A stretch of DNA of 56,357 nucleotides, taken from assembly GCA_000993955.1 (NCBI GenBank), contig LBZW01000006.1, positions 1-56,357 of the forward strand, written 5' to 3'. The notes beneath the pieces are model-generated. The model worked only from the letters and a program-made list of their open reading frames with translations, had not been told where the DNA came from and did not search any database. Source of the stretch: Candidatus Nomurabacteria bacterium GW2011_GWA2_40_9. Lineage in GTDB: Bacteria > Patescibacteriota > Minisyncoccia > Phycocordibacterales > UBA9973. Shown here one piece after another: positions 1-56,357 of the stretch (positions are counted from its first letter, which is position 1; each line of letters starts with the position of its first letter). The position numbers were made by a program, and so were the translations under genes.

Positions 1-666
1 GGAAAACTTTTCTTTTTTAACTACCCGAATAACCCCACATCTGCCACAGCTTCACTCTCTTTCTTTGAAGAAGTTACCAACTGGGCTAAAAAACAAGAAA
101 CTCTTCTCTGTCACGATGCTGCTTATAGTGAAATTTATTTTGGTAAAGATCCTAGTCCCAGCATTTTACAAATTCCGGAGGCCAAAGATATTTCTATTGA
201 ATTTCATTCTCTTTCTAAAACCTTTAATATGACAGGCTGGAGAGTCGGTTTTGCCGTTGGCAATGCAAAACTCATTGAAGCCCTTGGAAAAATAAAAACC
301 AATGTAGATTCAGGCCAATTCTTGGCCATTCAACATGCTGCGTCCATTGCTCTTCAAAAAGGAGATTTTTTTATTCAAGAACAACAGTCGACCTTTTTAA
401 AACGCCGAAATCTTCTGGTATCTGGACTACATTCTATAGGGCTTGAAGTTTTCCCCTCAGATAGTACTTTTTATGTCTGGACCAAAGTGCCCAATCCATA
501 CAGTTCCATTGAATTTAGTACCACTCTTCTTAATAAACTGGGCATCGTTACTACCCCTGGAGTGGGGTTTGGAGATGCAGGTGAAGGTTATATTCGCTTT
601 TCTCTCACTGTCCCAGAAGAACAAACATTAAAAGCACTGAACAAACTAAAACACTTCTCTTTATGA
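1..666 (+). CDS. Class I/II PLP-dependent aminotransferase, C-terminal part (5' end lies outside the window); LL-diaminopimelate/aspartate aminotransferase-like
   Basis: Frame 1 is open from base 1. Motifs NYPNNPT and SLSKTFNMTGWRVG (PLP-lysine motif) are present. ATGA overlap with the next gene. Confidence 0.8.
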   Translation, partial: GKLFFFNYPNNPTSATASLSFFEEVTNWAKKQETLLCHDAAYSEIYFGKDPSPSILQIPEAKDISIEFHSLSKTFNMTGWRVGFAVGNAKLIEALGKIKTNVDSGQFLAIQHAASIALQKGDFFIQEQQSTFLKRRNLLVSGLHSIGLEVFPSDSTFYVWTKVPNPYSSIEFSTTLLNKLGIVTTPGVGFGDAGEGYIRFSLTVPEEQTLKALNKLKHFSL

Positions 667-2795
667 TAAATTCAAATCGAATTAATATTGCTGTCATTGG
701 CGCTGGAAAGATGGTTCAGGGAGTACATCTCCCCCTGATTAAAAAGCTAAAAGATCTTGGATATTATAATCTGTCTCTTATCTGTGATATCAATTGCAGC
801 TTGGCTAAACAAAGTGCTTACCATTATAAATTTAATAATTTTACCGCTAATGCAGAAAATGTTTTTTCCGATGATAAGATCAATGCTGTTTATATTTTTG
901 GGACAACAGAGATGCATTATGAATACTCTCTAAAAGCTTTATCTGCCGGAAAACATGTCTTCATAGAAAAACCGCCAGCCCCAACATGGAAAAGATGTTT
1001 AGAAATTGAAAAGTTAGCCCAAAAGAATAATTTAACGTGCGTAGTAGGTTTTAATAGAAGATTTCAATCAAATATTCAACTGGCAAAGAATACATTAAGC
1101 AAAATATCAAAAATTCAAAGTATGGAAGCAGTATATCATCAGGCAGTTTTAGACATTGATATCCCCTATCATGCAACCAGCTGGCTCCAAGCGGCAGGGA
1201 TTCATGCTCTTGATTCTTTATGTTATTTTATGGATGATCTCCCATCAGAAATATTCTCCATATGCGATCCCATTAATTATCAGAAATCTCAGAATTTTTC
1301 TACAGTATTAAAATGGCCTAGTGGGGCACACGCAACACTGACAATGAACAATACTTCAGGCACTAGACAAGAACGATATTTTATCCATGGATTAGCAGCA
1401 TCTTTTTTATGTGATGGAATTAGCTTATCAAGATATATAAATAATTCTGTCCAATTAAAAAAATTTCCTTATACATATCTTAATAGAGGTTACGAGGGTG
1501 AACATCTGGAGTTTATTTCTGCTATTCGTAATAAGTATAAGCCTATCCATGACATTCATCATGGAGTCACAGCACTACATTTAGTCGAGCTTATAGAAAC
1601 TGGTTTCACTGGAAAAATATCTTGGAACTCAATTTTTCAGAATCACAATATAGATAGCCCAAAAGAAATACAATCCAACCATCCCCAATTAATCCACTCA
1701 AAGAAAGATGGGATTTTAATTTTAAATTCTAATATGATTAAGAATCAACTATTAAAAATAGAAAAAAAATATGACTTATTTTTTTATGAACGCTATAACT
1801 TCCTGTCCCAGGATGAAAAAAATAGAATCATAGCTCTTATTACAGGTTATGGAGGACAACCTATGGAAACTCACCTCTTAAATGAGCTTGTATCATTAAA
1901 GGTCGTAGGAATAGTTGGCGCATCCGTAAAAGCTTATCATCCAGAATTACTTTTGAAAAAAAATATCCCGATTATAAATGTTCCAGAAGCTATAGCGGAA
2001 GCTGTAGCAGAATTTGCTCTCATGATGGCCATCTTAGGCATTACCGGAGCCTTAACGGCTCATGAAAATATGAGAAAAGGACGTTGGAATCATTCCGGCA
2101 TCTACTCAGATATAATCCAATGGATAAAAAAAATTATTAAAACAACTCCCTTAGCCGATATTATCAAACCTTGGTATATACGATTAAATGAGAGAAAATA
2201 TAGCTCAAGAAATCTTAGTATTACATCAGGACCTAGAAATCTCCAGGGAGCCTCTATTGGATTAATCGGCTATGGTGCCTGCTCTAGAAAATTTATTGAC
2301 CTACTAAAAGTATTTAATTGTAAAATTAGAATATTCTCAGATCATCTTTCTTCTGACGAAGCATCTCAACTAGGGCTTGAAAAAACTGAGCTAGCAAAGG
2401 TTTTATCATCTCAAATTGTTTCTATCCATAGAGGCTTTACTGATAAAACAGAGCGAAGCATTGGAGAAATAGAATTGAATATTTTAAAACCAGGAACAGT
2501 TTTAATCAATACGGCACGCGGTGGAATAATAGATACAAAAGCCTTAATTAAGCGCCTTAAAAAAGGAGATATTTTTGCATGCTTGGATGTATTTGAACTA
2601 GAACCATTAGACAGAAAAAATATTCTTAGAAAATTACCCAATGTATTTTTAACCCCTCATCTCGCAGGTGCCTCTCCTTGGAGCCAAGAAAATGCTGTAC
2701 AAACTCTCGTTAAAAAAGTCCTTTCATTTCTTGAAGAAGAAAAATTAGATTACCCACCCATTCAATCGGAAGAACGATTAAAAACAATGACATAA
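663..2795 (+). CDS. Fusion protein: N-terminal Gfo/Idh/MocA-type oxidoreductase plus C-terminal D-isomer-specific 2-hydroxyacid dehydrogenase (NAD-binding) domain
   Basis: N-terminal Rossmann motif INIAVIGAGKMVQG and FIEKPPA (EKP signature). The C-terminal half has GLIGYGACSRKF, INTARGGIID and TPHLAGAS, typical of 2-hydroxyacid dehydrogenases. Confidence 0.65.
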   Translation: MINSNRINIAVIGAGKMVQGVHLPLIKKLKDLGYYNLSLICDINCSLAKQSAYHYKFNNFTANAENVFSDDKINAVYIFGTTEMHYEYSLKALSAGKHVFIEKPPAPTWKRCLEIEKLAQKNNLTCVVGFNRRFQSNIQLAKNTLSKISKIQSMEAVYHQAVLDIDIPYHATSWLQAAGIHALDSLCYFMDDLPSEIFSICDPINYQKSQNFSTVLKWPSGAHATLTMNNTSGTRQERYFIHGLAASFLCDGISLSRYINNSVQLKKFPYTYLNRGYEGEHLEFISAIRNKYKPIHDIHHGVTALHLVELIETGFTGKISWNSIFQNHNIDSPKEIQSNHPQLIHSKKDGILILNSNMIKNQLLKIEKKYDLFFYERYNFLSQDEKNRIIALITGYGGQPMETHLLNELVSLKVVGIVGASVKAYHPELLLKKNIPIINVPEAIAEAVAEFALMMAILGITGALTAHENMRKGRWNHSGIYSDIIQWIKKIIKTTPLADIIKPWYIRLNERKYSSRNLSITSGPRNLQGASIGLIGYGACSRKFIDLLKVFNCKIRIFSDHLSSDEASQLGLEKTELAKVLSSQIVSIHRGFTDKTERSIGEIELNILKPGTVLINTARGGIIDTKALIKRLKKGDIFACLDVFELEPLDRKNILRKLPNVFLTPHLAGASPWSQENAVQTLVKKVLSFLEEEKLDYPPIQSEERLKTMT

Positions 2796-2857
2796 TCTCT
2801 TTGAACGAACTGTCATTATAGAATTCTGAACATGCCCCTCATTAGAAAGATGGAAAA

Positions 2858-3616
2858 TTGAAAAAGCTGAGTCGAAAAAGAAAATATAATTGGAAGCCTG
2901 ATCTGCCCGACCAAAGAGATTTTTCATTTTCATTAAAAGTGGCTGCTCCGGTAAGCATCCCCACACAGATCGATCTCAGAAAAAAGTGTTCTCCTATTGA
3001 AGACCAAGGACAAATCGGCAGTTGTACAGGAAATGCCTTGGCTGGCCTTATTGAATATCTAGATCTCTATCCGGACGGAACATTTGAAGATGTCAGTCGA
3101 CTATTTATTTATTATAATGAACGGTTATTAGAAAATACAACCAATGAAGATTCAGGAGCATCGCTCAGAGATGGGATCAAAGCTTTAGCCACTTGGGGAG
3201 TGTGTCGAGAAACACTTTGGCCTTACTCACCAAAAAATGTTTTCAATAAACCCACAAAAAAAGTTTACCTAGAAGCAAAAGAACACTGCATTTCTACCTA
3301 TTTCCGCCTAAATTCTCTCAATGAACTTAAACAATGCCTTGCCCTGAAGTTTCCTTTTGTCTTTGGATTTGCCGTTTATGAATCTTTTGAAACAATTCAA
3401 GTAGCTAGAACAGGAATCATGCCCATGCCCAAAAAAAGCGAGCGGATGATTGGAGGGCATGCCGTCATGGCGGTAGGCTATGATGACAATAAAAAACGGG
3501 TTCTCGTACGCAATAGCTGGGGCAAAAACTGGGGACAAAAAGGCTATTTTTGGATGCCCTATGAGTATATTGAAAGTAGAAATTTGGCCCTTGATTTTTG
3601 GACCATTCGAAAATAG
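2858..3616 (+). CDS. Papain-like (C1A family) cysteine peptidase
   Basis: Catalytic motifs QGQIGSCTGNA (Cys), GGHAVMAVGYDD (His) and NSWGKNWGQKGYFWMPY (Asn/Trp). TTG start as given in the ORF track. No obvious N-terminal signal peptide. Confidence 0.8.
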   Translation: MKKLSRKRKYNWKPDLPDQRDFSFSLKVAAPVSIPTQIDLRKKCSPIEDQGQIGSCTGNALAGLIEYLDLYPDGTFEDVSRLFIYYNERLLENTTNEDSGASLRDGIKALATWGVCRETLWPYSPKNVFNKPTKKVYLEAKEHCISTYFRLNSLNELKQCLALKFPFVFGFAVYESFETIQVARTGIMPMPKKSERMIGGHAVMAVGYDDNKKRVLVRNSWGKNWGQKGYFWMPYEYIESRNLALDFWTIRK

Positions 3617-3677
3617 ATAAAACACGATTTTTGGGGTATGTAATCCCAATTTATCGGATATATTGGTATTAGGAATA

Positions 3678-4127
3678 ATGAAATCTAAGAAACACATTGC
3701 CTATATTGGCATAGGATCTAACCTCGGAGGTAGATTAAAAAACTGCAAAAATGCTGTTCAAAAAATTAATCAGCACCCTGAAATTTTTGTTATAAAAACA
3801 TCTTCTTGGATTGAGACAGAGCCTATTGGCTACACAGATCAACCTAAATTCATGAATGGCGCTATTGAAATAAAAACTAGTCTCACACCACAGAAACTCT
3901 TAAAAACACTTCAACAGATTGAAAAAGGCATGGGCCGAAAAAAAACGTTTAAATGGGGGCCTAGAATTATTGATCTTGATATTTTGCTTTATGATAATCA
4001 AGTTATTCAAACTTCAAAACTTACCATTCCCCATTCACATCTTAAAGAAAGAGAGTTTGTTAAAATCCCTCTTTTAGAAATTAATTCTAATTTAAATTTT
4101 ATCTTTGACATATCGAGCAATAGCTAG
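3678..4127 (+). CDS. folK: 2-amino-4-hydroxy-6-hydroxymethyldihydropteridine pyrophosphokinase (HPPK)
   Basis: YIGIGSNLG, TEPIGYTDQPKFMNG, WGPRIIDLDILLY and IPHSHLKEREFV motifs. ATG at 3678 is preferred over the TTG at 3663. Confidence 0.85.
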   Translation: MKSKKHIAYIGIGSNLGGRLKNCKNAVQKINQHPEIFVIKTSSWIETEPIGYTDQPKFMNGAIEIKTSLTPQKLLKTLQQIEKGMGRKKTFKWGPRIIDLDILLYDNQVIQTSKLTIPHSHLKEREFVKIPLLEINSNLNFIFDISSNS

Positions 4128-5165
4128 CGAAGCAGTCAGCCCAGGACTTTCAATGCCAACTAAATTAAAAAATTGAGGCGGATCTTCTGAAATAACAAAA
4201 TCTTTTTCTTCCTTTTCATCAAAGGCTCTTAATTTTGGGCGAATACCACAGGTTTCATAACTCAGCATATCTGATTTTAATCCATCCAATAACTGAGATG
4301 CTGATTCATAAAACTTCATGAGCTTTTCTGGCTTAGATCCAAAGTTTTCTTTAGAATCACTCGGTTCACAATCGGGACCTAAAAAATAATTACCCTCCAT
4401 ATTCATCGTTAAATGTACCCCCAAACCACTCGCAGTGGGCTGACGCACAGGATACACAAGTTGATCTATCTTATAAGGAAGTTTTACTTTAAAATAATCT
4501 CCACGCCAGGGATAAATTGTATATTTATGAATTCCAGCCATTTTGGCAATTTCATCTGCATATAATCCTGCTGAATTAATCACAATATCGCATGGGATAT
4601 CTCCCCTTGTGGTATGAATAGTATATCCTTCTTTATACGTAATCCCTTGAACTTCACAATCAAAATGAAATTGAGCAGATTTTTTCATAGCCTCAACATA
4701 CAAACTCCGACAAAAAGCAGGCACATCCACAATCCCACTTTCAGAAGAATATAAAGCTTTCACACCTTTAATATAAGGACTTATGCTTTGTATTTCTAGT
4801 TTTGATAAAAATTTTAAATAATTTTCTTTTACTCCACTTTTCAAAGCGTTTTGATATAGATTTTCAAGCCAAATTTCATCTTCTGACTTAGCTGCAACAA
4901 CCAATTTTCCAGTTTTTTTATGCGGGATAGATTTTTGTGTGCACCACTGATATAAAAGCTCTCTACCCTCTTGGCATAGTGTAGATTTTAATGAGTAAGG
5001 TGGATAGTAAAGCCCCGCATGTATCACACCGCTATTGCGACTCGTCACTCCTTCTCCAAAAGAACTATTTTTTTCAATAATATGAATATCTGTATTTTCA
5101 TTAGCAATTTCTTGCGCAATGGCACAACCAACAACTCCTGCTCCAATAATAACAATTGTTGTCAT
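4092..5165 (-). CDS. FAD-dependent oxidoreductase (DAO family; L-2-hydroxyglutarate oxidase-like)
   Basis: N-terminal dinucleotide-binding motif VIIGAGVVGCAIAQEIA. Length and layout fit DAO-family flavoproteins. 36-nt convergent overlap with folK. Confidence 0.6.
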   Translation of the reverse strand: MTTIVIIGAGVVGCAIAQEIANENTDIHIIEKNSSFGEGVTSRNSGVIHAGLYYPPYSLKSTLCQEGRELLYQWCTQKSIPHKKTGKLVVAAKSEDEIWLENLYQNALKSGVKENYLKFLSKLEIQSISPYIKGVKALYSSESGIVDVPAFCRSLYVEAMKKSAQFHFDCEVQGITYKEGYTIHTTRGDIPCDIVINSAGLYADEIAKMAGIHKYTIYPWRGDYFKVKLPYKIDQLVYPVRQPTASGLGVHLTMNMEGNYFLGPDCEPSDSKENFGSKPEKLMKFYESASQLLDGLKSDMLSYETCGIRPKLRAFDEKEEKDFVISEDPPQFFNLVGIESPGLTASLAIARYVKDKI

Positions 5166-5173
5166 AATTAATT

Positions 5174-6199
5174 CTATACTTTATCGTTAACACTAACATT
5201 GCCATACTTATTTGGATGGTCTCTAAAATCATGAAAACGACCTTCATTCAAAGCCGTAAGGATTTCATAGATACCATTCTCTACAGAATACATAGGTTCA
5301 AAAGAAAGACAGTCTAATATTTTTTGAAAGGACACACAGTAATTTCTTTGATCAATGATTTTTTGAGTATATTCTATATCAACATCTGTATACGGCAATT
5401 GAGCAATAATTTTATCAATAATCATCTGTTTATTGTAATTATTACCACCAACGTTAAAAATCTCAAAATAAATTTTATGAGAGGGCGCACTTAAAATTTT
5501 TAAAATAGCCAAAGAAAGATCTTTTACATGGCAATAAGGTCTCCAAGTTTGAGCATCAAAAACTGAAAGTTTTTCTTTAAAAAAGAGCGCCCTTGTAAAA
5601 TCGTTGATCGTTAAATCAAATCGCATTCTTGAAGAGAGACCAAATGCTGTACTGAAGCGCACAATGGTTGCACAATAATCTACCTTATTTTTTAAAGCCA
5701 AAATATTTTGTTCAACAGATACCTTAGCTCTTGCATAATCAGAGAGCGGATTTAAAGGGAAATCCTCGTCTGCTAGAATACCTTCTTTCATGATCCCATA
5801 ATTTGAACAGGTTGAGGCAAAAACAACTCTTTCAAGCTGTTTTCCATGAAAGAATTGAATTAAATGAAGCATCCCAACCTCATTTAATGCCTTTGCTATT
5901 GTGGGATATCTTTTGCAGATAGGATCCCCTACCAAACCAGCAAGGATGATAACATCTGTCACTCCCAATAACGCACGATTTAAGATGATATCATTTCTAA
6001 AATCTTCATTAATAAATTGAAAGCGCTGATAGGCCTTCAAGCTCTTCACTTCTGGAGTTTGCTGGTAAAGCAAATTATCCAAAACACAGACGGTTGCTCC
6101 ACTTTCTAAAAGCAGAGGGGTTAGCACTGAACCTATATAACCCATCCCACCTATCACTAAAATTTTCTTTGACTTCATACTACTTACAGATTCCTCCAT
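5174..6199 (-). CDS. NAD-dependent sugar-nucleotide epimerase/dehydratase (SDR); candidate 4,6-dehydratase of the nonulosonic acid module
   Basis: ILVIGGMGYIGS glycine-rich motif and YARAKVSVE (YxxxK). The start could also be the internal ATG at 6178. Confidence 0.7.
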   Translation of the reverse strand: MEESVSSMKSKKILVIGGMGYIGSVLTPLLLESGATVCVLDNLLYQQTPEVKSLKAYQRFQFINEDFRNDIILNRALLGVTDVIILAGLVGDPICKRYPTIAKALNEVGMLHLIQFFHGKQLERVVFASTCSNYGIMKEGILADEDFPLNPLSDYARAKVSVEQNILALKNKVDYCATIVRFSTAFGLSSRMRFDLTINDFTRALFFKEKLSVFDAQTWRPYCHVKDLSLAILKILSAPSHKIYFEIFNVGGNNYNKQMIIDKIIAQLPYTDVDIEYTQKIIDQRNYCVSFQKILDCLSFEPMYSVENGIYEILTALNEGRFHDFRDHPNKYGNVSVNDKV

Positions 6200-6201
6200 T
6201 C

Positions 6202-6230
6202 TTGCTTTAAGCTATAAGTCAGTATATATA
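6202..6230 (+). promoter_or_regulatory. Possible sigma70-like promoter in the divergent spacer (TTGCTT, 17 nt, TATATA) for the 6240 operon
   Basis: Hexamers read directly at 6202-6207 and 6225-6230. The predicted transcript would be almost leaderless. AT-rich DNA gives many chance matches. Confidence 0.2.
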
Positions 6231-6239
6231 TCTAAGCGA

Positions 6240-7328
6240 ATGACTGATAAAAAACAAATCGAAAAATTGTGTATTGGGCCAGACGAAACACTTCTAAATA
6301 CAATGAAAAAACTAAGCGCCAACAGTGAAAAAATTCTCTTTGTGATTAATCAAAGTAAGCAACTCATCGGCTCTATTACGGATGGCGACATTCGTCGTGC
6401 TCTTATTCGAGGATCAAATTATGACATCAAAGCAGTTAAAGTAATGTACCCTAAACCCAGATATATATTATTTGATGATGTTCACAAAAATCAAATAGCT
6501 AAACAACTTTTTCTAGATGAAAAATTTCCAGCCATTCCCATTTTAAATCATCAAAGACAGATAGAAACCATCTTATATTGGTATGATCTTTTTAAGGGTA
6601 ATCCAATAAATAAATATCCCCGCGCAACGTATTCTCATCCGATTGTGATTATGGCTGGGGGCAAAGGAGTTCGCCTAAATCCATTTACTAAAATTTTACC
6701 AAAACCTCTATTACCTGTTCAAGGTGTTCCCATTCTTAAAAAAATAATGGATAAGTTTTATCAAGAAGGCTTTACAAAATTCATCGTCATTCTCAACTAC
6801 AAAAAAGATTTAATTAAAATGTATCTAAAGGAAAATAAATTTCCTTATGAAATTGCGTGCATAGAAGAAAGTGCTTACCAAGGTACATGCGGAGGTTTAA
6901 AAAAAACAATCCCTTTCATTGACCAATCTTTTATAGTTACCAACTGCGACGTCCTCTTAAATAATTATACGGGAGATATTTTGGATTGGCACAAGAATCA
7001 AAATGCAGACATCACCTTAGTAGCCTCCACAAAAGAAATGATTATTCCTTATGGAGTACTCGAATCCAAGAATGGACAATTTAAAGGCATTCGCGAGAAA
7101 CCAAAATTTACAATGCTGATTAATTCAGGTGTTTATGTATTTAAACCTAATGTTCTTGATTTAATCGGAGAAAAAGAATTTTTAAATATGAATACCTTTC
7201 TAGAAAGGTGTGTAAAGAATAAAAAAAATATTGCCATTTTCCCCCTATATGAAGAATGGTTCGATTTTGGTCAATGGAGAACCTACAAAGAAAGTTTGTG
7301 CCAACTCAAGAATGTATCAAAAACATAA
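6240..7328 (+). CDS. CBS-domain-containing sugar-1-phosphate nucleotidyltransferase (PtmE-like guanylyl/nucleotidyltransferase)
   Basis: N-terminal CBS pair (LIGSITDGDIRRALIRG) followed by the NTP-transferase motif VIMAGGKGVRLNPFTKILPKPLLPV. Confidence 0.7.
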   Translation: MTDKKQIEKLCIGPDETLLNTMKKLSANSEKILFVINQSKQLIGSITDGDIRRALIRGSNYDIKAVKVMYPKPRYILFDDVHKNQIAKQLFLDEKFPAIPILNHQRQIETILYWYDLFKGNPINKYPRATYSHPIVIMAGGKGVRLNPFTKILPKPLLPVQGVPILKKIMDKFYQEGFTKFIVILNYKKDLIKMYLKENKFPYEIACIEESAYQGTCGGLKKTIPFIDQSFIVTNCDVLLNNYTGDILDWHKNQNADITLVASTKEMIIPYGVLESKNGQFKGIREKPKFTMLINSGVYVFKPNVLDLIGEKEFLNMNTFLERCVKNKKNIAIFPLYEEWFDFGQWRTYKESLCQLKNVSKT

Positions 7329-8037
7329 AATATTAGGTTTTATTGGCGCCAGAGGTGGGTCAAAAGGGATTCAGGATAAAAACATTGCTCCATTTTGTGA
7401 CAAACCTCTCATCGCTTGGACCATGGAAGCAGCACGCAATTCAAAGTACTTAGATCGAACCATTGTTTCAACAGATTCTCCAAAAATATTTGAGATCGCA
7501 AAAAAGTTTGGAGCAGATGTACCTTTTTTACGTCCATCACGTCTTGCAAAAGATCACACTCCTGTTCAGCCTGCCATCTCTCACGCTTTGGAATGGATTA
7601 AAAAAAATGATATGGAAATTTATGATATTGTTGTTCTTTTACAACCCACATCGCCCCTACGAACACATATACACATTGATCACGCTTTAGAATTTTATTT
7701 TAAGAATAGAAAATCTCTGAGAGACACACTGGTTTCTGTAATTAGAGCACCCCAGAAAATGGGATGGCTCTTAAAAGAAACCTCTTTGGGATATGTAAAA
7801 GACTGTTTTGATATTTTGAAAACAAATCAAAGACAATCTTTATCCAATTTTTATTATTCCAATGGCGCTATTTTTATAACCCCCATTTATTCACATAAAC
7901 ACATTCAATTTTATACAAATCGAACACTACCTTATGTAATGCCGCCTGAGGTTTCAATAGATATTGATACCGATAAAGATTTTAAAATAGCAAAAAACTC
8001 TATGGTACGCCTATTAAATTCGAAGAAACACTTTTGA
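7312..8037 (+). CDS. Acylneuraminate (nonulosonate) cytidylyltransferase family, NeuA/LegF/PseF-like
   Basis: GFIGARGGSKGIQDKNI, LLQPTSPLR and SIDIDTDKDF motifs. The ATG at 7312 is chosen because the family N-terminus starts there; the track ORF from 7231 is an upstream extension. Confidence 0.8.
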   Translation: MYQKHKILGFIGARGGSKGIQDKNIAPFCDKPLIAWTMEAARNSKYLDRTIVSTDSPKIFEIAKKFGADVPFLRPSRLAKDHTPVQPAISHALEWIKKNDMEIYDIVVLLQPTSPLRTHIHIDHALEFYFKNRKSLRDTLVSVIRAPQKMGWLLKETSLGYVKDCFDILKTNQRQSLSNFYYSNGAIFITPIYSHKHIQFYTNRTLPYVMPPEVSIDIDTDKDFKIAKNSMVRLLNSKKHF

Positions 8038-9199
8038 TATCATAAAATTTTTTAAATAAAATATGATCCAAAGAAATATTTTCTAAAATTTTACACATTT
8101 TTTTGGAAGTATCCTTTATTTCATACAAAGACTGCGTATACTTCAATTGAGATTGAAAATCACTTGATAAAGCTTTTTGGATGGCACTAACAATAGCAGT
8201 CTCATTTTCCTTACAATCAATAATGGATCTGGCCTTTAACCTTCCTTCTTGTCTTTTTCCAATATTTACTGTTGGCTTTTTTAAAACAGGAGCTTCGATA
8301 ATGCCACTGGATGAGTTACCAATAAGAACATCACTGTTTTTTAAAACACTGCCGTACAACGATTGGCCCAATGAGGTAAAGAACATACATCTATCTGAAT
8401 GATTTCGAATATAGCGATGAATACTTTCTTCAATGATCTCACTCCTTGGATCACTATTATGTTGCGTAAATATAATGTGTGCATCTGGGAAATGATTCAA
8501 AGCCCGCAACAATTGAAATATTCCTTTTCTTTCTTTCTTATCTTCCAGAGTCAGAGGATGATACGTCACCAAAAATAGTGGGGAACGAAGCTGAAGGCCC
8601 AACTTACATTCCACTTCCTGACGACTCAATAAAGGAGACTTTTTATAAGATTCTAAACCTGGAGCACCCACCAAAAAAACAAAATTTGGCGACTCGCCCA
8701 ATTGAATGACTCGATGTCTGTACGCTTCAGCTGCTACAAAATGGATATGAGACATCTTAGTCAGCGCATGTCGAATCGCTTCATCTATAACACCTTGAGT
8801 AATTTCTCCCCCATGAATATGTGCGATTGGGATATTAGCCATCATTGCCGCCTGTGCAGCAATAAAAATTTCATATCGATCACCAAGAAGCAAAAGAATA
8901 TCTGATTTCAATGAATGAAATACTTTAGCAAATTGAATCAACCCTTTTCCCATAGACTGTGTTCTAGAAAGAGGCGAATCATCACTAAGTTGCAAATCAA
9001 CTTTTTTCAAAATTTTAAAACCATCCTTTAAGATCTCTTTATACGTCTCCCCATAGTTTTTGCTAATGTGCTGGCCCGTAGCAATGAGTTGCAAATGTAA
9101 TTTTTGACTTTTCTGAATTTCCTTCAATATCCAAAATAAATGCCCATAATCAGACCGATTTCCTGTAACAACTGTAATATTACGTTTCTTCAGGATCAT
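8000..9199 (-). CDS. NDP-N-acetylglucosamine 2-epimerase (hydrolysing), NeuC/LegG-like
   Basis: ITVVTGNRSDYG, IAHIHGGE and LIGNSSSGIIEAP motifs of the hydrolysing 2-epimerase family. Confidence 0.8.
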   Translation of the reverse strand: MILKKRNITVVTGNRSDYGHLFWILKEIQKSQKLHLQLIATGQHISKNYGETYKEILKDGFKILKKVDLQLSDDSPLSRTQSMGKGLIQFAKVFHSLKSDILLLLGDRYEIFIAAQAAMMANIPIAHIHGGEITQGVIDEAIRHALTKMSHIHFVAAEAYRHRVIQLGESPNFVFLVGAPGLESYKKSPLLSRQEVECKLGLQLRSPLFLVTYHPLTLEDKKERKGIFQLLRALNHFPDAHIIFTQHNSDPRSEIIEESIHRYIRNHSDRCMFFTSLGQSLYGSVLKNSDVLIGNSSSGIIEAPVLKKPTVNIGKRQEGRLKARSIIDCKENETAIVSAIQKALSSDFQSQLKYTQSLYEIKDTSKKMCKILENISLDHILFKKFYDIKSVSSNLIGVP

Positions 9200-10335
9200 G
9201 AAAGACTACTTGGTAATGTAATTAATTGATTACACAGAGCTTTTGCCTGAGATAGATCCATTGTGAATAATCCTTGATACATTGGAAGTTCTGGCAAAAG
9301 TTTCCATACGTGCTGTACTTGCCAAGGCGTTGATTGAAAATGTTCTATAATTTTTTCTTTTTCATTTGGAAAATCTAGAGAAATTTTAATGGCATTCAAC
9401 CAATAATTGCTGTGAGCATGCAAAGGCTCACTCACAAAAGTAATCCCCTTAATATGCATAAAACTTTCTTTATACTTTTGTGCTAAATTTCTTTTCAGCT
9501 TTAATGTTTCAGAGATATTTTCAAGTTGTGCATATCCCAAAGCCGCATTCACATTAGGCATTCGATAATTGTACCCAATCGTATCATAATAATAAGGATG
9601 TTCATGAGCCACTTTACCTGTATTAGATACATGCCTGATTTTCATGGCTAATTTCTCATTATTTGTCAATACAGCTCCACCGCCACCTGTTGTAATAATT
9701 TTATTTCCATTAAAACTTATGATGGTTGCCAAACCCGCATGCCCTACATGATTAGACTTATAGATAGATCCCAAAGCACCGGCTGCATCTTCAATAAGTT
9801 TAATATGAAATTGATCACAGATGTCACGTAATGAATCTAAATCTACTGGATGCCCAAAAACATGAACAGCAATTAAGGCTTTTATCGGCCGCTGTGTTCT
9901 CTTATTGATGCATACTCCTTTTCGAATGTCCGCTATTTCTGAAAGCCAAGACGAAAGCTTTCGAGGATCAACTCCCAAGGTGTCCATATCACTATCCACA
10001 AAATGTGGAATCGCACCACAATAGGTTACGGCATTTGCCGTTGCCACAAATGTGAATGCTGGCATTAATACTTCATCTCCCGGTTGAATATCAGAGAACT
10101 TTAAGACCAAGTGTAATGCAGACGTCCCATTGACCACAGCAATTACATGAGAAATGCCTGTAAAATCTGCTAACTTATTTTCAAATTTTGAAACATAGCT
10201 TCCTGCCGAAGACACCCACCTGGTATCTAAGCACTCTTTGACATACTTCCAAGCATTACTCTGAAATATCGGCTCATGTAATTTAGCCCCATTCGGAAAA
10301 ATTTCTTCTACTATTTTTGAAATATTCTCGATCAT
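9196..10335 (-). CDS. DegT/DnrJ/EryC1-family PLP aminotransferase (LegC/PseC-like)
   Basis: Layout is typical for the family: AVVNGTSALHL, IEDAAGALGS and the active-site Lys region ISFNGNKIITTGGGGAV. ATGA-type overlap with the 2-epimerase gene. Confidence 0.8.
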   Translation of the reverse strand: MIENISKIVEEIFPNGAKLHEPIFQSNAWKYVKECLDTRWVSSAGSYVSKFENKLADFTGISHVIAVVNGTSALHLVLKFSDIQPGDEVLMPAFTFVATANAVTYCGAIPHFVDSDMDTLGVDPRKLSSWLSEIADIRKGVCINKRTQRPIKALIAVHVFGHPVDLDSLRDICDQFHIKLIEDAAGALGSIYKSNHVGHAGLATIISFNGNKIITTGGGGAVLTNNEKLAMKIRHVSNTGKVAHEHPYYYDTIGYNYRMPNVNAALGYAQLENISETLKLKRNLAQKYKESFMHIKGITFVSEPLHAHSNYWLNAIKISLDFPNEKEKIIEHFQSTPWQVQHVWKLLPELPMYQGLFTMDLSQAKALCNQLITLPSSLS

Positions 10336-10356
10336 AGACTTCTAAAGGTTAATCCA

Positions 10357-11643
10357 TTAAAGAGTGATTGTTTTAACGAATGTATTGCCATAAGAATCAT
10401 TAGAAGCAACTCCAATCGTATCGATATCATTGCTATGAATGGCATTTTCATCAAAGATATAATACCAACGTGTTAGAGAGGGATCAAAATTAAAATTGTC
10501 ATGAATAAACCGTCCGGACTTTGTTTTTACAGATAAAAAGGGCTGCGGCCCAAAGACTTTCCCCTTCTTTGTTTCTACTTTTAATATAAGCTCGTTAGAA
10601 ACATTTTCTAGAGTGGTATTCAGTTCTAGTTTTTCTCCAGAGAACTCTGGTCCATAGACCACATTTTTAAAAGCATTGACCGCTCCACTAAATTTAAATT
10701 GCACATCTGGAAATTTTTGAGATGCAATTTTTATCTTTTCTCTAACGCTATTGATTTCAGGACACATATCTCGAAAATCATGATTATTAAAAGCTAATAG
10801 TGTAGGTTTTCCAGTATGCGCACGATGGAAAGCTTTTTCTACTTCTTCTTGTGTTAATTCTCTACCTCTCATATTAATATCAATACATCTGGCAATCCAT
10901 CTCTTACAATTTCCAGGTATTTGCCAGCTATCAATGCTCGGCTGATAAACAGACCAATCGTCCGGCGCTAATCTCCAGTCTCCTGAACGACCATTCCGAA
11001 TATCCAAGTGCGATTGCAGTAAATGATCTGCGGAATGAAAAGCCCAATTCGTAAAATCAAAAGGAATCCATTGCTCAAAGAAAAGATGACTATCTGGCCT
11101 CTCTGCCTGAAACCCAGCTCGAACCGCCGCTGGAAATGTTTGTCGTTCAATAATCTTACGACAAAGCACCTGATACAAATGAGGAGAATTGACATAACTA
11201 GTCGCATTTTTGTGTGCTTCTTTATATATCGGCATAGGGTGAAAATGCCAATGCACTTCATCTTGAGATGATAAATACCTCTGCAGGGCTTCTTGATAAT
11301 AATCATAAATATTATGGTAACCCATATCCCTTTTTCGTGGATTATACTCATAGCCTACATGATCCAAGCAAAACCAATTATAAATCCATCCCCCTCCAAA
11401 AGAATCTAATATTTCTTTCCTAAAATGCTCAGACAAAATATTTTCAAGCATCTTATTAATTTTATCCCAATTATCATTATAACTCTGTAAGTGTGACGAA
11501 AAAGCCTCAGAAATCACAGATGTTTTATTTCCAAAATCAATTTCTTTATTTTGAATTTTTCTCAAATTACTTAGTGAAGGCTCTAAAAAAATTCCAAAGA
11601 TGCGTTTTATCCGCTCAAATGTGGCTGTTAAAGATTCATACAA
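10357..11643 (-). CDS. Conserved-looking hypothetical protein (428 aa), function unknown
   Basis: Long uninterrupted ORF embedded in the operon. His-rich motifs (HWHFHPMP, NNHDFRD) hint at a metal-dependent hydrolase/deacetylase-like fold, but no family was recognised. Confidence 0.5.
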   Translation of the reverse strand: MYESLTATFERIKRIFGIFLEPSLSNLRKIQNKEIDFGNKTSVISEAFSSHLQSYNDNWDKINKMLENILSEHFRKEILDSFGGGWIYNWFCLDHVGYEYNPRKRDMGYHNIYDYYQEALQRYLSSQDEVHWHFHPMPIYKEAHKNATSYVNSPHLYQVLCRKIIERQTFPAAVRAGFQAERPDSHLFFEQWIPFDFTNWAFHSADHLLQSHLDIRNGRSGDWRLAPDDWSVYQPSIDSWQIPGNCKRWIARCIDINMRGRELTQEEVEKAFHRAHTGKPTLLAFNNHDFRDMCPEINSVREKIKIASQKFPDVQFKFSGAVNAFKNVVYGPEFSGEKLELNTTLENVSNELILKVETKKGKVFGPQPFLSVKTKSGRFIHDNFNFDPSLTRWYYIFDENAIHSNDIDTIGVASNDSYGNTFVKTITL

Positions 11644-11727
11644 AGGACCTTCTGTATCAATGCAATGGACTATATAAACTATTTTCTCTTGAGTAATAAA
11701 TCCCCCTTTTTATGTGAATTTTAAAAC

Positions 11728-12495
11728 CTATTTAAGAAAGACACTCAAAATATCCAAGTGGTATTCTAATCCCAAACCATTTTTAAATATCCTATTCCCA
11801 CTTAAATCCCTTTCAGTCCAAGATCGTATAGGATCTTTTTGTTTTGGAAGATCAAAAGGGAAAAAAACTCTTTCAAATTTCCATTTCTTTACCAGTGGAT
11901 GTGGCTTTAAAAATTTTGAAATACTCTGTTTAGAAAATAAATTGTAACAACGTTTCCATGGACCCGTATCATGACTATATCGGTATCTCACAAGCCGATC
12001 TACTCCATAATCATTAAATGCACTTATTATAAATATAACCCCTGTTTTTTTACAGACCCTAAAACATTCATTGAAAACTGTTTTAAAATCGTCACACCCT
12101 GAAAGGACCCCCAAGAATGTAACAAAATCAAATTCATGGCTTCCCAATTGATCCATATGGTTCGCATCCCCTAGAATATAAGTGCATTCCTTATTATGCT
12201 GTCTCCCTACCTTGATAAGCTCCTTGTCGATGTCAATACAGGTACACTCCATTTTTGGGAAACATTGCTTTATGTAATAAGCAAACACCCCCCTCCCCCC
12301 CCCCACATCTAATAATTTTTTTGTCTGGAGTTTCCCTTTTAAAAGTTTTTTTATTTTATCTGCAATTAACGTAAATAAAAACTTTGGCTTAGCTCTCTTA
12401 TCAAATTTTATATAAATATGAGTAAAATCAACAACAGAATTATAAAAAGAAAGCTTACCCATCTTTCGATTTTCTCTTAGTTTCGCCACCTTCAT
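11728..12495 (-). CDS. Class I SAM-dependent methyltransferase carrying a G10-A-G6 tract in motif I
   Basis: Motif I LLDVGGGRGVFAYY is followed by an acidic motif II region. The GGGRG glycines are encoded entirely by a homopolymeric G run. Confidence 0.75.
   Translation of the reverse strand: MKVAKLRENRKMGKLSFYNSVVDFTHIYIKFDKRAKPKFLFTLIADKIKKLLKGKLQTKKLLDVGGGRGVFAYYIKQCFPKMECTCIDIDKELIKVGRQHNKECTYILGDANHMDQLGSHEFDFVTFLGVLSGCDDFKTVFNECFRVCKKTGVIFIISAFNDYGVDRLVRYRYSHDTGPWKRCYNLFSKQSISKFLKPHPLVKKWKFERVFFPFDLPKQKDPIRSWTERDLSGNRIFKNGLGLEYHLDILSVFLK
12288..12304 (-). repeat. Homopolymeric tract: C6-T-C10 on the + strand (G10-A-G6 on the coding strand)
   Basis: Counted directly: C at 12288-12293, T at 12294, C at 12295-12304. 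Reads gat gtg ggg ggg ggg agg ggg gtg (DVGGGRGV) on the minus strand. Confidence 0.95.
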
Positions 12496-13460
12496 CTCAG
12501 CCTCTCTTTAAATAAATTATCGATAAGAATCGTATGATCTTGCCTTGGTTGTTCTAATGCCGTAAAAGACTCTTTTTGAATCATATTCGATCGAAACCCA
12601 ATTTCAATACCTAATTTTTGCAATATTTTCAAGGTGTCTTGGTTGTAAGAATTGTTTGGGTGAGCCATAATAATAGATTTTTTACCTAAAAGTTTTACGA
12701 GCAATTCATCATTGAACGTGTATTCTCGTTTTTGCTCATCGAAAGAGAGAGTTCCCATCTGCGTTGGATGTGAATGTCCGTGTAAACCAATGATATGGCC
12801 CTCATCTGACAGTTTTTTTAATTCTGGCATCCCCATCCAAATTTTTTTGAGCGTCTTGTCTACATCAAAATCTTTTTGCATCATCAGTTGACTCATTAAG
12901 AGATGATACTGGAATGATGTAAGCACTTTATCACGTATATATCTGTATTTTCGATCATTATAAGTATAAAAATGAAACTCGTTGAGATAAGAAGAAAAAT
13001 TAAAATGATGAAGTGTGTTTTCAATGGCTTCAAAAAATGGCTGTTTTGAAAGTGCAAAAAAGAAAGCCTTATAGAAATCTTCTATGGTTTTAAAACACGT
13101 ATTACGAAAATATCTATATAATTCAAGATGTTCAATTTCTCCGTTTAGGCTCACTGTATTCACAAACCAAAAAGCGCGCATTCCAAATCTTTGTAAAATA
13201 GGATATGCAATATCATATTGCGACAAAAGACCATGGTCGAACGTAATACAAATATCTGACGAACAAAGACGGCCCTTCCGAAATTTATCTATCCATTCTT
13301 CCGGTTGGATAACTGAAGAACGGATAGATTCAAATAACAATAAACATTGCTCTTGCGTGATAGATCCCTGGCTAGGCGGATGAATTTCATTATGAAAATA
13401 ATGAAACATAATTCCATGAGCATATGGATACGCTGAAAGGTATTTTTTAAACGCCTTCAT
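12492..13460 (-). CDS. Polysaccharide deacetylase (NodB-homology) family protein
   Basis: ICITFDHGLLSQYD (degenerate DD motif), RAFWFV and LHGHSHP motifs. Overlaps the downstream methyltransferase by 4 nt. Confidence 0.65.
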   Translation of the reverse strand: MKAFKKYLSAYPYAHGIMFHYFHNEIHPPSQGSITQEQCLLLFESIRSSVIQPEEWIDKFRKGRLCSSDICITFDHGLLSQYDIAYPILQRFGMRAFWFVNTVSLNGEIEHLELYRYFRNTCFKTIEDFYKAFFFALSKQPFFEAIENTLHHFNFSSYLNEFHFYTYNDRKYRYIRDKVLTSFQYHLLMSQLMMQKDFDVDKTLKKIWMGMPELKKLSDEGHIIGLHGHSHPTQMGTLSFDEQKREYTFNDELLVKLLGKKSIIMAHPNNSYNQDTLKILQKLGIEIGFRSNMIQKESFTALEQPRQDHTILIDNLFKERLR

Positions 13461-14499
13461 TTATAAAATAGGATCATTTTGATTAAAGTTCTTTTTAGCT
13501 GGTATATTTATCATATTCCAAATATTATTGGCTAAGCAATGAGCTTCCGGACGTTTACATATCATATCATCCAACGATAATAATTTTCCTTTAGGAATAT
13601 ACCGTTTAGCATACACGCCCTTGCGTACCATTTTTTTATTTTTAATTTCAACAGGTGTAGGTTTCTTCTTCCCATTTCCAAGAGCGCGCTCAATAATTCG
13701 AATGGATCGCACCATATCTAGAAATTCTTTAGGCTCTAAAGAAGCCTCATGATCTGGGCCAGGAAGATTATTATCTAATGTAAGATGTTTTTCAATAACC
13801 CTAGCTCCTAGCTGGATATTCTGATACACAATGAAGTAGCACAACCTTCTCCTCTAATATTTTTCTGACTTTAGATTTTGAATATATTTTCTTCAATTGC
13901 TTTAAGGTAGGAATCTTTTTTGCCTTCAAATATCCAAAGGCAATAATTTTCAAAGCTCTCTTAATTTCTTTAAGCGTACTCATTCCTGTGGATAAAAGCA
14001 TAGGCTTTTGAGTTCTGGCCGCACATAACAAAAGATGATCGTGCGTTAACTCACCAGATGCCACTTTAATAAGAGGCATCTTAAATTTTTGGACCAAATA
14101 ACTTAAACTTTTGATATCAAAAGGGGTAGATAAAAATAAAATATTTCTCTTGTTACAATAGTTCACTATTTTCTCATGCATAGAAGCAGTCAGTTCTAAT
14201 CGCTTTAACATCTCATATTGAGTTAATGAGGATTCTTTTTTTCTCTGATAAAGTACTTTAGGCGCCTCTGGAACCACCAGATCGTCTGTATAAAAAGATT
14301 GAAATTTAATAGCATCCGCACCTGCTGTTTTTGCAGCATCAATAAGTTTAAACGCCATACTTAATGAACCATTATGGTTCACTCCTGCCTCAGCGATAAT
14401 AAATACTTTGTGTCTCAGAGTTTTTTCTATATAAGGCTGCATAAAAGTTGTATCTAGCTTAAAATCAATTAAACTTCTAGCATTAAAAAATGCTCTCAA
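13461..14499 (-). pseudogene. NeuB/LegI/PseI-type nonulosonic acid synthase, disrupted by an internal deletion plus frame change
   Basis: The N-terminal ORF (13801..14499) has IIAEAGVNHNGS, DAIKFQ and HCVSEYPA. The C-terminal ORF (13461..13844) starts at LGARVIEKHLTLD..GPDHEASLEP and includes the SAF domain. The ~40 residues normally between YPA and LGA, including the SDHT metal-binding motif, are absent, and the two halves are in different frames. Confidence 0.75.
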
Positions 14500-14510
14500 C
14501 TAATCCGAAT

Positions 14511-14540
14511 TTGACTGTTGCTATCTACGACAAATATAGT
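14511..14540 (+). promoter_or_regulatory. Possible sigma70-like promoter (TTGACT, 18 nt, TATAGT) for the phosphoramidate operon
   Basis: Hexamers read directly at 14511-14516 and 14535-14540, in the 96-bp divergent spacer upstream of the ATG at 14596. Confidence 0.3.
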
Positions 14541-14595
14541 AAAAATTTGAGAAAGGTCAACTAACATAACTATATTTATGAGATAAAAATTACCT

Positions 14596-15399
14596 ATGCA
14601 GGCCACATACCGAAATAAGAATATCAATGAATATTGGCATGACCGGTGGGATCAGATCCCTATTGATTCGGTAATGAAAAATGAAAACATCTACCCACTG
14701 AAGTACGCAAACATGACCATTCAATCCCAGCAGGGAAGAATTTTAGAACTGGGCTGTGGACCTGGACGATTGCTGAGGTATTATAAAAATCGCGGATATA
14801 ATATTGTGGGAGTAGACTTTGTAGAAGCAATCATTGACAGATTAAAAAAAACAGACCCTGAATTACAGGTAGAAGCTGGAAATGCACAACGTCTTCATTT
14901 TAATGATAAATCTTTTCGTTATGTCTTGGCCTTTGGTATATATCACAATTTATTAGAAGATAGTTTAAAACATGCCATACAAGAAACCTTTCGAATTCTC
15001 GAACCTGGAGGAAAAGTATGTGCTTCTTTTCGAGCCGATAATTTCCAAAAAAAAATAATGGATCGGCTTTCAAAAAAACAAACCACTCATCAGCATGAAA
15101 ACAACACAATAAAAATATTTCATAAATTAAATCTTACTCGGCCTGAATGTATAACACTCTTTAAAGAAGCTGGATTTGAAGTGGAAAATATTTTCCCAGT
15201 AGAAAACATGTCTTTTCTTTATAAATTTTCTTGTTTTCGATCGAAATCTCAAAAATTATTTGATGAACATATCGCCAGAGAAGAAGGATATACACTGTCC
15301 TTTTTAGGTCAGACGATCCAGAAGTTTTTAATGAAACTTTTCCCTAATACATTTTGCAATGTCTATGTGTTAATTGCTAAAAAGAAAGAGATCTCATGA
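14596..15399 (+). CDS. Class I SAM-dependent methyltransferase (positional equivalent of C. jejuni Cj1419/Cj1420)
   Basis: Motif I ILELGCGPGRLL and post-I acidic residue VGVDF. ATGA overlap with the downstream kinase-like gene. Confidence 0.7.
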   Translation: MQATYRNKNINEYWHDRWDQIPIDSVMKNENIYPLKYANMTIQSQQGRILELGCGPGRLLRYYKNRGYNIVGVDFVEAIIDRLKKTDPELQVEAGNAQRLHFNDKSFRYVLAFGIYHNLLEDSLKHAIQETFRILEPGGKVCASFRADNFQKKIMDRLSKKQTTHQHENNTIKIFHKLNLTRPECITLFKEAGFEVENIFPVENMSFLYKFSCFRSKSQKLFDEHIAREEGYTLSFLGQTIQKFLMKLFPNTFCNVYVLIAKKKEIS

Positions 15400-18300
15400 A
15401 TCATTCTTTTCAGGAAGATCAACCAAATAAGATAATCCCATTAAAGGCCATTATCTTAGGTGCAAATCGAGGCATTCGTCGTTTAGACAGTACAAAAAGT
15501 TACCCTCATGCTCTTGGAAAAGGTATCTTTGGAAAATCCGTTTTAGATTGGCAATTATCTTCATTCAAGGCTTGTGGAATTAAAGACATTGTCTTTGTGG
15601 GAGGATATCATTTAGAAAAAATAATCGCAAAATATCCAGGCTTAAACTATTATTTCAATCCTAAGTGGGATTCTTCTGGCTCACTTTTTTCTCTCTTTTG
15701 TGCTCGGGAGGAGTTAACAGAGCCTTGCCTGATCATTTATTCTGACGTTGTTTTTCGACTGAATGTCCTTCAACAATTTATAGCCTGTTCCCAAAATAAT
15801 AAGATTATAATAGGCATCGATCGATCCCCTGATACCGACCTAAGAGAAATGTACAAATCCGAACATATCGAAAGCGTCCAACTGTCACATGAAAATTTAG
15901 TCAAAATAGGCCCACAGATGAATTCCCTTGGAAAAGAAGATGGATTATTCACCGGACTTTGTTTTCTCCCACAACCTATTGTCTCTCAATTAAAAGAAAA
16001 ATTTACCTCCCCCCAATGGATTAACTCACCCCATATTAAAAAATTAAATTTTTCAGATATGTTACAAGAATTACTCAAAGAAGGAAAAAACTTCCAGACA
16101 TATAATATCTCTCAAGACTGGGCTAAGATTCAAAATCCCTTTAGCTTAGCAAGATTTATTTTTGGAACGAAAGCTCAAACCTTGGAAAGATTACGTCAGG
16201 TTATCAAAGGGGCTACCATTCTGGATCAGATTCGCTTTAGTGTGGAGGATTGGACCCACCAGCCAGAAAACATTTTAAATAAAATACAAAAAAAGCTTTC
16301 CTCCAATCAAGTAATTATTCGAAGCAGCGCCTCAAGCGAAGACACATGGGAGTCTTCGAATGCAGGACTTTTTTATAGTGAAAAAACCGTAGACATCAAC
16401 AATAGAGATTTACTACACCAAGGGATTGAACGTGTCATTTCGAGTTTTCAGGCTGCTACGGGCGAACACAACTTAGACCAAGTTTTTGTTCAACCCTATA
16501 TTTCTAATTTAAAAATGTCTGGTGTTATATTCACTAGAGAGCTTGAAAGTGGAGCCCCTTATATCATCATTAATTACTCTTCACATCCTGATAAAACAGA
16601 TGTCATCACTTCTGGATGGAGTGACAATGTTCAAACATTTATTGTATATAAATATACGGACTTTAAAGGTACAGATCCAAATATTATTCAATTACTAAAA
16701 TTAGTTAAAGAATTAGAACAATCCACTAATCTTGATTCCCTTGATATTGAATTTGCTATTGATCAACATGATGACTGTTTTTTATTTCAAGCCAGACCTT
16801 TAGTTTTGCCCTTAATTCGAAAAAAATTTAATGATAAAGATTTTGTTTTAGAAAAAAATTCAATAAAAACATTTATTAATAATCTCATGCAACGTCGTCC
16901 TTATTTATTTGGAGAAAAAACAATTCTCGGGAACATGCCTGATTGGAATCCTGCAGAAATGATTGGCACCGCTCCGAGACCTTTGGCCTTAACGCTGTAT
17001 CAATATCTTATTACAGATAAAGTATGGGGGGAAAGCCGCCAATGTCTGGGATATAAAGATACATACCCAGAACCCCTAATGATCTCATTAGCAGGAAAAC
17101 CTTACATAGATATCCGAACGAGTTTGAACTCTTTTCTCCCAAAGGAACTTTCTCTTGAAGTTTCCGAAAGATTAATTAATTATTATTTAGAACGCTTACA
17201 ACGGTATCCCAATTTTTTTGATAAACTTGAATTTGAAGTCGCCATTACTTGCTTGAGTTTTGATTTTGATAAGCATGCAAGAAATCTTACAGAATCCGGA
17301 TTTCAAAAATCTTCCATTGATGAAATTAAAACATCTGTCTTAAAGTTAACCAACAACATTTTAAATGAAACCTCGATAAACTTAGATCATCAATTACAGC
17401 AACTAGAGATCCTCACCAAAAGAAGAGAGAATATTTTATCTCTCAAAAATATTAGTGCCTCAGAAATACTCAAGGGCATCCATAACCTTTTAGATGATTG
17501 CATACGATATGGAACATTGCCCTTTTCTAACTTAGCCAGGTGTGCCTTCATTTCGACCGCATTTCTAAAATCGCTTCATAGCATCAAAATCTTATCACAA
17601 GCTGACTATGATCTTTTTTTACAATCCATTCCCACCATAGCTTCCGAGATATCTGAAGACATGACACGTATGGTTCATGGAAGCCTATCCATGAAAGATT
17701 TCTTAAATCGTTATGGTCATTTGAGACCTGGGACCTATGACATCCTTTCACCAAGGTATGATGAATCTCCTGAAATTTATTTTCCAAATATTATCCAAAC
17801 CAACTCTCTTCAAGAAAAACGAAACCCCATAAAAACAGAAAGAGATGCAAAGGAAATAATTTTGGAAAAACGCCCTGCACTTAATGCTTTGCTCAAACAA
17901 CATGGAATAACCTGCTCATCTGAACAATTAGTGTATTTTATGGTAAAAAGTATCCAAGCTAGAGAATATGCTAAGTTTGAGTTTACAAAGAATATCAGTG
18001 TCGTCTTACAGAAATTAAGCCAATTTGGAGAAATAAATAATATGTCCATAGATGATATGTCATTTACTTCTATATATTATTTACTTTCACTTTCAACCAG
18101 TAATCCTCCAAGTGATATAAAAAGAGATCTTAAGATGCATGCAAGACGGCATATGAAACAATATGCCCTTACCCAATCAATACAATTGCCATCACTCATT
18201 TATTCATCTGATGATTTAGATTATTTTTACCACAAGGAAATGCAGCCAAATTTTATAACATCAAAGAAAGTCACCGCAGACCTCTTAAAGTTAGATAAAC

Positions 18301-18560
18301 TGACTCACGAAAAATTGGATCTTACAGACAAGATTATATGTATTGAAAATGCTGATCCTGGTTATGACTGGATTTTTGGATATAAGATCGCTGGTCTTGT
18401 GACTAAGTATGGAGGCATTGCATCACACATGTCCATTAGAGCAGCAGAATTTGGCTTACCTGCGGCCATTGGTTGTGGAGATGTCATTTTCCAAAAAATA
18501 TTGCATTCCACAAAAATAGAGTTAAATTGTGCTACTCGGCAAATTCATTTTGTGAAATAA
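15396..18560 (+). CDS. Fusion: N-terminal nucleotidyltransferase domain plus PEP-utilising/PPDK-like ATP-dependent kinase (Cj1418-like L-glutamine kinase candidate)
   Basis: Residues ~10-250 form an NTP-transferase fold (AIILGANRGIRR...YSDVVF). The ATP-grasp/PPDK N-domain motif VIIRSSASSEDTWESSNAGLF follows. The C-terminal swivel phosphohistidine motif is LVTKYGGIASHMSIRAAEFGLPAAIGCG. Confidence 0.65.
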   Translation: MNHSFQEDQPNKIIPLKAIILGANRGIRRLDSTKSYPHALGKGIFGKSVLDWQLSSFKACGIKDIVFVGGYHLEKIIAKYPGLNYYFNPKWDSSGSLFSLFCAREELTEPCLIIYSDVVFRLNVLQQFIACSQNNKIIIGIDRSPDTDLREMYKSEHIESVQLSHENLVKIGPQMNSLGKEDGLFTGLCFLPQPIVSQLKEKFTSPQWINSPHIKKLNFSDMLQELLKEGKNFQTYNISQDWAKIQNPFSLARFIFGTKAQTLERLRQVIKGATILDQIRFSVEDWTHQPENILNKIQKKLSSNQVIIRSSASSEDTWESSNAGLFYSEKTVDINNRDLLHQGIERVISSFQAATGEHNLDQVFVQPYISNLKMSGVIFTRELESGAPYIIINYSSHPDKTDVITSGWSDNVQTFIVYKYTDFKGTDPNIIQLLKLVKELEQSTNLDSLDIEFAIDQHDDCFLFQARPLVLPLIRKKFNDKDFVLEKNSIKTFINNLMQRRPYLFGEKTILGNMPDWNPAEMIGTAPRPLALTLYQYLITDKVWGESRQCLGYKDTYPEPLMISLAGKPYIDIRTSLNSFLPKELSLEVSERLINYYLERLQRYPNFFDKLEFEVAITCLSFDFDKHARNLTESGFQKSSIDEIKTSVLKLTNNILNETSINLDHQLQQLEILTKRRENILSLKNISASEILKGIHNLLDDCIRYGTLPFSNLARCAFISTAFLKSLHSIKILSQADYDLFLQSIPTIASEISEDMTRMVHGSLSMKDFLNRYGHLRPGTYDILSPRYDESPEIYFPNIIQTNSLQEKRNPIKTERDAKEIILEKRPALNALLKQHGITCSSEQLVYFMVKSIQAREYAKFEFTKNISVVLQKLSQFGEINNMSIDDMSFTSIYYLLSLSTSNPPSDIKRDLKMHARRHMKQYALTQSIQLPSLIYSSDDLDYFYHKEMQPNFITSKKVTADLLKLDKLTHEKLDLTDKIICIENADPGYDWIFGYKIAGLVTKYGGIASHMSIRAAEFGLPAAIGCGDVIFQKILHSTKIELNCATRQIHFVK

Positions 18561-18562
18561 AT

Positions 18563-19222
18563 ATGAAAATAGGCATTTCCATGCGAACAGCTCCCATTCT
18601 ACAAACTCGTGAAAATCACGATATGATTAGTCATGATTGGCTAAATTTTTTACACTCCTTGCAATTTGAATGGGTACTTATTCCAAATCTTAAAAAACAA
18701 CCTCTTAAAGATAACATACAAGCATTAATATTGAGTAATGGGAATGACATCGGAATGTTTAATAATCGAGATAAAAGTTTTTTATCTGATGTTTCTTCTG
18801 AAAGAGATGAAACAGAGCTTCAGCTTCTTCAGCATGCCATTAAAAATAAACTACCTGTTCTTGGAGTGTGCCGTGGTATGCAATTTATTAATGGGTATTT
18901 TAATGGAGAACTTAAAAAAATCCATTCGCCTATGGAACATGCTGGATGTCACCATCAAATTGATATTATTGACAGCCGGTTTACCCCCGCGTTAGGCAAA
19001 GAACTCACAGTTAATTCTTTTCACAAATTTGGTGTCTTCACAGATCATATTTCAAATAATTTAAGAACATTTGCAGTCCATCGGCAACATAAAATCTGTG
19101 AAGGCCTTTATCATCCGGAGTTGCCTATAGTAGGAATTCAATGGCATCCAGAACGTCAAAGTTCAGATGGAGAAAAGGTTAAATTATTCATTAATAACTT
19201 TCTACGAGGTCATTTTTTTTGA
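18563..19222 (+). CDS. Class I glutamine amidotransferase / peptidase C26 gamma-glutamyl hydrolase (Cj1417-like)
   Basis: Nucleophile elbow LPVLGVCRGMQFING and His motif IVGIQWHPE. ATG at 18563 lies 2 nt after the upstream stop; the track ORF from 18473 is an out-of-context extension. Confidence 0.7.
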   Translation: MKIGISMRTAPILQTRENHDMISHDWLNFLHSLQFEWVLIPNLKKQPLKDNIQALILSNGNDIGMFNNRDKSFLSDVSSERDETELQLLQHAIKNKLPVLGVCRGMQFINGYFNGELKKIHSPMEHAGCHHQIDIIDSRFTPALGKELTVNSFHKFGVFTDHISNNLRTFAVHRQHKICEGLYHPELPIVGIQWHPERQSSDGEKVKLFINNFLRGHFF

Positions 19223-20022
19223 AACAACCCATAACACCTAAACTTATTATTTTAGCAGCCGGTGAAGGCAGCAGGTTAAAACCTTACACTCTTGATAAGC
19301 CCAAGTGTCTTGTTCCATTACATGGCAAAAGTATTCTCAGTTGGCAAGTTAGTTTGGCTCATCAATTTAATATTTATGACATTATTGTAGTTAAAGGTTA
19401 TAAACACGAAAAAATCCAGGAAAACCACATTCGAAGCTATATTAATACAGCTTATGATCACACAAATATGGTTGAAACACTCTGGTGCGCCCAAGAAGAG
19501 TTTAAAGAAGATATTATTATCTCGTATGGAGATATCTTATATAATGCAGATGTACTCTCAGCCTTAATACAGTCGCCTCATGATATTTCCGTTGTTATTG
19601 ACAAAGACTGGTTGCAGTACTGGAAGCAACGTTTTATAAATCCCTTAGAGGACGCTGAAAGTTTACATATAGATAGTTCAGGTAAAATACTAGAGATTGG
19701 TCAAAAAGTTAGCGATTACACAAAAATTCAAGGTCAATTTATTGGATTAATGCGATTTAAAAATAATGGCATTAAGGCTCTTAAAAATTTTTATATGCTA
19801 GCTAAAGAAGAGACAGGTTGTGGAAAAAAAATTTTTAGAACCCCTCGTCCTTTTCACAAGATTTTTATGACTGATTTTTTACAAGGCATGATTGATTTTG
19901 GATATCCTATACTTGAAGTCCCCATAAAAAGGAATTGGTTAGAAATTGATTCACCTTCAGACTATGATTTAGCTAAACAAATAACAATATCAGAAACTTC
20001 ACAGTTAAAATTTTTAAGCTGA
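19219..20022 (+). CDS. Nucleotidyltransferase (Cj1416-like CTP:phosphoglutamine cytidylyltransferase candidate; LicC-like fold)
   Basis: LIILAAGEGSRLKPYTLDKPKCLVPL motif. TTG start in a TTGA overlap with the upstream stop. Confidence 0.65.
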   Translation: MKQPITPKLIILAAGEGSRLKPYTLDKPKCLVPLHGKSILSWQVSLAHQFNIYDIIVVKGYKHEKIQENHIRSYINTAYDHTNMVETLWCAQEEFKEDIIISYGDILYNADVLSALIQSPHDISVVIDKDWLQYWKQRFINPLEDAESLHIDSSGKILEIGQKVSDYTKIQGQFIGLMRFKNNGIKALKNFYMLAKEETGCGKKIFRTPRPFHKIFMTDFLQGMIDFGYPILEVPIKRNWLEIDSPSDYDLAKQITISETSQLKFLS

Positions 20023-20051
20023 AGGGCTTCTGATCTCTAAGGTAGGCACCT

Positions 20052-20567
20052 ATGGTTTTATGGTTAATCGGAATGTCAGGCGCTGGAAAGACAGTAATTG
20101 GACGTGAAGTGTATGTTCAATTAAAAAAAACATATAAAAATATCATTTTTTTCGATGGGGATACTATTCGAGAACTCATGGGAAATGATTTAGGTTATAA
20201 CATTTCGGATAGGAAAAAAAATGCAAATAGAATATGTCGGCTTTGTCATTTCTTTGACGCACAAGGTATCCATGTCATCTGTGGTATCTTGTCAATTTTT
20301 CATGAATCTCAAAAATGGAATAAAGAAAACATTAAAGATTATTACGAGGTATATTTAAAAACTTCCCTTAAAATATTACAAATGAGAGATTCAAAAAATC
20401 TTTATAGGCAATCACAAAAAGGTGAGACACACCATGTTGTAGGCATGGACATTAAATTTCCCGAACCTTTAAACCCAGATCTTATCGTACACAATGACGG
20501 CGCAGACTCTGTAGAAGATATAGCTCAAACCATTATATCTAAACTCATTGAAAGAAAACTTATTTAG
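20052..20567 (+). CDS. APS-kinase-fold nucleotide 3'-kinase (CysC/Cj1415-like; cytidine diphosphoramidate kinase candidate)
   Basis: P-loop LIGMSGAGKT, FFDGDTIR, DRKKNANR and the LYRQSQKGE..VVGMD..FPEP layout of adenylylsulfate kinases. Confidence 0.7.
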   Translation: MVLWLIGMSGAGKTVIGREVYVQLKKTYKNIIFFDGDTIRELMGNDLGYNISDRKKNANRICRLCHFFDAQGIHVICGILSIFHESQKWNKENIKDYYEVYLKTSLKILQMRDSKNLYRQSQKGETHHVVGMDIKFPEPLNPDLIVHNDGADSVEDIAQTIISKLIERKLI

Positions 20568-20572
20568 ATAAA

Positions 20573-21268
20573 ATGAATTACGAATACCACCATAAAAATA
20601 CTTTAGAAAACCCCTGCAATTACATGTACACACCATTTTATGGTGATTCATTTCTAAAAAGCTATTTTAGAAATCGGGAAAACTCTATAGCCATTCTTCA
20701 AGATAGAACGCATCTAAAAACTATCCAAATAGTAGATATTATAAAGAAAGAAAATATAGAGGCCCTCTTCTATCTTCTTAATGGTAACACGAAGGATAAA
20801 ACTAGAAAAACCCTCTCTCAATTGTTAAAGAATAGTCAAGAATGGCTTAAGATCCTAGAAAAAAAAGAGCGTGTAAATACACTTGAAATATTCGAGAATT
20901 TATTGATAGCCATTCTTCTGGGAAATAAAAAATCGCATAAAAATATTTGTTTTTATTTAAATATTTTCTTAAAAAGATATGAACTCTCTAAGCATCTTTT
21001 TACACATTATAATGGCTCTACTTTTAAAAAAAGTGGGGGAGACTATACGTTATTATCAAGCTATGTTTACTTTTCGCTCCTATTGAGCTTGGCTTACTTT
21101 AGATTAAAGAACATTAAGTATTTAAATACTACCCTAAAAATAAATGATATGCTTTGTTCAAATTTAAACAACCTCCAGAACCATTTTGATAGATCCGCAT
21201 TTTTTATATCATTAATATTGGAAATACACCTTGTAAAATTACTTATGGTCAAAAAGGGGCTGTCATGA
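20573..21268 (+). CDS. Hypothetical protein (231 aa), probably alpha-helical, no family recognised
   Basis: ORF tightly packed in the operon: 5-nt spacer upstream, ATGA overlap downstream. Confidence 0.5.
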   Translation: MNYEYHHKNTLENPCNYMYTPFYGDSFLKSYFRNRENSIAILQDRTHLKTIQIVDIIKKENIEALFYLLNGNTKDKTRKTLSQLLKNSQEWLKILEKKERVNTLEIFENLLIAILLGNKKSHKNICFYLNIFLKRYELSKHLFTHYNGSTFKKSGGDYTLLSSYVYFSLLLSLAYFRLKNIKYLNTTLKINDMLCSNLNNLQNHFDRSAFFISLILEIHLVKLLMVKKGLS

Positions 21269-22014
21269 TTCTTCAAGATATCGGCATGGTACTTGTCTCA
21301 TCATCCCGTTCAAAAGCTTACTTACAAATACTCTTGAAGCATGATATTAAGCCTTCACACGTAATTATGATTGACCACCAAAGGGAAACTCTTTTGCCAG
21401 GGCAGAGAATTTCTGATGTATCACAATCACAAGAAATAAAAGATTCTTCAGTCCCCAAAAAGAAGTCTCAAGACTATTTTAACCCTGAGGAACAACTTAT
21501 AGAAACTTTGACCAAACACCACATCTCACATGAAATAATTTATAGCCAAGACGTGAACAATCCACACGTTATAAGCGCTTTAAAAAATAGGCGGGAAAAA
21601 TATTTCATCTATTCAGGATTCGGAGGCGGAATTTTGAAATCAGATATTTTGAATATTGGCAAAGATTTTATCCATATCCATTCGGGATTAATTCCATCCT
21701 ACCGTGGGAGCACAACGATTTATTATAGCATATTGAATGAAAATAAATGCACTGCAACAGCTTTTTTTCTAAACGAACACCTTGACAGTGGAGACATTAT
21801 TAAAATAAAAGAATTCCCTAAACCAAAAAATGGAGAAACAATCGACTTTATTTATGACGCACACATTCGATCTCTCTTGCTTTTAGAGGTACTACAAGAA
21901 TATATAAAAATCGGCGCCTTTAAAAGAAGGGCCCAAAGCGCTCAACAGGGAGAAACTTATTTTATAATTCATCCTGTTTTAAAACACTTGGCCATTTTAA
22001 CATGCAAAAAATAA
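21265..22014 (+). CDS. Formyltransferase-fold protein (Formyl_trans_N-like)
   Basis: IHIHSGLIPSYRGST resembles the HxSLLPxxRG motif of formyltransferases, followed by LDSGDII (substrate-loop Asp). Confidence 0.5.
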   Translation: MILQDIGMVLVSSSRSKAYLQILLKHDIKPSHVIMIDHQRETLLPGQRISDVSQSQEIKDSSVPKKKSQDYFNPEEQLIETLTKHHISHEIIYSQDVNNPHVISALKNRREKYFIYSGFGGGILKSDILNIGKDFIHIHSGLIPSYRGSTTIYYSILNENKCTATAFFLNEHLDSGDIIKIKEFPKPKNGETIDFIYDAHIRSLLLLEVLQEYIKIGAFKRRAQSAQQGETYFIIHPVLKHLAILTCKK

Positions 22015-23033
22015 AATTTATATTTCAATCTACACCCTTTCGATCAGGAGCTACCTTACTGTCAAGAATGTTAAATGCTCATCCGAAAATAGGCTCTCTA
22101 AATGACGATGTAAAATTTTTCCGTTTTTGCTATAATCGATACCTGCCTCTAAATAAAAAAAATGTGCACCGAATGTTAGAAGAGGAGGCGTATCGTCTTT
22201 TACACCGATTTAATATAAAACTTGATGTCAATAAATGCTTTGAAGTCATTAAAAAATATCCTCTGAAACATGACATTATTTATAAAACTATTTTATTACA
22301 CCTTTTTAAGAATCGCCCTAAAGACTTTATCCTAGATAAAGAAACTCTCGCTTGGACTAAAATCCCATTATTTCTTGAATGGTTTCCTAATTCCAAGGCT
22401 TTATTGATTATTCGAGATTTAAGAGACGTTGTTGTCTCATTTAAGAAGTTAACTTTTGCACCTGGGAATGATTACCTCATTGCTTTATTTAATGTAATAG
22501 ATGCTATGGACACTTTTTTAGAACTTCAGCATAAATTTCCTCACCGATTTTATGGCGTTCGTTATGAAATGCTAAAATCTAATCCAAAATCAGAAATGAA
22601 AAAAATATCCCACTTTTTAGGAATTGATTATAGTGCTAATATGTTAAATGAAAAAAAATGGGTGGAGTTTAATGGGGAAAAGTGGATAAATAAAAAACAT
22701 TCTACCTTTTACACCAGTGGTGACTATCAAAATCCAGTGGGTCGCTGGCGACGATTAATCACAGAAGAAGAATTATTCCTATGTGAGTGGATAGGAAAAA
22801 AACAAATGCAAAACTTTGGAATTAAATTTGAAGGATCAAAAATTTCTCAAAAAACATTTAACAGGGCTATACAAATGCTAACCAGCAGTAATGTATTACG
22901 TGAATGCTTTCAACACTGGTGTGAGACTGGCAAAGGGATGGAACGTTATCCATTGGATGCTACGAACCCAAAATATTGGGATAGAGACGTTTTATACAGC
23001 CCCCAAGCCTTTGGGCTGGAGTCATCCAAATAA
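22002..23033 (+). CDS. Sulfotransferase-fold protein
   Basis: 5'-phosphosulfate-binding-loop-like STPFRSGATLLSRML and 3'-phosphate-binding motif LLIIRDLRDVVVSFKK. Confidence 0.7.
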   Translation: MQKIKFIFQSTPFRSGATLLSRMLNAHPKIGSLNDDVKFFRFCYNRYLPLNKKNVHRMLEEEAYRLLHRFNIKLDVNKCFEVIKKYPLKHDIIYKTILLHLFKNRPKDFILDKETLAWTKIPLFLEWFPNSKALLIIRDLRDVVVSFKKLTFAPGNDYLIALFNVIDAMDTFLELQHKFPHRFYGVRYEMLKSNPKSEMKKISHFLGIDYSANMLNEKKWVEFNGEKWINKKHSTFYTSGDYQNPVGRWRRLITEEELFLCEWIGKKQMQNFGIKFEGSKISQKTFNRAIQMLTSSNVLRECFQHWCETGKGMERYPLDATNPKYWDRDVLYSPQAFGLESSK

Positions 23034-23050
23034 AATGGCATATACAATAC

Positions 23051-23686
23051 ATGCATAAGAGAAAAAAAATAGTCATCTTAGGAGGCGGCAGCCATGCGGA
23101 AGTTTTGCTCAGCATACTACAGTTACATACAATAACCATCCTGGGATATACAGATCATATCAAAAAGAGGAATCTGCCCATAAAATACTTAGGGAATGAT
23201 CTCTCAGTTGGCTACCATTCACCAAAAGATATTCAACTTGTTAATGGTTTAGGATCAACGGACTTACCTCTTCAACGCCAATTCATATATGAAAAATTTA
23301 AAAAACTTGGCTATACATTTGCTTCCGTAATTCATCCTAGTGCTATTTTAGCAAAAGATGTAAAACTCTCTGAAGGCGTTCAGCTCATGACCGCTGTTGT
23401 TATTAATGTTAATAGTCAGATAGGAGAAAACTCAATTATCAATACGGGAGCTTTAATAGATCATCATTGTTGTATTGGAAAACATTCTCATATTGCACCG
23501 GGTGTTACTCTTTCTGGTGGTATACACATTGGAAACTGTTGTCTCATTGGTGCTGGCACAACTATTATACAAAATATTTCTATTGGGAACCAAGTAGTCA
23601 TTGGAGCAGGTTCGGTCGTAATTAAAAATGTTTTATCTTGTATCAGGGCAGCTGGCGTACCTGCAAGAACTATTTCAGCGGCATGA
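23051..23686 (+). CDS. NeuD/PglD/LegH-family hexapeptide-repeat sugar N/O-acetyltransferase
   Basis: N-terminal Rossmann-like IVILGGGSHAEVL. C-terminal left-handed beta-helix repeats (IGENSIINTGALIDHHCCIGKHSHIAPGVTLSGGIHIGN...). Confidence 0.8.
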   Translation: MHKRKKIVILGGGSHAEVLLSILQLHTITILGYTDHIKKRNLPIKYLGNDLSVGYHSPKDIQLVNGLGSTDLPLQRQFIYEKFKKLGYTFASVIHPSAILAKDVKLSEGVQLMTAVVINVNSQIGENSIINTGALIDHHCCIGKHSHIAPGVTLSGGIHIGNCCLIGAGTTIIQNISIGNQVVIGAGSVVIKNVLSCIRAAGVPARTISAA

Positions 23687-25509
23687 AGCATCAAAAAATC
23701 AGTGTTGTATTCTCCCCTGACATCATTTCCTTATTATGGCTGCGCCTAACAACCTCAGGTCCTATTTATTTTACTGAAACAGGCGCTCCCCTTTCTACTA
23801 GCCTTTTAAAAAAAACATCCAAATTACTTTATTTTTTAAATATTCATGCCTTTAAATACCACATCGGCACGGGTAGTCAGGGACAAGGATACCTTAATTC
23901 AATTTTTTGTACGGCAAAAGATTTAACTGAAGAATTCACAAATACTTGCAACGAAATAAACCTTATTAATAATTTTAGTGAAAAATTTTTCGATAAAAAC
24001 TTCCTGCTCTTTATAAAAAAATATATCTACTTGCAAATCTGGCATACCATTCGAAATTATCATGGAATCTTAAATAATTATGCTTTAAACTCCATCATCT
24101 ATATTCCACCTAAGTCTTGTGAGTCTTTTGTCTTTGAAAAGTATACATCTGGAGTCAATCATAATTTGACCATTAAAACATTTTCGAAACGATTTAATAA
24201 TATATTACTTATTCTTATTTATTTCTGTTTTTTAATAAAGCGTATGACTATAAGTGGTTTTAAATTTTCAAATTTTAAAAAAGCCCAATATAAAATCATG
24301 ATCGAATGTGATCGATGGACAAATAAAGATCGAACTTTTGACTTGCTGGAATGGTGGGACGATACATCTATTAAAAAAGAAGAAATATTAATATTTTCTC
24401 CCGCTAATCATTCATCTGAAAACTTACCTTTTTACTATGAGCTGAAAAATAAAGGATTTTCTTGTACAGAGTTAAAAGCAAAGCGGAAAATCCCCATATC
24501 TCATCTGAGGAAAATTATATCCCTTCTTGTCTTCTTTCCTTTAAAAAATATACCTCCCTTAGTAAGAAGCAGCCATTGTAATATTTTTTTATTTTTTCTC
24601 ACCCAATTTTTTTATTGGTCAATTTTTTTTTATTACCACAAAGTTAAAATCTTGATTTTATCAAATCCAGTCGATAACGATTATCAAACCATCATTTGCA
24701 ATTTATTTAATTGTTCAACCATTGCCTTTCACACAAGCTATTTTGGAACATTTGATCAACTTAACGCAAGAAATTACCATGTAAATCATTTATTATTATG
24801 GGGAGAAGCTCAAATAAATCCTTCCATTATTGGTACCTCTGTAGACCATACTTATTTTACGGGCTGTCATGCATTGACGAATGTATGTAGAGAAAAAAAA
24901 ATATTGACAAAGCTAAACATTCCAGGAATTAAGACTGGTAAAAAAAATATACTTTTTTTTGATAATACAGTCATTAATGATGCCCCAACAACAGAAGAGG
25001 GATATTTTCAATTTTTAGAAATGCTGATCCAATGCAAAAAAATTCTAAATACAAATGTTATATATAGACCTAAGATTTTAGATCCCTTTGATGAATCGCA
25101 TTTTAGTAACACAAGAAAACTTACCAGAATAAAAAAAACATTAGAGGATCTTCAAATACCCATATTAACCAGAGATAAATATGATTTAAGCTTTATATTC
25201 TCTGCAGCTGATATTGTTGTATCAAACATGACTGCCACACCTAGTATGATTGCCCTCATGCTCGATATTCCTTCATTTTTTTATTTCAAAAACATCAAAC
25301 AAACTCCGGATCCTATTATGAGAAATTATTTAAACGAACTCATCTTTGAAGACCCAGAAAGGCTTATTAAAAAGATTAAAGATGTAAGTGAAGGAGCCGC
25401 ATATGCTCATTTAAGTAACGAAGAAAAGAAAAAGATAAATTATCATCTTGATACCAATGGATTAATAAGATTGCGATCGATAATTACGGAGATTACGAAT
25501 CATTCTTAA
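23683..25509 (+). CDS. Orphan ~608-aa protein with a GT-B/capsule-synthesis-like C-terminal Rossmann domain (candidate glycan-modifying transferase)
   Basis: ATG at 23683 in an ATGA overlap with the acetyltransferase stop. The C-terminal pattern KKNILFFDN...IYRPK...AADIVVSNMTATPSMIALMLDIP resembles GT-B / CDP-glycerol-phosphotransferase / KpsS-like folds. Confidence 0.45.
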   Translation: MKHQKISVVFSPDIISLLWLRLTTSGPIYFTETGAPLSTSLLKKTSKLLYFLNIHAFKYHIGTGSQGQGYLNSIFCTAKDLTEEFTNTCNEINLINNFSEKFFDKNFLLFIKKYIYLQIWHTIRNYHGILNNYALNSIIYIPPKSCESFVFEKYTSGVNHNLTIKTFSKRFNNILLILIYFCFLIKRMTISGFKFSNFKKAQYKIMIECDRWTNKDRTFDLLEWWDDTSIKKEEILIFSPANHSSENLPFYYELKNKGFSCTELKAKRKIPISHLRKIISLLVFFPLKNIPPLVRSSHCNIFLFFLTQFFYWSIFFYYHKVKILILSNPVDNDYQTIICNLFNCSTIAFHTSYFGTFDQLNARNYHVNHLLLWGEAQINPSIIGTSVDHTYFTGCHALTNVCREKKILTKLNIPGIKTGKKNILFFDNTVINDAPTTEEGYFQFLEMLIQCKKILNTNVIYRPKILDPFDESHFSNTRKLTRIKKTLEDLQIPILTRDKYDLSFIFSAADIVVSNMTATPSMIALMLDIPSFFYFKNIKQTPDPIMRNYLNELIFEDPERLIKKIKDVSEGAAYAHLSNEEKKKINYHLDTNGLIRLRSIITEITNHS

Positions 25510-25511
25510 TT

Positions 25512-26369
25512 TTAGGAAAAGCTCCGCCCCTTTTTATTTGGATCTAAATAGAAATAATATTTTTTATTACTAGATTCCCACATATATCCAAAACTTTCCA
25601 TATGTGCAATAATCTTGTTATAATTTACTCCTGAATGTGTATCCAAAACGATATATTTAACTTTTTGTTCTTTCCAAGTCGCTTCTTCACTAAGCAACAG
25701 CTTTTCTTCAGCGCCTTCAATATCAATTTTCATTAAATCAATGTTCTTATTATCAATAGAACGAAAAAGTTCTTTAAAATCAATTGTTCTTACTACTTTA
25801 TATCTCTCGGTTTCTCTTGTAAGACTATATGACATTGAAGAAAACTCAGAACCTATAGGACTGTAAAGTTTCAGATGGCCCATTGTATCTGCTAAAGCAC
25901 AATTAATTAGAGTAAAGAGCTTTTTATTCAACTGGCTAATATTTAAACTTAAAATTTTAAAATTATTGATATCTGGCTCTATAGATATAACATGACCTTC
26001 CTCCCCTACTAGTTCAGACATTAATAATGTATGAGTTCCAATATGAGCACCTATATCACATACTATATCACCCTTTGAAATTAATTTATCGTACTTAATA
26101 TAACGCTCTCTTTCAGTATTTGTAAATCCTTGAAGAATATCAACAAATGATAAACAGAGTATAAATTTTCCATAAGGAACACTATAGACTTTGTTTTTTA
26201 CTCTTTTACAAATAACACTAGTGATCAATACTTTTTTTCCAATGATTACACGACAATAGAGAAACTCAACTATAGAAGCCATAACAGTTATTGCATAATC
26301 AATTTTCTCTATAATGCCAATTCTGGCATAAAATGGATAAAGAGCTGGTATTTTATTTAGAAATCGCAT
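25512..26369 (-). CDS. FkbM-family methyltransferase
   Basis: DIGAHIGTHTLLMSE, ISIEPD and LMKIDIEGAEEKLL motifs. Confidence 0.7.
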   Translation of the reverse strand: MRFLNKIPALYPFYARIGIIEKIDYAITVMASIVEFLYCRVIIGKKVLITSVICKRVKNKVYSVPYGKFILCLSFVDILQGFTNTERERYIKYDKLISKGDIVCDIGAHIGTHTLLMSELVGEEGHVISIEPDINNFKILSLNISQLNKKLFTLINCALADTMGHLKLYSPIGSEFSSMSYSLTRETERYKVVRTIDFKELFRSIDNKNIDLMKIDIEGAEEKLLLSEEATWKEQKVKYIVLDTHSGVNYNKIIAHMESFGYMWESSNKKYYFYLDPNKKGRSFS

Positions 26370-28113
26370 TCACAACCTCATGATCACAGACAGTAACTTG
26401 TCTTTTTTCCAAAGTCACTATACAGTCTACACACTTTATCGTTTCTAAACGATGCGCTATTAATAGAACTGTTTTAGAACGAACATAATCAAGAAAAGGA
26501 GACATGATGGCTTGTTCTGTTTCTATATCTAGAGCACTCGTAGGCTCATCTAAAAGATAGATATCTGGATTGCGAAGAAGCGCTCTTGCTAAAGCTAATC
26601 GTTGACGCTGCCCGCCAGAAAGCTTTATCCCTCTATCCCCCACAATGGTATTCCATTTTTCTGGTAAATTCTTTATAAATTCCAAAATTCCAGAAATTCT
26701 TGTAGCGTCTTCCAAATCTTTCAGAGAAGCCCCAGGTAATCCCATCTTTAAATTAGCGCCAATCGTATCGTGAAATAAAAATACATCTTGTCCAACATAG
26801 GCAACGTGAGAACGCCACGCTTCAAGATCTATATCAGCCAGTGAAACTCCATTAACTAAAATTTCCCCTTTTTCAGGCTTAATGAACCCTAAAATTAGAT
26901 CAAGAATTGTGGATTTCCCATTTCCCGAAGCACCCACCAACGCCGTAACCTTTCCTTCTTTTATTTCAAGTGAAAGATTATCTAAAACAGGCTGACCAGG
27001 TTCATAGGAAAAACACACAGATTCTAGTGAAATACGAATAGGTTTCTGGAGTTTTAGATAAACATTTTTTGGAATATGCAGTTTAACTTCATACTCTTTA
27101 ATTAACTCATGTAAAAATTCTACATATGGAAAATTTCGTTGAAGTTGCACATAAGCATTCCCTAGTTGTACGATAGAAGGCATTAACCGAATAAGCCCAA
27201 AAAAATAGATACAAAGCATGGGGATAGCACCTATAAAATTTTGATTTGTGAAACTTAAAAATAGTGACACAAAAGATAAAAGTCCAAGAATGATGAATAA
27301 CTCAAGTAATTTTGGTGGTAAAACAATCCAAAAATCATCTTTTTTCATAAGATTTGCAAAACGATGCACTTCAAAACTAAATCGCTTAAACCACATGTCT
27401 TCATACCCATAAGACCGAATATATCGCATTCCAGACAGAGCCTCTGATGCCACAGTACTTTGAAGACGCGAAGAATCTACCCGTTCTTTACTGACACGAT
27501 ATGATATTTTTTTTTCAAATCTTTGGATAAAAAGGAAATAGATAAAGCCTAAAACAGCTCCTACCAAAAAAAGAGATTTAGAAGTTAATAATAAAACTCC
27601 ACAAATGACTATAAACACAATGGTTGTTAAAAATATTTTACTAACATAAAGCAATATTTCTGAACATTTTGACGGAAGACTGGTCAAGTGAAACATCATA
27701 TCTCCTTGCTTTTTTTTCAAAAAATGATGCCATGGAAGAGACAAATAAAGATGCATCATCTTCTCTTGAAGGTTCACCAAGGCTTGGCTTCGCAACGTAC
27801 AACTATTTTTCTCAAAGACAATATTCGTATAAAAACGCATGATAGCCAAAAAACCAATTACACAGGCATATAAAAGAGCAAGGGTTAGAAAAGAAAAAGA
27901 ACTTAATCCTAAACTATCTAAAACCTGTTTTAAAAAATGACTCTGTGAAAAATTTTGATTGATCACAAAACGTGTAAAATCAAATAACCCAATTAAAATA
28001 CTGCTATCTAGCAAAGCACTGAAAGCTCCTATGAAAACAAGGAATTTAAGTTGTTTCTTATAAGCAAAAAGAAATGACTTAAGGATTTTTAGTTTTTCAG
28101 AGAACAATTTCAT
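26353..28113 (-). CDS. ABC exporter, fused permease/ATPase (MsbA/type I exporter-like)
   Basis: Six-TM N-terminal half. Walker A GASGNGKST, signature LSGGQRQR, Walker B IYLLDEPTSALD. Confidence 0.85.
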   Translation of the reverse strand: MKLFSEKLKILKSFLFAYKKQLKFLVFIGAFSALLDSSILIGLFDFTRFVINQNFSQSHFLKQVLDSLGLSSFSFLTLALLYACVIGFLAIMRFYTNIVFEKNSCTLRSQALVNLQEKMMHLYLSLPWHHFLKKKQGDMMFHLTSLPSKCSEILLYVSKIFLTTIVFIVICGVLLLTSKSLFLVGAVLGFIYFLFIQRFEKKISYRVSKERVDSSRLQSTVASEALSGMRYIRSYGYEDMWFKRFSFEVHRFANLMKKDDFWIVLPPKLLELFIILGLLSFVSLFLSFTNQNFIGAIPMLCIYFFGLIRLMPSIVQLGNAYVQLQRNFPYVEFLHELIKEYEVKLHIPKNVYLKLQKPIRISLESVCFSYEPGQPVLDNLSLEIKEGKVTALVGASGNGKSTILDLILGFIKPEKGEILVNGVSLADIDLEAWRSHVAYVGQDVFLFHDTIGANLKMGLPGASLKDLEDATRISGILEFIKNLPEKWNTIVGDRGIKLSGGQRQRLALARALLRNPDIYLLDEPTSALDIETEQAIMSPFLDYVRSKTVLLIAHRLETIKCVDCIVTLEKRQVTVCDHEVVNAISK

Positions 28114-29036
28114 ATTCCGAACCCAAAGACTGTAAAATTAAATACTCCTTTTCTGGTATAGGAATACCTTCTCTCTCTCTTTTTAAAAACAGAAATCTCT
28201 TGAAAACAATCAATTCGAAGTGCCATAACAAAATGGCCCAAAAAGCGTTTTTGGTTCAAAGGAGCCTCAAACATTTTTGGAATATAAGGCCCATAGGGCA
28301 TACCCGTCAATAAACTACATAAAATTTCAACCATCATACTTAAGCCATATCCTTTATATCCCCCTATAGGGGAAAGCATTGTCACTTCTTTGGAATTTGT
28401 CGTTTCAATCCCATCTTTGTCAAATCCAACTCCTTGAGGCAATTGCTTTCCTTCTTGTTCAAACTGTTTTACTTTATTAAATGTCATCTGGCTTGTAGCC
28501 ATATCTAAACAAAAAGGTTCTTCGCCATCACAGGGTACAGCCATACAAATAGGATTATTCCCTAAAAATGGCCTCTTACCCCCATAGGTTTTTATGAGTG
28601 CATCTGTATTCGTAAAACTCATACCAATCATGTCATGCTTTGCAATTTCTAAGGAATAGTAAGCAGCTGCCCCAAAATGAGTAGAATTATAAATGGCCAC
28701 ATGACCACTGCCTGCTTCTTTGGCTAAAAGAATAGCTTTTTTAGCAGCTTCCATTCCAGCTGCATGACCAAACGTGTGATCCACATCAAACATGCCCGTC
28801 GATGGACTGGTTTGGTGAAAGGCATACTGTGGATTGGAATTAATTCTACCCCCTTTAAGAGCTTTCAAATAATGAGGTAAAAGGCGCACACCATGAGAAT
28901 CCACCCCTCTTAAAGAAGTTTGAATTAAGCCCTCTGTAACAAAATGTGCCACATCTTCTCGAACTCCAGCTTTCAATAAGATATTTTTTATAAATATTGA
29001 AAGTTGTAAACTTGGTAAATAAATTGCCTTATTCAT
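28110..29036 (-). CDS. Ldh_2 (malate/L-lactate/sulfolactate dehydrogenase) family oxidoreductase
   Basis: LRGVDSHGVRLLPHY and HFGAAAYY motifs. ATGA overlap with the ABC gene. The C-terminal ~25 residues look atypical (see rejected note on the (CT)5 repeat). Confidence 0.65.
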   Translation of the reverse strand: MNKAIYLPSLQLSIFIKNILLKAGVREDVAHFVTEGLIQTSLRGVDSHGVRLLPHYLKALKGGRINSNPQYAFHQTSPSTGMFDVDHTFGHAAGMEAAKKAILLAKEAGSGHVAIYNSTHFGAAAYYSLEIAKHDMIGMSFTNTDALIKTYGGKRPFLGNNPICMAVPCDGEEPFCLDMATSQMTFNKVKQFEQEGKQLPQGVGFDKDGIETTNSKEVTMLSPIGGYKGYGLSMMVEILCSLLTGMPYGPYIPKMFEAPLNQKRFLGHFVMALRIDCFQEISVFKKRERRYSYTRKGVFNFTVFGFGI

Positions 29037-29060
29037 ATTTACAATATATTTTGTCTAAAA

Positions 29061-31320
29061 TTGGATAAAATTAAGATGTTTAAAAAAGAGCTTATAGCTA
29101 TTTTCTTTATCATTATTATTGTTCTTATTGGTTATCATGAAATATTTTTAGGGGCAAATTTTTTTACAAATGCAGATCCCCTCGGATCTTCTCATTTGAC
29201 ATATCGTACACCCATCAATGGATGGAGACCAGATATTCGATTTGGCGGTTCTTTGTTCTTGGGAGACCCTGGGGAATCACATCCATGGTCCTTAACTTCT
29301 TTATTTGAAAAAATTCCTCTCTCTCAGAAAGATTCCTACAGTTTTTTAGTCATCCTATTGGGTATTTGTACTGCACTCTCATTATATTTCTTCTTGAGAC
29401 AAGTTGTTCCAGAATTAGGAAGATATGTGGCTATTCTTGCCCCTCTCAGTGTTTTTTGCCAAGAACAATTTAATAGTCAGCATGCACGCTTACGCTGTAC
29501 TCTTTCTGTCGGCGTCCCTTTGTTTTTAATGCTTCTGTATTCTTTCTATAAGAAACCGAGATTATTACATTACTTTTTTGCAAGTCTTCTCTTTTGGTTT
29601 GTTGCTTTCATGGGTACTCTATGGGGCCTTACTCAAATGCTAACAATAGGTGTCTTATTCTCAATACTATACACCCTTTACTTTAAAGAGGATCTCCGTC
29701 TAATGGTCATTAAGTTTTTCTCAATTTACATACTAGGTAATTTGACCATGATTTGTTTAGGGATGTGGGTGTTTTATTCATTTTTCTGGGAATATATCCA
29801 TAACCTGGACCTTCCAGGAATCCCCTGGCGTCCTTTGGGACATTTTTTTAATGCATTAATGATAATGCCACTTATTACAGTATTTTTTATTTTCCATCGA
29901 TCTAAAAATTTTTGGGAATACGCATTAAAATGGCTCGTGATCCTTATTGTTGCACAATATGGGCTTGTAAAACTATTCCCATTTTATGGAGATATTCTTG
30001 CTTTTATATCTCATAAAAGCTCAACAATTATTAATTTGAGTATATATGAAGGAGGTTATTTTCCTTTGCAAATTGGATTAATAGCTATTTTTCTTTCAAA
30101 AGCGAGTAAAAAGAACTCCACCATTAAAAAATTATGGGCTAGCAGAATCCAAACTGGGATAGCCTATTTATTAATAACATCTTATTTTTGTCTTCTTTTA
30201 TTCGCACTTATTTCTATCTTGTTACCAGAACTTATCCCTACGGTTATCTCTTATGTAGTCCAAACCTTTGGTCCACAACATCTGGGCAATTATTCAAACG
30301 AATTTTTAATATATGTTGTATCTTTTATCATAAGACGCTTACAACACGCCATGAGCTGGCATGCCATTTTATTTTATGTATCAAGCATTCTCTTGGTAGC
30401 ATTATTCATCAAAAATAAATGGTTTTTTAATAATCCCCATAAACAAAAAGTATTAATTCCTTCTCTTTTGCTTTTAAATGGAATTATGTTTTCATGGACA
30501 GTCTATCCATTAAATTATGAAAAGTTCCAGAAAAGAAACAATCGAAAAATTTAAAGAAAACTGGGTAAACCTAGAGGGTCAAGGAGACAGAGAATATCTA
30601 ATTGGCGAATTCATCCCCCCCAGCCTGAATCTTTCCACAGCATTTCATTTTATGCCTACTGATGTTGGAAACTTTATTTTTAAAATTTTTAATGTCGATA
30701 AAACAACAAAAATAAGACAGCCAAGAGAGCTCAGTCAAGGCCCCTTTGTATCCTCTGAATTATTAGATATGGGGGCCGTTAATCATTACTACTCACGCGT
30801 TCCAATTCCAGATCTACCTAAAAATTTATCCCTTATCTACAAAGGAAAACAACTTTACATATATAAAAACCTTTCTGCATGGCCATACTTCTACTTAGCA
30901 AAAAATTTAAAAGTCAAAACAAATTCAGAATATCCGCATGTTCAACGAAATACTGCATACATAGAAAAAAAAGAGGATTTCTTTAGCTTGTCTAAAGAAG
31001 CTGGAAAAGCCCGTCTAAAAATGAAAGAATTTTTATACGGGCGAATGGTATTTGATTTTGAGAGCAAACAAAAAGAATTTTTGGTCATCGCTGATGCTTG
31101 GCACCCTCTTTGGAAGACAAAAGCAAATGGGGATTATCTCCCAATAATAAAAACAAATGAGATTTTTAAAGGAGTCATATTACCCGCAGGAAAATATGAC
31201 ATAACTGTTTTTTTTGATTATTCCCCTTATCTTGTGGGAATTTACTTAAGTGTTATTTTTTGGATATTATTCTCTGTAGGAATGTTTTTGGCTTGGAAAT
31301 ATCGATCTGAAGATTTCTGA
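29061..31320 (+). pseudogene. YfhO-like GT-C membrane glycosyltransferase split into two overlapping ORFs (29061..30554 and 30517..31320)
   Basis: The first ORF is a polytopic membrane domain. The second ends with the characteristic YfhO C-terminus (ADAWHPLWKTKANGDYLPIIKTNEIFKGVILPAGKYDITVFFDYSPYLVGIYLSVIFW plus a final TM). Together they are ~764 aa, the usual size of one YfhO protein. The frames switch within 30517-30554. Confidence 0.5.
30615..30621 (+). repeat. C7 homopolymer inside the YfhO-like C-terminal ORF
   Basis: Counted directly (ttc atc ccc ccc agc). Confidence 0.9.
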
Positions 31321-31370
31321 CCTATCTCCGTACTTAAAAATCGCCCTAAATAAAGTCTTCACATAAATCT

Positions 31371-32297
31371 TTATGACAAGGGCTTATAGCTTGTAGAAAG
31401 CTGTAAAATACGTTCAGAAATATCAAATTTAGAATTATAAATCATAATATCACTTTTATCATTCACTCTTTGATCACAATTTTCACAAATTAATTTTGAC
31501 CCCTTAAAATCTCCAATTTGATGACATCCTAGAATTTTTTGAAAAGGCTTAGCATTAAAAATTTCTTTTAAAGATTGCTTATTCAAATCTCCTAAAAGGA
31601 GCTGCCCATTAAAATCAAAACAACACATATTAATGGTGCCATCCACCTGAATTTGAATAGGGCCCTTTTCAGGACGACCACAACTTTTACTTTTTTCTAC
31701 CTCTGTTTTTCTATAAATCCTGCCATCTACCCAATTATGAGGCTTCCAAACTTCTATAAGATCTACCTTGTCTTTCCAATAGCAAACCCAACTTTCAATA
31801 TCTTTTTTATTATGCTCTGTTACTACATACGTAAGAATAATTTTCGTATTTCTTTTCAGACTTCCAATATCTGTAATTAAATCTTTAACCTTCTCAAAAA
31901 AATTTATGCTGCTAGGCGCATGTGTTTTCGCATATCCATCCACTGAATTACCATGAAGACTAACACGAATTGACTCAACTCCAATTTCATTCATTTCTTT
32001 AAATTTTTCCATTGTTAATACAGAAGCCGTGGTTAATAAAAGTACACGGTAATTGAGTTTTCGTGCATAAGCCATTTTTTCAAGTAAGGTAGAATCCAAA
32101 AGCGGTTCACCAAAACCAACAAAGGATACAATTTCAAATTGAGAAGTTTCAGACGTAATTCTATCTAAGTAAAATTTAAAACTATCAAAAGACATCGTTT
32201 CTTTTTTACGCACAAGCTCATCACGCGGACACATCACACAGTGATAATTACATCTCGTGGTTACTTCGAAACGCAGTTCATTATTTTGAGGTATCAT
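31371..32297 (-). CDS. Radical SAM enzyme with C-terminal SPASM-like Cys-rich domain
   Basis: CNYHCVMCP (CX3CX2C) near the N-terminus. C-terminal cysteines CGRP...MCCFD...CHQ...CENCDQ. Confidence 0.8.
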   Translation of the reverse strand: MIPQNNELRFEVTTRCNYHCVMCPRDELVRKKETMSFDSFKFYLDRITSETSQFEIVSFVGFGEPLLDSTLLEKMAYARKLNYRVLLLTTASVLTMEKFKEMNEIGVESIRVSLHGNSVDGYAKTHAPSSINFFEKVKDLITDIGSLKRNTKIILTYVVTEHNKKDIESWVCYWKDKVDLIEVWKPHNWVDGRIYRKTEVEKSKSCGRPEKGPIQIQVDGTINMCCFDFNGQLLLGDLNKQSLKEIFNAKPFQKILGCHQIGDFKGSKLICENCDQRVNDKSDIMIYNSKFDISERILQLSTSYKPLS

Positions 32298-32398
32298 TAA
32301 GTTTCAAATTAATAGACTTCTCTTTAATTTGTCAAAGCTTTTAAAAGCACAACTCACATCTTGAGAAAATCCAATAGCAGTGCTACCTATTGTTTCAG

Positions 32399-34207
32399 AT
32401 GAAAATAATATTTTTAAATGATCTACGCAAAATCCCTACTATTCAAAAACAACTCTTTCTTAAAAAATCTATTTTTATAAATCTCGAAAATTTTTACATG
32501 AACGAAGAATTAGATGCCAACATTAAACAACTTAGAATTAACGACCTGCTCTCAAAAGATGAAATGAGTCAATTTAAAAACTTTTTTTTACAAACATTAT
32601 TAAATTTATCACAACAAATTAATGCACCTTGGTGGGCAGCCTATAATTTTACCAGCAAAAATCCTCTAAGCTCCCCTTTATATCAAAATATGCTCTATCT
32701 CATGTGCATTAATAAGATTATGGCCTCTAACACTGCCGAAGCCATTTTTATTTACTGTTCAGATAACAATTTCATTAATATCCTTAAAAAGACATTTCAT
32801 AAAAAAGCACTTATTATTAATAAAACTAAACGTTCTTTTTCATTATACAATCGTTTTAAGTGTGCACCTATTTTAACTAATGTTATATTTTTGATTAGAA
32901 TTTTAAGACGTATGTTCTTATCTAAAAAGAACCTATCATTCCCTCAAAACACTAAATCAGCCACAATTATTAAATCTTTGATTTTACCAAGCTCTTTTCA
33001 AAAAAATGAAGAATACAGAGATTTATATTTTCATAACCTACTAGAAAACACTCCCAACTTAAGCCAGGTACTTATATTGGTAAACGTTTTAAACCATTTC
33101 AAGTCTTACCTATCAAAAATAAAACATTCCAATCACTCTGGTCATCAAATTTATCCACTAGAATATTTTCTAACTGTAAAGGACATCGTTAATCTTTTTT
33201 TAAACCAAATTTATGAATATTTTCATGTCTTTATAAAATACCAAAATTCCATACCAAATATTTCTTTTGAAAATTTTAATTTAAAAACCACACTCATACA
33301 TACGCTATATAAAGAGCTAAACTCGAATCAGTGGTTAAAAAACTTAACCTTCTTCTATGCAACAAAAAATCTATCTCAAGAAATAAAAATTAAAAAATTT
33401 ATCTATCCATTTGAAAATAGATCCTCAGAAAGACTATGCATTAAAGCCTTAAAACACTACTCACCCAATACCTCTATAGAGGGCTATCAACATGCCTCTA
33501 TCCATCAAGAACATTTAAATTTTATTATGTTACAAGATGAGCACAAAATCACTCCACTTCCTCATAAGATTTGGACAACAGGCACTTGGCCAAAAGAGTA
33601 TTTTATTCAAAAAGGAAATTTTCCAAAAAACCTACTTGGCATTGGAGGGGCTCTACGTCAAAATTTTACAGAACAAACTCAAGCTAAAAAAATAAAAAAA
33701 TATAAAATATTTACCATTGGTATCGTTTTAGCTTCTGGCGAATTTGAATATATTGGATTAATATCTTTCCTAAATCAAATTTCTGCATTGAAACAATATC
33801 GCATCATTATACGGCCCCATCCTGAAATATCTTTTGATGTCATACGACCACATTTTAAACATTTAAATTTTAACTTTACCATTGATGGAGAAATCCCAAT
33901 TGAAGAATTTTTAAATAAAATAGATTTAATTGTTTATGCCTCAACTACCGTAAGCTTTGAGGCTATTTTTAAAGGAATCCCCGCTCTTTGCATCCATTAT
34001 GAAAACTGCCTGAACCTAGATCCTCTTTTTAAAAATAATGATTTGAAGTGGGATATTTTCAAACCCTCAGACTTTATAAAATCCATAGATGAAATAGAAA
34101 ATTTAAATGAAGAAATAATTACAAAACGTACTCAGCAGGTCAGAACATTCATTTCGAATTATTTTTCTCCTATGCCCATGGAACTAAAACAAAATTTTTT
34201 ATTATAA
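32399..34207 (+). CDS. Orphan ~600-aa protein with a GT-B/capsule-synthesis-like C-terminal domain
   Basis: ATG at 32399 is preferred over the TTG at 32390. The C-terminal pattern IIIRPHPE...IDLIVYASTTVSFEAIFKGIPAL is typical of a GT-B C-domain. Confidence 0.45.
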   Translation: MKIIFLNDLRKIPTIQKQLFLKKSIFINLENFYMNEELDANIKQLRINDLLSKDEMSQFKNFFLQTLLNLSQQINAPWWAAYNFTSKNPLSSPLYQNMLYLMCINKIMASNTAEAIFIYCSDNNFINILKKTFHKKALIINKTKRSFSLYNRFKCAPILTNVIFLIRILRRMFLSKKNLSFPQNTKSATIIKSLILPSSFQKNEEYRDLYFHNLLENTPNLSQVLILVNVLNHFKSYLSKIKHSNHSGHQIYPLEYFLTVKDIVNLFLNQIYEYFHVFIKYQNSIPNISFENFNLKTTLIHTLYKELNSNQWLKNLTFFYATKNLSQEIKIKKFIYPFENRSSERLCIKALKHYSPNTSIEGYQHASIHQEHLNFIMLQDEHKITPLPHKIWTTGTWPKEYFIQKGNFPKNLLGIGGALRQNFTEQTQAKKIKKYKIFTIGIVLASGEFEYIGLISFLNQISALKQYRIIIRPHPEISFDVIRPHFKHLNFNFTIDGEIPIEEFLNKIDLIVYASTTVSFEAIFKGIPALCIHYENCLNLDPLFKNNDLKWDIFKPSDFIKSIDEIENLNEEIITKRTQQVRTFISNYFSPMPMELKQNFLL

Positions 34208-34247
34208 TTCAACTTTAGAGATAATTTAAAAGAAATGTATAAAAAAC

Positions 34248-36086
34248 TTACCATATTAAGTGTTCTCCCAAAGACATTCTAATAGGTTTTGGATATATAT
34301 AAGAATCAAATAAAAACGTTGTATCGTTTTTAGAATTTAATTCTAAAATTTTGTTAATACCATATCCTAAGATTTGTACTTCTTTAATAAAATAAACAGC
34401 AGATTCTTTAGTGCTTTCATTTGGCCTTATTTCTGTAGCAGGCACATGTTGATAACGCCCGCCACCTCCATAGAGTAAAACTGGAATTTTATTTTGCAAT
34501 GCCTCTTCAATACACGTGGAGGAAAAACTGATTAATAAATCAGTCATGGCTAATACATCTAAAAAAGTATCTTCTATATTTAAAACAACTTTTTTCGAAA
34601 AAGGAACAAGATATCGTAATGTTTTAACATTCAGTTCATATCCAGGCCTAAATTTTACAATTAAAATTGTATCAGACAGTTTTTCAACAGCATTGGCCAA
34701 ATCACAAATGGATTGAATATACTCATCAGCAGTTTCATATACATAGGGCCTAAGACAATTCGAATACTTATATGTACCTGCATGAAGAATAATTTTTACC
34801 TTTTTCACTTTTCTTTCTTCTTGTTGACGAACTTGGATAGGAAACCCCCAAATTAAAGGTCCTGTTTTAATAACTTCACTTCTAGATGGAAACACATCCA
34901 GATATCCTTCGGACAGAGGAGTTTGTAACGCAAAATGTGAGAATGGCGCTCTTAAAAAAGACATTCCATGCTCTCCCCATTCAATTCGTTCGCTTTCATT
35001 TTTTGGATAAACATGAGAACCATGACTAATCAACACCGATGGAACGTTATTTAAATTACATAATTCAGCTAATAAAATATCATCATCACGATTTCCATTA
35101 GAGATAATCAAAGAAGGATCTATGCGTTTTAATAATCTTTGAATTTCAATATCCCACAATGACAGATTTAAAAGATATTGAAAAAGATCAGATTTATTTT
35201 TTTGAATTAAAAAATCTAAAAACGAAATCCCTTTGTATAAAAATAAATTAGCCTTTGTTCTTAAAATAGAATTTATTTCTTCTAAATATATTTTTTGTTT
35301 AAAAATATCAGGAGCGTTAGATTTCCAAAACAACCTCATTAAAAAATAAGGCATTTCAAAAAGCAAGACCACGGGCCCCTTTAAAAGCTTAAATATACAA
35401 TTAGAATATTTTTTTTGAAAGCTTCCAACTAAGCTCTCTAAGTTATAAGCAGAGGTTGTATAAAAAATAATTTTTTTTTGACTTAAATACTGCTTAAACG
35501 AAAGCAAAAAAACATCAATTCTTAATTGACAACAACGACCAACAAATTTCAAAATTGACACAAGATAGCCAAGGTAATATTTAAAATAAAAACTTTCTTT
35601 TCTTAAAATAATTTTCTCAAATCTTAAATTGTAAATTCTTGCAGCTTTTTCAACAATACAGGACAGGTGTTTTTCAAAAGGCTGTCCATAAAGGCTTTTC
35701 ACATAAACCCATTCATATGAAAAAACACATACATCCTTCGGCTGGTATTTTTGAATAGCATTGACCACAATTTCAATAAGCCAAAGATAATAATGAATAC
35801 AAAATCGCTCATACAAAATATAGTTATTAAGATGGGGTAGTTGAATGCTCTCTCTCATCCAAGTTATTATTAAATCTGATTGTCTAAGGATTTGAGCATG
35901 AGAATCATTTGTAAAATAAGGAAGCGTATTTGAACACAACAAGTTCTTTTTTTTTAAATAAGCAAAAACGATTGGATTTAAGCCTATACAAAGATAATCA
36001 GAGTTATTAGATCCATATTTTTTGACATACTCATCGACTTCTGACTTGAGATTGAAAAAGATAAGCCTTGTTACTGTTTCTCCCAT
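34248..36086 (-). CDS. Orphan 612-aa protein with a GT-B/capsule-synthesis-like C-terminal domain
   Basis: C-terminal pattern KIILHAG...VKFRPGYE...TDLLISFSSTCIEEALQNKIPVLLYGG. Confidence 0.45.
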   Translation of the reverse strand: MGETVTRLIFFNLKSEVDEYVKKYGSNNSDYLCIGLNPIVFAYLKKKNLLCSNTLPYFTNDSHAQILRQSDLIITWMRESIQLPHLNNYILYERFCIHYYLWLIEIVVNAIQKYQPKDVCVFSYEWVYVKSLYGQPFEKHLSCIVEKAARIYNLRFEKIILRKESFYFKYYLGYLVSILKFVGRCCQLRIDVFLLSFKQYLSQKKIIFYTTSAYNLESLVGSFQKKYSNCIFKLLKGPVVLLFEMPYFLMRLFWKSNAPDIFKQKIYLEEINSILRTKANLFLYKGISFLDFLIQKNKSDLFQYLLNLSLWDIEIQRLLKRIDPSLIISNGNRDDDILLAELCNLNNVPSVLISHGSHVYPKNESERIEWGEHGMSFLRAPFSHFALQTPLSEGYLDVFPSRSEVIKTGPLIWGFPIQVRQQEERKVKKVKIILHAGTYKYSNCLRPYVYETADEYIQSICDLANAVEKLSDTILIVKFRPGYELNVKTLRYLVPFSKKVVLNIEDTFLDVLAMTDLLISFSSTCIEEALQNKIPVLLYGGGGRYQHVPATEIRPNESTKESAVYFIKEVQILGYGINKILELNSKNDTTFLFDSYIYPKPIRMSLGEHLIW

Positions 36087-36088
36087 AA

Positions 36089-37346
36089 CTAAAAATATTG
36101 CTGTAATAGTGGACTTATCATTTTTAAATCATTTTGATCTCTCACTTCTAATGAAGAATACGGATAAGAAATTTCATGAATACCTACTTTTTCACCTAAT
36201 AGTTTTCCCTGCCTAATAAATTCAGGATGAGTCACACACCCTAAACCTCTCAGTTCCATAAAAAGAGAGTTTTTAAATTGTCTAGGAATAATTCCTTCTT
36301 CAATTTGGACTAATCTATTCTCTTCTTCTTTCCATAACGCCTTATTTTCCTTTTTAGCGGCTATAACACTATCGTAGCCCTGTTGAAGCAATTTCAAAAT
36401 CATTTCGTCGATCAATCCAGTAGTTCGGAATGGAAAAGTAGGTTCAAGAGAAACAATCAAATCTGGATATATTTTAGATTCTTCTACTTTTTCTAATGAA
36501 TATTGAAGAACTTTGGAAATATCAATATATTCCTTCGAATAAAAAGGATCTCTGATAAAAGGAATTTGGGCTCCTAGTTTTTTTGCCACCTCTGCAGTTT
36601 CAACATCATCTGTAGAAACAATAATATTTTTAATATATTTAGATTCCAAAGCTCTTTGAACAGTATAGTAAATTAGTGGTTTATCATTTAAATACTGAAG
36701 AGAGCCTCGTACGGGAATAACAGCAACAATATTGAGTTTTTCTGCTGAAATAACTTTATAGTTATCTTCTTTTAAATTTTCTAATATTTTAACAACCTTT
36801 GCACATCGCTCTTCCTCTCCATTCTGATGAATTCCATGATAATGGTAAACGCTGGCTTCGGGTTCATAAATAATTTTATATTGTTGATAAAGCATTGATT
36901 GAACCCATAGTCGATCTTCAATATTTGTAATGTTTTCATCAAAAGGATGTTTTTCCCAAAGATCCCGGCGAATAGCACTATTAGCATTATGAAAAAAACT
37001 ATCTTTTCGTTGAATCTTTCGATCCAATCCAAAAACAATGGCTAAATCTCGTTTATCTGAATCCGAACTAAAAGATAAAGGCTCTTGACGACCATTTTGA
37101 TTCTCTAATCCCCTGATTTAATGCTTTTCCAGGTTTATAATCTGTACACATAATAATTTTTTGAACATCAAATTGCCGTGCTTTTTCGATGGTTCTATCA
37201 CTGCTCTCATTATCAACAATAATCACTTCAAAATGAATATATTCTTGATGAAATACTTCTTGTAAACATTGAGTAATCCACCTCTCTTCATTTTTAGTTC
37301 TAATAATAATAGAAACTAAATCATTCATATTCTCTTGTTCTTCCAA
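36089..37346 (-). pseudogene. GT2 glycosyltransferase fused to an acylneuraminate-cytidylyltransferase-like domain, with the GT2 part frameshifted and internally shortened
   Basis: 37068..37346 encodes the GT2 N-terminus (VSIIIRTKNEE, IIVDNESSDRT, GKALNQGI) and then terminates. The next frame continues with the GT2 C-terminal motif FFHNANSAIRRDLWEKHPFDE..EDRLW, followed by a CTP_transf_3-like domain (VAVIPVRGS...IIVSTDD...SLEPTFPFR). About 50 residues expected between the two GT2 parts are missing. Confidence 0.6.
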
Positions 37347-37354
37347 ATCTCATC

Positions 37355-38353
37355 TTAAATATCAACAGAAAGCCTTGATAAACGATGTATTATAGGACCA
37401 TCAAATTTTTTAATAAATGGAACTTTTATTTTTAAAAATTTGACACTATTTTTAGAAAAAGGGTGTATGTGTAAAAAAAATTTATACCAGGGACAATATT
37501 CATTAACATAATGCTGATCCGTCTTAACATATGGATATTTACTAAACTCTAATACTTCCCCCCCCATTAAGACCTTTCTCTCTCTATTACAGCAATAAAA
37601 TAAATTTTCTTTTGATAAATTCAAACGAAGAAAATTAAAATATCCTTGTATAGACTCTGGCTTCATCTCTTGCATAGACACAATATTAATAGCGATATCT
37701 ATTTGAAATACTTGAGATAAAAGGTTTAACTTATCTGCAGGACAATATAGAAAGTCAATCTCTTCTATGTTGTTAACTAAATTAATATTATTGATGGAAG
37801 CATGTATATATTTCTTATGAACTTTTTGGCAATAATATGCTTGAAATAATAATGTTTTACCTAAATCTACTAGAATAATTGTCGAATTCGGAAAACAATC
37901 TTTGATTAAAGACCCCATCAATCCATAGCCATCTCCTATAATAAAAAAAACAAGTCTATTTTTATTAACCATATTATGAGTCATATGCCTCATAATTAAA
38001 TTCAAACTCAAGATTTGTTTAAAAACATCAAAAGATACACTAAAACCAGCGCATTTACATATTCGTCTCGCTTTATGAAGAAGCTGGATAATATTTTTCT
38101 TATCCTCATGTTTTAGAATATGGATCATATGTGAAATCCAATTAAGGCACTGTTGCACTGGATTTCTTGTCATTAAATCTCCAAATCCAATGCCACTTAA
38201 ACTTAATATGGATTTTTCTTCATCAAGTTGCACAGAAAACTGATTAGAATAATGTACCCAATGAGATGAAAAATCTTTATTTACATCAAGATTACTTTCT
38301 TGATAATAAGAGTGATAGAGTTCTTTTATCAAATTCCTATTCGGCATATCCAT
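37355..38353 (-). CDS. Putative sugar O-methyltransferase-like protein, containing a G8 tract
   Basis: Rossmann-like FFIIGDGYGLMGSLI and VDLGKTL. Operon context. Family assignment is tentative. Confidence 0.5.
   Translation of the reverse strand: MDMPNRNLIKELYHSYYQESNLDVNKDFSSHWVHYSNQFSVQLDEEKSILSLSGIGFGDLMTRNPVQQCLNWISHMIHILKHEDKKNIIQLLHKARRICKCAGFSVSFDVFKQILSLNLIMRHMTHNMVNKNRLVFFIIGDGYGLMGSLIKDCFPNSTIILVDLGKTLLFQAYYCQKVHKKYIHASINNINLVNNIEEIDFLYCPADKLNLLSQVFQIDIAINIVSMQEMKPESIQGYFNFLRLNLSKENLFYCCNRERKVLMGGEVLEFSKYPYVKTDQHYVNEYCPWYKFFLHIHPFSKNSVKFLKIKVPFIKKFDGPIIHRLSRLSVDI
37558..37565 (-). repeat. C8 on the + strand (G8 on the coding strand) homopolymer
   Basis: Counted directly. Reads tta atg ggg ggg gaa gta (LMGGEV) on the minus strand. 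Confidence 0.95.
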
Positions 38354-38359
38354 AAAGTA

Positions 38360-38495
38360 TCTACCTAGGGCTTGTTCGGCAATCGAAATTTATCTGTCAT
38401 CCTGAGCACGAAGTGCGAAGGATCTCATCAATAAAAACGAGATCCTTCGGGCTAACGCCCTCAGAATGACTGGATCGCCGAACACGCTCTACCTA
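38360..38495. mobile_element. MITE-like / REP-like palindromic element (~120 bp) flanked by the 8-bp direct repeat TCTACCTA
   Basis: Direct repeat tctaccta at 38360-38367 and 38488-38495. Imperfect terminal inverted repeats agggcttgttcggcaatcg (38367-38385) and ggatcgccgaacacgctct (38472-38490). Core palindrome gtcatcctgag (38396-) / ctcagaatgac (-38470). Perfect 11-bp central stem cgaaggatctc (38416-38426) / gagatccttcg (38439-38449). No coding capacity. Confidence 0.7.
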
Positions 38496-39100
38496 TAAGA
38501 TATTATCATATTCAATTTCATATTTTTTACCCTTATCTCTTAACCTTAAAATACTCTCCGCTAGCATAAGATCTTCTTTCTTTTTAATGATGACTGATGA
38601 AAGTTTACTCACAGGGTAATAACCAATCTTTCCACAAAAAAAAGCATGCCCTTTAGCTTCAAATGTTTTTCTAAACACATCTGACCGCCACATCATTAGA
38701 GAATAAACAAATGGATTCACAGGAATTAAATCCTGTGTTTGAGCAAAAATATCATCATATTTAAAATTAATAGGCTTTCCTTTATAAATACAATGAACCT
38801 GTTCTTCTTTAACGGTAATCAAGGAAAATCATAAACCACAAAATCAGATTTGGTTTCAGATGTTGCCAACTCAAGTGGTCGCTTATAAAATTCCACCTCA
38901 TAACGTTTGGCAATTTGTCCAAATAAATCATCTTCAGAATTAATTAAAATACGAGAAAAAATACTAGTTTCTTTTGCCGCCTGAATAGCATAATAAATTA
39001 ACGGTTTTCCATCTAACAAAGCAAGATTCTTCATTTTTAGTCGTTCGCTCCCCATCCTCGCAGGAATCATGGCAACTACATTTTCTTTTATAAATTCCAT
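38493..39100 (-). pseudogene. Acylneuraminate cytidylyltransferase-family gene remnant (frameshift plus internal deletion)
   Basis: 38819..39100 encodes the N-terminus (VAMIPARMGSERLKMKNL..GKPLIYY). 38493..38822, in a different frame, encodes the C-terminal region (AQTQDLIPVNPFVYSLMMW ...). The central segment with the (L)QPTSP(L/F) motif is missing. Confidence 0.65.
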
Positions 39101-39102
39101 GC

Positions 39103-39867
39103 TTAACCTAATAAATAGTTTATAGGAGTATATTCATCCATAATAATTCTTTTAAAACAAAAACTATTCAACTTCAAATGATTATAACCATGAATATTGA
39201 GCAAGCATGTTTGATAACCCACTCCTTTAACTTCTTGAATTAACTCTTCATTAAAATCTTTTTTACTCCCAAATGGAAATGCAAAGTGATTACACGCAGC
39301 ATCTATGTTCTCCTCAATAATTTTCTTGCTCTGCCAAATTTCCTCAACTGCCGCAACAGGTGACAAAGATGATAATGAAACATGGGATATACCATGCGAT
39401 CCTATTTCCATACCATTCTGGCTCATTTCCCTGGCTTGTTCCCATGTTATAAAATGTTCTTTTTCAATGGTATGCGTAGAAAGAAAAAAAATAGCTGGGA
39501 TATTTCTCTTTTTCAAATACGGAAATACTATTTCATAACTATCCAGGTATCCATCATCAAATGTTAATACGACCTGAATATCCCTATGGAAATTCCCTGC
39601 TTTTATTTGATTCACCGCTTCGTTTAATGAAATAATAGGATATTTTTTTGATACAGCTGTAATTTGAGATACAAATGTTTCAAATGAAATAGTCATATCA
39701 AATGGATCATAGGAAGCATTTGGCAAAACATGATGATACACTAAAACAATAAGCTTAGGAGAGGAATCTAAATATAAATTCTTGAAGTGATTTATCCACC
39801 TATAGCTATTACGACAATATTTCCGATAATACTTTTTCAAGCTTGAGTTCTTAACAACCTGGAACAT
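39103..39867 (-). CDS. Polysaccharide deacetylase (NodB-homology domain)
   Basis: VLTFDDGYLDSY, FFLST and EIGSHGISH motifs. Confidence 0.8.
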   Translation of the reverse strand: MFQVVKNSSLKKYYRKYCRNSYRWINHFKNLYLDSSPKLIVLVYHHVLPNASYDPFDMTISFETFVSQITAVSKKYPIISLNEAVNQIKAGNFHRDIQVVLTFDDGYLDSYEIVFPYLKKRNIPAIFFLSTHTIEKEHFITWEQAREMSQNGMEIGSHGISHVSLSSLSPVAAVEEIWQSKKIIEENIDAACNHFAFPFGSKKDFNEELIQEVKGVGYQTCLLNIHGYNHLKLNSFCFKRIIMDEYTPINYLLG

Positions 39868-40742
39868 AAATTAAAAATTAAAAAAGGTCGCACAATAAAT
39901 ATCTGGCTTATTTGAAAAATATATTTAAACATATTTTTACAATCACCTCTTTTTAAAAAGGCTCTTAGAGCGATTAGATATAAACAAACTACTCTCCACA
40001 TCCCTCGTCTTGAAATACAAAAAAAAATTACCTCCTCATAAGACAAAAGATGTTCTTTAATAAAATATGCTGTTTTTAAAGAATATGTTGGATCTGCCAT
40101 ACTTCGGTTATTCCCAGTGATTCTAAATTCTCCCAAAGATTCTTTAATAAAATAAAACTTCACTCCTTGAGCAGCTAATCTTAACCACAACTCATAATCT
40201 GCTGCCCCATCAATTTCTTTTCTTAAATCAAAGCCTCCAGATTTTTTAAGGAGATCCGCTTTGATAGTTAATGCGGAAGGAGAAAGACAATTTCCTTCAT
40301 AAAGTAATTTTTCATAAAAATGATCACACCAAGGACCATATCTTAAAATTCCCTCTATTTTTCCATTCACTACCTTATTTTCATAATGACAAACAGCACC
40401 AACATCCAGATTTTCATCAAATGCTTTTTCGACTTTTTCTAATTTTTTAGGATGCCAAATATCATCATCATCCAAAAAAGAAATGAATTCACCTTGAGCC
40501 AAACTAATCCCTAAGTTTCTAGGGGCATCGCAAGATTGAGTTGGTTTTGGATTTAAAACATACTTTATTCGATTATCTTTAATAGATTGAACCACAGATT
40601 TAGTATCATCCATAGAACCATTATCAATAATCAAGAGTTCAAAATCTGTAAATGTTTGATCTAAAACACTTTGAATTGCATGAGGCAATAAATCCTTGCG
40701 ATTATAGGTTGTAATAATGACAGAAAAAATTGGTAAGTTCAT
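39837..40742 (-). CDS. Family 2 glycosyltransferase
   Basis: FSVIITTYNRKDLL, LLIIDNGSMDDT and ISFLDDDDIWHP motifs. Confidence 0.85.
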   Translation of the reverse strand: MNLPIFSVIITTYNRKDLLPHAIQSVLDQTFTDFELLIIDNGSMDDTKSVVQSIKDNRIKYVLNPKPTQSCDAPRNLGISLAQGEFISFLDDDDIWHPKKLEKVEKAFDENLDVGAVCHYENKVVNGKIEGILRYGPWCDHFYEKLLYEGNCLSPSALTIKADLLKKSGGFDLRKEIDGAADYELWLRLAAQGVKFYFIKESLGEFRITGNNRSMADPTYSLKTAYFIKEHLLSYEEVIFFCISRRGMWRVVCLYLIALRAFLKRGDCKNMFKYIFQISQIFIVRPFLIFNLCSRLLRTQA

Positions 40743-41518
40743 TTTTTTACTATAATAATTTTAGAGAGAGCTCTATTGGTTACATAACAAAACAGACGCT
40801 CTAAGGGCATTATCAAACGGCACAGAAATAGAAATTTCTCAATCTTAAGATATTTTTTAACAAAAGAATGAACCTCTAAAAAAACATGTAAAGAAAACGT
40901 ATAAAACATCATCCCATTGAACTCTTTAATAATTTTTGATATTTTTAAAACGTTTTCACTCCCTCTCCAAATTTTTTCTGGAAGAGCATGTTCAATAATT
41001 ATTAAACCTCCCTCGTTTAAGATTGCATAATACTCCTTTACAATTTGTGCAGGAGGAGGATTTTCAATAATATTCCTGGCTAATGGATGAAATTCTCGCA
41101 TTAAAATGAGATCAAATTTTTTTTCTTTTAGTTCATTTATTTGAAGTGGCCTTGTCCCATCAGCCTCAAAAAAAATAATATTACTACCCATAGAAAGCTG
41201 CTTAGCCAAGCTTATGGCTTCAGGTGTATAATCAAAACTCCACACATCCCCCAATAATGCCAAACCATTTGCTAAAAATCCAGGACCACAGCCTGGTTCT
41301 AAAATTTTTATTTTTTTTTGAGATATCTGATCTAAAGGAGTTATCAGATTAAAAAGTTCCAATATCTTTGAATATCTAAAGATAAGCCGAAGTATCTGAG
41401 AATTAAGAACAGGCGTTGAATAATGCCATCTTGTGGGATCTAAATAGCCCTTACTTTGTCCTTCTTTAAAAGAATCATAATGAACCTCTTTAAGTTTTTT
41501 TCGATTAAGAATATTCAT
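40739..41518 (-). CDS. Class I SAM-dependent methyltransferase
   Basis: Motif I ILEPGCGPGFLA. 4-nt overlap with the GT2 gene. Confidence 0.75.
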   Translation of the reverse strand: MNILNRKKLKEVHYDSFKEGQSKGYLDPTRWHYSTPVLNSQILRLIFRYSKILELFNLITPLDQISQKKIKILEPGCGPGFLANGLALLGDVWSFDYTPEAISLAKQLSMGSNIIFFEADGTRPLQINELKEKKFDLILMREFHPLARNIIENPPPAQIVKEYYAILNEGGLIIIEHALPEKIWRGSENVLKISKIIKEFNGMMFYTFSLHVFLEVHSFVKKYLKIEKFLFLCRLIMPLERLFCYVTNRALSKIIIVKK

Positions 41519-42303
41519 ATATCTGTTTTTTCATCAATCTTAAACCTTCTAAATGATCATGCAATGCTGCTTTATTGCATTGTTTTTTAAACTTTGCATT
41601 ACTCAACCACGACTTTTGTGGACGCACAACTGTGCCTTTTAAAGAATCTTTTAATTCTTGCACTAAAGAAGAATCTAATTCTAATATTTTAGAAGCACCT
41701 AACGCCCACTGGAATCGATTAATAAAATCATTGATTAAGGAAGTTACTGATGAAACAGGGATACAGATTCATGATATAGTTTGGCGTAAGTGTTTTTGGA
41801 TCCCACCCATACACATTGGTGGTTCGTACAATTAAGAACTTTTTAAGATGTTCTTGTATCCAGTATTCTGATTGAAGTTTTAATTTTCCATATATATTTA
41901 AAGGATTAGGCACATCATTTTCCTGATAAGGCCCTTTGGTGCCATCAAAAATATAATCTGTGGAAAAATAAACTAAAGTCGCGCCTATTTCTTTACAATA
42001 AGACCCAATTTTTTGAGTTGCTTCTAAATGAAATTTTTTGGCAATTTCTGGATGTTCTTCACAAAAATCAACTCCCCCAGAAAGATTTGCACAATGAAAA
42101 ACAACATCTGGGCTGAAATGAGAAAATATAGATTCTAAATCATCATCAAGAATATTTAATTTTAAAAAATCCGAGCAAGTTCGATTGTGACATGTCCCCT
42201 TCCATAACACACTTTTATGTGTCAGCAACCTTCCCATATAATTGCCGATCAATCCATTGGCGCCAATAACAAGCCCCTGTATATTTTGTTTATTGCCTGA
42301 CAT
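41505..42303 (-). pseudogene. RmlD-like NAD(P)-dependent sugar-nucleotide reductase/epimerase, frameshifted
   Basis: The N-terminal 191-aa ORF (GLVIGANGLIGNYM ... YGKLKLQSE ... VRTTNVYG) stops at 41728. My hand translation of the +1 frame continues with ...SLINDFINRFQWALGASKILELDSSLVQELKDSLKGTVVRPQKSWLSNAKF...HLEGLRLMKKQIYEYS* and ends at 41505, overlapping the next start. This matches the usual C-terminal region of the family. Confidence 0.55.
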
Positions 42304-43378
42304 AGGATTGTCGAATATGTCTCATATTTTCCTCTATATAATGTAAAGAATAAGTATATATATTTTTCTTAAATACTTTTATGCGATAGAGAGGTTCTAC
42401 TAAATTACAAATCTGACTTTTATAGAATTTGTAATGTCCATACCAATTGTAATAATTTTCTCTATCTAACACAGTTTTTTTAATAATTTCTTCTATTAAT
42501 AAATAGCCCGGCCTTAGAGAATGGAATTCATCATTAAAAGCCGTTAATACACAATTTAACCCTTTCCCAAAACGATAACCAAAGTTAATAGCAGCGGTTT
42601 TACCTCCAACAAATAACACATGCGTAGTTAACCTACCATTCTGACTCATTAGAACTAAAAAATTCTTAAAAAATTGAGCATATGAAGCATCATTGAAATT
42701 ACTACGTTCTTTTCTAGCTTCAAATGATTGGCGTGAAAAGTTAACATATAAATCAAAGTACTTTTTGACTTCTTCTGTATCATTCACCTCTTTAAGTGTT
42801 AATCCTCCATAGAACTCCATAGCTTGTCGTCTTTTTTGTTTTAAATCTTTTTTTAATTTTTTAGATAACTGTGCTTGATATTTTTCTAACCCTTGAGACA
42901 AATCTATTGCCCAATTGAGATGATCTTGAATCAATTTAACAGATATTTTAGAATCTAAAAGTCTTGGATTAAATTCTTGCACAAGATTACTTTGACCACG
43001 AACATTAAAAAGATGAAGCAAATCCCAATCATTTTCACTTTTCAAAGCATTCAAAAAAATATTCCAAAAATTTTTGGATAAAGGAAAAAGAGGCTCTGTA
43101 TAATTTGCTGTCCCATCACCTATGTAATATAACGTTTTAAGAAATCCTCTTTTCCATCCTTCTTTTCGAAGATATAAAGGAATTCCTCCCATAAGTTTAC
43201 CGTCCTCATAAATAACTAAAATTCTTAAATGATTTCCAGAATGATAATATTTCCACCACGTTAAAATAAAGTCAGACAGTAAAAAAGGATTATCACTGTT
43301 AGAATCCAGAAGAACCTGATCCCAATTTTGAGAAATATTTTGAAAATCTCTAATATTTTCTATCCAACGATAGTCCAT
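42290..43378 (-). CDS. GNAT-like acyltransferase of the FemAB/CelD/BioF2-like (Acetyltransf_6) type
   Basis: ~360-aa two-lobed layout with the C-terminal region AINFGYRFG...FNDEFHSLRPGYLLIEEII. Assignment is by resemblance only. Confidence 0.45.
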   Translation of the reverse strand: MDYRWIENIRDFQNISQNWDQVLLDSNSDNPFLLSDFILTWWKYYHSGNHLRILVIYEDGKLMGGIPLYLRKEGWKRGFLKTLYYIGDGTANYTEPLFPLSKNFWNIFLNALKSENDWDLLHLFNVRGQSNLVQEFNPRLLDSKISVKLIQDHLNWAIDLSQGLEKYQAQLSKKLKKDLKQKRRQAMEFYGGLTLKEVNDTEEVKKYFDLYVNFSRQSFEARKERSNFNDASYAQFFKNFLVLMSQNGRLTTHVLFVGGKTAAINFGYRFGKGLNCVLTAFNDEFHSLRPGYLLIEEIIKKTVLDRENYYNWYGHYKFYKSQICNLVEPLYRIKVFKKNIYTYSLHYIEENMRHIRQSYVRQ

Positions 43379-43382
43379 TTTA

Positions 43383-43850
43383 TTATTTGTCTATTTGATT
43401 TCCAGGTTGATCCCAAGAATAAGGGACTGTATTGGAGTGGGGATCATGATGAATCATTTCCGTAGGATTGTGAGGAAGCGTTGCACAATTAGCCACAATG
43501 GCTGTTTTTAATCCGATGGCCCTATATCCATTAATAATGCCTGGAGGGATTCGAACAAGCTCATAATTATTTTCTCCAATAAAAAGCTCCATAAGCTCCT
43601 TATAAGTCTTTGATATTTTACGATTATCATAAAGAATAAGCTTAATCATCCCCTCAATTACCGCATAAAACTGGGTCTGTTTTGTATGTTCATGCCACCC
43701 TTTAATAATTCCCGGATAAGCAGTTGAAAAATAAATTTCTCCAAATTTTTCAAAATGAGGGTCATCAGACCTCAACATATGCATAATCATCCCCCTTTCA
43801 TCACATATTTTTTTGAGAGGGTGTATTAAAACACCTTCGATCATAGCCAA
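43383..43850 (-). CDS. Cupin-fold sugar-nucleotide epimerase/isomerase (RmlC/WxcM-like)
   Basis: 155 aa. DERGMIMHML, GEIYFSTAYPGIIKGWHEH and IPPGIINGY are typical of small RmlC-like cupins. Confidence 0.6.
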   Translation of the reverse strand: MAMIEGVLIHPLKKICDERGMIMHMLRSDDPHFEKFGEIYFSTAYPGIIKGWHEHTKQTQFYAVIEGMIKLILYDNRKISKTYKELMELFIGENNYELVRIPPGIINGYRAIGLKTAIVANCATLPHNPTEMIHHDPHSNTVPYSWDQPGNQIDK

Positions 43851-44863
43851 AAAAGCTCCTGATTCATTCTTTTTTCTTTCAAGTGAGATTGAATTGCCCC
43901 AATTCTAAAATACTTACCGGATGTAAAATCATGAAGTGTAAGATCATTTTCTTTAAATGTATTCAAAAGCTCTAAAATTCCCTCTTTTAAATTCCATTTC
44001 GATTTAAAACCAATATTTTCTTTTATTTTTGAAAAATCTACCCGATACGTTCTTTCATCAGATTGCATTTTATTTAAAATTTCAACTTTTGTATGTGGCA
44101 TTATGTTTTGGATTTGAAGTGCCAAATCTCTAATTTGATAGTTATCCTCATTTGATCCAACATTAAATATTTCTGCATAAATTTTTTCCTGAGGCGCTTC
44201 AAGTACTATCATAAATGCCTGGCAAAAATCTTCAATATGAATCAAAGGTCTCCAGGGAGACCCATCACTCATAACAGCTATTTTTCCTGTTAAATAAGCA
44301 CTCGCAGCCAGATTATTCACCACTAAATCCAATCGCAACTTCGGTGAAGACCCATAAACGGTTGCATTACGCATAATGACAGGATGGAAATGATCATCGG
44401 CTAACGCTTTGAGTTGCCTCTCTGCATTGACTTTCGCTTTAGCATAGCTTGTTTGCGGGTTTAAATGTCCCTCCTCTGAAATAGGCAAGTCATTTGTAGC
44501 AACTCCATAAATACTACAGGAAGATGCAAATATAAATCGCCCAATCCTTCTCTTCTTACAAAGACTAGCTAATTTAATGGCCGCATCCGTATTAATCTGC
44601 TCAGTTAAATACGGATTTACTTCACCCAAAGGATCATTAGAAAGAGCTGCCAAATGAATAACTCCTTTGACCCCATCAAGATCTTCTGAAGTTACATTTC
44701 TAATATCTTTTATAATCTGTTTATTAGGATTCGCGTCATCGATATAAAAGTGATTGTCGCGATACCAATCACTATCCAACCCCATGACTTCATAAGATGC
44801 CGTTTTAAGCATCTTTGTCATGACAGTTCCAATATATCCTCGATTCCCTGTAACTAATATCAT
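43841..44863 (-). CDS. NAD-dependent sugar-nucleotide epimerase/dehydratase (SDR)
   Basis: ILVTGNRGYIGT and YAKAKVNAE (YxxxK). The ATG at 44863 forms an ATGA overlap with the rfbF stop; the track ORF start at 44899 is an extension. Confidence 0.75.
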   Translation of the reverse strand: MILVTGNRGYIGTVMTKMLKTASYEVMGLDSDWYRDNHFYIDDANPNKQIIKDIRNVTSEDLDGVKGVIHLAALSNDPLGEVNPYLTEQINTDAAIKLASLCKKRRIGRFIFASSCSIYGVATNDLPISEEGHLNPQTSYAKAKVNAERQLKALADDHFHPVIMRNATVYGSSPKLRLDLVVNNLAASAYLTGKIAVMSDGSPWRPLIHIEDFCQAFMIVLEAPQEKIYAEIFNVGSNEDNYQIRDLALQIQNIMPHTKVEILNKMQSDERTYRVDFSKIKENIGFKSKWNLKEGILELLNTFKENDLTLHDFTSGKYFRIGAIQSHLKEKRMNQELFWL

Positions 44864-45585
44864 TCCCAAATTTTCCAAGGTGGACAATCTGATTGCCACA
44901 ATTTATTTAAATATTCCATATCTCGAACATTATCCATGCATTGCCAATATCCTTCATGTTTATAAGACAAAAGTTCACGATCATGAGATAATGTTTGAAG
45001 AGCACCAAACTCTAAATCACAATTTTCATCTTGAGTTAAACAATCTAAAAAACTCCTATTAAATACAAAAAAACCACCATTAATATATCCCGTTGTTAAT
45101 TGTGGTTTTTCTTCAAATTGGATAACAACATTATCCTTGATCATCATTTCTCCAAATCGAGAAGAAGGATGAACGGCAGTTACTGTCCCAATTTTTCCAT
45201 GTTTCAAATGAAATGTTTGTAAAGCATCGAGATCAACAGTACTCAAGCCATCACCATAGGTTAAATGAAAAAAATTACTTTGAATATAGGGTTCTACTCT
45301 TTTAATTCTCCCTCCTTTTAATGTATTTAACCCTGTATCTACACACACCACTTCCCAATCACTTTCATTAAAGTCGTATTGCTTTATGATATCTGCTTTA
45401 TACCCTAAGGCTAAAATAAATCTTTTAAAACCGAAACAAGAATAATATTTCATGACGTGCCATAAAAGAGGCTTCTCTCCTATTTCAACCATGGGCTTGG
45501 GTTTACTTTCAGTCTCCTCTTTTAAACGAGTCCCTTTGCCTCCACAGAGAATGACCACATCACTATTTTTTTTATCATTCAGCAT
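44860..45585 (-). CDS. rfbF: Glucose-1-phosphate cytidylyltransferase
   Basis: VVILCGGKGTRLKEETESKPKPMVEIGEKPLLWHVMKYY, GGRIKR, INGGFFVF and the C-terminal WQCMD...W motifs. Confidence 0.85.
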   Translation of the reverse strand: MLNDKKNSDVVILCGGKGTRLKEETESKPKPMVEIGEKPLLWHVMKYYSCFGFKRFILALGYKADIIKQYDFNESDWEVVCVDTGLNTLKGGRIKRVEPYIQSNFFHLTYGDGLSTVDLDALQTFHLKHGKIGTVTAVHPSSRFGEMMIKDNVVIQFEEKPQLTTGYINGGFFVFNRSFLDCLTQDENCDLEFGALQTLSHDRELLSYKHEGYWQCMDNVRDMEYLNKLWQSDCPPWKIWE

Positions 45586-45597
45586 TTAACATATTTT

Positions 45598-47424
45598 CTA
45601 ATATAGAATTTTGTAAATCACAAATCGGCTTTTAGGATATCTTTGATATGAATCATTAGAATTCTCAAAAGCTTTTATTAAAACCACCTTGTAATCTGTA
45701 ATGATTTTATTAAGCAAAGGGATCTGTTCATCTCTTACTCCCTCATTGTAATAAACATAAGTTGGCTGAAATTCTTTTATATAAGTTTTCATGTTCTTTA
45801 AAGGATCCGCATAATCTAAAAATTTTACACTTTTATACTCTGAAGCCAAATAAACACGCGTTAAATGATCTGAAACAATTTTTGCTTGATTCGGAATATT
45901 TTCTTGAAACCATTTTTGAATATCAAATACGATATCTTGATCTCGATGAAATTCATACATTCTAGACTTAATAACATGCCATCCATTAAAACCGATACTT
46001 CCTAAAATTAAGATTACAAATAATCCATTTAAAACATAACAATAACTTCTTTTAAGATTAGATGATCTTACTAATAGCTTCATTCCCTGAAAGCTTAAAA
46101 TCGACATCACTACAAAAAATGGAAGCATGTGAAGCCCCACCATTCGACCGCTTGAAAATAATAGAATGAGACATGGAATAAAAAACATAATAAGAACAAG
46201 GCGTTTATATAAAGGAACAGAAAGTCTTTTAGATTTAAACAGAGAAACTATTTCAACAATGAGATAAAGTAGAAATAGAATAAAAATAATAACATCCAAT
46301 TCTCTAACTTTTAAAATAAAATTTTTAACAAATAAAACTAAATTAAACGAATTGTTTTGCAACGCTGAATCATGAGCAAAAAAAATTGATCCATATCCTA
46401 CAAGGGTACTAATAAAATAACTCGGATTTAAAACCCATCTAAAACCAATTACCAGTGTAATTAATATAAATAAGCCCCCTATTAATAAGCCACAACAGCT
46501 TAGCTTAGCTAAATGATTGCGTAACATTTTATATGGGATCATAAAATAAACGAGTAGTGGAGAAAATATAAAACCAATAGCTACTAACATTATATATAAA
46601 GGAATCTTAAGTTTTATAAAACTTGTTATTAAACCATATTCTTCATAAAACGTATGCCCAGTAGAAATACGTTTATAAAAAATAATAGGAGCAAAAGAAA
46701 TAACTAATAATACCACCCCTATGATTATAGGAGTTAACCAAGACAATTGAGCTATGGATTTATATACTTTACCATCTGAAAAATAGAGGGCCACAACAAT
46801 AGCAGGCAATAAAAACAATCCTTCAATCTTAATAAGATAGGCAATAGAAGTAAAAATAATAGCACATAAAATATTTTTCCAAATAGGAGATTGAATAATT
46901 CTTAAAGTATAATTTAACCCTAAAATAATAAAGAAGAGCACTAAGGGTTCAGGTTTGGCATTATTTGTAAAATAAGCAAATGCCGGCCTAACCGCTAAAA
47001 GAAACATAGCAGCCATAGGTTGCCAAAAATCATCAAAGTGATAACGAATTAGACAAAGAAGAGCCCAAAAGGATAAAAGCCACCCAATAAAATGAAGCCA
47101 TCTTAATATTAAAATAAAAGTTCCCGGAGTAATATTTATAAAACATGACAATACATGGCGACTAATATCTGTTAAATAATGGAATTCTAATCCATAATCA
47201 AATGCTCCCTGATAGCTATCCCTAGTTTCACCACTATAATATTTCCAAAGAATATCCATAATGTAAGCTTCATCAGCATTAAAATAAGTAATAAGATTTG
47301 GATCCTTATAATTATTGTTAATGGTAGGAATTACTAATGTGCCACTAAATACATAAACAATGAATAAACATAAAAATAGACCTATTTTTTTGCTATACAT
47401 AAAAAGTGGGGATAAGGATACCAC
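45598..47424 (-). CDS. Polytopic GT-C-type membrane glycosyltransferase (ArnT/PMT_2-like)
   Basis: ~12 predicted TM segments, followed by a soluble C-terminal domain. N-terminal loop with DEAY. The start could be the internal ATG near 47400. Confidence 0.5.
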   Translation of the reverse strand: MVSLSPLFMYSKKIGLFLCLFIVYVFSGTLVIPTINNNYKDPNLITYFNADEAYIMDILWKYYSGETRDSYQGAFDYGLEFHYLTDISRHVLSCFINITPGTFILILRWLHFIGWLLSFWALLCLIRYHFDDFWQPMAAMFLLAVRPAFAYFTNNAKPEPLVLFFIILGLNYTLRIIQSPIWKNILCAIIFTSIAYLIKIEGLFLLPAIVVALYFSDGKVYKSIAQLSWLTPIIIGVVLLVISFAPIIFYKRISTGHTFYEEYGLITSFIKLKIPLYIMLVAIGFIFSPLLVYFMIPYKMLRNHLAKLSCCGLLIGGLFILITLVIGFRWVLNPSYFISTLVGYGSIFFAHDSALQNNSFNLVLFVKNFILKVRELDVIIFILFLLYLIVEIVSLFKSKRLSVPLYKRLVLIMFFIPCLILLFSSGRMVGLHMLPFFVVMSILSFQGMKLLVRSSNLKRSYCYVLNGLFVILILGSIGFNGWHVIKSRMYEFHRDQDIVFDIQKWFQENIPNQAKIVSDHLTRVYLASEYKSVKFLDYADPLKNMKTYIKEFQPTYVYYNEGVRDEQIPLLNKIITDYKVVLIKAFENSNDSYQRYPKSRFVIYKILY

Positions 47425-48032
47425 CGATCAATTCTTTCTATCCGAATTTCTTTAAACCCAATATGGCTTAATATATTAATCAAATAATTCTCTGTTAGCC
47501 AAAAAAACTTCTGCCCATACGTTATATGCAATACTCTCACAGAAATAAATTCTTGCATGTAATTAAATAAAAATTTCCAATATGGTTCGGTAAGTACATC
47601 TTTAATAAAAAGTCCTCCTCCATCATTTAAACGCTGAAAACAATCTTGAAACAATTTCTTTTGTTCATCTTTAGATAAAAGATAAACTACATCTATTAAA
47701 GTAATACAATCGGTAGATATTTTTTGGTTACCATACTCTTTTAAATCAAGATATTTTATTTTTTTATTTTTTGAAGAACGCGCTAATTTTAATTTTCTAC
47801 CATCAATATCTACGCCCATTAATAGATCAATATTTTTTTGTTTCAATGCTAAAAAATTTAACCACAATCCACTTCCACACCCTACATCTATTAATGTTTT
47901 CATCTTTGGCAAAAAATATAAAATCTTATCGAATGGGCACACCAATAGTCTTACAAAAATATAAAAACGAAGCCATAAACTAGGTGAATTATATCGTTTT
48001 ATTAATTTAATATAAATTTTTAGATTTATCAT
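47382..48032 (-). CDS. Class I SAM-dependent methyltransferase
   Basis: Motif I LIDVGCGSGLWLNF and MGVDID. Confidence 0.7.
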   Translation of the reverse strand: MINLKIYIKLIKRYNSPSLWLRFYIFVRLLVCPFDKILYFLPKMKTLIDVGCGSGLWLNFLALKQKNIDLLMGVDIDGRKLKLARSSKNKKIKYLDLKEYGNQKISTDCITLIDVVYLLSKDEQKKLFQDCFQRLNDGGGLFIKDVLTEPYWKFLFNYMQEFISVRVLHITYGQKFFWLTENYLINILSHIGFKEIRIERIDRWYPYPHFLCIAKK

Positions 48033-48091
48033 AAAATCAATATTTAGTTTTCAATAATTCTATTTTGACCTGCCCCCAATATTTGTACCAA

Positions 48092-48922
48092 TTACAATAA
48101 ATTTTTTCGACAAATTATAGTCTGAAGAATACCGAACTTTCGAGGCAAAGAAAAAAAGATCCACATGGCGAACAAATAAAAGTTTTTTAGAATCAAATTA
48201 TTTGTTGGCAAATCAACAGCTTTTAATGGGTAATTGTGATTTCTTTGAATTATAATTTCAAAACCCTGATTTTCTAAAAGATTTTTCAGTGAGTGATTTG
48301 AGAAATGGTTCAAATGAGCCGGTTCATATAGACTATAAAAGGGTGTTTTCCAGCCAACGTGTTTAAGTATTTCCGCAATCTTATGAATAATGCTTTTTGT
48401 GTTATCCGTCATGACAATTAATAAACCACCAGGCTTCAAGAGCCGATTTAATTTCTTAGCAAATAGTGTAATATTATCAACGTGTTCAATGGCCGCCAGA
48501 CTACTCACAACATCAAATTGCATATCAATATTATCTTTTAAAAAATCGCCTTTTATAAAATTAATATCAGAATCATAATTTTGACTAAGATCCATCCCAT
48601 ATAATTTAAGATTAGATTTTTTTTCTTTAAGATATTTCAGTAAATCTCCTTTTCCGCATCCAATATCAGCTAATTTGATTTCTTTCTCTTTCCTTGAAAA
48701 GCGCTCAATATTTGTATGAATAAACTCAAATAACCAATAATTGGGATTATTAAACCAATTAGTATGTTTTTTTGTATAATAATCCTCAGAATACTGTAAC
48801 CGCCAATCTCCTGAAACAACATTAAAAGAATGGTCACAATTATTACAATGGTACATTTTTGAAGACTGATCTTTTAATGCAAGATGTGTATTGGTAAGAC
48901 AAATGGTACAAGCAATGTGCAT
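48092..48922 (-). CDS. Class I SAM-dependent methyltransferase with N-terminal zinc-ribbon-like CxxC...CxxC
   Basis: CTICLTN...CNNCDH, followed by motif I LADIGCGKGDLL, GMDL and LKPGGLLIV. Confidence 0.75.
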   Translation of the reverse strand: MHIACTICLTNTHLALKDQSSKMYHCNNCDHSFNVVSGDWRLQYSEDYYTKKHTNWFNNPNYWLFEFIHTNIERFSRKEKEIKLADIGCGKGDLLKYLKEKKSNLKLYGMDLSQNYDSDINFIKGDFLKDNIDMQFDVVSSLAAIEHVDNITLFAKKLNRLLKPGGLLIVMTDNTKSIIHKIAEILKHVGWKTPFYSLYEPAHLNHFSNHSLKNLLENQGFEIIIQRNHNYPLKAVDLPTNNLILKNFYLFAMWIFFSLPRKFGILQTIICRKNLL

Positions 48923-48928
48923 AAAAAT

Positions 48929-49684
48929 TTAATCTCTAACGCCTTTAATTTCTAAATGATTGATAATAGAAATATTATGTTTTTGAATAAGTGTTTTGAT
49001 ATCAGGATTTAAAAGAATATTATATTCCCTCTCCCAATTACACTTCCAATGATAACGCTTTTCCCATATCCCATATTTTTCTTTAAGTAAAACATTATTC
49101 TTTCCAGGATGAAAATTAATTTCCGAAATTCCCGGCCGAAGTTTTATGATAGTTTTTTTAAAATATTTAAAATCTATGCTGCCGCTGTTAAATGCCCCAT
49201 AAAAATAATCAGGACTTTGCATATTTTTATCTTTCGAAAAAATACTCAATTTTAAAAATCGTTCCATTATCACCTTTGAAAAATTTCCATAAAAATAATC
49301 AGAAAAAGGCACATTTAAAAATCTAACCTTAGTAAGATTGTGTTTTCTTAAAACCTCTTTTACTACCCTAAAAACGGGAGGAAATAAATGAATATGCCGA
49401 TGACTATCTACGTGTGTAGGGATTAAACCAATGAGAGATGGTATTTGGCTTACAGATGCTACAGGATTTTCACCATTTAATGTCAAATGGATTCCAACTC
49501 CTAATTTTTTATTTCTTTTGGCAATAGCAATGGCCTTCTCAAAGCTTTCTCCATTTACAACTAAAGAGGCACTGGTAAGAATACCATTTTGATGAGCATC
49601 TTCTACTGCCTCATTAATGGAATGATGAAGTCCAAAGTCATCAGCATTAACAATGAGCTTTCTAATCCCATTTGTATATTTCAT
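48929..49684 (-). CDS. YdjC/ChbG/HpnK-family carbohydrate deacetylase
   Basis: LIVNADDFGLHHSINEAV, GVGIHLTL and THVDSHRHIH motifs. Confidence 0.7.
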   Translation of the reverse strand: MKYTNGIRKLIVNADDFGLHHSINEAVEDAHQNGILTSASLVVNGESFEKAIAIAKRNKKLGVGIHLTLNGENPVASVSQIPSLIGLIPTHVDSHRHIHLFPPVFRVVKEVLRKHNLTKVRFLNVPFSDYFYGNFSKVIMERFLKLSIFSKDKNMQSPDYFYGAFNSGSIDFKYFKKTIIKLRPGISEINFHPGKNNVLLKEKYGIWEKRYHWKCNWEREYNILLNPDIKTLIQKHNISIINHLEIKGVRD

Positions 49685-50628
49685 AGGTTAAATGATTTTT
49701 CTTTAACAATAAAAACGGGCCGCCCTTTGGTCTGATCAAATATTCTACCTACATATTCACCTAAAATTCCAATGGCTATTAATTGCACACTTCCTAAAAA
49801 AAACACTGCTACCACCAACGTTGCCCATCCTGGAGGAAGAAGAATATCACTATTGAGAAAAAATTTTAAGGCCCAGGGATATAAAACATCATATACCATA
49901 TACATAAATGATATCAGAGCAATGGTTACACCCATTAAAGTAACCACATGTAAAGGATATCTTGAAAAAGAAAAAATACCATCTAAGGCCAAAAAAAATA
50001 GACTTTTATATGAATATTTGGCTTTTCCTTTATATCGTGGCTCGACATCAAAATTCAAACCTGTCTGTTTAAAACCAACCCAACTAATTTGACCTCTCAA
50101 AAATTTATGATATTCAGGAATATTCAAGATAATTTTCAATACAGCTTTATCAATTAATCTAAAGTCAGATTGTCCAAACTGAAGCTTCAAACCAGATAGT
50201 TTTGAAATTATCCAATAGGCACACTTAACTATAAAGTTTTTAATAAAAGGTAATTCAGCATTTTTTTTTGTAGTATAAACTACTTCATTACCCTGCTTCC
50301 ATAATTCAATCATTTTAGGAATTAAAACAGGTGGATGCTGCAAATCTGCATCCATTGTAATCACCGCATCTCCAGTACAATAACTCAGTCCTGCAAAAAG
50401 AGCATTTTGATGACCAAAATTTCGAGATAAAGATATATAAATAACACGATTATCCTGCTTTCTTAATGCTTTTATAATAGATAATGAATTATCTAAACTT
50501 CCATCATCTACAAAAATCATCTCATAATCGATGTTAATTGAAATTAAAGCTTCTTTAACCTGATTATATAGAAATTCTAAGTTGCCTTCTTCATTATATA
50601 CTGGGAAAACTATTGAAATCTTTGACAT
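49681..50628 (-). CDS. Polyprenyl-phosphate glycosyltransferase (GT2; ArnC/GtrB/CsbB-like)
   Basis: ISIVFPVYNEEGNL, FVDDGSLDNS and MDADLQHPP, plus two C-terminal TM helices ending in IGILGEYVGRIF. Confidence 0.8.
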   Translation of the reverse strand: MSKISIVFPVYNEEGNLEFLYNQVKEALISINIDYEMIFVDDGSLDNSLSIIKALRKQDNRVIYISLSRNFGHQNALFAGLSYCTGDAVITMDADLQHPPVLIPKMIELWKQGNEVVYTTKKNAELPFIKNFIVKCAYWIISKLSGLKLQFGQSDFRLIDKAVLKIILNIPEYHKFLRGQISWVGFKQTGLNFDVEPRYKGKAKYSYKSLFFLALDGIFSFSRYPLHVVTLMGVTIALISFMYMVYDVLYPWALKFFLNSDILLPPGWATLVVAVFFLGSVQLIAIGILGEYVGRIFDQTKGRPVFIVKEKSFNL

Positions 50629-50629
50629 A

Positions 50630-51721
50630 TTAAGAATATGTCAAGATTAAATCATTCTTTAAAATGTCTGTCAATTGAGCTAAATTTTGAAGATTTATCT
50701 GTACTAACTGCTTTCCCAGCAATCTAATTTCTGGAAAATCATCTAGTTGATCTAAAACAGTTTGAGATAATGTGGGCCAAACCATAACATCATATTTTTT
50801 CTGTAGATTTTTTAAAAGTGTATCCCGATTATGGAAAACTAAAAAAGAAAAATTAAAGGGAACTATACCTTGAGGTAAATTTGGCCATAAAATTTTTATA
50901 CCCCTTATATTACTTAATTCTTGTACTAAAAAAAGATACTGCTCTCGCTTCTGAGTAGCTATTTTTTGATAATCTTCTGCATCATATAAACTTAATTGAT
51001 ATTGCGCTAGCTTAGACATGGGGCGAAGATAGTCTTGAGAAAAATCATTGCCAATACAATCGCGAGAAGGCCAAAGAGGAACCTCTTTATCTCCATCAGA
51101 ATAGAGAGGCGGAGGAACCATTGTTTTAAATAGAGAAGGGATGTTTTTAATCCCTATTTTTGTTTTTAGAAATCTCAACATTGAAGATAGTTCTGTCATA
51201 TAAAACCACTGCGGTTTCTTTTGTTTAAAAGTCATCAAGTACTCTGGATTATTAATACGCACCATCCCCCCATCAATGATAGGAAGATTTTTTCTTAAGG
51301 AAAATATAGATATATCTCCAAAAGTTCCAAATTGCTTCCCTTGGTACGTTGAAAATAAAGAATACGCATTATCTTCTAATATAGGAATTCCCGTTGTCTT
51401 CCTTAACGAAAGTAATTCTTCCCAAGGCTGAGGGAAACCAAAATGATTAATAATATGAAGTAGTCTTGTTTTGGGTGTTATTCGTTTCTTTAGATCCTCT
51501 ATGTCCACTTCAAAAGTATATGGATTAGATCTAAAAAACTTTAAATTAAGCCCTAATACCCGAAACGGTTGTAAGGAGCCGTCACAATCAAAGGCAGGGG
51601 TTAAAACTTCATCGCCAGGTTCAAGTTTAAACGCTTGGACTGCTGCATAGATGGCATTTCTACCTAACGCAAAAAATGTACACTTTTGTGGATCATAAAT
51701 AGGCAAATGGCAAAGTGACAT
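50630..51721 (-). CDS. DegT/DnrJ/EryC1-like PLP-dependent aminotransferase-fold protein (divergent)
   Basis: FALGRNAIYAA, LEDNAYSL and the putative Lys region ISIFSLRKNLPIIDGGMV. Confidence 0.5.
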   Translation of the reverse strand: MSLCHLPIYDPQKCTFFALGRNAIYAAVQAFKLEPGDEVLTPAFDCDGSLQPFRVLGLNLKFFRSNPYTFEVDIEDLKKRITPKTRLLHIINHFGFPQPWEELLSLRKTTGIPILEDNAYSLFSTYQGKQFGTFGDISIFSLRKNLPIIDGGMVRINNPEYLMTFKQKKPQWFYMTELSSMLRFLKTKIGIKNIPSLFKTMVPPPLYSDGDKEVPLWPSRDCIGNDFSQDYLRPMSKLAQYQLSLYDAEDYQKIATQKREQYLFLVQELSNIRGIKILWPNLPQGIVPFNFSFLVFHNRDTLLKNLQKKYDVMVWPTLSQTVLDQLDDFPEIRLLGKQLVQINLQNLAQLTDILKNDLILTYS

Positions 51722-51723
51722 GA

Positions 51724-53028
51724 TTAAATTTTGATGATCTTATCTTTATGGCTTTTAACCCATCGAGTGGCGTTTCTGCAATCTACAACTACAGAGGAAA
51801 ATTCAACCACTTTTTCGTAATCAAAATAAGAATGGTCTGTCACAATAGCTATACAATCGTATTGGCTAAAGGTGGAATAATCTAAAGTAATAGATTTCAA
51901 TTCAACATGTTCATGATGTAGAAACGGACAATATTTGTCTTCATAAGACACCTGTGCTCCTTTTTGTCTCAATAATTCAATAATATCTAAAGCAGGTGAT
52001 TCTCTGACATCTCCCACATCTTTTTTATAAGCAATTCCTAAAACCAAAACTTTAGACCCATTGAGGGCCTTTTTAAATTTATTAAGAGCAAAAGCAATTT
52101 TATCCACCACAAGTTCTGGCATTTTAGAATTAATTTCTTGGGCTAGATCAATAAATTTTGGATTATAATTTAATTCTCGAAGCTTCCAGGACAGATAATG
52201 AGGGTCTACAGGAATACAATGCCCCCCTAACCCTGGACCTGGATAAAAGGGCAAAAATCCAAAAGGCTTTGAGGCTGCTGCATCAATAATTTCCCACACA
52301 TCTAAATTGAGTTTATCTGCCATTAAGGCAATTTCATTGACCAAACCAATATTGACCGCTCGAAATGTATTTTCGAGAAGCTTTACCATCTCTGCTGCTT
52401 GAGTAGATGACACAGGAATCACTTTATTAACAATGGTAGAATATAAAGAAACAGCCATTTCTGTACAATTAGATGTTATTCCCCCTACAATTTTAGGAGT
52501 ATTTTTAAGATTAAATTTTAGATTCCCTGGATCAATTCTTTCAGGAGAAAAGGCCAAGAAAAAATCCTTCCCAACTTTAAGTCCAGACTTTTCGAGTTCC
52601 GGCAACACAATCTCTTCTGTTGTTCCTGGATAGGTAGTGCTTTCTAAAACAACTAATTGCCCTTTTTTTAAATATTTTCCTATATTCTCTGCCGCAGAAA
52701 TAATAAAAGAAATATCGGGTTCTTTAGTTTTTCGAAGCGGAGTGGGCACACACACCGAAACCGTATCTACTTCCTTTAAAAGAGAAAAATCGCTGCTGAC
52801 TCTAAAGCGCTTAGTATTTAATGCTTTTAAAAGTTCTTCATTAGAAATATCAGTAACATAAGACTCTGCACGATTTAAACTTTTAACTTTATTTTCATTA
52901 ACATCTAACCCAATAACTTCAAAACCAGATTCCAAAAATTCCAGACACAAAGGCAACCCTACATACCCTAATCCCAAAATAGCAACTTTTGCTTTTCTTT
53001 CTTTTAATTTTTGGTTTAAATCCATCAT
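51724..53028 (-). CDS. UDP-N-acetyl-hexosamine/UDP-sugar 6-dehydrogenase (WbpA/TviB/WecC-like)
   Basis: VAILGLGYVGLPL, FSPERIDPG and catalytic GLGGHCIPVDP. ATG at 53028 (MMDLNQ...) is preferred to the extended track start. Confidence 0.85.
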   Translation of the reverse strand: MMDLNQKLKERKAKVAILGLGYVGLPLCLEFLESGFEVIGLDVNENKVKSLNRAESYVTDISNEELLKALNTKRFRVSSDFSLLKEVDTVSVCVPTPLRKTKEPDISFIISAAENIGKYLKKGQLVVLESTTYPGTTEEIVLPELEKSGLKVGKDFFLAFSPERIDPGNLKFNLKNTPKIVGGITSNCTEMAVSLYSTIVNKVIPVSSTQAAEMVKLLENTFRAVNIGLVNEIALMADKLNLDVWEIIDAAASKPFGFLPFYPGPGLGGHCIPVDPHYLSWKLRELNYNPKFIDLAQEINSKMPELVVDKIAFALNKFKKALNGSKVLVLGIAYKKDVGDVRESPALDIIELLRQKGAQVSYEDKYCPFLHHEHVELKSITLDYSTFSQYDCIAIVTDHSYFDYEKVVEFSSVVVDCRNATRWVKSHKDKIIKI

Positions 53029-53038
53029 TATTTTTCGA

Positions 53039-53965
53039 TCATAAATTTTGAAACCACGCAAGTGTTCTCTTTAGGCCCTCTTCAAATGAACAGGTAGGCT
53101 TATAACCCAGTTTTTCTTGAATAAGCTCAATAGAGGCCAAAGTATGCTTTACATCTCCTTTTTGAGGAGGTAAAAATATTGGTTTTATATTTTTATTTAA
53201 GAATTTATTTAATAATTCAATGACTTCTAATAAATTATGGTTTTCTCCCTTTCCTACATTAAAGCTTCCCACCACTTCTTGTTTTTCTATCGCTAGAATA
53301 TTAGCCAAAACCACATCATCAATATACGTAAAATCTCTGGATTGTGTTCCATCCCCATAAATAGGTGCCGATTCATTTTTTAAGATACAGGAAATAAACT
53401 TTGGAATCACAGGGCTATATCCGTCTTTTTCAGGCTGCCTGGGGCCAAAAACATTAAAATATCGAAGGCTCACCGTTGGCAAAGCATAATTCTTAGAAAA
53501 AACATAACAATATTCTTCTCCTGCTAATTTAGTTATCCCATAAGGAGAAATGGGCAAAGGCACATCTGTTTCTCTTTTAGGTAAAGAAACACTGTCTCCA
53601 TAAGCAGAACTTGATGAAGCATACACAAATTTTTTAATTTTATTTTTGACCGCTTCTTCTAAAAGAATCAGAGTTCCTTCAATATTAACTTTATTATACT
53701 CTTGAGGGCAGTTAAAAGATTCTGGTACTGTTTTTAATGCTGCTTGATGGAAAACATAATCCACACCATTCATCACTTCTTTAACCAGTGAACAATCTAC
53801 AATATTTCCTTCAATAATTTCGACCTTTTTTTCAACTTGGGCCAAATTACTTTTCTTACCAGAAGAAAAATTATCCAGCACTCGAACGTGAGCACCTTTT
53901 TTTACTAGCGCTTCTACCAGATGAGATCCAATGAATCCGGCTCCCCCAGTCACTAAACACTTCAT
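53039..53965 (-). CDS. NAD-dependent UDP-sugar 4-epimerase (WbpP/TviC-like SDR)
   Basis: CLVTGGAGFIGSHL, SSSSAYG and YGITKLAGE motifs. Confidence 0.8.
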   Translation of the reverse strand: MKCLVTGGAGFIGSHLVEALVKKGAHVRVLDNFSSGKKSNLAQVEKKVEIIEGNIVDCSLVKEVMNGVDYVFHQAALKTVPESFNCPQEYNKVNIEGTLILLEEAVKNKIKKFVYASSSSAYGDSVSLPKRETDVPLPISPYGITKLAGEEYCYVFSKNYALPTVSLRYFNVFGPRQPEKDGYSPVIPKFISCILKNESAPIYGDGTQSRDFTYIDDVVLANILAIEKQEVVGSFNVGKGENHNLLEVIELLNKFLNKNIKPIFLPPQKGDVKHTLASIELIQEKLGYKPTCSFEEGLKRTLAWFQNL

Positions 53966-55137
53966 GCTCGCTTCCTTTCATTCACCAAATGATTATATAA
54001 TTCATCTATATTAATTAAAAGTTTTTCTTTTCCAAAATTTTCAAAAACAAATTTTTGTCCAGTTTTGCCCATTTTTTGTCTCATATCTGAATGATCGAGT
54101 AAATATATTATTTTTTGCACAAATTCATCTTCATTCTGTAAAGGTATTACATACCCATTCTCACTCAATACAACATCTCTCACCCCTCCCACATCCGAAG
54201 CAATAACCACTTTCCCACATGCCTGAGCTTCAATCAAAGACACCGGAGTTCCCTCATTCAAAGACGTTAAACACACAATATCCAAAACCTCATAAATGGG
54301 CTTTAATTCTTTTTGCCATCCCAAGAGGGAACAATGGGCTAAAAGTTCACCATTGCAAATCTCATCTTGAATTTCTCTATAACACTCCCCATTCCCCACA
54401 ATCACAAAATGCACATCTTGTCTTATCTGAATAAGTTTTTTAGCAATTTTTAGAAATAACCCGTGATTTTTAATGGGAGTAAGTCGCCCCACAATCCCAA
54501 TAAGATATTTATTTAAAGGCAAATTTAATCGTTTCTTTAGTTCTATATTGTCCTGATGAGTCCCAACAAAATGGCTAAGATCAAAGCCTAATGGAATAAC
54601 AAAAACTTTATGTTTAGAAGCTATTTTATACTTATTTACTAAATCTTCTTTTTGACGAGTGCTAATGGCAACAATGCCTGTTGTAAAATATGCTAATATT
54701 TTTTCTACTTGTAAAATTATCCACGTTTTAAAAGGATTAAAGTATCCCTTAAAAACATGGCCGTGAAAGGTGTGAACTCGAATGGGAACTCTTGTTATAA
54801 TAGCTGCTAAACGTCCCAATACTCCTGCTTTTGCGGTATGCGTATGAACAATATCGGGTTTTTCTTGAATTAATAATTTTACAATTTTAACAAAAGCTAT
54901 AAAATCTTTCCAAATCTGCACATTTCTTCCAAGTTCAGGAATAAAAACATGACGATATTTCTTTGATGTCCGCAGTAGGTACGACATATCCCCTTCTTTT
55001 TGATCTACATTACCTGTTACCAAGATCGTCTCGTAAGGAGGAGATAGGTGTTCACTTAAAAGTGTTACCTGAAGAGAAGGCCCTCCAATATTAAGCCTCG
55101 AAAAAATTCGTACGATCTTTATGGGTTTATGTTCCAT
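53962..55137 (-). CDS. GT-B glycosyltransferase (family 4/'group 1')
   Basis: C-terminal EX7E region: SLNEGTPVSLIEAQACGKVVIASDVGGVRDVV. Confidence 0.8.
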   Translation of the reverse strand: MEHKPIKIVRIFSRLNIGGPSLQVTLLSEHLSPPYETILVTGNVDQKEGDMSYLLRTSKKYRHVFIPELGRNVQIWKDFIAFVKIVKLLIQEKPDIVHTHTAKAGVLGRLAAIITRVPIRVHTFHGHVFKGYFNPFKTWIILQVEKILAYFTTGIVAISTRQKEDLVNKYKIASKHKVFVIPLGFDLSHFVGTHQDNIELKKRLNLPLNKYLIGIVGRLTPIKNHGLFLKIAKKLIQIRQDVHFVIVGNGECYREIQDEICNGELLAHCSLLGWQKELKPIYEVLDIVCLTSLNEGTPVSLIEAQACGKVVIASDVGGVRDVVLSENGYVIPLQNEDEFVQKIIYLLDHSDMRQKMGKTGQKFVFENFGKEKLLINIDELYNHLVNERKRA

Positions 55138-55183
55138 TTAAGAAATTGACTTCATTCTTTCAAATAGTATACTTTTTAAAAAT

Positions 55184-56176
55184 ATGTTTTATCCCCTAAT
55201 ACTCTACAAAATAACTTTATTATTATTACTTAGTTCTTTTTGTCTATCTTATTTATTAACCCCCATTGCACAAAATCTTGCATTTCGATTTAATGTTTTA
55301 GACACTCCCAATTATCGAAAAATCCATAAAAGCCCCACTCCTTTACTCGGAGGATTGGCCATTTTTTTGGCTTTTTTATTCACTTTAGTTTTCTTTTATC
55401 TCCTCATTTCTTATCAGCTTTTCATTACGGGGCCCGCTTTTTTCTCTTTTGGTGAAGAAAAGCTTTTTTGGCTAAAAATGGCCCTCTACCTTATTTGCTC
55501 TCTCTTTATTATTTTAATTGGCATTCTAGATGATTTTAAAAGCCTTGATTTTAAGTTAAAACTTCTTATTCAAAGTTTGGTGGCGTTCATCATGGTTTTT
55601 AGTGGGTCAAGATTAAATTTTTTCCACCTCTCTTATCTCAATGCTCTTATTTCCTTTTTTTGGATTGTAGGGCTCACTAATTCCTTTAATCTTCTGGACA
55701 ATATGAATGGCCTATCTTCTGGCTTAGCCATTATCATTCTTTCTCTTTTTGCTTTCTTAGCCTATACCACCCATCACGCTCTTTTTGCTCTTTTCTTATT
55801 AATCCCCATTGGAAGTTTACTTGGGTTTTTACCTTACAATTTTCCAAAAGCTCGAATTTTTCTAGGTGACACAGGAAGTCTTTTTATCGGTTTTTCATTG
55901 GCCACTTACTCAACCTGGTTATTTGATCATTTAATTAAATCCAACACTTCTCATTGGGCCGTTTTGATTGGGATGCTTTTTTTACTTTTTATTCCTCTTT
56001 GCGATACCCTTACCGTTATAGCCATTCGAATTAAAAAACATCACCCCATTTACGTTGGTGATACAAATCATCTTTCCCATCAACTAGTCAAAAGAGGACT
56101 TGCCCCCACAAAAGCAGTACTCATTCTCTTTATGGGTTCTTTACTGACAGGAATTTTGGGATTATTGATATTTTAA
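55184..56176 (+). CDS. Polyprenyl-phosphate N-acetylhexosamine-1-phosphate transferase (MraY/WecA superfamily), initiating enzyme
   Basis: 10-11 TM segments. DDFKSL, NSFNLLDNMNGLSSG, FLGDTGSLFIGF and HLSHQL motifs. Confidence 0.8.
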   Translation: MFYPLILYKITLLLLLSSFCLSYLLTPIAQNLAFRFNVLDTPNYRKIHKSPTPLLGGLAIFLAFLFTLVFFYLLISYQLFITGPAFFSFGEEKLFWLKMALYLICSLFIILIGILDDFKSLDFKLKLLIQSLVAFIMVFSGSRLNFFHLSYLNALISFFWIVGLTNSFNLLDNMNGLSSGLAIIILSLFAFLAYTTHHALFALFLLIPIGSLLGFLPYNFPKARIFLGDTGSLFIGFSLATYSTWLFDHLIKSNTSHWAVLIGMLFLLFIPLCDTLTVIAIRIKKHHPIYVGDTNHLSHQLVKRGLAPTKAVLILFMGSLLTGILGLLIF

Positions 56177-56184
56177 CTTAAAAA

Positions 56185-56357
56185 ATGAATTCTTCAGAAA
56201 ATATTATTTGTTTTTCCTCTATTGACTGGGATTTTATTTGGCAAGGGCATCAGCAAATCATGCAGACCTTCGCCAACCAAGGCCATAGAGTGCTTTTTAT
56301 AGAAAACACCGGAGTTCGATCCCCTGGGATTAAAGACATTTCCAGAATTAAAAAACG
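56185..56357 (+). CDS. Glycosyltransferase (GT4-like), N-terminal fragment running off the window
   Basis: From the ATG at 56185 my translation reads MNSSENIICFSSIDWDFIWQGHQQIMQTFANQGHRVLFIENTGVRSPG..., the common N-terminus of GT-B group-1 enzymes. It is open to the window end. Confidence 0.5.
   Translation, partial: MNSSENIICFSSIDWDFIWQGHQQIMQTFANQGHRVLFIENTGVRSPGIKDISRIKK

Follow-up and report, generated by a model that had tools for sequence, protein, structure and literature searches.

A candidate poly-G contingency locus in motif I of a putative nonulosonate-tailoring methyltransferase gene from an aquifer bacterium

The stretch of DNA analysed in this study, referred to below as the window (56,357 nucleotides), contains on its minus strand a gene (11728..12495) for a 255-aa class I SAM-dependent methyltransferase, whose product is an exact match to the NCBI protein KKR79518.1. 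The reading frame of this gene hangs on an interrupted homopolymer, G10-A-G6, located at 12288..12304. Direct reading of the plus strand revealed C6 (12288-12293), a single T (12294) and C10 (12295-12304), in the context aacaCCCCCCTCCCCCCCCCCacatc; on the coding (minus) strand these correspond to G6, A and G10, respectively. The minus strand across the tract reads gat gtg ggg ggg ggg agg ggg gtg ttt (D63-V-G-G-G-R-G-V70-F), and the tract spans the last base of V64, the codons of G65, G66, G67, R68 and G69, and the first base of V70. It comprises nt 192-208 of the 768-nt ORF (11728-12495) and starts approximately 25% into the gene.

The protein is recognised by the Pfam families Methyltransf_11, Methyltransf_23 and Methyltransf_25. 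The match to Methyltransf_11 (PF08241; E = 3.8e-16, 59.9 bits with a cut-off of 21.2) aligns residues 62-156 with profile positions 1-95, and six further Pfam methyltransferase models also score above their cut-offs (seven in all). Since the Methyltransf_11 match begins at residue 62, which is profile position 1, the tract corresponds to motif I, and the domain match, glycine loop of motif I included, is that of a class I SAM methyltransferase. Direct reading and the profile match thus agree with a preliminary description of this DNA, in which G10-A-G6 at 12288-12304 was said to encode motif I of the methyltransferase.

The 255-aa ORF is intact and the assembly therefore holds the in-frame (ON) state, as was also initially proposed. 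In silico, G10-A-G6 yields 255 aa, G9 yields 74 aa and G11 yields 87 aa; slips in the G6 run lead to products of the same lengths (74 aa for G10-A-G5 and 87 aa for G10-A-G7). The claim that a change of one G would truncate the protein in motif I is borne out by these products. Two hallmarks of contingency loci can be recognised here, namely a G/C homopolymer of at least about 8 nt in an ORF or promoter (G10, inside the ORF) and, in silico, the toggling between full-length and truncated product by one repeat unit. Two other ideas about the tract were set aside: a G-quadruplex was dropped on inspection alone, as G10-A-G6 cannot supply four G3 tracts with loops, and transcriptional slippage or programmed frameshifting is not required, because the DNA is already in frame.

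The methyltransferase gene belongs to a run of genes on the same strand, extending from 14499 to 8000. This is headed by a NeuB-type nonulosonic acid synthase (13461..14499) and continues with a polysaccharide-deacetylase-family protein (12492..13460), the upstream operon partner, whose stop overlaps the methyltransferase start (ATGA). Downstream of the methyltransferase are a 428-aa protein with no family match (10357..11643), a LegC-family aminotransferase (9196-10335; NCBIfam TIGR04181, 485 bits, cut-off 420) and a NeuC/NnaA-type UDP-GlcNAc 2-epimerase (8000-9199; TIGR03568, 459 bits, cut-off 236). NeuB is split into two ORFs in the window, because approximately 100 nt are missing from this assembly; it is intact (365 aa) in other assemblies. 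A PseF-like CMP-sugar synthetase and a nucleotidyltransferase are encoded nearby on the opposite strand. The presence of the LegC-family aminotransferase and the NeuC/NnaA-type epimerase downstream indicates that the predicted pathway of this operon is of the legionaminic-acid type of nonulosonate synthesis. The methyltransferase is encoded within a legionaminic/pseudaminic acid cluster, which is the setting of PtmH and of Legionella ORF 8, and its gene context suggests a nonulosonate-tailoring enzyme.

Homologues found elsewhere are located among genes for NeuB, CMP-sugar synthetase, HisH/HisF-like proteins and TIGR03573 WbuX (PtmG/WbpG-type) N-acetyl-sugar amidotransferase, the last of these adjoining the homologues of loci L022, L025 and L065. 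No TIGR03573 WbuX (PtmG/WbpG family) protein was detected among the subset of window ORFs scanned against NCBIfam, and tRNA and Rfam scans of the window produced no matches. A four-gene block adjoining the legionaminic-acid-type cluster resembles the Campylobacter MeOPN genes.

In the NCBI record the contig is attributed to 'Candidatus Nomurabacteria bacterium GW2011_GWA2_40_9'. An independent assembly of 72.6 kb runs leftwards past the window into genes for LolA, DapF, DapA, DapB, an aminotransferase and PFK. The DapA encoded there shares 100% identity with a protein of 'Deltaproteobacteria bacterium GWA2_38_16' (taxid 1797802), and the next best named matches are Deltaproteobacteria MAGs. 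Neither a LolA homologue nor a DAP pathway would be expected in a CPR genome. The flanking LolA and Dap genes, together with the DapA identity, argue against the assignment, and the contig has probably been mis-binned and does not come from Nomurabacteria (CPR). Phase variation in a member of the CPR would have made for a more striking claim, and any novelty resting on a CPR origin has to be dropped.

Contigs covering the tract were fetched via the exact protein and also via two neighbouring genes, and the sample is therefore not biased to the ON state. The tract is covered by 11 other assemblies from several samples and several assemblers (ERZ27254754, ERZ28563625, ERZ978281, ERZ27254745, JGI 3300025308, SRR2090155, ERZ28563660, ERZ4903072, ERZ27254759, ERZ4903137 and ERZ28563657); it is identical in nine of them and has the same length in the other two. 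These data bear on the concern, voiced in the preliminary description, that the tract might be an assembly or polishing artefact. The window assembly does contain artefacts, since, relative to other assemblies, pieces of approximately 100 nt are missing within NeuB, within a GT2/CTP-transferase gene and near 38.8 kb, and a gene at 29-31 kb that encodes 815 aa in other assemblies may point to a fourth missing piece. Moreover, G-rich runs are error-prone on Illumina. However, the same 17-nt tract, in the same frame, is present in all 11 other assemblies, among them megahit k141 and k127 assemblies, Logan and JGI contigs, and ANAN16 scaffolds. The tract is therefore genuine, and an artefact of sequencing, assembly or polishing, which we regard as extremely improbable, is effectively refuted.

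No change in tract length was found among the 12 assemblies, all of which have the 17-nt in-frame form; these are consensus sequences, all from one aquifer, and minority alleles would therefore not show in them. We also built seven predicted products (the N-terminal stubs of G9 and G11, three possible C-terminal ORFs, and the in-frame G7 and G13 alleles), none of which was present in an exact look-up among approximately 15 billion proteins. The same look-up found OFF alleles of a homologue from gut bacteria, described below, which served as a positive control. The length variation in related genomes that the preliminary description had proposed as a check was thus not encountered. Among 5.8 billion protein clusters there were no relatives at 53-100% identity for a between-strain comparison of the tract, and a both-flank, variable-gap pattern scan of JGI metagenome contigs gave no match, canonical allele included, this collection apparently being without the organism.

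Two sets of candidate variants were rejected. The short family sequences P0118-P0120, considered as OFF-state halves, are probably due to sequencing error, because they come from Pilon-polished (presumably long-read) assemblies in which many neighbouring genes are also fragmented. The ends of contigs L014 and L015, situated 69 and 33 nt upstream of the tract, were not accepted as an assembly bubble, because these short, low-coverage contigs break off away from the tract.

The constant length of the tract argues against a switch, as does the absence of the seven products from a look-up able to detect the gut OFF alleles. Both observations favour the view that the tract is an incidental, effectively stable run of codons, which slips now and then, with its OFF alleles purged by selection, and which has no regulatory role. 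This must be taken as a serious possibility, if one somewhat short of an even chance. It should be borne in mind that identical consensus sequences from a single aquifer say little against minority variants. The gene has a single recurrent polymorphism, located at the 3' edge of the tract (12287, minus strand), and this points in the direction of switching. It is a T-to-G change (GTG to GGG, V70G) found in two assemblies only, L020 (ERZ4903137) and L021 (ERZ28563657), which gives the protein variant P0008 and converts G10-A-G6 into G10-A-G8; such lengthening of a run is expected of misalignment mutagenesis.

The window is AT-rich (G+C = 29-37%), as had been noted previously, and it contains only two G/C runs of 8 or more, the C10 of the tract and a C8 at 37558-37565. 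In the window ORFs GGG accounts for 20% of Gly codons and AGG for 10% of Arg codons, and the other class I methyltransferases of the window have motif I written in mixed codons. The role of chance was examined by 1000 synonymous-codon shuffles over the 54 window ORFs of at least 100 aa, with the proteins kept. Of the shuffles, 2.6% produced a G/C run of at least 10; runs of 8 or more averaged 0.52 per shuffle, compared with 2 observed (P = 0.10). Given the protein sequence, the run is therefore uncommon, but not extraordinary, and the evidence that the tract exceeds chance is moderate; at 2.6% per 56-kb window, a run of this length would be unsurprising somewhere in a genome many times larger.

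The preliminary description had read the codon choice as a sign of maintenance by selection. This argument is weak when taken alone (P ~0.03), and so modest an excess over the shuffles (P = 0.026 for the window) counts against a switch and in favour of an incidental run. Similarly, VGGG is spelled GTG GGG GGG GGG at the conserved TVGGGI motif of an unrelated HisF-like gene (locus L025), which indicates that such runs arise at glycine motifs; the glycine-rich motif I, of which DVGGGxG is a standard form, might simply happen to use GGG and AGG codons. That the loop is functionally constrained also fits an incidental origin.

The tract is not the only long G/C run of this organism. The second one in the window is G8 (atg ggg ggg gaa, M-G-G-E; 37558..37565, minus strand), located at approximately codon 263 of a gene for a 332-aa putative sugar O-methyltransferase, NanM-like (37355-38353, minus strand; NCBIfam TIGR04371 NanM, 60 bits, cut-off 44). 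A third, C8-T-C7, lies within a 60-aa lipoprotein-like ORF just left of the window. Approximately 66 kb of this organism therefore contain three tracts, all in surface-type genes, although the window itself is a glycan island, a background against which enrichment in such genes is hard to weigh. The two additional tracts support the idea of switching and speak against an incidental run. On the other hand, the G8 of the NanM-like gene was constant in 5 assemblies chosen via a neighbouring gene, an invariance which weighs against a switch, and no G7 or G9 products of this gene were on record in the product look-up. An exact look-up of the 60-aa ORF and its variants gave no match, the reference form also being absent.

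A profile search yielded a family of approximately 160 relatives of the methyltransferase, and motif I could be parsed in 94 non-window sequences. It has the form D-[VI]-G-[GCA]-A-[SAT..]-G-[ADE], and 92 of these sequences carry Ala67, whereas G67, R68 and V70 are confined to the window protein and two near-identical variants (one of which has V70G). Three close homologues (L022, L023 and L025) and four of six reference-genome homologues (L026-L029) have mixed codons and no G run at motif I. Since the relatives keep Ala67, the generation of G10 required a non-synonymous change at a nearly invariant position. That the run was built by amino-acid changes (G67, R68, V70) favours a switch. It is a difficulty for an incidental run, under which the Ala had to be replaced together with two further residues that are unique to the window protein.

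Alternatively, the gene might be under relaxed constraint or in early decay, with the hypermutable run as a by-product en route to a fixed frameshift. Motif I has drifted, with three unique substitutions that include the near-invariant Ala67, the V70G variant segregates, and one homologue (L053, see below) may already have a fixed frameshift, being out of frame on at least 18 contigs with no ON allele on record. We consider decay improbable, however, as all positions outside the tract that do not vary across its five closest relatives are conserved in the protein, seven Pfam methyltransferase models still score above their cut-offs and the frame is intact in all assemblies. Furthermore, G-G-G-x-G (DVGGGxG) is a standard motif I in many other class I methyltransferases, and for this reason methyltransferase function is probably retained despite the G-G-G-R-G loop.

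A survey of 43 homologous metagenome loci revealed poly-G inside the gene in three further lineages, at positions other than motif I. In L053 (Ga0209212_1005407, 37% G+C), which is on record only in the broken form, G8 lies in the KxGG motif and the gene is out of frame; G9 restores a 237-aa protein, and this reconstructed product is 47% identical to the window protein. Two loci (L058 and L062) carry G9 (E-A/V-G-G-G), and two others (L064 and L065) carry G9 (F-P-G-G-G), in both cases in frame and 6-7 codons before motif I. L073 was compared with L065: over 6570 nt there are zero mismatches and one gap, an extra G (G10), which puts the gene out of frame (OFF). The ON product of this gene (L064, L065 and L073) was present on 15 contigs, and its OFF-type products comprised P0248 (198 aa), which occurs on at least 13 contigs, and further ones (P0252, 212 aa).

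The tract of this gut homologue is located in a linker of 4, 5 or 6 residues among relatives. The gut homologue (P0246) is 70% identical to the homologue from an uncultured Lachnospiraceae MAG (L028), and the sister clade which includes this MAG has DFNAESFKM at the tract position and no tract. The WbuX-like gene adjoining in L064, L065 and L073 also contains a G8 that leaves it out of frame; with G9 the frame would be restored. Assuming approximately 30 independent lineages and a rate of approximately 0.007 per gene (the window shuffle rate), roughly 0.2 genes would be expected by chance, compared with the three extra lineages seen, although this is a rough figure. Judging by these sequences, relatives of the window methyltransferase carry what are at least working-looking poly-G switches. 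Both the recurrence of poly-G in the family and the ON/OFF polymorphism in one relative favour switching of the window gene, and they speak against an incidental run.

It is possible, if rather doubtful, that the nonulosonic-acid tailoring methyltransferase family has repeatedly and independently gained poly-G frameshift switches at different positions in unrelated bacteria, i.e. in motif I in the groundwater bacterium, in the KxGG motif in a second aquifer organism and in the linker preceding motif I in gut bacteria, for which a Lachnospiraceae MAG is the nearest named relative encountered here. Campylobacter PtmH may be a further case. If such recurrent switching were true, free-living and commensal bacteria would generally hedge their bets, phages being the most plausible threat, by methylating sialic-acid-like surface sugars in a stochastic ON/OFF manner, and this would not be peculiar to a few pathogens. 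Of greater interest as a lead is the recurrence of poly-G across the family.

For the window gene itself, we consider the tract to be a credible candidate for a homopolymeric contingency locus, with a probability of roughly 45%. If this is the case, the G10 run (and, less so, the neighbouring G6) would gain or lose a G by slipped-strand mispairing at replication. G10-A-G6 would represent the ON state with the full 255-aa enzyme, while G9 or G11 would shift the frame in motif I to give 74- or 87-aa peptides devoid of the methyltransferase fold, and a second slip would restore the frame. The enzyme would be a non-essential tailoring methyltransferase of a legionaminic-acid-type nonulosonic sugar, probably PtmH-like, which would methylate the CMP-sugar or its N-acyl/amidino group. 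Through switching, the cells of a clone would come to differ in the methylation of a surface glycan (flagellin, LPS or capsule), and this heterogeneity would alter recognition by phages, predators or grazers. A useful switching rate of the tract, the surface exposure of the glycan and the exact substrate are presumed in this scheme.

Several further features support a contingency locus: working switches of Campylobacter typically have the length seen here (G10), the tract is found within the first quarter of the ORF, where a change of one G truncates the product, and a tailoring enzyme of a Leg-type operon belongs to a class of genes that is phase variable in Campylobacter. On the opposite side, the tract is situated in the catalytic SAM-binding loop, where little change should be tolerated, whereas that of the gut homologues lies in a variable linker, and the longest run is cut short by the A. 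Repeats are commonly considered more stable when interrupted. The proposal of phase variation made in the preliminary description therefore stands as a candidate: the Leg-type cluster, the MeOPN-like block nearby and the relatives with poly-G, one of them with ON and OFF alleles, are in its favour, but no length variant was found here.

To our knowledge, nearly all work on homopolymer contingency loci has dealt with host-adapted pathogens. If the legionaminic-acid methyltransferase gene of an aquifer bacterium does contain a working switch, environmental populations would have to be included as well; taken with the ON and OFF alleles of the gut homologue, such a switch would suggest that the driving force is pressure from phages or predators on sialic-acid-like glycans.

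The precedent of Campylobacter glycan genes, which had been invoked from the beginning, is real. The poly-G contingency genes for modification of flagellar and capsule glycans include the methyltransferase gene ptmH (Cj1325/6) and the 6-O-methyl transferase gene cj1426c (PMC8355987, PMC6003734, PMC7677240), and working switches in this genus are mostly G9-G10, with 1e-4 to 1.6e-3 indels per division (PMC8355987). PtmH, whose gene is located among the legionaminic acid (ptm) genes, converts CMP-Leg5Am7Ac by methylation to Leg5AmNMe7Ac, and changes in the Cj1325 tract accompany host passage and laboratory evolution (PMC3766260, PMC6003734, PMC7677240, PMC8355987). The reported neighbourhood of PtmH (Cj1325/6) matches that of the homologues of the window protein, and the setting of Legionella ORF 8 is similar (PMC3766260, PMC6003734, PMC13317340).

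In common with ptmH and cj1426c of Campylobacter jejuni/coli, the window gene has a G9-G10-type run within the ORF of a putative glycan-tailoring SAM methyltransferase, in an AT-rich genome, and a change of one G truncates the protein. With PtmH it also shares the location inside a Leg-type cluster, which is a likeness by gene context. In contrast to Campylobacter, the window tract is interrupted (G10-A-G6), lies in motif I itself and shows no length variation in 12 assemblies. Campylobacter is a host-associated pathogen, in which the absence of mismatch repair matters, whereas the host of the window is an uncultivated groundwater bacterium. A scan of reference genomes with two short peptide patterns returned no Campylobacter or Legionella locus.

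The gut homologue (L064, L065 and L073; P0246) is a member of the same protein family (in tblastn it shows 29-31% identity with the family alignment query A1, whose first sequence is the window protein) and the two have in common the motifs TMLGVLSIFDDF and DPxRSWT, a nonulosonic-acid cluster and a poly-G near motif I whose length sets the frame. It differs in that its tract is G9 (ON) or G10 (OFF), located 6-7 codons upstream of motif I in the length-variable linker, in that ON and OFF alleles are both common across assemblies, and in the neighbouring WbuX/PtmG-like amidotransferase gene with a second tract.

In Legionella the epitope concerned switches via excision of a genetic element and not via a homopolymer. 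The likeness lies in a methyltransferase encoded in a legionaminic acid locus and associated with a phase-variable epitope: the ORF 8 methyltransferase gene of the L. pneumophila serogroup 1 LPS locus adjoins neuB, and N-methylation of the sugar has been tied to this epitope (PMC3766260). A protein of Legionella clemsonensis (P0108) falls into the family of the window protein (profile E = 3.5e-40, 32% identity).

The LOS/LPS glycosyltransferase genes of Neisseria, Haemophilus and Helicobacter (lgtA/C/G, futA/B) carry in-ORF poly-G/poly-C frameshift switches of surface-glycan enzymes. These resemble the window gene in having a homopolymer in the ORF and a frameshift that turns a surface-glycan modifying enzyme ON or OFF, but they encode glycosyltransferases of host-adapted pathogens, and their switching has been measured experimentally. 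Considering these systems, the tract described in this study is a plausible candidate addition to the well-known homopolymer contingency loci of glycan-tailoring genes, in an unusual host and at an unusual position.

Changes in poly-G length that alter the reading frame were found on record for a group of methyltransferase homologues from metagenome loci (L064, L065 and L073), whose product is 70% identical to a homologue from an uncultured Lachnospiraceae MAG. The poly-G tract of this gene is an in-frame G9 in L065 (3105-3113), and likewise in L064, whereas L073 carries an out-of-frame G10 (2984-2993); apart from this G10/G9 difference, L073 and L065 are identical over 6570 nt. In-frame (ON) and out-of-frame (OFF) products of this methyltransferase gene are each present on at least 13 contigs. 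An adjoining gene of L065, encoding a WbuX/PtmG-like amidotransferase, contains a G8 run (3890-3897) which disrupts its frame. A literature search that was not aimed specifically at this group brought up no published account of poly-G phase variation in it.

Another homologue, in metagenome locus L053 (JGI contig Ga0209212_1005407), carries a G8 run within the KxGG motif (3365-3372), which disrupts the frame. According to our reconstruction, a G9 run would give back a protein of 237 aa, with 47% identity to the window protein. Only the broken form has been recorded, with at least 18 contigs carrying it, and the gene is therefore either locked OFF or a pseudogene.

A G10 run is also present in a gene of a different kind. 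Locus L025, from an unrelated organism with 46% G+C, has a HisF-like gene in its nonulosonate cluster whose conserved TVGGGI motif is written in frame with GTG GGG GGG GGG (3782-3791), which shows that the G10 spelling of VGGG motifs is possible outside the window methyltransferase.

The window's other long G run, a G8 on the minus strand (37558-37565) encoding M-G-G-E, lies approximately 80% into the gene at 37355-38353, whose product is a putative sugar O-methyltransferase of the NanM family. The length of this run did not change across five other assemblies, and a product look-up gave no frameshift products of the gene. Throughout the window, poly-C on the plus strand accounts for 7 of the 8 G/C runs of at least 6 nt, which agrees with the negative GC skew seen along its whole length (C 10449 versus G 8090). 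Left of the window, some 3.1 kb before it begins, an interrupted homopolymer, C8-T-C7, occurs on the plus strand of L043 (6262-6277), an independent and longer assembly of the same organism. It shares the run-T-run layout of the plus strand with the tract under study, and encodes P-P-L-P-P immediately behind a lipoprotein-like signal peptide (MKLLILIFSLLSFCFSCG) in an ORF of 60 aa placed between lolA and dapF.

Pieces of approximately 100-110 nt, present in other assemblies of the same organism, are absent from the window assembly. Their loss splits the genes for NeuB (13461-14499; intact, with 365 aa, in other assemblies) and for a GT2/CTP-transferase (36089-37355; 447 aa in other assemblies), and one more such piece has been lost near 38.8 kb. 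These breaks look like collapsed scaffold gaps rather than pseudogenes. Two further ORFs, of 497 aa and 267 aa (29061-31320), putatively constitute a single 815-aa gene in other assemblies; a C7 run (30615-30621) occurs about 100 nt into the second of them (30517-31320).

The flanking genes conflict with the deposited label of the contig, Candidatus Nomurabacteria (CPR). Beyond the window, LolA, DapF/A/B and PFK are encoded within L043:1-10000, and the DapA protein is 100% identical to one from "Deltaproteobacteria bacterium GWA2_38_16". The contig was probably mis-binned under Nomurabacteria.

Four consecutive genes (15396-20567), just downstream of a methyltransferase gene (14596-15399), resemble Cj1418 to Cj1415, the Campylobacter genes for the precursor of O-methyl-phosphoramidate (MeOPN). 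They encode a PPDK/PEP-utilising enzyme (PRK05849, 893 bits) fused to a nucleotidyltransferase, a gamma-glutamyl-CDP-amidate hydrolase-like protein (101 bits, below the cut-off), an NTP transferase and an APS kinase-like protein. Alternatively, the block might serve sulfation, as suggested by a sulfotransferase encoded in its vicinity. Regarded as MeOPN-like, the four genes follow one another in the Campylobacter order, from Cj1418 to Cj1415.

What the first reader, a model, noticed from the sequence alone, without database searches (positions are those of the whole stretch)
14596..20567. Complete Campylobacter-type phosphoramidate (MeOPN donor) pathway in conserved gene order
Five consecutive, tightly coupled + strand genes carry the following folds. 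(a) A class I methyltransferase. (b) A PEP-utilising/PPDK-like kinase, with ATP-grasp motif IIRSSASSEDTWESSNAGLF and swivel-His motif GGIASHMSIRAAEFGLPA. (c) A class I amidotransferase/C26 hydrolase (GVCRGMQ, IQWHPE). (d) A nucleotidyltransferase (AAGEGSRLKPYT). (e) An APS-kinase-fold protein (GMSGAGKT). This is the same set and order as C. jejuni cj1420/19c, cj1418c, cj1417c, cj1416c and cj1415c. Those products were shown biochemically to be L-glutamine kinase, gamma-glutamyl-CDP-amidate hydrolase, CTP:phosphoglutamine cytidylyltransferase and cytidine diphosphoramidate 3'-kinase. Together they make 3'-phospho-cytidine-5'-diphosphoramidate, the donor for O-methyl phosphoramidate on capsule sugars. 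To my knowledge this chemistry has only been characterised in Campylobacter. Here it sits in a very different glycan island, next to nonulosonate genes, a sulfotransferase fold and GT-C enzymes, so the acceptor glycan and transferase are probably new.
Basis: partly seen in the sequence, partly recalled or inferred. Interest (0 to 1): 0.85.

Follow-up and report, generated by a model that had tools for sequence, protein, structure and literature searches.

The report
Phosphoramidate sugar-donor operon in CPR bacterium
A tiny uncultured groundwater bacterium carries intact versions of the four enzymes Campylobacter uses to make an activated phosphorus-nitrogen group for decorating surface sugars. 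The same gene set occurs in hundreds of other bacteria and archaea, so it is a real but not unique find.

Summary
Five tightly packed + strand genes (14596-20567) encode a class I methyltransferase, a 1054-aa PEP-utilising kinase, a C26 amidohydrolase, a nucleotidyltransferase and an APS-kinase-fold protein. All quoted motifs are present.

I fetched Campylobacter reference loci and compared directly. Four proteins are homologues of Cj1418, Cj1417, Cj1416 and Cj1415 (36-38 %, 29 %, 38 % and 37 % identity). The catalytic His737 of Cj1418 aligns with His1011, and the APS-kinase-fold protein carries the Cj1415-type motif rather than the CysC one. The donor pathway to 3'-phospho-CDP-amidate is therefore well supported.

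Corrections:
- The kinase carries an unreported N-terminal, degenerate nucleotidyltransferase-like domain.
- The methyltransferase is not of the Cj1419/1420 family.
- No Cj1421/1422-type (DUF2972) transferase is present.
- The operon runs on to 25509. It includes a conserved unknown + formyltransferase-like pair and a sulfotransferase-fold protein.

The gene set is not rare: at least 594 matches in species-representative genomes and 1563 representative clusters. Across 80 loci the 3'-kinase co-occurs with sulfotransferase-fold genes, while kinase-less loci carry TagF-like transferases. This suggests two delivery routes and names the sulfotransferase-fold protein as candidate transferase here. 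That step is inferred.

Verdict: new variant of a known kind, moderate interest.

The parts
14596..15399 (+). Class I SAM methyltransferase of the 'MT19' subfamily. It is the first gene of the operon.
   Evidence: Methyltransf_25/11. Homologues at 52-54 % identity sit in the phosphoramidate clusters of a Peregrinibacteria locus and an Omnitrophota locus, and the family HMM hits 14 loci. It is not the Cj1419/1420 family: 25 % over 96 aa, E 0.05. The C. jejuni enzyme scores 276 bits on the MT7 HMM and 17 on the MT19 HMM.
15396..16142 (+). N-terminal nucleotidyltransferase-like domain fused to the kinase. It is a divergent paralogue of Cj1416 and probably non-canonical.
   Evidence: NTP_transf_3. 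22 % identity to Cj1416 over 248 aa, E 2e-20. 28 % identity to the stand-alone NT of the window. The GxG(T/S)RL...PK signature is not conserved across the 32 fused domains.
16143..18560 (+). L-glutamine kinase domain (Cj1418 homologue). It is predicted to make N5-phospho-L-glutamine.
   Evidence: NF004508 892.8 bits, cutoff 501. 36 % identity over 808 positions to Cj1418, E 3.5e-165. The swivel His1011 aligns with Cj1418 His737.
18560..19222 (+). C26 / class I amidotransferase-fold hydrolase (Cj1417-like). It is predicted to cleave CDP-L-glutamine to CDP-amidate and glutamate.
   Evidence: Peptidase_C26 and GATase. Best NCBIfam family NF045546, 101.6 bits, below the cutoff of 250. 29 % identity over 209 aa to Cj1417, E 1e-20. 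Cys (GVCRGMQ) and His/Glu (WHPE) are present. A homologue lies immediately downstream of the kinase in 72 of 80 loci.
19219..20022 (+). CTP:phosphoglutamine cytidylyltransferase (Cj1416 homologue).
   Evidence: 38 % identity over 254 aa to Cj1416, E 3e-58. It is the best match to Cj1416 in the window. The canonical ILAAGxGxRL...PKC signature is present.
20052..20567 (+). Cytidine diphosphoramidate 3'-kinase (Cj1415 homologue, APS-kinase fold).
   Evidence: NF004041 179.5 bits, cutoff 127. TIGR00455 123.2 bits, below its cutoff of 138.7. 37 % identity to Cj1415, E 4e-40. phmmer 120-125 bits to Campylobacter kinases versus 75 bits to E. coli CysC. The CysC 'FISP' motif is replaced by ILSIF, as in Campylobacter and all kinase-linked homologues shown.
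20573..21268 (+). Conserved all-helical protein of unknown function ('u231'). It is the obligate partner of the next gene.
   Evidence: No Pfam or NCBIfam hit. The family HMM finds it in 14 loci, and in 13 of the 23 loci that have the formyltransferase-like gene versus 1 of 57 without. The order kinase-u231-FmtL is the same in Cohnella, Kangiellaceae, Planctomycetales and Desulfovibrio loci.
21265..22014 (+). Formyltransferase-fold protein ('FmtL').
   Evidence: Formyl_trans_N, E 4e-8. Present in 23 of 80 loci. Family-conserved HxHPGxLPxYRGS and DxG motifs. Nearly exclusive with the Campylobacter-type methyltransferase: 1 of 23 versus 17 of 57, p 0.016.
22002..23033 (+). Sulfotransferase-fold protein. 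It is the candidate phosphoramidate transferase, using the PAPS-like donor (inferred).
   Evidence: Sulfotransfer_3, E 1e-21. The nearest solved proteins are TPST1/2, with both PAPS-binding motifs aligned: FRSGATLL with PRSGTTLM, and IIRDLRDVVVS with MVRDGRASVHS. It hits the HMM of the sulfotransferase-like genes found beside glutamine-kinase clusters at 1e-13. Such genes occur in 13 of 36 loci with the 3'-kinase and 2 of 44 without.
23051..23686 (+). NeuD/PglD-type sugar N-acetyltransferase.
   Evidence: TIGR03570 200.6 bits, cutoff 160.8.
23683..25509 (+). Last gene of the run, about 608 aa, unknown function.
   Evidence: No Pfam hit. No homologue in the 80 loci. Not detectably TagF-like (hhalign 6 %) or c76-like. 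The likely ATG at 23683 overlaps the NeuD stop by 4 nt.
4092..14499 (.). Adjacent legionaminic-acid-type nonulosonate gene set, a possible source of the acceptor sugar.
   Evidence: Epimerase/dehydratase, CBS-NTP transferase, CMP-sugar synthetase, UDP-GlcNAc 2-epimerase, DegT aminotransferase, deacetylase, methyltransferase and a split NeuB. The same gene families flank the phosphoramidate genes in L032, L034, L037, L038, L040 and L081.

Best explanation
The region is the biosynthetic core of a surface-glycan phosphoramidate modification system. It sits on the 56-kb contig of Candidatus Nomurabacteria bacterium GW2011_GWA2_40_9.

**Steps supported by homology to biochemically characterised Campylobacter enzymes**
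1. The C-terminal 805 residues of ORF 15396-18560 use ATP and a swivelling His1011 to phosphorylate the amide N of L-glutamine.
2. The stand-alone nucleotidyltransferase (19219-20022) condenses phosphoglutamine with CTP to give CDP-L-glutamine.
3. The C26 hydrolase (18560-19222) removes glutamate and leaves cytidine diphosphoramidate.
4. The APS-kinase-fold enzyme (20052-20567) phosphorylates the 3'-OH to give 3'-phospho-cytidine-5'-diphosphoramidate, a PAPS-like donor.

**Inferred steps**
- The sulfotransferase-fold protein (22002-23033), in the same tightly packed gene run, transfers the phosphoramidyl group from this donor to a glycan hydroxyl and releases 3'-phospho-CMP.
- The upstream methyltransferase, of a different subfamily from Cj1419/1420, may O-methylate the group.
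- The conserved u231 + formyltransferase-like pair performs a further modification. It is either additional or an alternative, and its nature is unknown.
- The acceptor is probably a legionaminic-acid-type nonulosonate glycan made by the flanking genes.
- The N-terminal NT-like domain of the kinase has lost the canonical nucleotide-binding signature. It more likely acts as a scaffold or sensor, for example by pairing with the stand-alone NT, than as a second cytidylyltransferase.
For: **Family scores**
- The Campylobacter proteins themselves hit the same models. Cj1417 scores 328.5 bits on NF045546, Cj1415 scores 292.9 on NF004041, and the Cj1418 C-terminus matches NF004508.

**Direct comparison with Campylobacter loci**
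- The reference loci are L083 (found with a published cj1416 primer) and L084 (C. jejuni CP010476).
- Identities are 36-38 %, 29 %, 38 % and 37 %, with E from 1e-20 to 3.5e-165.
- His737 aligns with His1011.
- The Cj1415-type motif replaces CysC 'FISP'.

**Conservation of the gene set**
- Kinase-C26-NT occur together in 72 and 71 of 80 loci across Bacteria and Archaea.
- Nine loci physically fuse the APS-kinase-fold domain to the glutamine kinase.

**No sulfate activation nearby**
- No CysD/CysN homologue is in the window, and only 1 of 87 loci has one.
- No Sat-type signature was found.

**Transferase inference**
- Sulfotransferase-like genes track the 3'-kinase: 13 of 36 versus 2 of 44, p 4e-4. 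They occur in 5 of the 9 fusion loci.
- The window protein keeps both 3'-phosphonucleotide-binding motifs.

**Acceptor inference**
- The cluster is repeatedly embedded in nonulosonate operons.
- In C. lari it lies in the flagellin glycosylation island.
Against: - No enzyme here has been assayed.
- The C26 protein is below the equivalog cutoff, at 29 % identity.
- The methyltransferase is not the Campylobacter family, so the final group need not be O-methyl phosphoramidate.
- No DUF2972-type transferase is present.
- The similarity of the sulfotransferase-like family to the Campylobacter transferases is only suggestive: 13 bits and hhalign 35-40 %.
- Co-occurrence statistics are not corrected for phylogeny, and they rest on my own crude ORF calls.
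- The adjacent neuB is split and lacks about 33 profile positions. The acceptor pathway may therefore be broken, or the assembly may be wrong.
- The rest of the genome was not available, so I could not exclude PAPS synthesis elsewhere.
Confidence: 0.8

Rival explanations
1. Mixed pathway. The kinase, NT and C26 make only CDP-amidate. The APS-kinase-fold protein and the sulfotransferase-fold protein form an ordinary PAPS-dependent sulfation module for the same glycan.
For: The two proteins have the APS_kinase and Sulfotransfer_3 folds, and the PAPS-binding motifs are intact. The nearest solved relatives of the sulfotransferase-fold protein are genuine PAPS enzymes.
Against: - The kinase fails the true APS-kinase equivalog, passes the Cj1415-type model, and shares the Cj1415 motif change at the APS-binding 'FISP' site.
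- No ATP sulfurylase of either type is in the window, and almost none is in the related loci.
- In 9 loci this kinase domain is fused to the glutamine kinase, and 5 of those loci have the sulfotransferase-like gene.
Confidence: 0.1
2. A different CDP-linked head group. The PEP-utilising enzyme phosphorylates a substrate other than glutamine. The cluster would then attach a phospho-amino-acid-type group, as in the C. difficile FtaA-D system, rather than phosphoramidate.
For: At 36-38 % identity to Cj1418, a change of specificity is possible. CDP-threonine chemistry with a CDP-X phosphotransferase exists. The extra NT-like domain and the u231/FmtL genes have no Campylobacter counterpart.
Against: - A gamma-glutamyl-type C26 hydrolase is retained immediately downstream in 72 of 80 loci. 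It makes sense only if a glutamine-derived intermediate has to be cleaved.
- The kinase passes the equivalog cutoff by a wide margin.
- JGI labels homologues that are 35-40 % identical to the window protein as glutamine kinase.
Confidence: 0.06
3. A decaying or partly non-functional island. The donor genes are intact, but the glycan they served is no longer made.
For: neuB is split with an internal loss. Several fragments of glycan genes lie further along the contig: 37068-37346, 38819-39100 and a truncated RmlD at 41728-42303.
Against: All ten genes from 14596 to 25509 are full length with overlapping or near-abutting junctions. The neuB break could be an assembly error in a metagenome bin.
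Confidence: 0.04

Closest known systems
Campylobacter jejuni MeOPN biosynthesis genes cj1415c-cj1418c (with cj1419c/1420c methyltransferases and cj1421c/1422c transferases)
   Same: - The four donor-pathway enzymes are homologous, and each is the best match of its partner in the window.
- The transcription order methyltransferase, kinase, hydrolase, NT, 3'-kinase is the same.
- The catalytic His and the kinase motif are conserved.
   Different: - The kinase carries an N-terminal NT-like domain.
- The methyltransferase belongs to another subfamily.
- There is no DUF8374/DUF2972 transferase.
- There are extra conserved genes: u231, a formyltransferase-like gene and a sulfotransferase-fold gene.
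- The cluster is embedded in a nonulosonate island, not a kps capsule locus.
- The host is a CPR bacterium.
Predicted MeOPN-like cluster of Cobalt Borg (archaeal extrachromosomal element; bioRxiv 10.1101/2024.11.05.622173)
   Same: A non-Campylobacter cluster with Cj1416-, Cj1417- and Cj1418-like proteins, predicted to decorate a cell surface.
   Different: The Borg assignment was made from structure prediction. No 3'-kinase is reported. One of its NTs is fused to a PEP mutase, not to the glutamine kinase.
PAPS / sulfotransferase system (APS kinase CysC plus TPST-like sulfotransferases)
   Same: A 3'-phosphorylated nucleotide donor made by an APS-kinase-fold enzyme. A transferase candidate with both PAPS-binding motifs.
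   Different: The donor is predicted to be 3'-phospho-CDP-amidate, not PAPS. The kinase has the Cj1415-type substitution at the APS site. No ATP sulfurylase is nearby.
Clostridioides difficile flagellin Type A glycan pathway FtaA-D (CDP-threonine donor, FtaD phosphotransferase)
   Same: A CDP-activated non-sugar head group is transferred to a glycan as a post-glycosylation modification. It is a precedent for the TagF-like route seen in the kinase-less relatives.
   Different: It has no glutamine kinase, no P-N bond and no 3'-phosphorylation. The window has no clear TagF-like gene in the operon.
PEP synthase / pyruvate phosphate dikinase / rifampin phosphotransferase
   Same: ATP-grasp plus swivelling phosphohistidine domain architecture.
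   Different: Only 28-57 bits on those models and solved structures, versus 893 bits on the Cj1418 model.

Membership tests
L-glutamine kinase (Cj1418, EC 2.7.3.13; NCBIfam NF004508) | Full-length similarity above the curated equivalog cutoff, and to Cj1418 itself | tested here: met
   892.8 bits against a cutoff of 501. 36 % identity over 808 positions, E 3.5e-165, covering Cj1418 residues 1-776. The Cj1418 C-terminus hits the same model.
L-glutamine kinase (Cj1418, EC 2.7.3.13; NCBIfam NF004508) | Swivel-domain catalytic histidine (His737 in Cj1418; its catalytic role is from my recollection of Taylor et al. 2018) | tested here: met
   GGANSH(737)M aligns with GGIASH(1011)M. The His is invariant in 30 family members.
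L-glutamine kinase (Cj1418, EC 2.7.3.13; NCBIfam NF004508) | [quoted passage not shown] | not testable with these tools
   Needs an enzyme assay or 31P NMR.
CTP:phosphoglutamine cytidylyltransferase (Cj1416) | Full-length homology to Cj1416, and the canonical NT signature | tested here: met
   ORF 19219-20022: 38 % identity over 254 aa, E 3e-58. It is the best window match to Cj1416. ILAAGEGSRL...PKC is present. No dedicated NCBIfam model exists.
CTP:phosphoglutamine cytidylyltransferase (Cj1416) | The same features, tested on the fused N-terminal domain 15396-16142 | tested here: not met
   Only 22 % identity. The GxG(T/S)RL...PK signature is not conserved in the 32 fused domains.
gamma-glutamyl-CDP-amidate hydrolase (Cj1417; NCBIfam NF045546) | Score above the curated equivalog cutoff | tested here: not met
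   101.6 bits against a cutoff of 250, although it is the best family by about 46 bits. The Campylobacter protein scores 328.5.
gamma-glutamyl-CDP-amidate hydrolase (Cj1417; NCBIfam NF045546) | Cys-His-Glu triad, and a position immediately downstream of the glutamine kinase | tested here: met
   GVCRGMQ and WHPE. 29 % identity over 209 aa to Cj1417, E 1e-20. Same position in 72 of 80 loci.
Cytidine diphosphoramidate 3'-kinase (Cj1415; NCBIfam NF004041) | Closer to the Cj1415 clade than to true APS kinases | tested here: met
   NF004041 179.5 bits (cutoff 127). TIGR00455 123.2 bits (cutoff 138.7). Cj1415 shows the same pattern. phmmer 120-125 bits to Campylobacter kinases versus 75 bits to E. 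coli CysC. The shared replacement of FISP is shown.
Cytidine diphosphoramidate 3'-kinase (Cj1415; NCBIfam NF004041) | Substrate preference for CDP-amidate over APS | not testable with these tools
   Needs an enzyme assay.
MeOPN-associated methyltransferases Cj1419/Cj1420 ('MT7' family here) | Sequence membership of the family found next to Cj1418 in Campylobacter | tested here: not met
   25 % identity over 96 aa, E 0.05 to the C. jejuni enzyme. The window methyltransferase hits the MT7 HMM at only 1e-4, against 6e-133 for MT19. Campylobacter methyltransferases score 266-294 bits on MT7.
MeOPN transferases Cj1421/Cj1422 (DUF8374 + DUF2972) | A homologue of the DUF2972 protein in the window | tested here: not met
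   The best blastp hit of the C. jejuni 537-aa protein to any window ORF has E 0.19. No DUF2972 hit appeared among the 49 window ORFs scanned against Pfam.
PAPS-type sulfotransferase fold (Pfam Sulfotransfer_3; TPST-like), ORF 22002-23033 | Fold, plus the 5'-phosphosulfate-loop and 3'-phosphate-binding motifs | tested here: met
   Sulfotransfer_3, 78 bits. Both motifs align with TPST1.
PAPS-type sulfotransferase fold (Pfam Sulfotransfer_3; TPST-like), ORF 22002-23033 | Use of PAPS as donor | not testable with these tools
   Context argues for 3'-phospho-CDP-amidate instead, but only an assay can decide.

The most novel reading that the evidence does not exclude
Phosphoramidate decoration of glycans is a widespread modification, not a Campylobacter-specific one. 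It would have two interchangeable delivery chemistries.

1. Clusters with the Cj1415-type 3'-kinase hand 3'-phospho-CDP-amidate to sulfotransferase-fold enzymes, which act as phosphoramidyl transferases. The DUF2972 transferases of Campylobacter may be divergent members of this group.
2. Clusters without the kinase hand CDP-amidate directly to TagF-like phosphotransferases. These clusters usually carry the NT-like fusion.

The window carries the first route. There the acceptor would be a legionaminic-acid-type nonulosonate on the surface of a CPR bacterium. The u231 + formyltransferase-like pair would replace O-methylation with a different, still unknown, derivatisation of the P-N group.
Probability: 0.3. 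Interest if true: 0.8.

Novelty: new variant of a known kind. Interest (0 to 1): 0.55.

Why it matters
- **Scope of the chemistry.** The P-N bond-forming glutamine kinase is still described as Campylobacter-specific in a 2022 review. The enzymes that transfer and methylate the phosphoramidate had not been worked out biochemically as of 2025.
- **This locus.** It shows an intact donor pathway in a genome-reduced CPR bacterium.
- **The comparison it prompted.** Hundreds of bacterial and archaeal genomes share the core genes and differ in the downstream genes. Those differences give concrete, testable candidates for the missing transfer step: sulfotransferase-fold enzymes when the 3'-kinase is present, and TagF-like enzymes when it is absent. 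They also point to a possible new acceptor class, the nonulosonic acids.
- **Annotation.** Current annotation hides these clusters. Homologues are named 'PEP-utilizing enzyme', 'phosphocholine cytidylyltransferase family protein' and 'adenylyl-sulfate kinase'.

Tried and rejected
**Searches that did not deliver**
- The original Raushel papers (PMC5629633, PMC5938751, PMC5938747, PMC6643271, PMC6643276) are not held. Mechanistic details of Cj1415-1418 therefore rest on reviews, on later papers and on my own recollection.
- The genome-contig scan returned no Campylobacter among its best 80 loci.
- A protein search with the 115-aa Cj1418 C-terminus returned only fragments.
- Names for ten 775-780-aa homologues were uninformative.
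- The H. muridarum Cj1416-like gene (L088) has no kinase next to it and was dropped.

**Ideas tested and not supported**
- ORF 23683-25509 as a TagF-like transferase: hhalign 6 %.
- The same ORF as a relative of the roughly 680-aa 'c76' proteins that follow the cluster in L034, L040 and L081: no signal.
- The 346-aa protein next to the kinase in C. lari and C. bilis as a sulfotransferase-like protein: no signal.

**Left inconclusive**
- Homology between the sulfotransferase-like family and the Campylobacter DUF2972 transferases. The evidence is 13.4 bits and E 2.6e-5 in a 16-sequence search, hhalign 35-40 %, and a shared 'VRDPIsrL' motif. Pfam sees only DUF2972 in the C. jejuni protein.

**Uninformative computations**
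- The AlphaFold2 model of u231 from a single sequence had mean pLDDT 37, so no fold search was run.
- The promoter and terminator scan was at chance level overall. Its two best + strand promoter-like sites do lie in the 96-bp gap upstream of 14596.

Full report
**What is there**

The window is the whole 56,357-bp contig that carries a protein named for Candidatus Nomurabacteria bacterium GW2011_GWA2_40_9, a CPR/Patescibacteria genome bin (P0001, 100 % identity). G+C content is 0.28-0.37 along the window, with no shift at the operon.

The five + strand ORFs of the finding are real and tightly coupled.
- 14596-15399, class I methyltransferase.
- 15396-18560, a 1054-aa protein with PPDK_N and the PEP-utilizers swivel domain.
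- 18560-19222, Peptidase_C26/GATase.
- 19219-20022, nucleotidyltransferase.
- 20052-20567, APS_kinase fold.

Two additions:
- The first ~250 residues of the 1054-aa protein are an extra nucleotidyltransferase-like domain.
- The co-directional, overlapping gene run continues to 25509. It adds a protein of unknown function (20573-21268), a formyltransferase-fold protein (21265-22014), a sulfotransferase-fold protein (22002-23033), a NeuD-type acetyltransferase (23051-23686) and an unknown protein of about 608 aa.

The two best + strand promoter-like sites of the region lie in the 96-bp gap upstream of 14596. The scan as a whole is at chance level.

**Getting a Campylobacter reference**

No Campylobacter locus was among the best 80 genome hits. 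I therefore searched metagenome contigs with the published cj1416 mutagenesis primer CS-350 (van Alphen 2014).
- The single hit, L083, encodes the C-terminus of a Cj1418-type kinase, then proteins of 200, 253 and 170 aa, followed by KpsC.
- These proteins score 328.5 bits on NF045546 (gamma-glutamyl-CDP-amidate hydrolase, cutoff 250) and 292.9 bits on NF004041. The kinase fragment matches NF004508.
- This shows what those three NCBIfam models represent.
- A search with the 253-aa protein returned Campylobacter proteins, some named CTP:phosphoglutamine or phosphoramidate cytidylyltransferase.
- That search also led to complete loci of C. jejuni CP010476 (L084), C. lari (L085), C. bilis (L087) and C. 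subantarcticus (L090).

**Is it the Campylobacter pathway?**

*Kinase*
- NF004508 scores 892.8 bits (cutoff 501). Every PEP synthase, PPDK or rifampin phosphotransferase model scores at most 57 bits, and solved structures at most 35 bits.
- Against the 779-aa C. jejuni Cj1418 it is 36 % identical over 808 positions, E 3.5e-165, end to end. A global alignment gives 38 %.
- The swivel histidine in GGANSH(737)M aligns with GGIASH(1011)M.

*Stand-alone nucleotidyltransferase*
- It is 38 % identical to Cj1416 over 254 aa, E 3e-58.
- It keeps the canonical signature.

*APS-kinase-fold protein*
- It is 37 % identical to Cj1415, E 4e-40.
- It passes NF004041 and fails the genuine APS-kinase equivalog TIGR00455, as Cj1415 does.
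- It scores 120-125 phmmer bits against Campylobacter kinases and 75 against E. coli CysC.
- The 'FISP' segment of CysC is replaced by ILSIF in the window, and by TISMF in the three Campylobacter kinases. Similar S-x-F variants occur in every glutamine-kinase-linked homologue shown.

*C26 protein*
- This is the weakest link. Its best family is the Cj1417 model, but at 101.6 bits against a cutoff of 250. It is 29 % identical to Cj1417, E 1e-20.
- It keeps the Cys and His/Glu motifs.
- It occupies the position directly after the kinase, the same position as in 72 of 80 loci.

I conclude that the four-step route is encoded here. The route runs from Gln, ATP and CTP to 3'-phospho-cytidine-5'-diphosphoramidate. 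The chemistry of each step is known from Campylobacter work (summarised, and from my own recollection of the Raushel papers). It is inferred here by homology.

**What does not match Campylobacter**
- Campylobacter methyltransferases next to Cj1418 form one family, called MT7 here, scoring 266-294 bits. The window methyltransferase belongs to another class I subfamily, MT19. It is 25 % identical over 96 aa, E 0.05, to the C. jejuni enzyme.
- MT19 is nevertheless a genuine partner of such clusters. Homologues at 52-54 % identity sit in Peregrinibacteria and Omnitrophota loci, and the family HMM hits 14 loci.
- The Campylobacter MeOPN-transferase type (DUF8374 + DUF2972) has no homologue in the window (best E 0.19).

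**How common is the system?**
- The two conserved kinase peptides matched at least 599 stretches in the species-representative genome set.
- A full HMMER scan of 1.84 billion representative proteins gave 1563 clusters at E up to 1e-30.
- The best 80 loci span many bacterial phyla and several archaeal lineages, including cultured strains. Examples are Haloferax elongans, Cohnella, Clostridium guangxiense, Legionella septentrionalis, Magnetovibrio, Marinobacter and Paenalcaligenes. Other CPR/DPANN bins are also present.
- Fourteen plasmids carry a homologue, annotated only as 'PEP-utilizing enzyme'.
- JGI already labels some homologues 'glutamine kinase'.
- A Borg preprint proposed a MeOPN-like cluster in an archaeal extrachromosomal element.

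The chemistry has been characterised only in Campylobacter, but the genes are far from confined to it.

**Variation around the core**

I called ORFs in the 80 loci and clustered them. I then built HMMs for the recurrent partners and named the partner families by Pfam.
- The 3'-kinase is present in 36 of 80 loci. In nine of these it is a domain fused to the glutamine kinase.
- The NT-like fusion is present in 32 of 80 loci and is strongly anti-correlated with the 3'-kinase (4 of 32 versus 32 of 48, p 2e-6). The window is one of four loci with both.
- NT-fused loci are enriched for a TagF-like CDP-alcohol phosphotransferase (15 of 32 versus 5 of 48, p 4e-4).
- Loci with the 3'-kinase are enriched for a sulfotransferase-like family (13 of 36 versus 2 of 44, p 4e-4; 5 of the 9 fusion loci) and for the MT7 methyltransferase (15 of 36 versus 3 of 44).
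- The window's sulfotransferase-fold protein hits the HMM of that family at 1e-13.
- Its nearest solved relatives are tyrosylprotein sulfotransferases. Both the 5'-phosphosulfate loop and the 3'-phosphate-binding motif are aligned.
- No CysD/CysN homologue or Sat-type signature is in the window. Among the 87 loci, one has CysD/CysN and none has the Sat signature. The Sat motifs come from my own knowledge.

My reading, which is inference:
- The 3'-phosphate added by the Cj1415-type kinase is the handle for a sulfotransferase-fold phosphoramidyl transferase, in the way PAPS serves sulfotransferases.
- Kinase-less clusters use CDP-amidate directly with a TagF-like enzyme. C. difficile FtaD is a precedent for a CDP-X phosphotransferase.

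The statistics are not phylogenetically corrected, and they rest on crude gene calls.

**Are the Campylobacter transferases of the same fold?**

This is suggestive only. The three DUF2972 proteins share 'LVRDPI(S/A)RLKTG', and two share 'LSGH(A/G)AM'. These align with the 3'-phosphate-binding and 5'-phosphosulfate motif regions of the sulfotransferase-like HMM (13.4 bits). hhalign gives 35-40 % probability, P 3e-4.

**The other conserved genes**
- u231 and the formyltransferase-fold protein form a tight pair (13 of 23 versus 1 of 57).
- They appear in the same order after the 3'-kinase in distant taxa.
- They are almost never found together with MT7 (1 of 23 versus 17 of 57, p 0.016).
- The formyltransferase-like family conserves HxHPGxLPxYRGS and DxG. 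This resembles the formyltransferase catalytic motifs, with His in place of Asn (my comparison from memory).
- Their role is unknown. An alternative derivatisation of the phosphoramidate is one possibility.

**The fused NT-like domain**

It has lost the GxG(T/S)RL...PK signature that the stand-alone NT family keeps. A catalytic duplicate is therefore unlikely. A scaffold or sensor role is my guess.

**Acceptor**

The operon is flanked by genes of a legionaminic-acid-type nonulosonate pathway and contains a NeuD-type acetyltransferase.
- NeuB or NeuC lie within 10 kb of the kinase in 12 of 79 other loci.
- In L032, L034, L037, L038, L040 and L081/L082 the phosphoramidate genes are embedded in such operons.
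- In C. lari they sit in the flagellin glycosylation island rather than the capsule locus.

A nonulosonate-containing glycan is therefore a reasonable candidate acceptor, but nothing more. The window's neuB is split, with about 33 profile positions missing.

**Verdict**

The finding is correct in substance: this is a complete Campylobacter-type phosphoramidate donor pathway. It is a new variant of a known kind. The variant features are the fused kinase, a different methyltransferase, a different candidate transferase and extra conserved genes, in a CPR host.

It is not unique. Its main value is as one well-preserved example of a widespread, under-annotated system. The downstream diversity of that system offers testable candidates for the still unresolved transfer step.

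Noticed in passing
window 13461-14499 (- strand): The NeuB (nonulosonate synthase) gene is split into two ORFs in different frames. Pfam positions 1-155 and 189-241 are present and about 33 positions between them are missing. It is either a pseudogene or an assembly error.
   Followed up: partly
window 15396-16142; fused domains in 31 other loci, e.g. L002, L003, L053: The nucleotidyltransferase-like domain fused to the glutamine kinase lacks the canonical GxG(T/S)RL...PK signature. Its presence is strongly anti-correlated with the 3'-kinase gene (4 of 32 versus 32 of 48). Its function is unexplained.
   Followed up: partly
L027, L033, L042, L047, L073, L075, L077, L078, L080 (positions about 9400-12300): In these loci, mostly Acidobacteriota/Bryobacterales and Proteobacteria bins, the APS-kinase-fold domain is fused to the N-terminus of the glutamine kinase. 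The fusion ties this kinase subfamily to the phosphoramidate pathway.
   Followed up: partly
L085 4970-10759 (Campylobacter lari): In C. lari the cluster (3'-kinase, two methyltransferases, glutamine kinase, hydrolase, NT) lies among Maf (DUF2920) and CMP-sugar synthetase genes of the flagellin glycosylation island, not in the capsule locus. No DUF2972 gene is nearby. C. lari gave no MeOPN NMR signal in van Alphen 2014.
   Followed up: no
window 20573-22014; L017, L035, L040, L041, L058 and others: The unknown helical protein and the formyltransferase-like protein form a conserved two-gene module, which may be a single polypeptide in L056 and L060 (489 and 452 aa; not checked). It is nearly mutually exclusive with the Campylobacter-type methyltransferase.
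   Followed up: partly
window 36089-39100 and 41728-42303 (- strand): Several short ORFs look like fragments or duplicates of neighbouring glycan genes. ORF 38819-39100 resembles part of the CMP-sugar synthetase-like ORF 36089-37027. ORF 37068-37346 resembles the N-terminus of the GT2 gene at 39837-40742. ORF 41728-42303 is a truncated RmlD.
   Followed up: no
window 32390-34207 (+) and 34248-36086 (-): These two proteins of about 610 aa have no Pfam hit. They show a weak match to the C-terminal part of the TagF-like HMM built from the related loci (E 9e-5 and 0.011 in a search of the window's roughly 57 called ORFs). They may be distant CDP-alcohol phosphotransferase-like or GT-B enzymes.
   Followed up: no
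L081 14150-18617 and L082 (metagenome contigs carrying P0080): A nonulosonate operon is followed by glutamine kinase, hydrolase, NT, methyltransferase and a sulfotransferase-like gene. After these come two APS-kinase-fold genes separated by a pyruvate-kinase-like gene. The duplicated kinase and the PK-like gene are unexplained.
   Followed up: no
L084 10001-10576 (C. jejuni CP010476.1): In this complete C. jejuni genome the Cj1416 homologue is only 191 aa. The family HMM matches it in two pieces (HMM positions 3-93 and 158-242), so it has an internal deletion. The MeOPN pathway may be inactive in that strain.
   Followed up: no

What the first reader, a model, noticed from the sequence alone, without database searches (positions are those of the whole stretch)
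20052..23033. Sulfotransferase-fold protein co-transcribed just downstream of the 3'-kinase: candidate transferase for the PAPS-like phosphoramidate donor, or a sulfation branch without its sulfurylase
3'-phospho-cytidine-5'-diphosphoramidate is a structural analogue of PAPS (3'-phosphate plus an activated 5' group). The ORF at 22002..23033 keeps both PAPS-binding signatures of sulfotransferases: a 5'-PSB-like loop TPFRSGATLL and the 3'-PB motif IIRDLRDVVVS. It lies in the same overlapping gene chain, three genes after the kinase. No ATP sulfurylase (CysDN/Sat) is visible anywhere in the 56 kb. Two readings are possible. In the first, the sulfotransferase fold has been recruited to transfer phosphoramidate, which would be a new enzyme class. 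In the second, the CysC-like kinase is dual-use and the glycan is sulfated.
Basis: inference. Interest (0 to 1): 0.7.

Follow-up and report, generated by a model that had tools for sequence, protein, structure and literature searches.

The report
Sulfotransferase-fold gene inside a phosphoramidate-donor operon
A gene with a sulfotransferase fold sits in an operon that makes a cytidine analogue of the sulfate donor PAPS, and the same pairing recurs in many unrelated microbes, so it is a strong but unproven candidate for the enzyme that attaches (methyl)phosphoramidate to a surface sugar.

Summary
ORF 22002..23033 is a well-supported sulfotransferase-fold protein: Pfam Sulfotransfer_3 at 1.4e-21, an AlphaFold model with pLDDT 92.5, and TPST and CurM-ST as the nearest solved structures. 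Both nucleotide-phosphate motifs are conserved across 52 homologues. It is the third gene after an APS-kinase-family gene, in a ten-gene chain whose first five genes match Campylobacter cj1419/20 and cj1418-1415, the pathway to 3'-phospho-CDP-amidate. No ATP sulfurylase is present in the 56 kb.

New evidence comes from 80 metagenomic loci fetched with the glutamine kinase. They hold 23 sulfotransferase-fold ORFs in 19 sequence clusters. Nineteen are the immediate neighbour of the cassette and 22 are on its strand. They co-occur with the Cj1415-type kinase (14/25 versus 7/55 loci, p = 2e-4). Kinases in these loci form a clade apart from canonical APS kinases. Close relatives of this ORF sit next to cassette genes in four different arrangements.

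This favours phosphoramidate transfer (about 0.55). The main counter-evidence is that 57-58%-identical homologues pair with, or are fused to, a different kinase type where no glutamine kinase is nearby, and I found no donor-switch signature. PAPS-dependent sulfation stays a live rival (about 0.3). Homology to the genetic MeOPN transferases Cj1421/Cj1422 could not be tested.

The parts
14596..15399 (+). SAM-dependent methyltransferase, first gene of the chain. It occupies the position of cj1419/cj1420 and is the candidate O-methylase of the phosphoramidate.
   Evidence: Pfam Methyltransf_25 and Methyltransf_11. The best promoter-like sites lie at 14511-14576. A 53%-identical gene holds the same position in L002.
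15396..18560 (+). Fusion of an N-terminal MobA-like nucleotidyltransferase domain with an L-glutamine-kinase-like domain (Cj1418 type, PEP-utilising).
   Evidence: NF004508/PRK05849 at 893 bits (cut-off 501); Pfam PPDK_N, PEP-utilizers and NTP_transf_3. More than 3,900 homologues, several labelled 'glutamine kinase' by JGI.
18581..19222 (+). Class-I glutamine amidotransferase / peptidase C26, in the position of the gamma-glutamyl-CDP-amidate hydrolase (Cj1417 type).
   Evidence: Pfam Peptidase_C26 at 4e-24. NF045546 at 101 bits, below its cut-off of 250. It scores 194 bits on an HMM built from GATases of glutamine-kinase loci.
19219..20022 (+). MobA-like nucleotidyltransferase, in the position of the CTP:phosphoglutamine cytidylyltransferase (Cj1416 type).
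   Evidence: Pfam NTP_transf_3. It scores 306 bits on an HMM of the cassette NTases from 67 metagenomic loci.
20052..20567 (+). APS-kinase-family kinase of the cassette-associated (Cj1415-type) clade. Predicted 3'-kinase of CDP-amidate.
   Evidence: Pfam APS_kinase at 1.6e-32. Best NCBIfam hit is NF004041/PRK05541, 179 bits against a cut-off of 127. It clusters with the kinases of glutamine-kinase loci and away from canonical APS kinases.
20573..21268 (+). 231-aa protein of unknown function. It travels with the kinase and the formyltransferase-like gene.
   Evidence: No Pfam or NCBIfam hit. The trio kinase / this family / formyltransferase-like recurs in L002, L057 and L094.
21265..22014 (+). 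Formyltransferase-N-domain-like protein of 249 aa.
   Evidence: Pfam Formyl_trans_N at 4.4e-8. Relatives are present in 12 of the 80 glutamine-kinase loci.
22002..23033 (+). The finding: a sulfotransferase-fold protein, and the only one in the window. Candidate (methyl)phosphoramidate transferase; alternatively a PAPS sulfotransferase.
   Evidence: Comparative context.
23051..23686 (+). NeuD/PglD-type hexapeptide sugar N-acetyltransferase.
   Evidence: TIGR03570 at 201 bits (cut-off 161). The same family lies next to the ST in L003, L108, L109 and L110.
23683..25509 (+). 608-aa GT-B-fold protein (glycosyltransferase-like or TagF-like), last gene of the chain.
   Evidence: No Pfam hit and about 46 remote homologues, all unnamed. 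AF2 model pLDDT 87.6; Foldseek hits are GT-B enzymes, including TagF at TM 0.54. It is not found in the 80 glutamine-kinase loci.

Best explanation
The ORF is a cytoplasmic sulfotransferase-fold transferase whose donor is 3'-phospho-cytidine-5'-diphosphoramidate rather than PAPS.

Inferred pathway:
- The four upstream enzymes make the donor: glutamine kinase, cytidylyltransferase, gamma-glutamyl-CDP-amidate hydrolase and a Cj1415-type 3'-kinase.
- The ST-fold enzyme binds the donor's 3'-phosphate with R138/S146 and its 5'-phosphate with R14-S15-G16.
- It transfers the terminal phosphoramidate, which is isosteric with and carries the same charge as a sulfuryl group, in-line to a sugar hydroxyl. 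This releases 3',5'-cytidine bisphosphate.
- The methyltransferase at 14596 supplies the O-methyl group, giving a MeOPN-like decoration.
- The acceptor is probably a nonulosonic-acid-type sugar or its precursor, because this protein family is nearly always embedded among NeuB, PglD-like, aminotransferase and CMP-synthetase genes.

Shown: the fold, the motifs, the operon structure, and the statistical association of ST-fold genes with kinase-containing cassettes. Inferred: the donor, the chemistry, the acceptor and the order of methylation.
For: 1. Pathway identity of the upstream genes. The gene order MT-GlnK-GATase-NTase-kinase matches what I recall of the order of cj1419/20 and cj1418-1415 in C. 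jejuni.

2. The same cassette, from MT through ST, is conserved in a groundwater MAG whose proteins are only 33-69% identical to the window's.

3. In 80 loci fetched with the glutamine kinase alone, there are 23 ST-fold ORFs in 21 loci.
- They form 19 clusters at 35% identity.
- 13 of the 20 tested with Pfam score above the gathering cut-off.
- 19 of 23 are the immediate neighbour of the cassette. That is 12.4% of immediate neighbours, against 0.7% of more distant ORFs.
- 22 of 23 are on the cassette strand.
- They co-occur with the kinase: 14/25 versus 7/55 loci, Fisher p = 1.8e-4.

4. Most loci with TagF-like or CDP-alcohol-phosphotransferase genes (11 of 13) lack the kinase. This fits a picture of 3'-phosphorylated donor with ST fold versus plain CDP donor with CDP-utilising folds, although the association is not significant (p = 0.21).

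5. CysQ-like Inositol_P genes occur inside kinase-plus-ST cassettes (L027, L032, L062) and beside family members in L011, L025 and L012. This is as expected if a 3',5'-bisphosphate nucleotide product must be recycled.

6. Members of this ORF's own family sit next to cassette genes in four different arrangements: the window and L002, L039 (ST directly upstream of the glutamine kinase), L012 (a Cj1416-type NTase fused to Inositol_P, then the ST), and L011/L025/L026 (a cassette-clade kinase, then the ST).

7. None of 15 family loci carries a sulfurylase. A distant ST at 21% identity (L019) shows the classical Sat-APS kinase-ST layout.

8. It is the only ST-fold ORF in the window.

9. MeOPN transfer has not yet been reconstituted in vitro, so the role is open (PMC12409886).
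Against: 1. The closest relatives outside the window/L002 pair (57-58% identity: L001, L003, L023; also L107, L108, L110) are adjacent to, or in L001 fused with, a different and divergent kinase type. That type scores near the TIGR00455 apsK cut-off, and there is no glutamine kinase or C26 GATase within 10 kb.

2. Only two conservative columns (A117/S and V186/I) separate STs paired with the two kinase types. So there is no sign that the donor differs between them. If those loci sulfate, this one probably does too.

3. Every solved structural neighbour is a PAPS enzyme.

4. Base recognition (cytosine versus adenine) could not be examined, because no model coordinates were available.

5. Some kinase-containing cassettes (L053, L057, L066, L070, L090) show no ST within the fetched DNA, and four related loci have an ST but no kinase.

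6. Co-localisation is not proof of a shared substrate.

7. The rest of the genome could not be searched for cysDN, sat or cysC.
Confidence: 0.55

Rival explanations
1. It is an ordinary PAPS-dependent carbohydrate O-sulfotransferase acting on the nonulosonic-acid glycan. PAPS would come from a housekeeping sulfurylase plus either a cysC elsewhere or promiscuous APS phosphorylation by the operon's kinase. On this reading, its position in the phosphoramidate operon reflects only that both are decorations of the same glycan.
For: Fold, motifs and all structural neighbours are those of PAPS enzymes. Homologues 57-58% identical pair with, or are fused to, kinases that score at about the apsK cut-off and have no glutamine-kinase cassette nearby. 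Kinase plus ST is the minimal add-on needed for sulfation in an organism that already makes APS. No residue signature separates these homologues from the window protein. A distant relative (L019) sits in a classical Sat-APS kinase-ST cassette.
Against: No sulfurylase occurs in the window or in any of 15 family loci. The window kinase, and those next to family members in L011, L025 and L026, belong to the cassette-associated clade and not to canonical APS kinases. The 'type B' kinases are themselves divergent: they score lower on both the cassette-kinase HMM and apsK than real APS kinases do. In L003, L108 and L110 they are preceded by a MobA-like NTase fused to a methyltransferase, which sulfation does not need. 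The strong, multi-lineage adjacency of ST-fold genes to glutamine-kinase cassettes would be left unexplained.
Confidence: 0.3
2. The phosphoramidate is transferred by another product of the operon, and the ST-fold protein does something else or is inactive. Candidates are the 608-aa GT-B/TagF-like protein acting on CDP-amidate, or the pair formed by the 231-aa protein and the formyltransferase-like protein.
For: The 608-aa protein has a GT-B fold with TagF among its best matches. Its size matches the 592- and 603-aa Campylobacter MeOPN transferases (PMC13317227). TagF-like genes follow the cassette in kinase-less loci. The kinase / 231-aa / formyltransferase-like trio recurs, in L057 with no ST in view.
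Against: The 608-aa family is absent from all 80 glutamine-kinase loci and is found only in the window/L002 lineage. GT-B proteins are expected as ordinary glycosyltransferases in such an island. TagF-type enzymes use CDP donors with a free 3'-OH, which would make the kinase pointless. The ST retains its nucleotide-phosphate-binding residues, invariant or at least 90% conserved, so it is not decayed.
Confidence: 0.1

Closest known systems
Campylobacter jejuni MeOPN transferases Cj1421/Cj1422 (CJJ81176_1421/_1435) with the cj1415-cj1420 donor pathway
   Same: The upstream pathway genes are the same and, as I recall the C. jejuni locus, in the same order: methyltransferase, glutamine kinase, GATase, NTase, 3'-kinase. 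The proposed job is the same: moving phosphoramidate from 3'-phospho-CDP-amidate to a capsule or LPS sugar. The role in Campylobacter is defined genetically only, and transfer has not been reconstituted in vitro (PMC11800397, PMC12409886, PMC9561416).
   Different: The Campylobacter proteins are 592-603 aa, against 343 aa here. Homology could not be tested because no Cj1421/22 sequence was reachable. Metagenomic cassettes do carry 561-582-aa ST-fold proteins in tandem (L080) that resemble the Campylobacter layout, but that is a lead and not a test. The organism is an uncultured groundwater bacterium, and the acceptor is probably a nonulosonic-acid glycan rather than heptose or GalfNAc.
Tyrosylprotein sulfotransferases TPST1/2 and the CurM/OLS polyketide sulfotransferase domains (PAPS-dependent, Sulfotransfer_3-type)
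   Same: Best sequence and structure matches: PDB phmmer E = 6e-6, Foldseek E about 1e-10, TM 0.51-0.64. They share the PRSG-type 5'-PSB loop and the RDxR...S 3'-PB motif.
   Different: Only 17-21% identity. There is an extra C-terminal helical region of about 100 aa. The genomic context has no sulfate activation and does have a cytidine-phosphoramidate pathway. The predicted donor differs.
Bacterial glycan sulfation cassettes (ATP sulfurylase + APS kinase + sulfotransferase; e.g. the putative C. jejuni HS:19 cysDN-cysC-ST cluster)
   Same: A kinase of the APS-kinase family immediately precedes an ST-fold gene inside a surface-glycan locus. In some relatives a CysQ-like phosphatase is adjacent.
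   Different: The sulfurylase and sulfate transporter that define such cassettes (PMC8743553; L019) are missing here and in all 15 family loci. The kinase belongs to a different clade.

Membership tests
Sulfotransferase fold superfamily (Pfam PF13469 / PF00685) | Profile match above the curated cut-off | tested here: met
   PF13469 at 78.2 bits (cut-off 27); PF00685 at 47.4 bits (cut-off 22).
Sulfotransferase fold superfamily (Pfam PF13469 / PF00685) | 5'-phosphosulfate-binding loop and 3'-phosphate-binding motif | tested here: met
   R138, D139, R141 and D142 are invariant, and R14, S15, G16 and S146 are at least 90% conserved in 52 homologues. They align with the TPST motifs.
Sulfotransferase fold superfamily (Pfam PF13469 / PF00685) | Three-dimensional fold | tested here: met
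   AF2 pLDDT 92.5. All 50 listed Foldseek PDB hits are sulfotransferase-family structures.
PAPS-dependent sulfotransferase (enzymatic activity) | Uses PAPS as donor and transfers a sulfuryl group | not testable with these tools
   Needs an enzyme assay or glycan analysis.
PAPS-dependent sulfotransferase (enzymatic activity) | Sulfate-activation genes (Sat or CysDN) in the locus or genome | tested here: not met
   None in the 56-kb window or in 15 family loci. The rest of the genome could not be searched.
Characterised bacterial carbohydrate sulfotransferases (NodH, NoeE, Stf0, RaxST and similar) | Membership in a curated family model | tested here: not met
   No NCBIfam model matched at E <= 0.01. 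The nearest solved bacterial sulfotransferases, Stf9 and Stf1, are at 14% identity.
MeOPN / phosphoramidate transferase (Cj1421/Cj1422 role) | Co-localised and co-oriented with homologues of cj1415-cj1418 and a methyltransferase | tested here: met
   Same overlapping gene chain. Conserved in L002. Family members lie next to cassette genes in L039, L012, L011, L025 and L026.
MeOPN / phosphoramidate transferase (Cj1421/Cj1422 role) | Sequence or structural homology to Cj1421/Cj1422 | not tested
MeOPN / phosphoramidate transferase (Cj1421/Cj1422 role) | Loss of the phosphoramidate decoration on gene deletion, or transfer in vitro | not testable with these tools
   Experimental.
3'-phospho-CDP-amidate donor pathway (upstream genes) | Glutamine kinase, GATase-type hydrolase, cytidylyltransferase and Cj1415-type kinase all present | tested here: met
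   NF004508 at 893 bits. The kinase is above the NF004041 cut-off and lies in the cassette clade. The NTase and GATase score 306 and 194 bits on cassette HMMs. NF045546 scores only 101 bits, below its cut-off of 250, so the hydrolase assignment is by position and family and not by equivalog.

The most novel reading that the evidence does not exclude
Sulfotransferase-fold proteins are the general transferases of a widespread, largely unrecognised glycan decoration system. Together with a Cj1415-type 3'-kinase, and often a CysQ-like phosphatase, they use 3'-phospho-CDP-amidate as a 'PAPS of phosphoramidate'. This system operates across many bacterial and archaeal lineages and not only in Campylobacter. 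The ORF in this window is a compact member acting on nonulosonic-acid glycans. Its sister loci, with an NTase-methyltransferase fusion plus a divergent kinase, may use yet another 3'-phospho-NDP-X donor.
Probability: 0.45. Interest if true: 0.85.

Novelty: new variant of a known kind. Interest (0 to 1): 0.7.

Why it matters
The last step of O-methyl-phosphoramidate biosynthesis, who transfers the group and from which donor, has not been shown biochemically. The pathway has been described as Campylobacter-specific (PMC9561416). Here the glutamine-kinase cassette has thousands of homologues in environmental bacteria and archaea, and its kinase-containing versions carry sulfotransferase-fold neighbours. 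If these enzymes use 3'-phospho-CDP-amidate, a classic fold has a second donor chemistry. Many genes annotated 'sulfotransferase' would then be mis-assigned, and soluble 340-aa enzymes such as this one would be tractable tools for reconstituting phosphoramidate transfer, which is relevant to capsule vaccines and to phage receptors. If it is only a PAPS sulfotransferase, the result would still point to sulfated nonulosonic-acid glycans, which is a smaller novelty.

Tried and rejected
1. I tried to tie the 608-aa ORF to Cj1421/22. The word-based search found only 2 relatives and the exhaustive search 46, all unnamed and none from Campylobacter. The structure shows a generic GT-B fold. It is kept only as a minor rival.

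2. I tried to read Taylor & Raushel 2018 (the Cj1415 paper) and related manuscripts for APS activity and for comments on the transferase. They are not held.

3. Literature searches linking glutamine kinase, MeOPN or Cj1421 with sulfotransferase found nothing relevant. The search was badly posed, because the spelling variants matched each other.

4. I looked for specificity-determining positions between STs paired with the two kinase types. Only two conservative columns emerged.

5. I checked whether ST-fold proteins in kinase-less cassettes have lost the 3'-phosphate-binding Arg. They have not, so the check was uninformative.

6. A PDB search with a long cassette ST (L080) for a solved MeOPN transferase found nothing.

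7. Promoter and terminator scans were at chance level.

8. Docking of PAPS against the cytidine donor was not possible, because model coordinates are not exposed.

Full report
**1. What is there**

The window is a 56-kb surface-polysaccharide island with about 33% GC. It encodes:
- nonulosonic-acid genes (NeuB, NeuC-like epimerase, DegT aminotransferases, CMP-synthetases);
- many methyltransferases and glycosyltransferases;
- an ABC exporter.

Public records name the contig UU24_C0006 of 'Candidatus Nomurabacteria bacterium GW2011_GWA2_40_9', from Rifle groundwater.

On the + strand, ten genes run from 14596 to 25509 with overlapping or nearly abutting ends:
- a methyltransferase;
- a 1054-aa NTase/PEP-utilising fusion;
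- a C26 GATase;
- a MobA-like NTase;
- an APS-kinase-family kinase;
- a 231-aa protein of unknown function;
- a formyltransferase-like protein;
- the sulfotransferase-fold ORF (22002-23033);
- a NeuD/PglD acetyltransferase;
- a 608-aa GT-B protein.

Promoter-like sites precede the first gene, and nothing terminator-like above chance interrupts the chain.

**2.

- The ORF matches Sulfotransfer_3 and Sulfotransfer_1 well above their cut-offs.
- Its motifs align with the 5'-PSB and 3'-PB motifs of TPSTs.
- It has 94 homologues. In an alignment of 52, R138, D139, R141 and D142 are invariant, and R14, S15, G16, S146 and E114 are at least 90% conserved.
- The AF2 model is confident (pLDDT 92.5) and matches only sulfotransferase-family structures.
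- No sulfurylase domain occurs anywhere in the window.
- It is the only ST-fold ORF in the window.

**3. The upstream genes are the phosphoramidate-donor pathway**

- The fusion protein scores 893 bits on NF004508/PRK05849, and JGI annotates several of its homologues as glutamine kinase.
- The GATase hits the gamma-glutamyl-CDP-amidate hydrolase model, but below its cut-off.
- The kinase is above the cut-off of NF004041/PRK05541 rather than apsK.
- From my own knowledge of the C. jejuni locus, the order MT-1418-1417-1416-1415 is the same. The biochemistry of Cj1415-1418 is summarised in PMC11800397.

**4. Context of the ST's own family**

The identical operon is present on four independent groundwater contigs. 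A MAG labelled Deltaproteobacteria has the same cassette from MT through ST, with proteins 33-69% identical.

In other relatives a kinase is almost always immediately upstream, and in P0016/L001 it is fused to the ST. The kinases are of two types.

Type A (window, L002, L011, L025, L026):
- These kinases are above the PRK05541 cut-off.
- In an NJ tree and by HMM score they nest among kinases of glutamine-kinase loci.
- Canonical APS kinases (two PDB entries, plus the L019 kinase that sits next to a Sat gene) fall outside this group.

Type B (L001, L003, L023, L107, L108, L110):
- These kinases are only about 25% identical to the window kinase.
- They score near the apsK cut-off. They score lower than real APS kinases on both the apsK model and the cassette-kinase HMM.
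- In L003, L108 and L110 they are preceded by a MobA-like NTase fused to a methyltransferase.

Further links between the ST family and cassette genes:
- In L012, a Cj1416-type NTase (298 bits, as high as the window's own) is fused to a CysQ-like Inositol_P domain and directly precedes the ST.
- In L011 and L025, the order is Inositol_P, kinase, ST.
- In L039, a family member sits directly upstream of a glutamine kinase-GATase-NTase-kinase run.

None of the 15 family loci has a sulfurylase. A distant archaeal ST at 21% identity (L019) has the textbook Sat-APS kinase-ST order.

**5. The reverse test**

I aligned 25 glutamine-kinase homologues and fetched 80 metagenomic loci with that alignment alone. 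The loci form 64 clusters at 70% identity.

Searching their ORFs with an HMM of the ST family, then with an iterated HMM, gave 23 ST-fold ORFs in 21 loci. Pfam independently confirmed a sulfotransferase domain above the gathering score in 13 of the 20 tested, with sub-threshold hits in 5 more. The ORFs are very diverse, forming 19 clusters at 35% identity.

Position and co-occurrence:
- 19 of 23 are the immediate neighbour of the cassette. That is 12.4% of immediate neighbours, against 4 of 538 (0.7%) of ORFs further away.
- 22 of 23 are on the cassette strand.
- They co-occur with the kinase: 14/25 versus 7/55 loci, odds ratio 8.7, p = 1.8e-4.

Typical layouts:
- ST-kinase-MT-GlnK-GATase-NTase;
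- GlnK-GATase-NTase-kinase-(Inositol_P)-ST;
- in L080, two tandem ST-fold proteins of 582 and 561 aa next to MT-GlnK-GATase-NTase. This recalls the tandem cj1422/cj1421, whose 81-176 homologues are 592 and 603 aa (PMC13317227).

Of the 13 loci with TagF-like (Glyphos_transf) or CDP-alcohol phosphotransferase genes, 11 lack the kinase. This association is not significant, p = 0.21.

Caveats:
- ORF calling in the sandbox was crude.
- The NJ tree has no bootstrap support.
- Many loci are short.
- The 80 loci are those most similar to the window's glutamine kinase.

**6. Interpretation**

The chemistry is plausible. A phosphoramidate monoanion is tetrahedral and singly charged like a sulfuryl group, and the leaving group pCp mirrors PAP. 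An ST active site would mainly need a different base pocket.

The comparative data make ST-fold proteins the best candidates for the transferase that uses the 3'-phosphorylated donor. The window ORF is the only such protein in its operon. I therefore favour phosphoramidate, and with the methyltransferase MeOPN-like, transfer to a nonulosonic-acid-type glycan, at about 0.55.

The main weakness is inside the ORF's own family. Its nearest relatives outside the window/L002 pair work with type B kinases and no glutamine kinase within 10 kb, and I could find no residue signature of a donor change. There are three possibilities:
- those loci sulfate, and so does this one (rival, about 0.3);
- they obtain CDP-amidate from genes elsewhere;
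- they use yet another 3'-phospho-NDP-X donor made by the NTase-methyltransferase fusion.

The GT-B protein, or the pair formed by the 231-aa protein and the formyltransferase-like protein, could be the transferase instead (about 0.1). The kinase / 231-aa / formyltransferase-like trio recurs in L057 and L094 and is unexplained.

**7. Novelty**

I found no paper in the held library that links sulfotransferase folds to MeOPN transfer. Papers from 2025 still describe the decoration step as yet to be elucidated, and a 2022 review calls the glutamine kinase C. jejuni-specific.

The function is known genetically in Campylobacter, and I could not test whether Cj1421/22 share the fold. I therefore rate this a new variant of a known kind, with interest 0.7.

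Noticed in passing
window 13810, 28176, 29798-29802, 30526-30527: Compared with an otherwise identical public contig (L006), the window lacks four stretches of about 86-116 nt. These missing stretches split NeuB into two ORFs (13461-13844 and 13801-14499). They also shorten the Ldh_2 gene from 347 to 308 aa and break an 815-aa ORF into 29061-30554 and 30517-31320. They look like assembly gaps rather than pseudogenes.
   Followed up: yes
whole window; names: The contig is deposited under a CPR bin (Candidatus Nomurabacteria GW2011_GWA2_40_9). Yet it is a large LPS- or capsule-type island with a WecA-like GT4, an ABC exporter and nonulosonic-acid genes. Its closest cassette is in a groundwater 'Deltaproteobacteria' MAG. 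This could be mis-binning or horizontal transfer.
   Followed up: no
window 15396-18560; loci L027-L106: The glutamine-kinase family is very large, with more than 3,900 proteins at E <= 1e-10. It is spread over many lineages, including Haloferax, Clostridium butyricum, Rhodohalobacter, Anaerolineales and Pacearchaeota. It is usually fused to an N-terminal NTase domain. A 2022 review calls the enzyme C. jejuni-specific (PMC9561416).
   Followed up: partly
L042, L047, L054, L083, L085, L086, L099 (TagF-like); L044, L060, L065, L082 (CDP-OH_P_transf): In these glutamine-kinase cassettes, which lack a 3'-kinase, a TagF-like glycerophosphotransferase homologue follows the cassette or a CDP-alcohol phosphotransferase homologue precedes it. 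This suggests a second, kinase-independent route that would use CDP-amidate directly.
   Followed up: partly
window 20052-22014; L002, L057 7502-9310, L094 15863-17717: The kinase, a protein of about 190-230 aa with no known domain, and a formyltransferase-N-like protein of about 240-250 aa form a conserved trio in one kinase subclade. In L057 there is no ST in sight. Formyltransferase-like relatives occur in 12 of the 80 glutamine-kinase loci. Their role is unknown.
   Followed up: partly
L003 3510-4913, L108 3231-4634, L110 5115-6506: A 463-467-aa fusion of a MobA-like NTase domain and a SAM methyltransferase immediately precedes the divergent 'type B' kinase and the ST in three independent loci. 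This hints at a different 3'-phospho-NDP-X donor.
   Followed up: partly
L001 3793-5337 (P0016): A natural fusion protein of 514 aa combines an APS-kinase-family domain with an ST 58% identical to the window ORF. This is a Rosetta-stone link between the kinase and this ST family.
   Followed up: yes
L012 49-1623; L027, L032, L062; L011, L025: CysQ-like Inositol_P phosphatases are part of kinase-plus-ST modules, and in one case are fused to the Cj1416-type NTase. This is consistent with recycling of a 3',5'-bisphosphate nucleotide by-product.
   Followed up: partly
L094 14107-15861; cluster c20 in L047, L061, L083, L085, L086: Sulfatase-family (alkaline-phosphatase superfamily) proteins recur beside glutamine-kinase cassettes, once directly after an ST-fold gene. 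Their function there is unknown.
   Followed up: no
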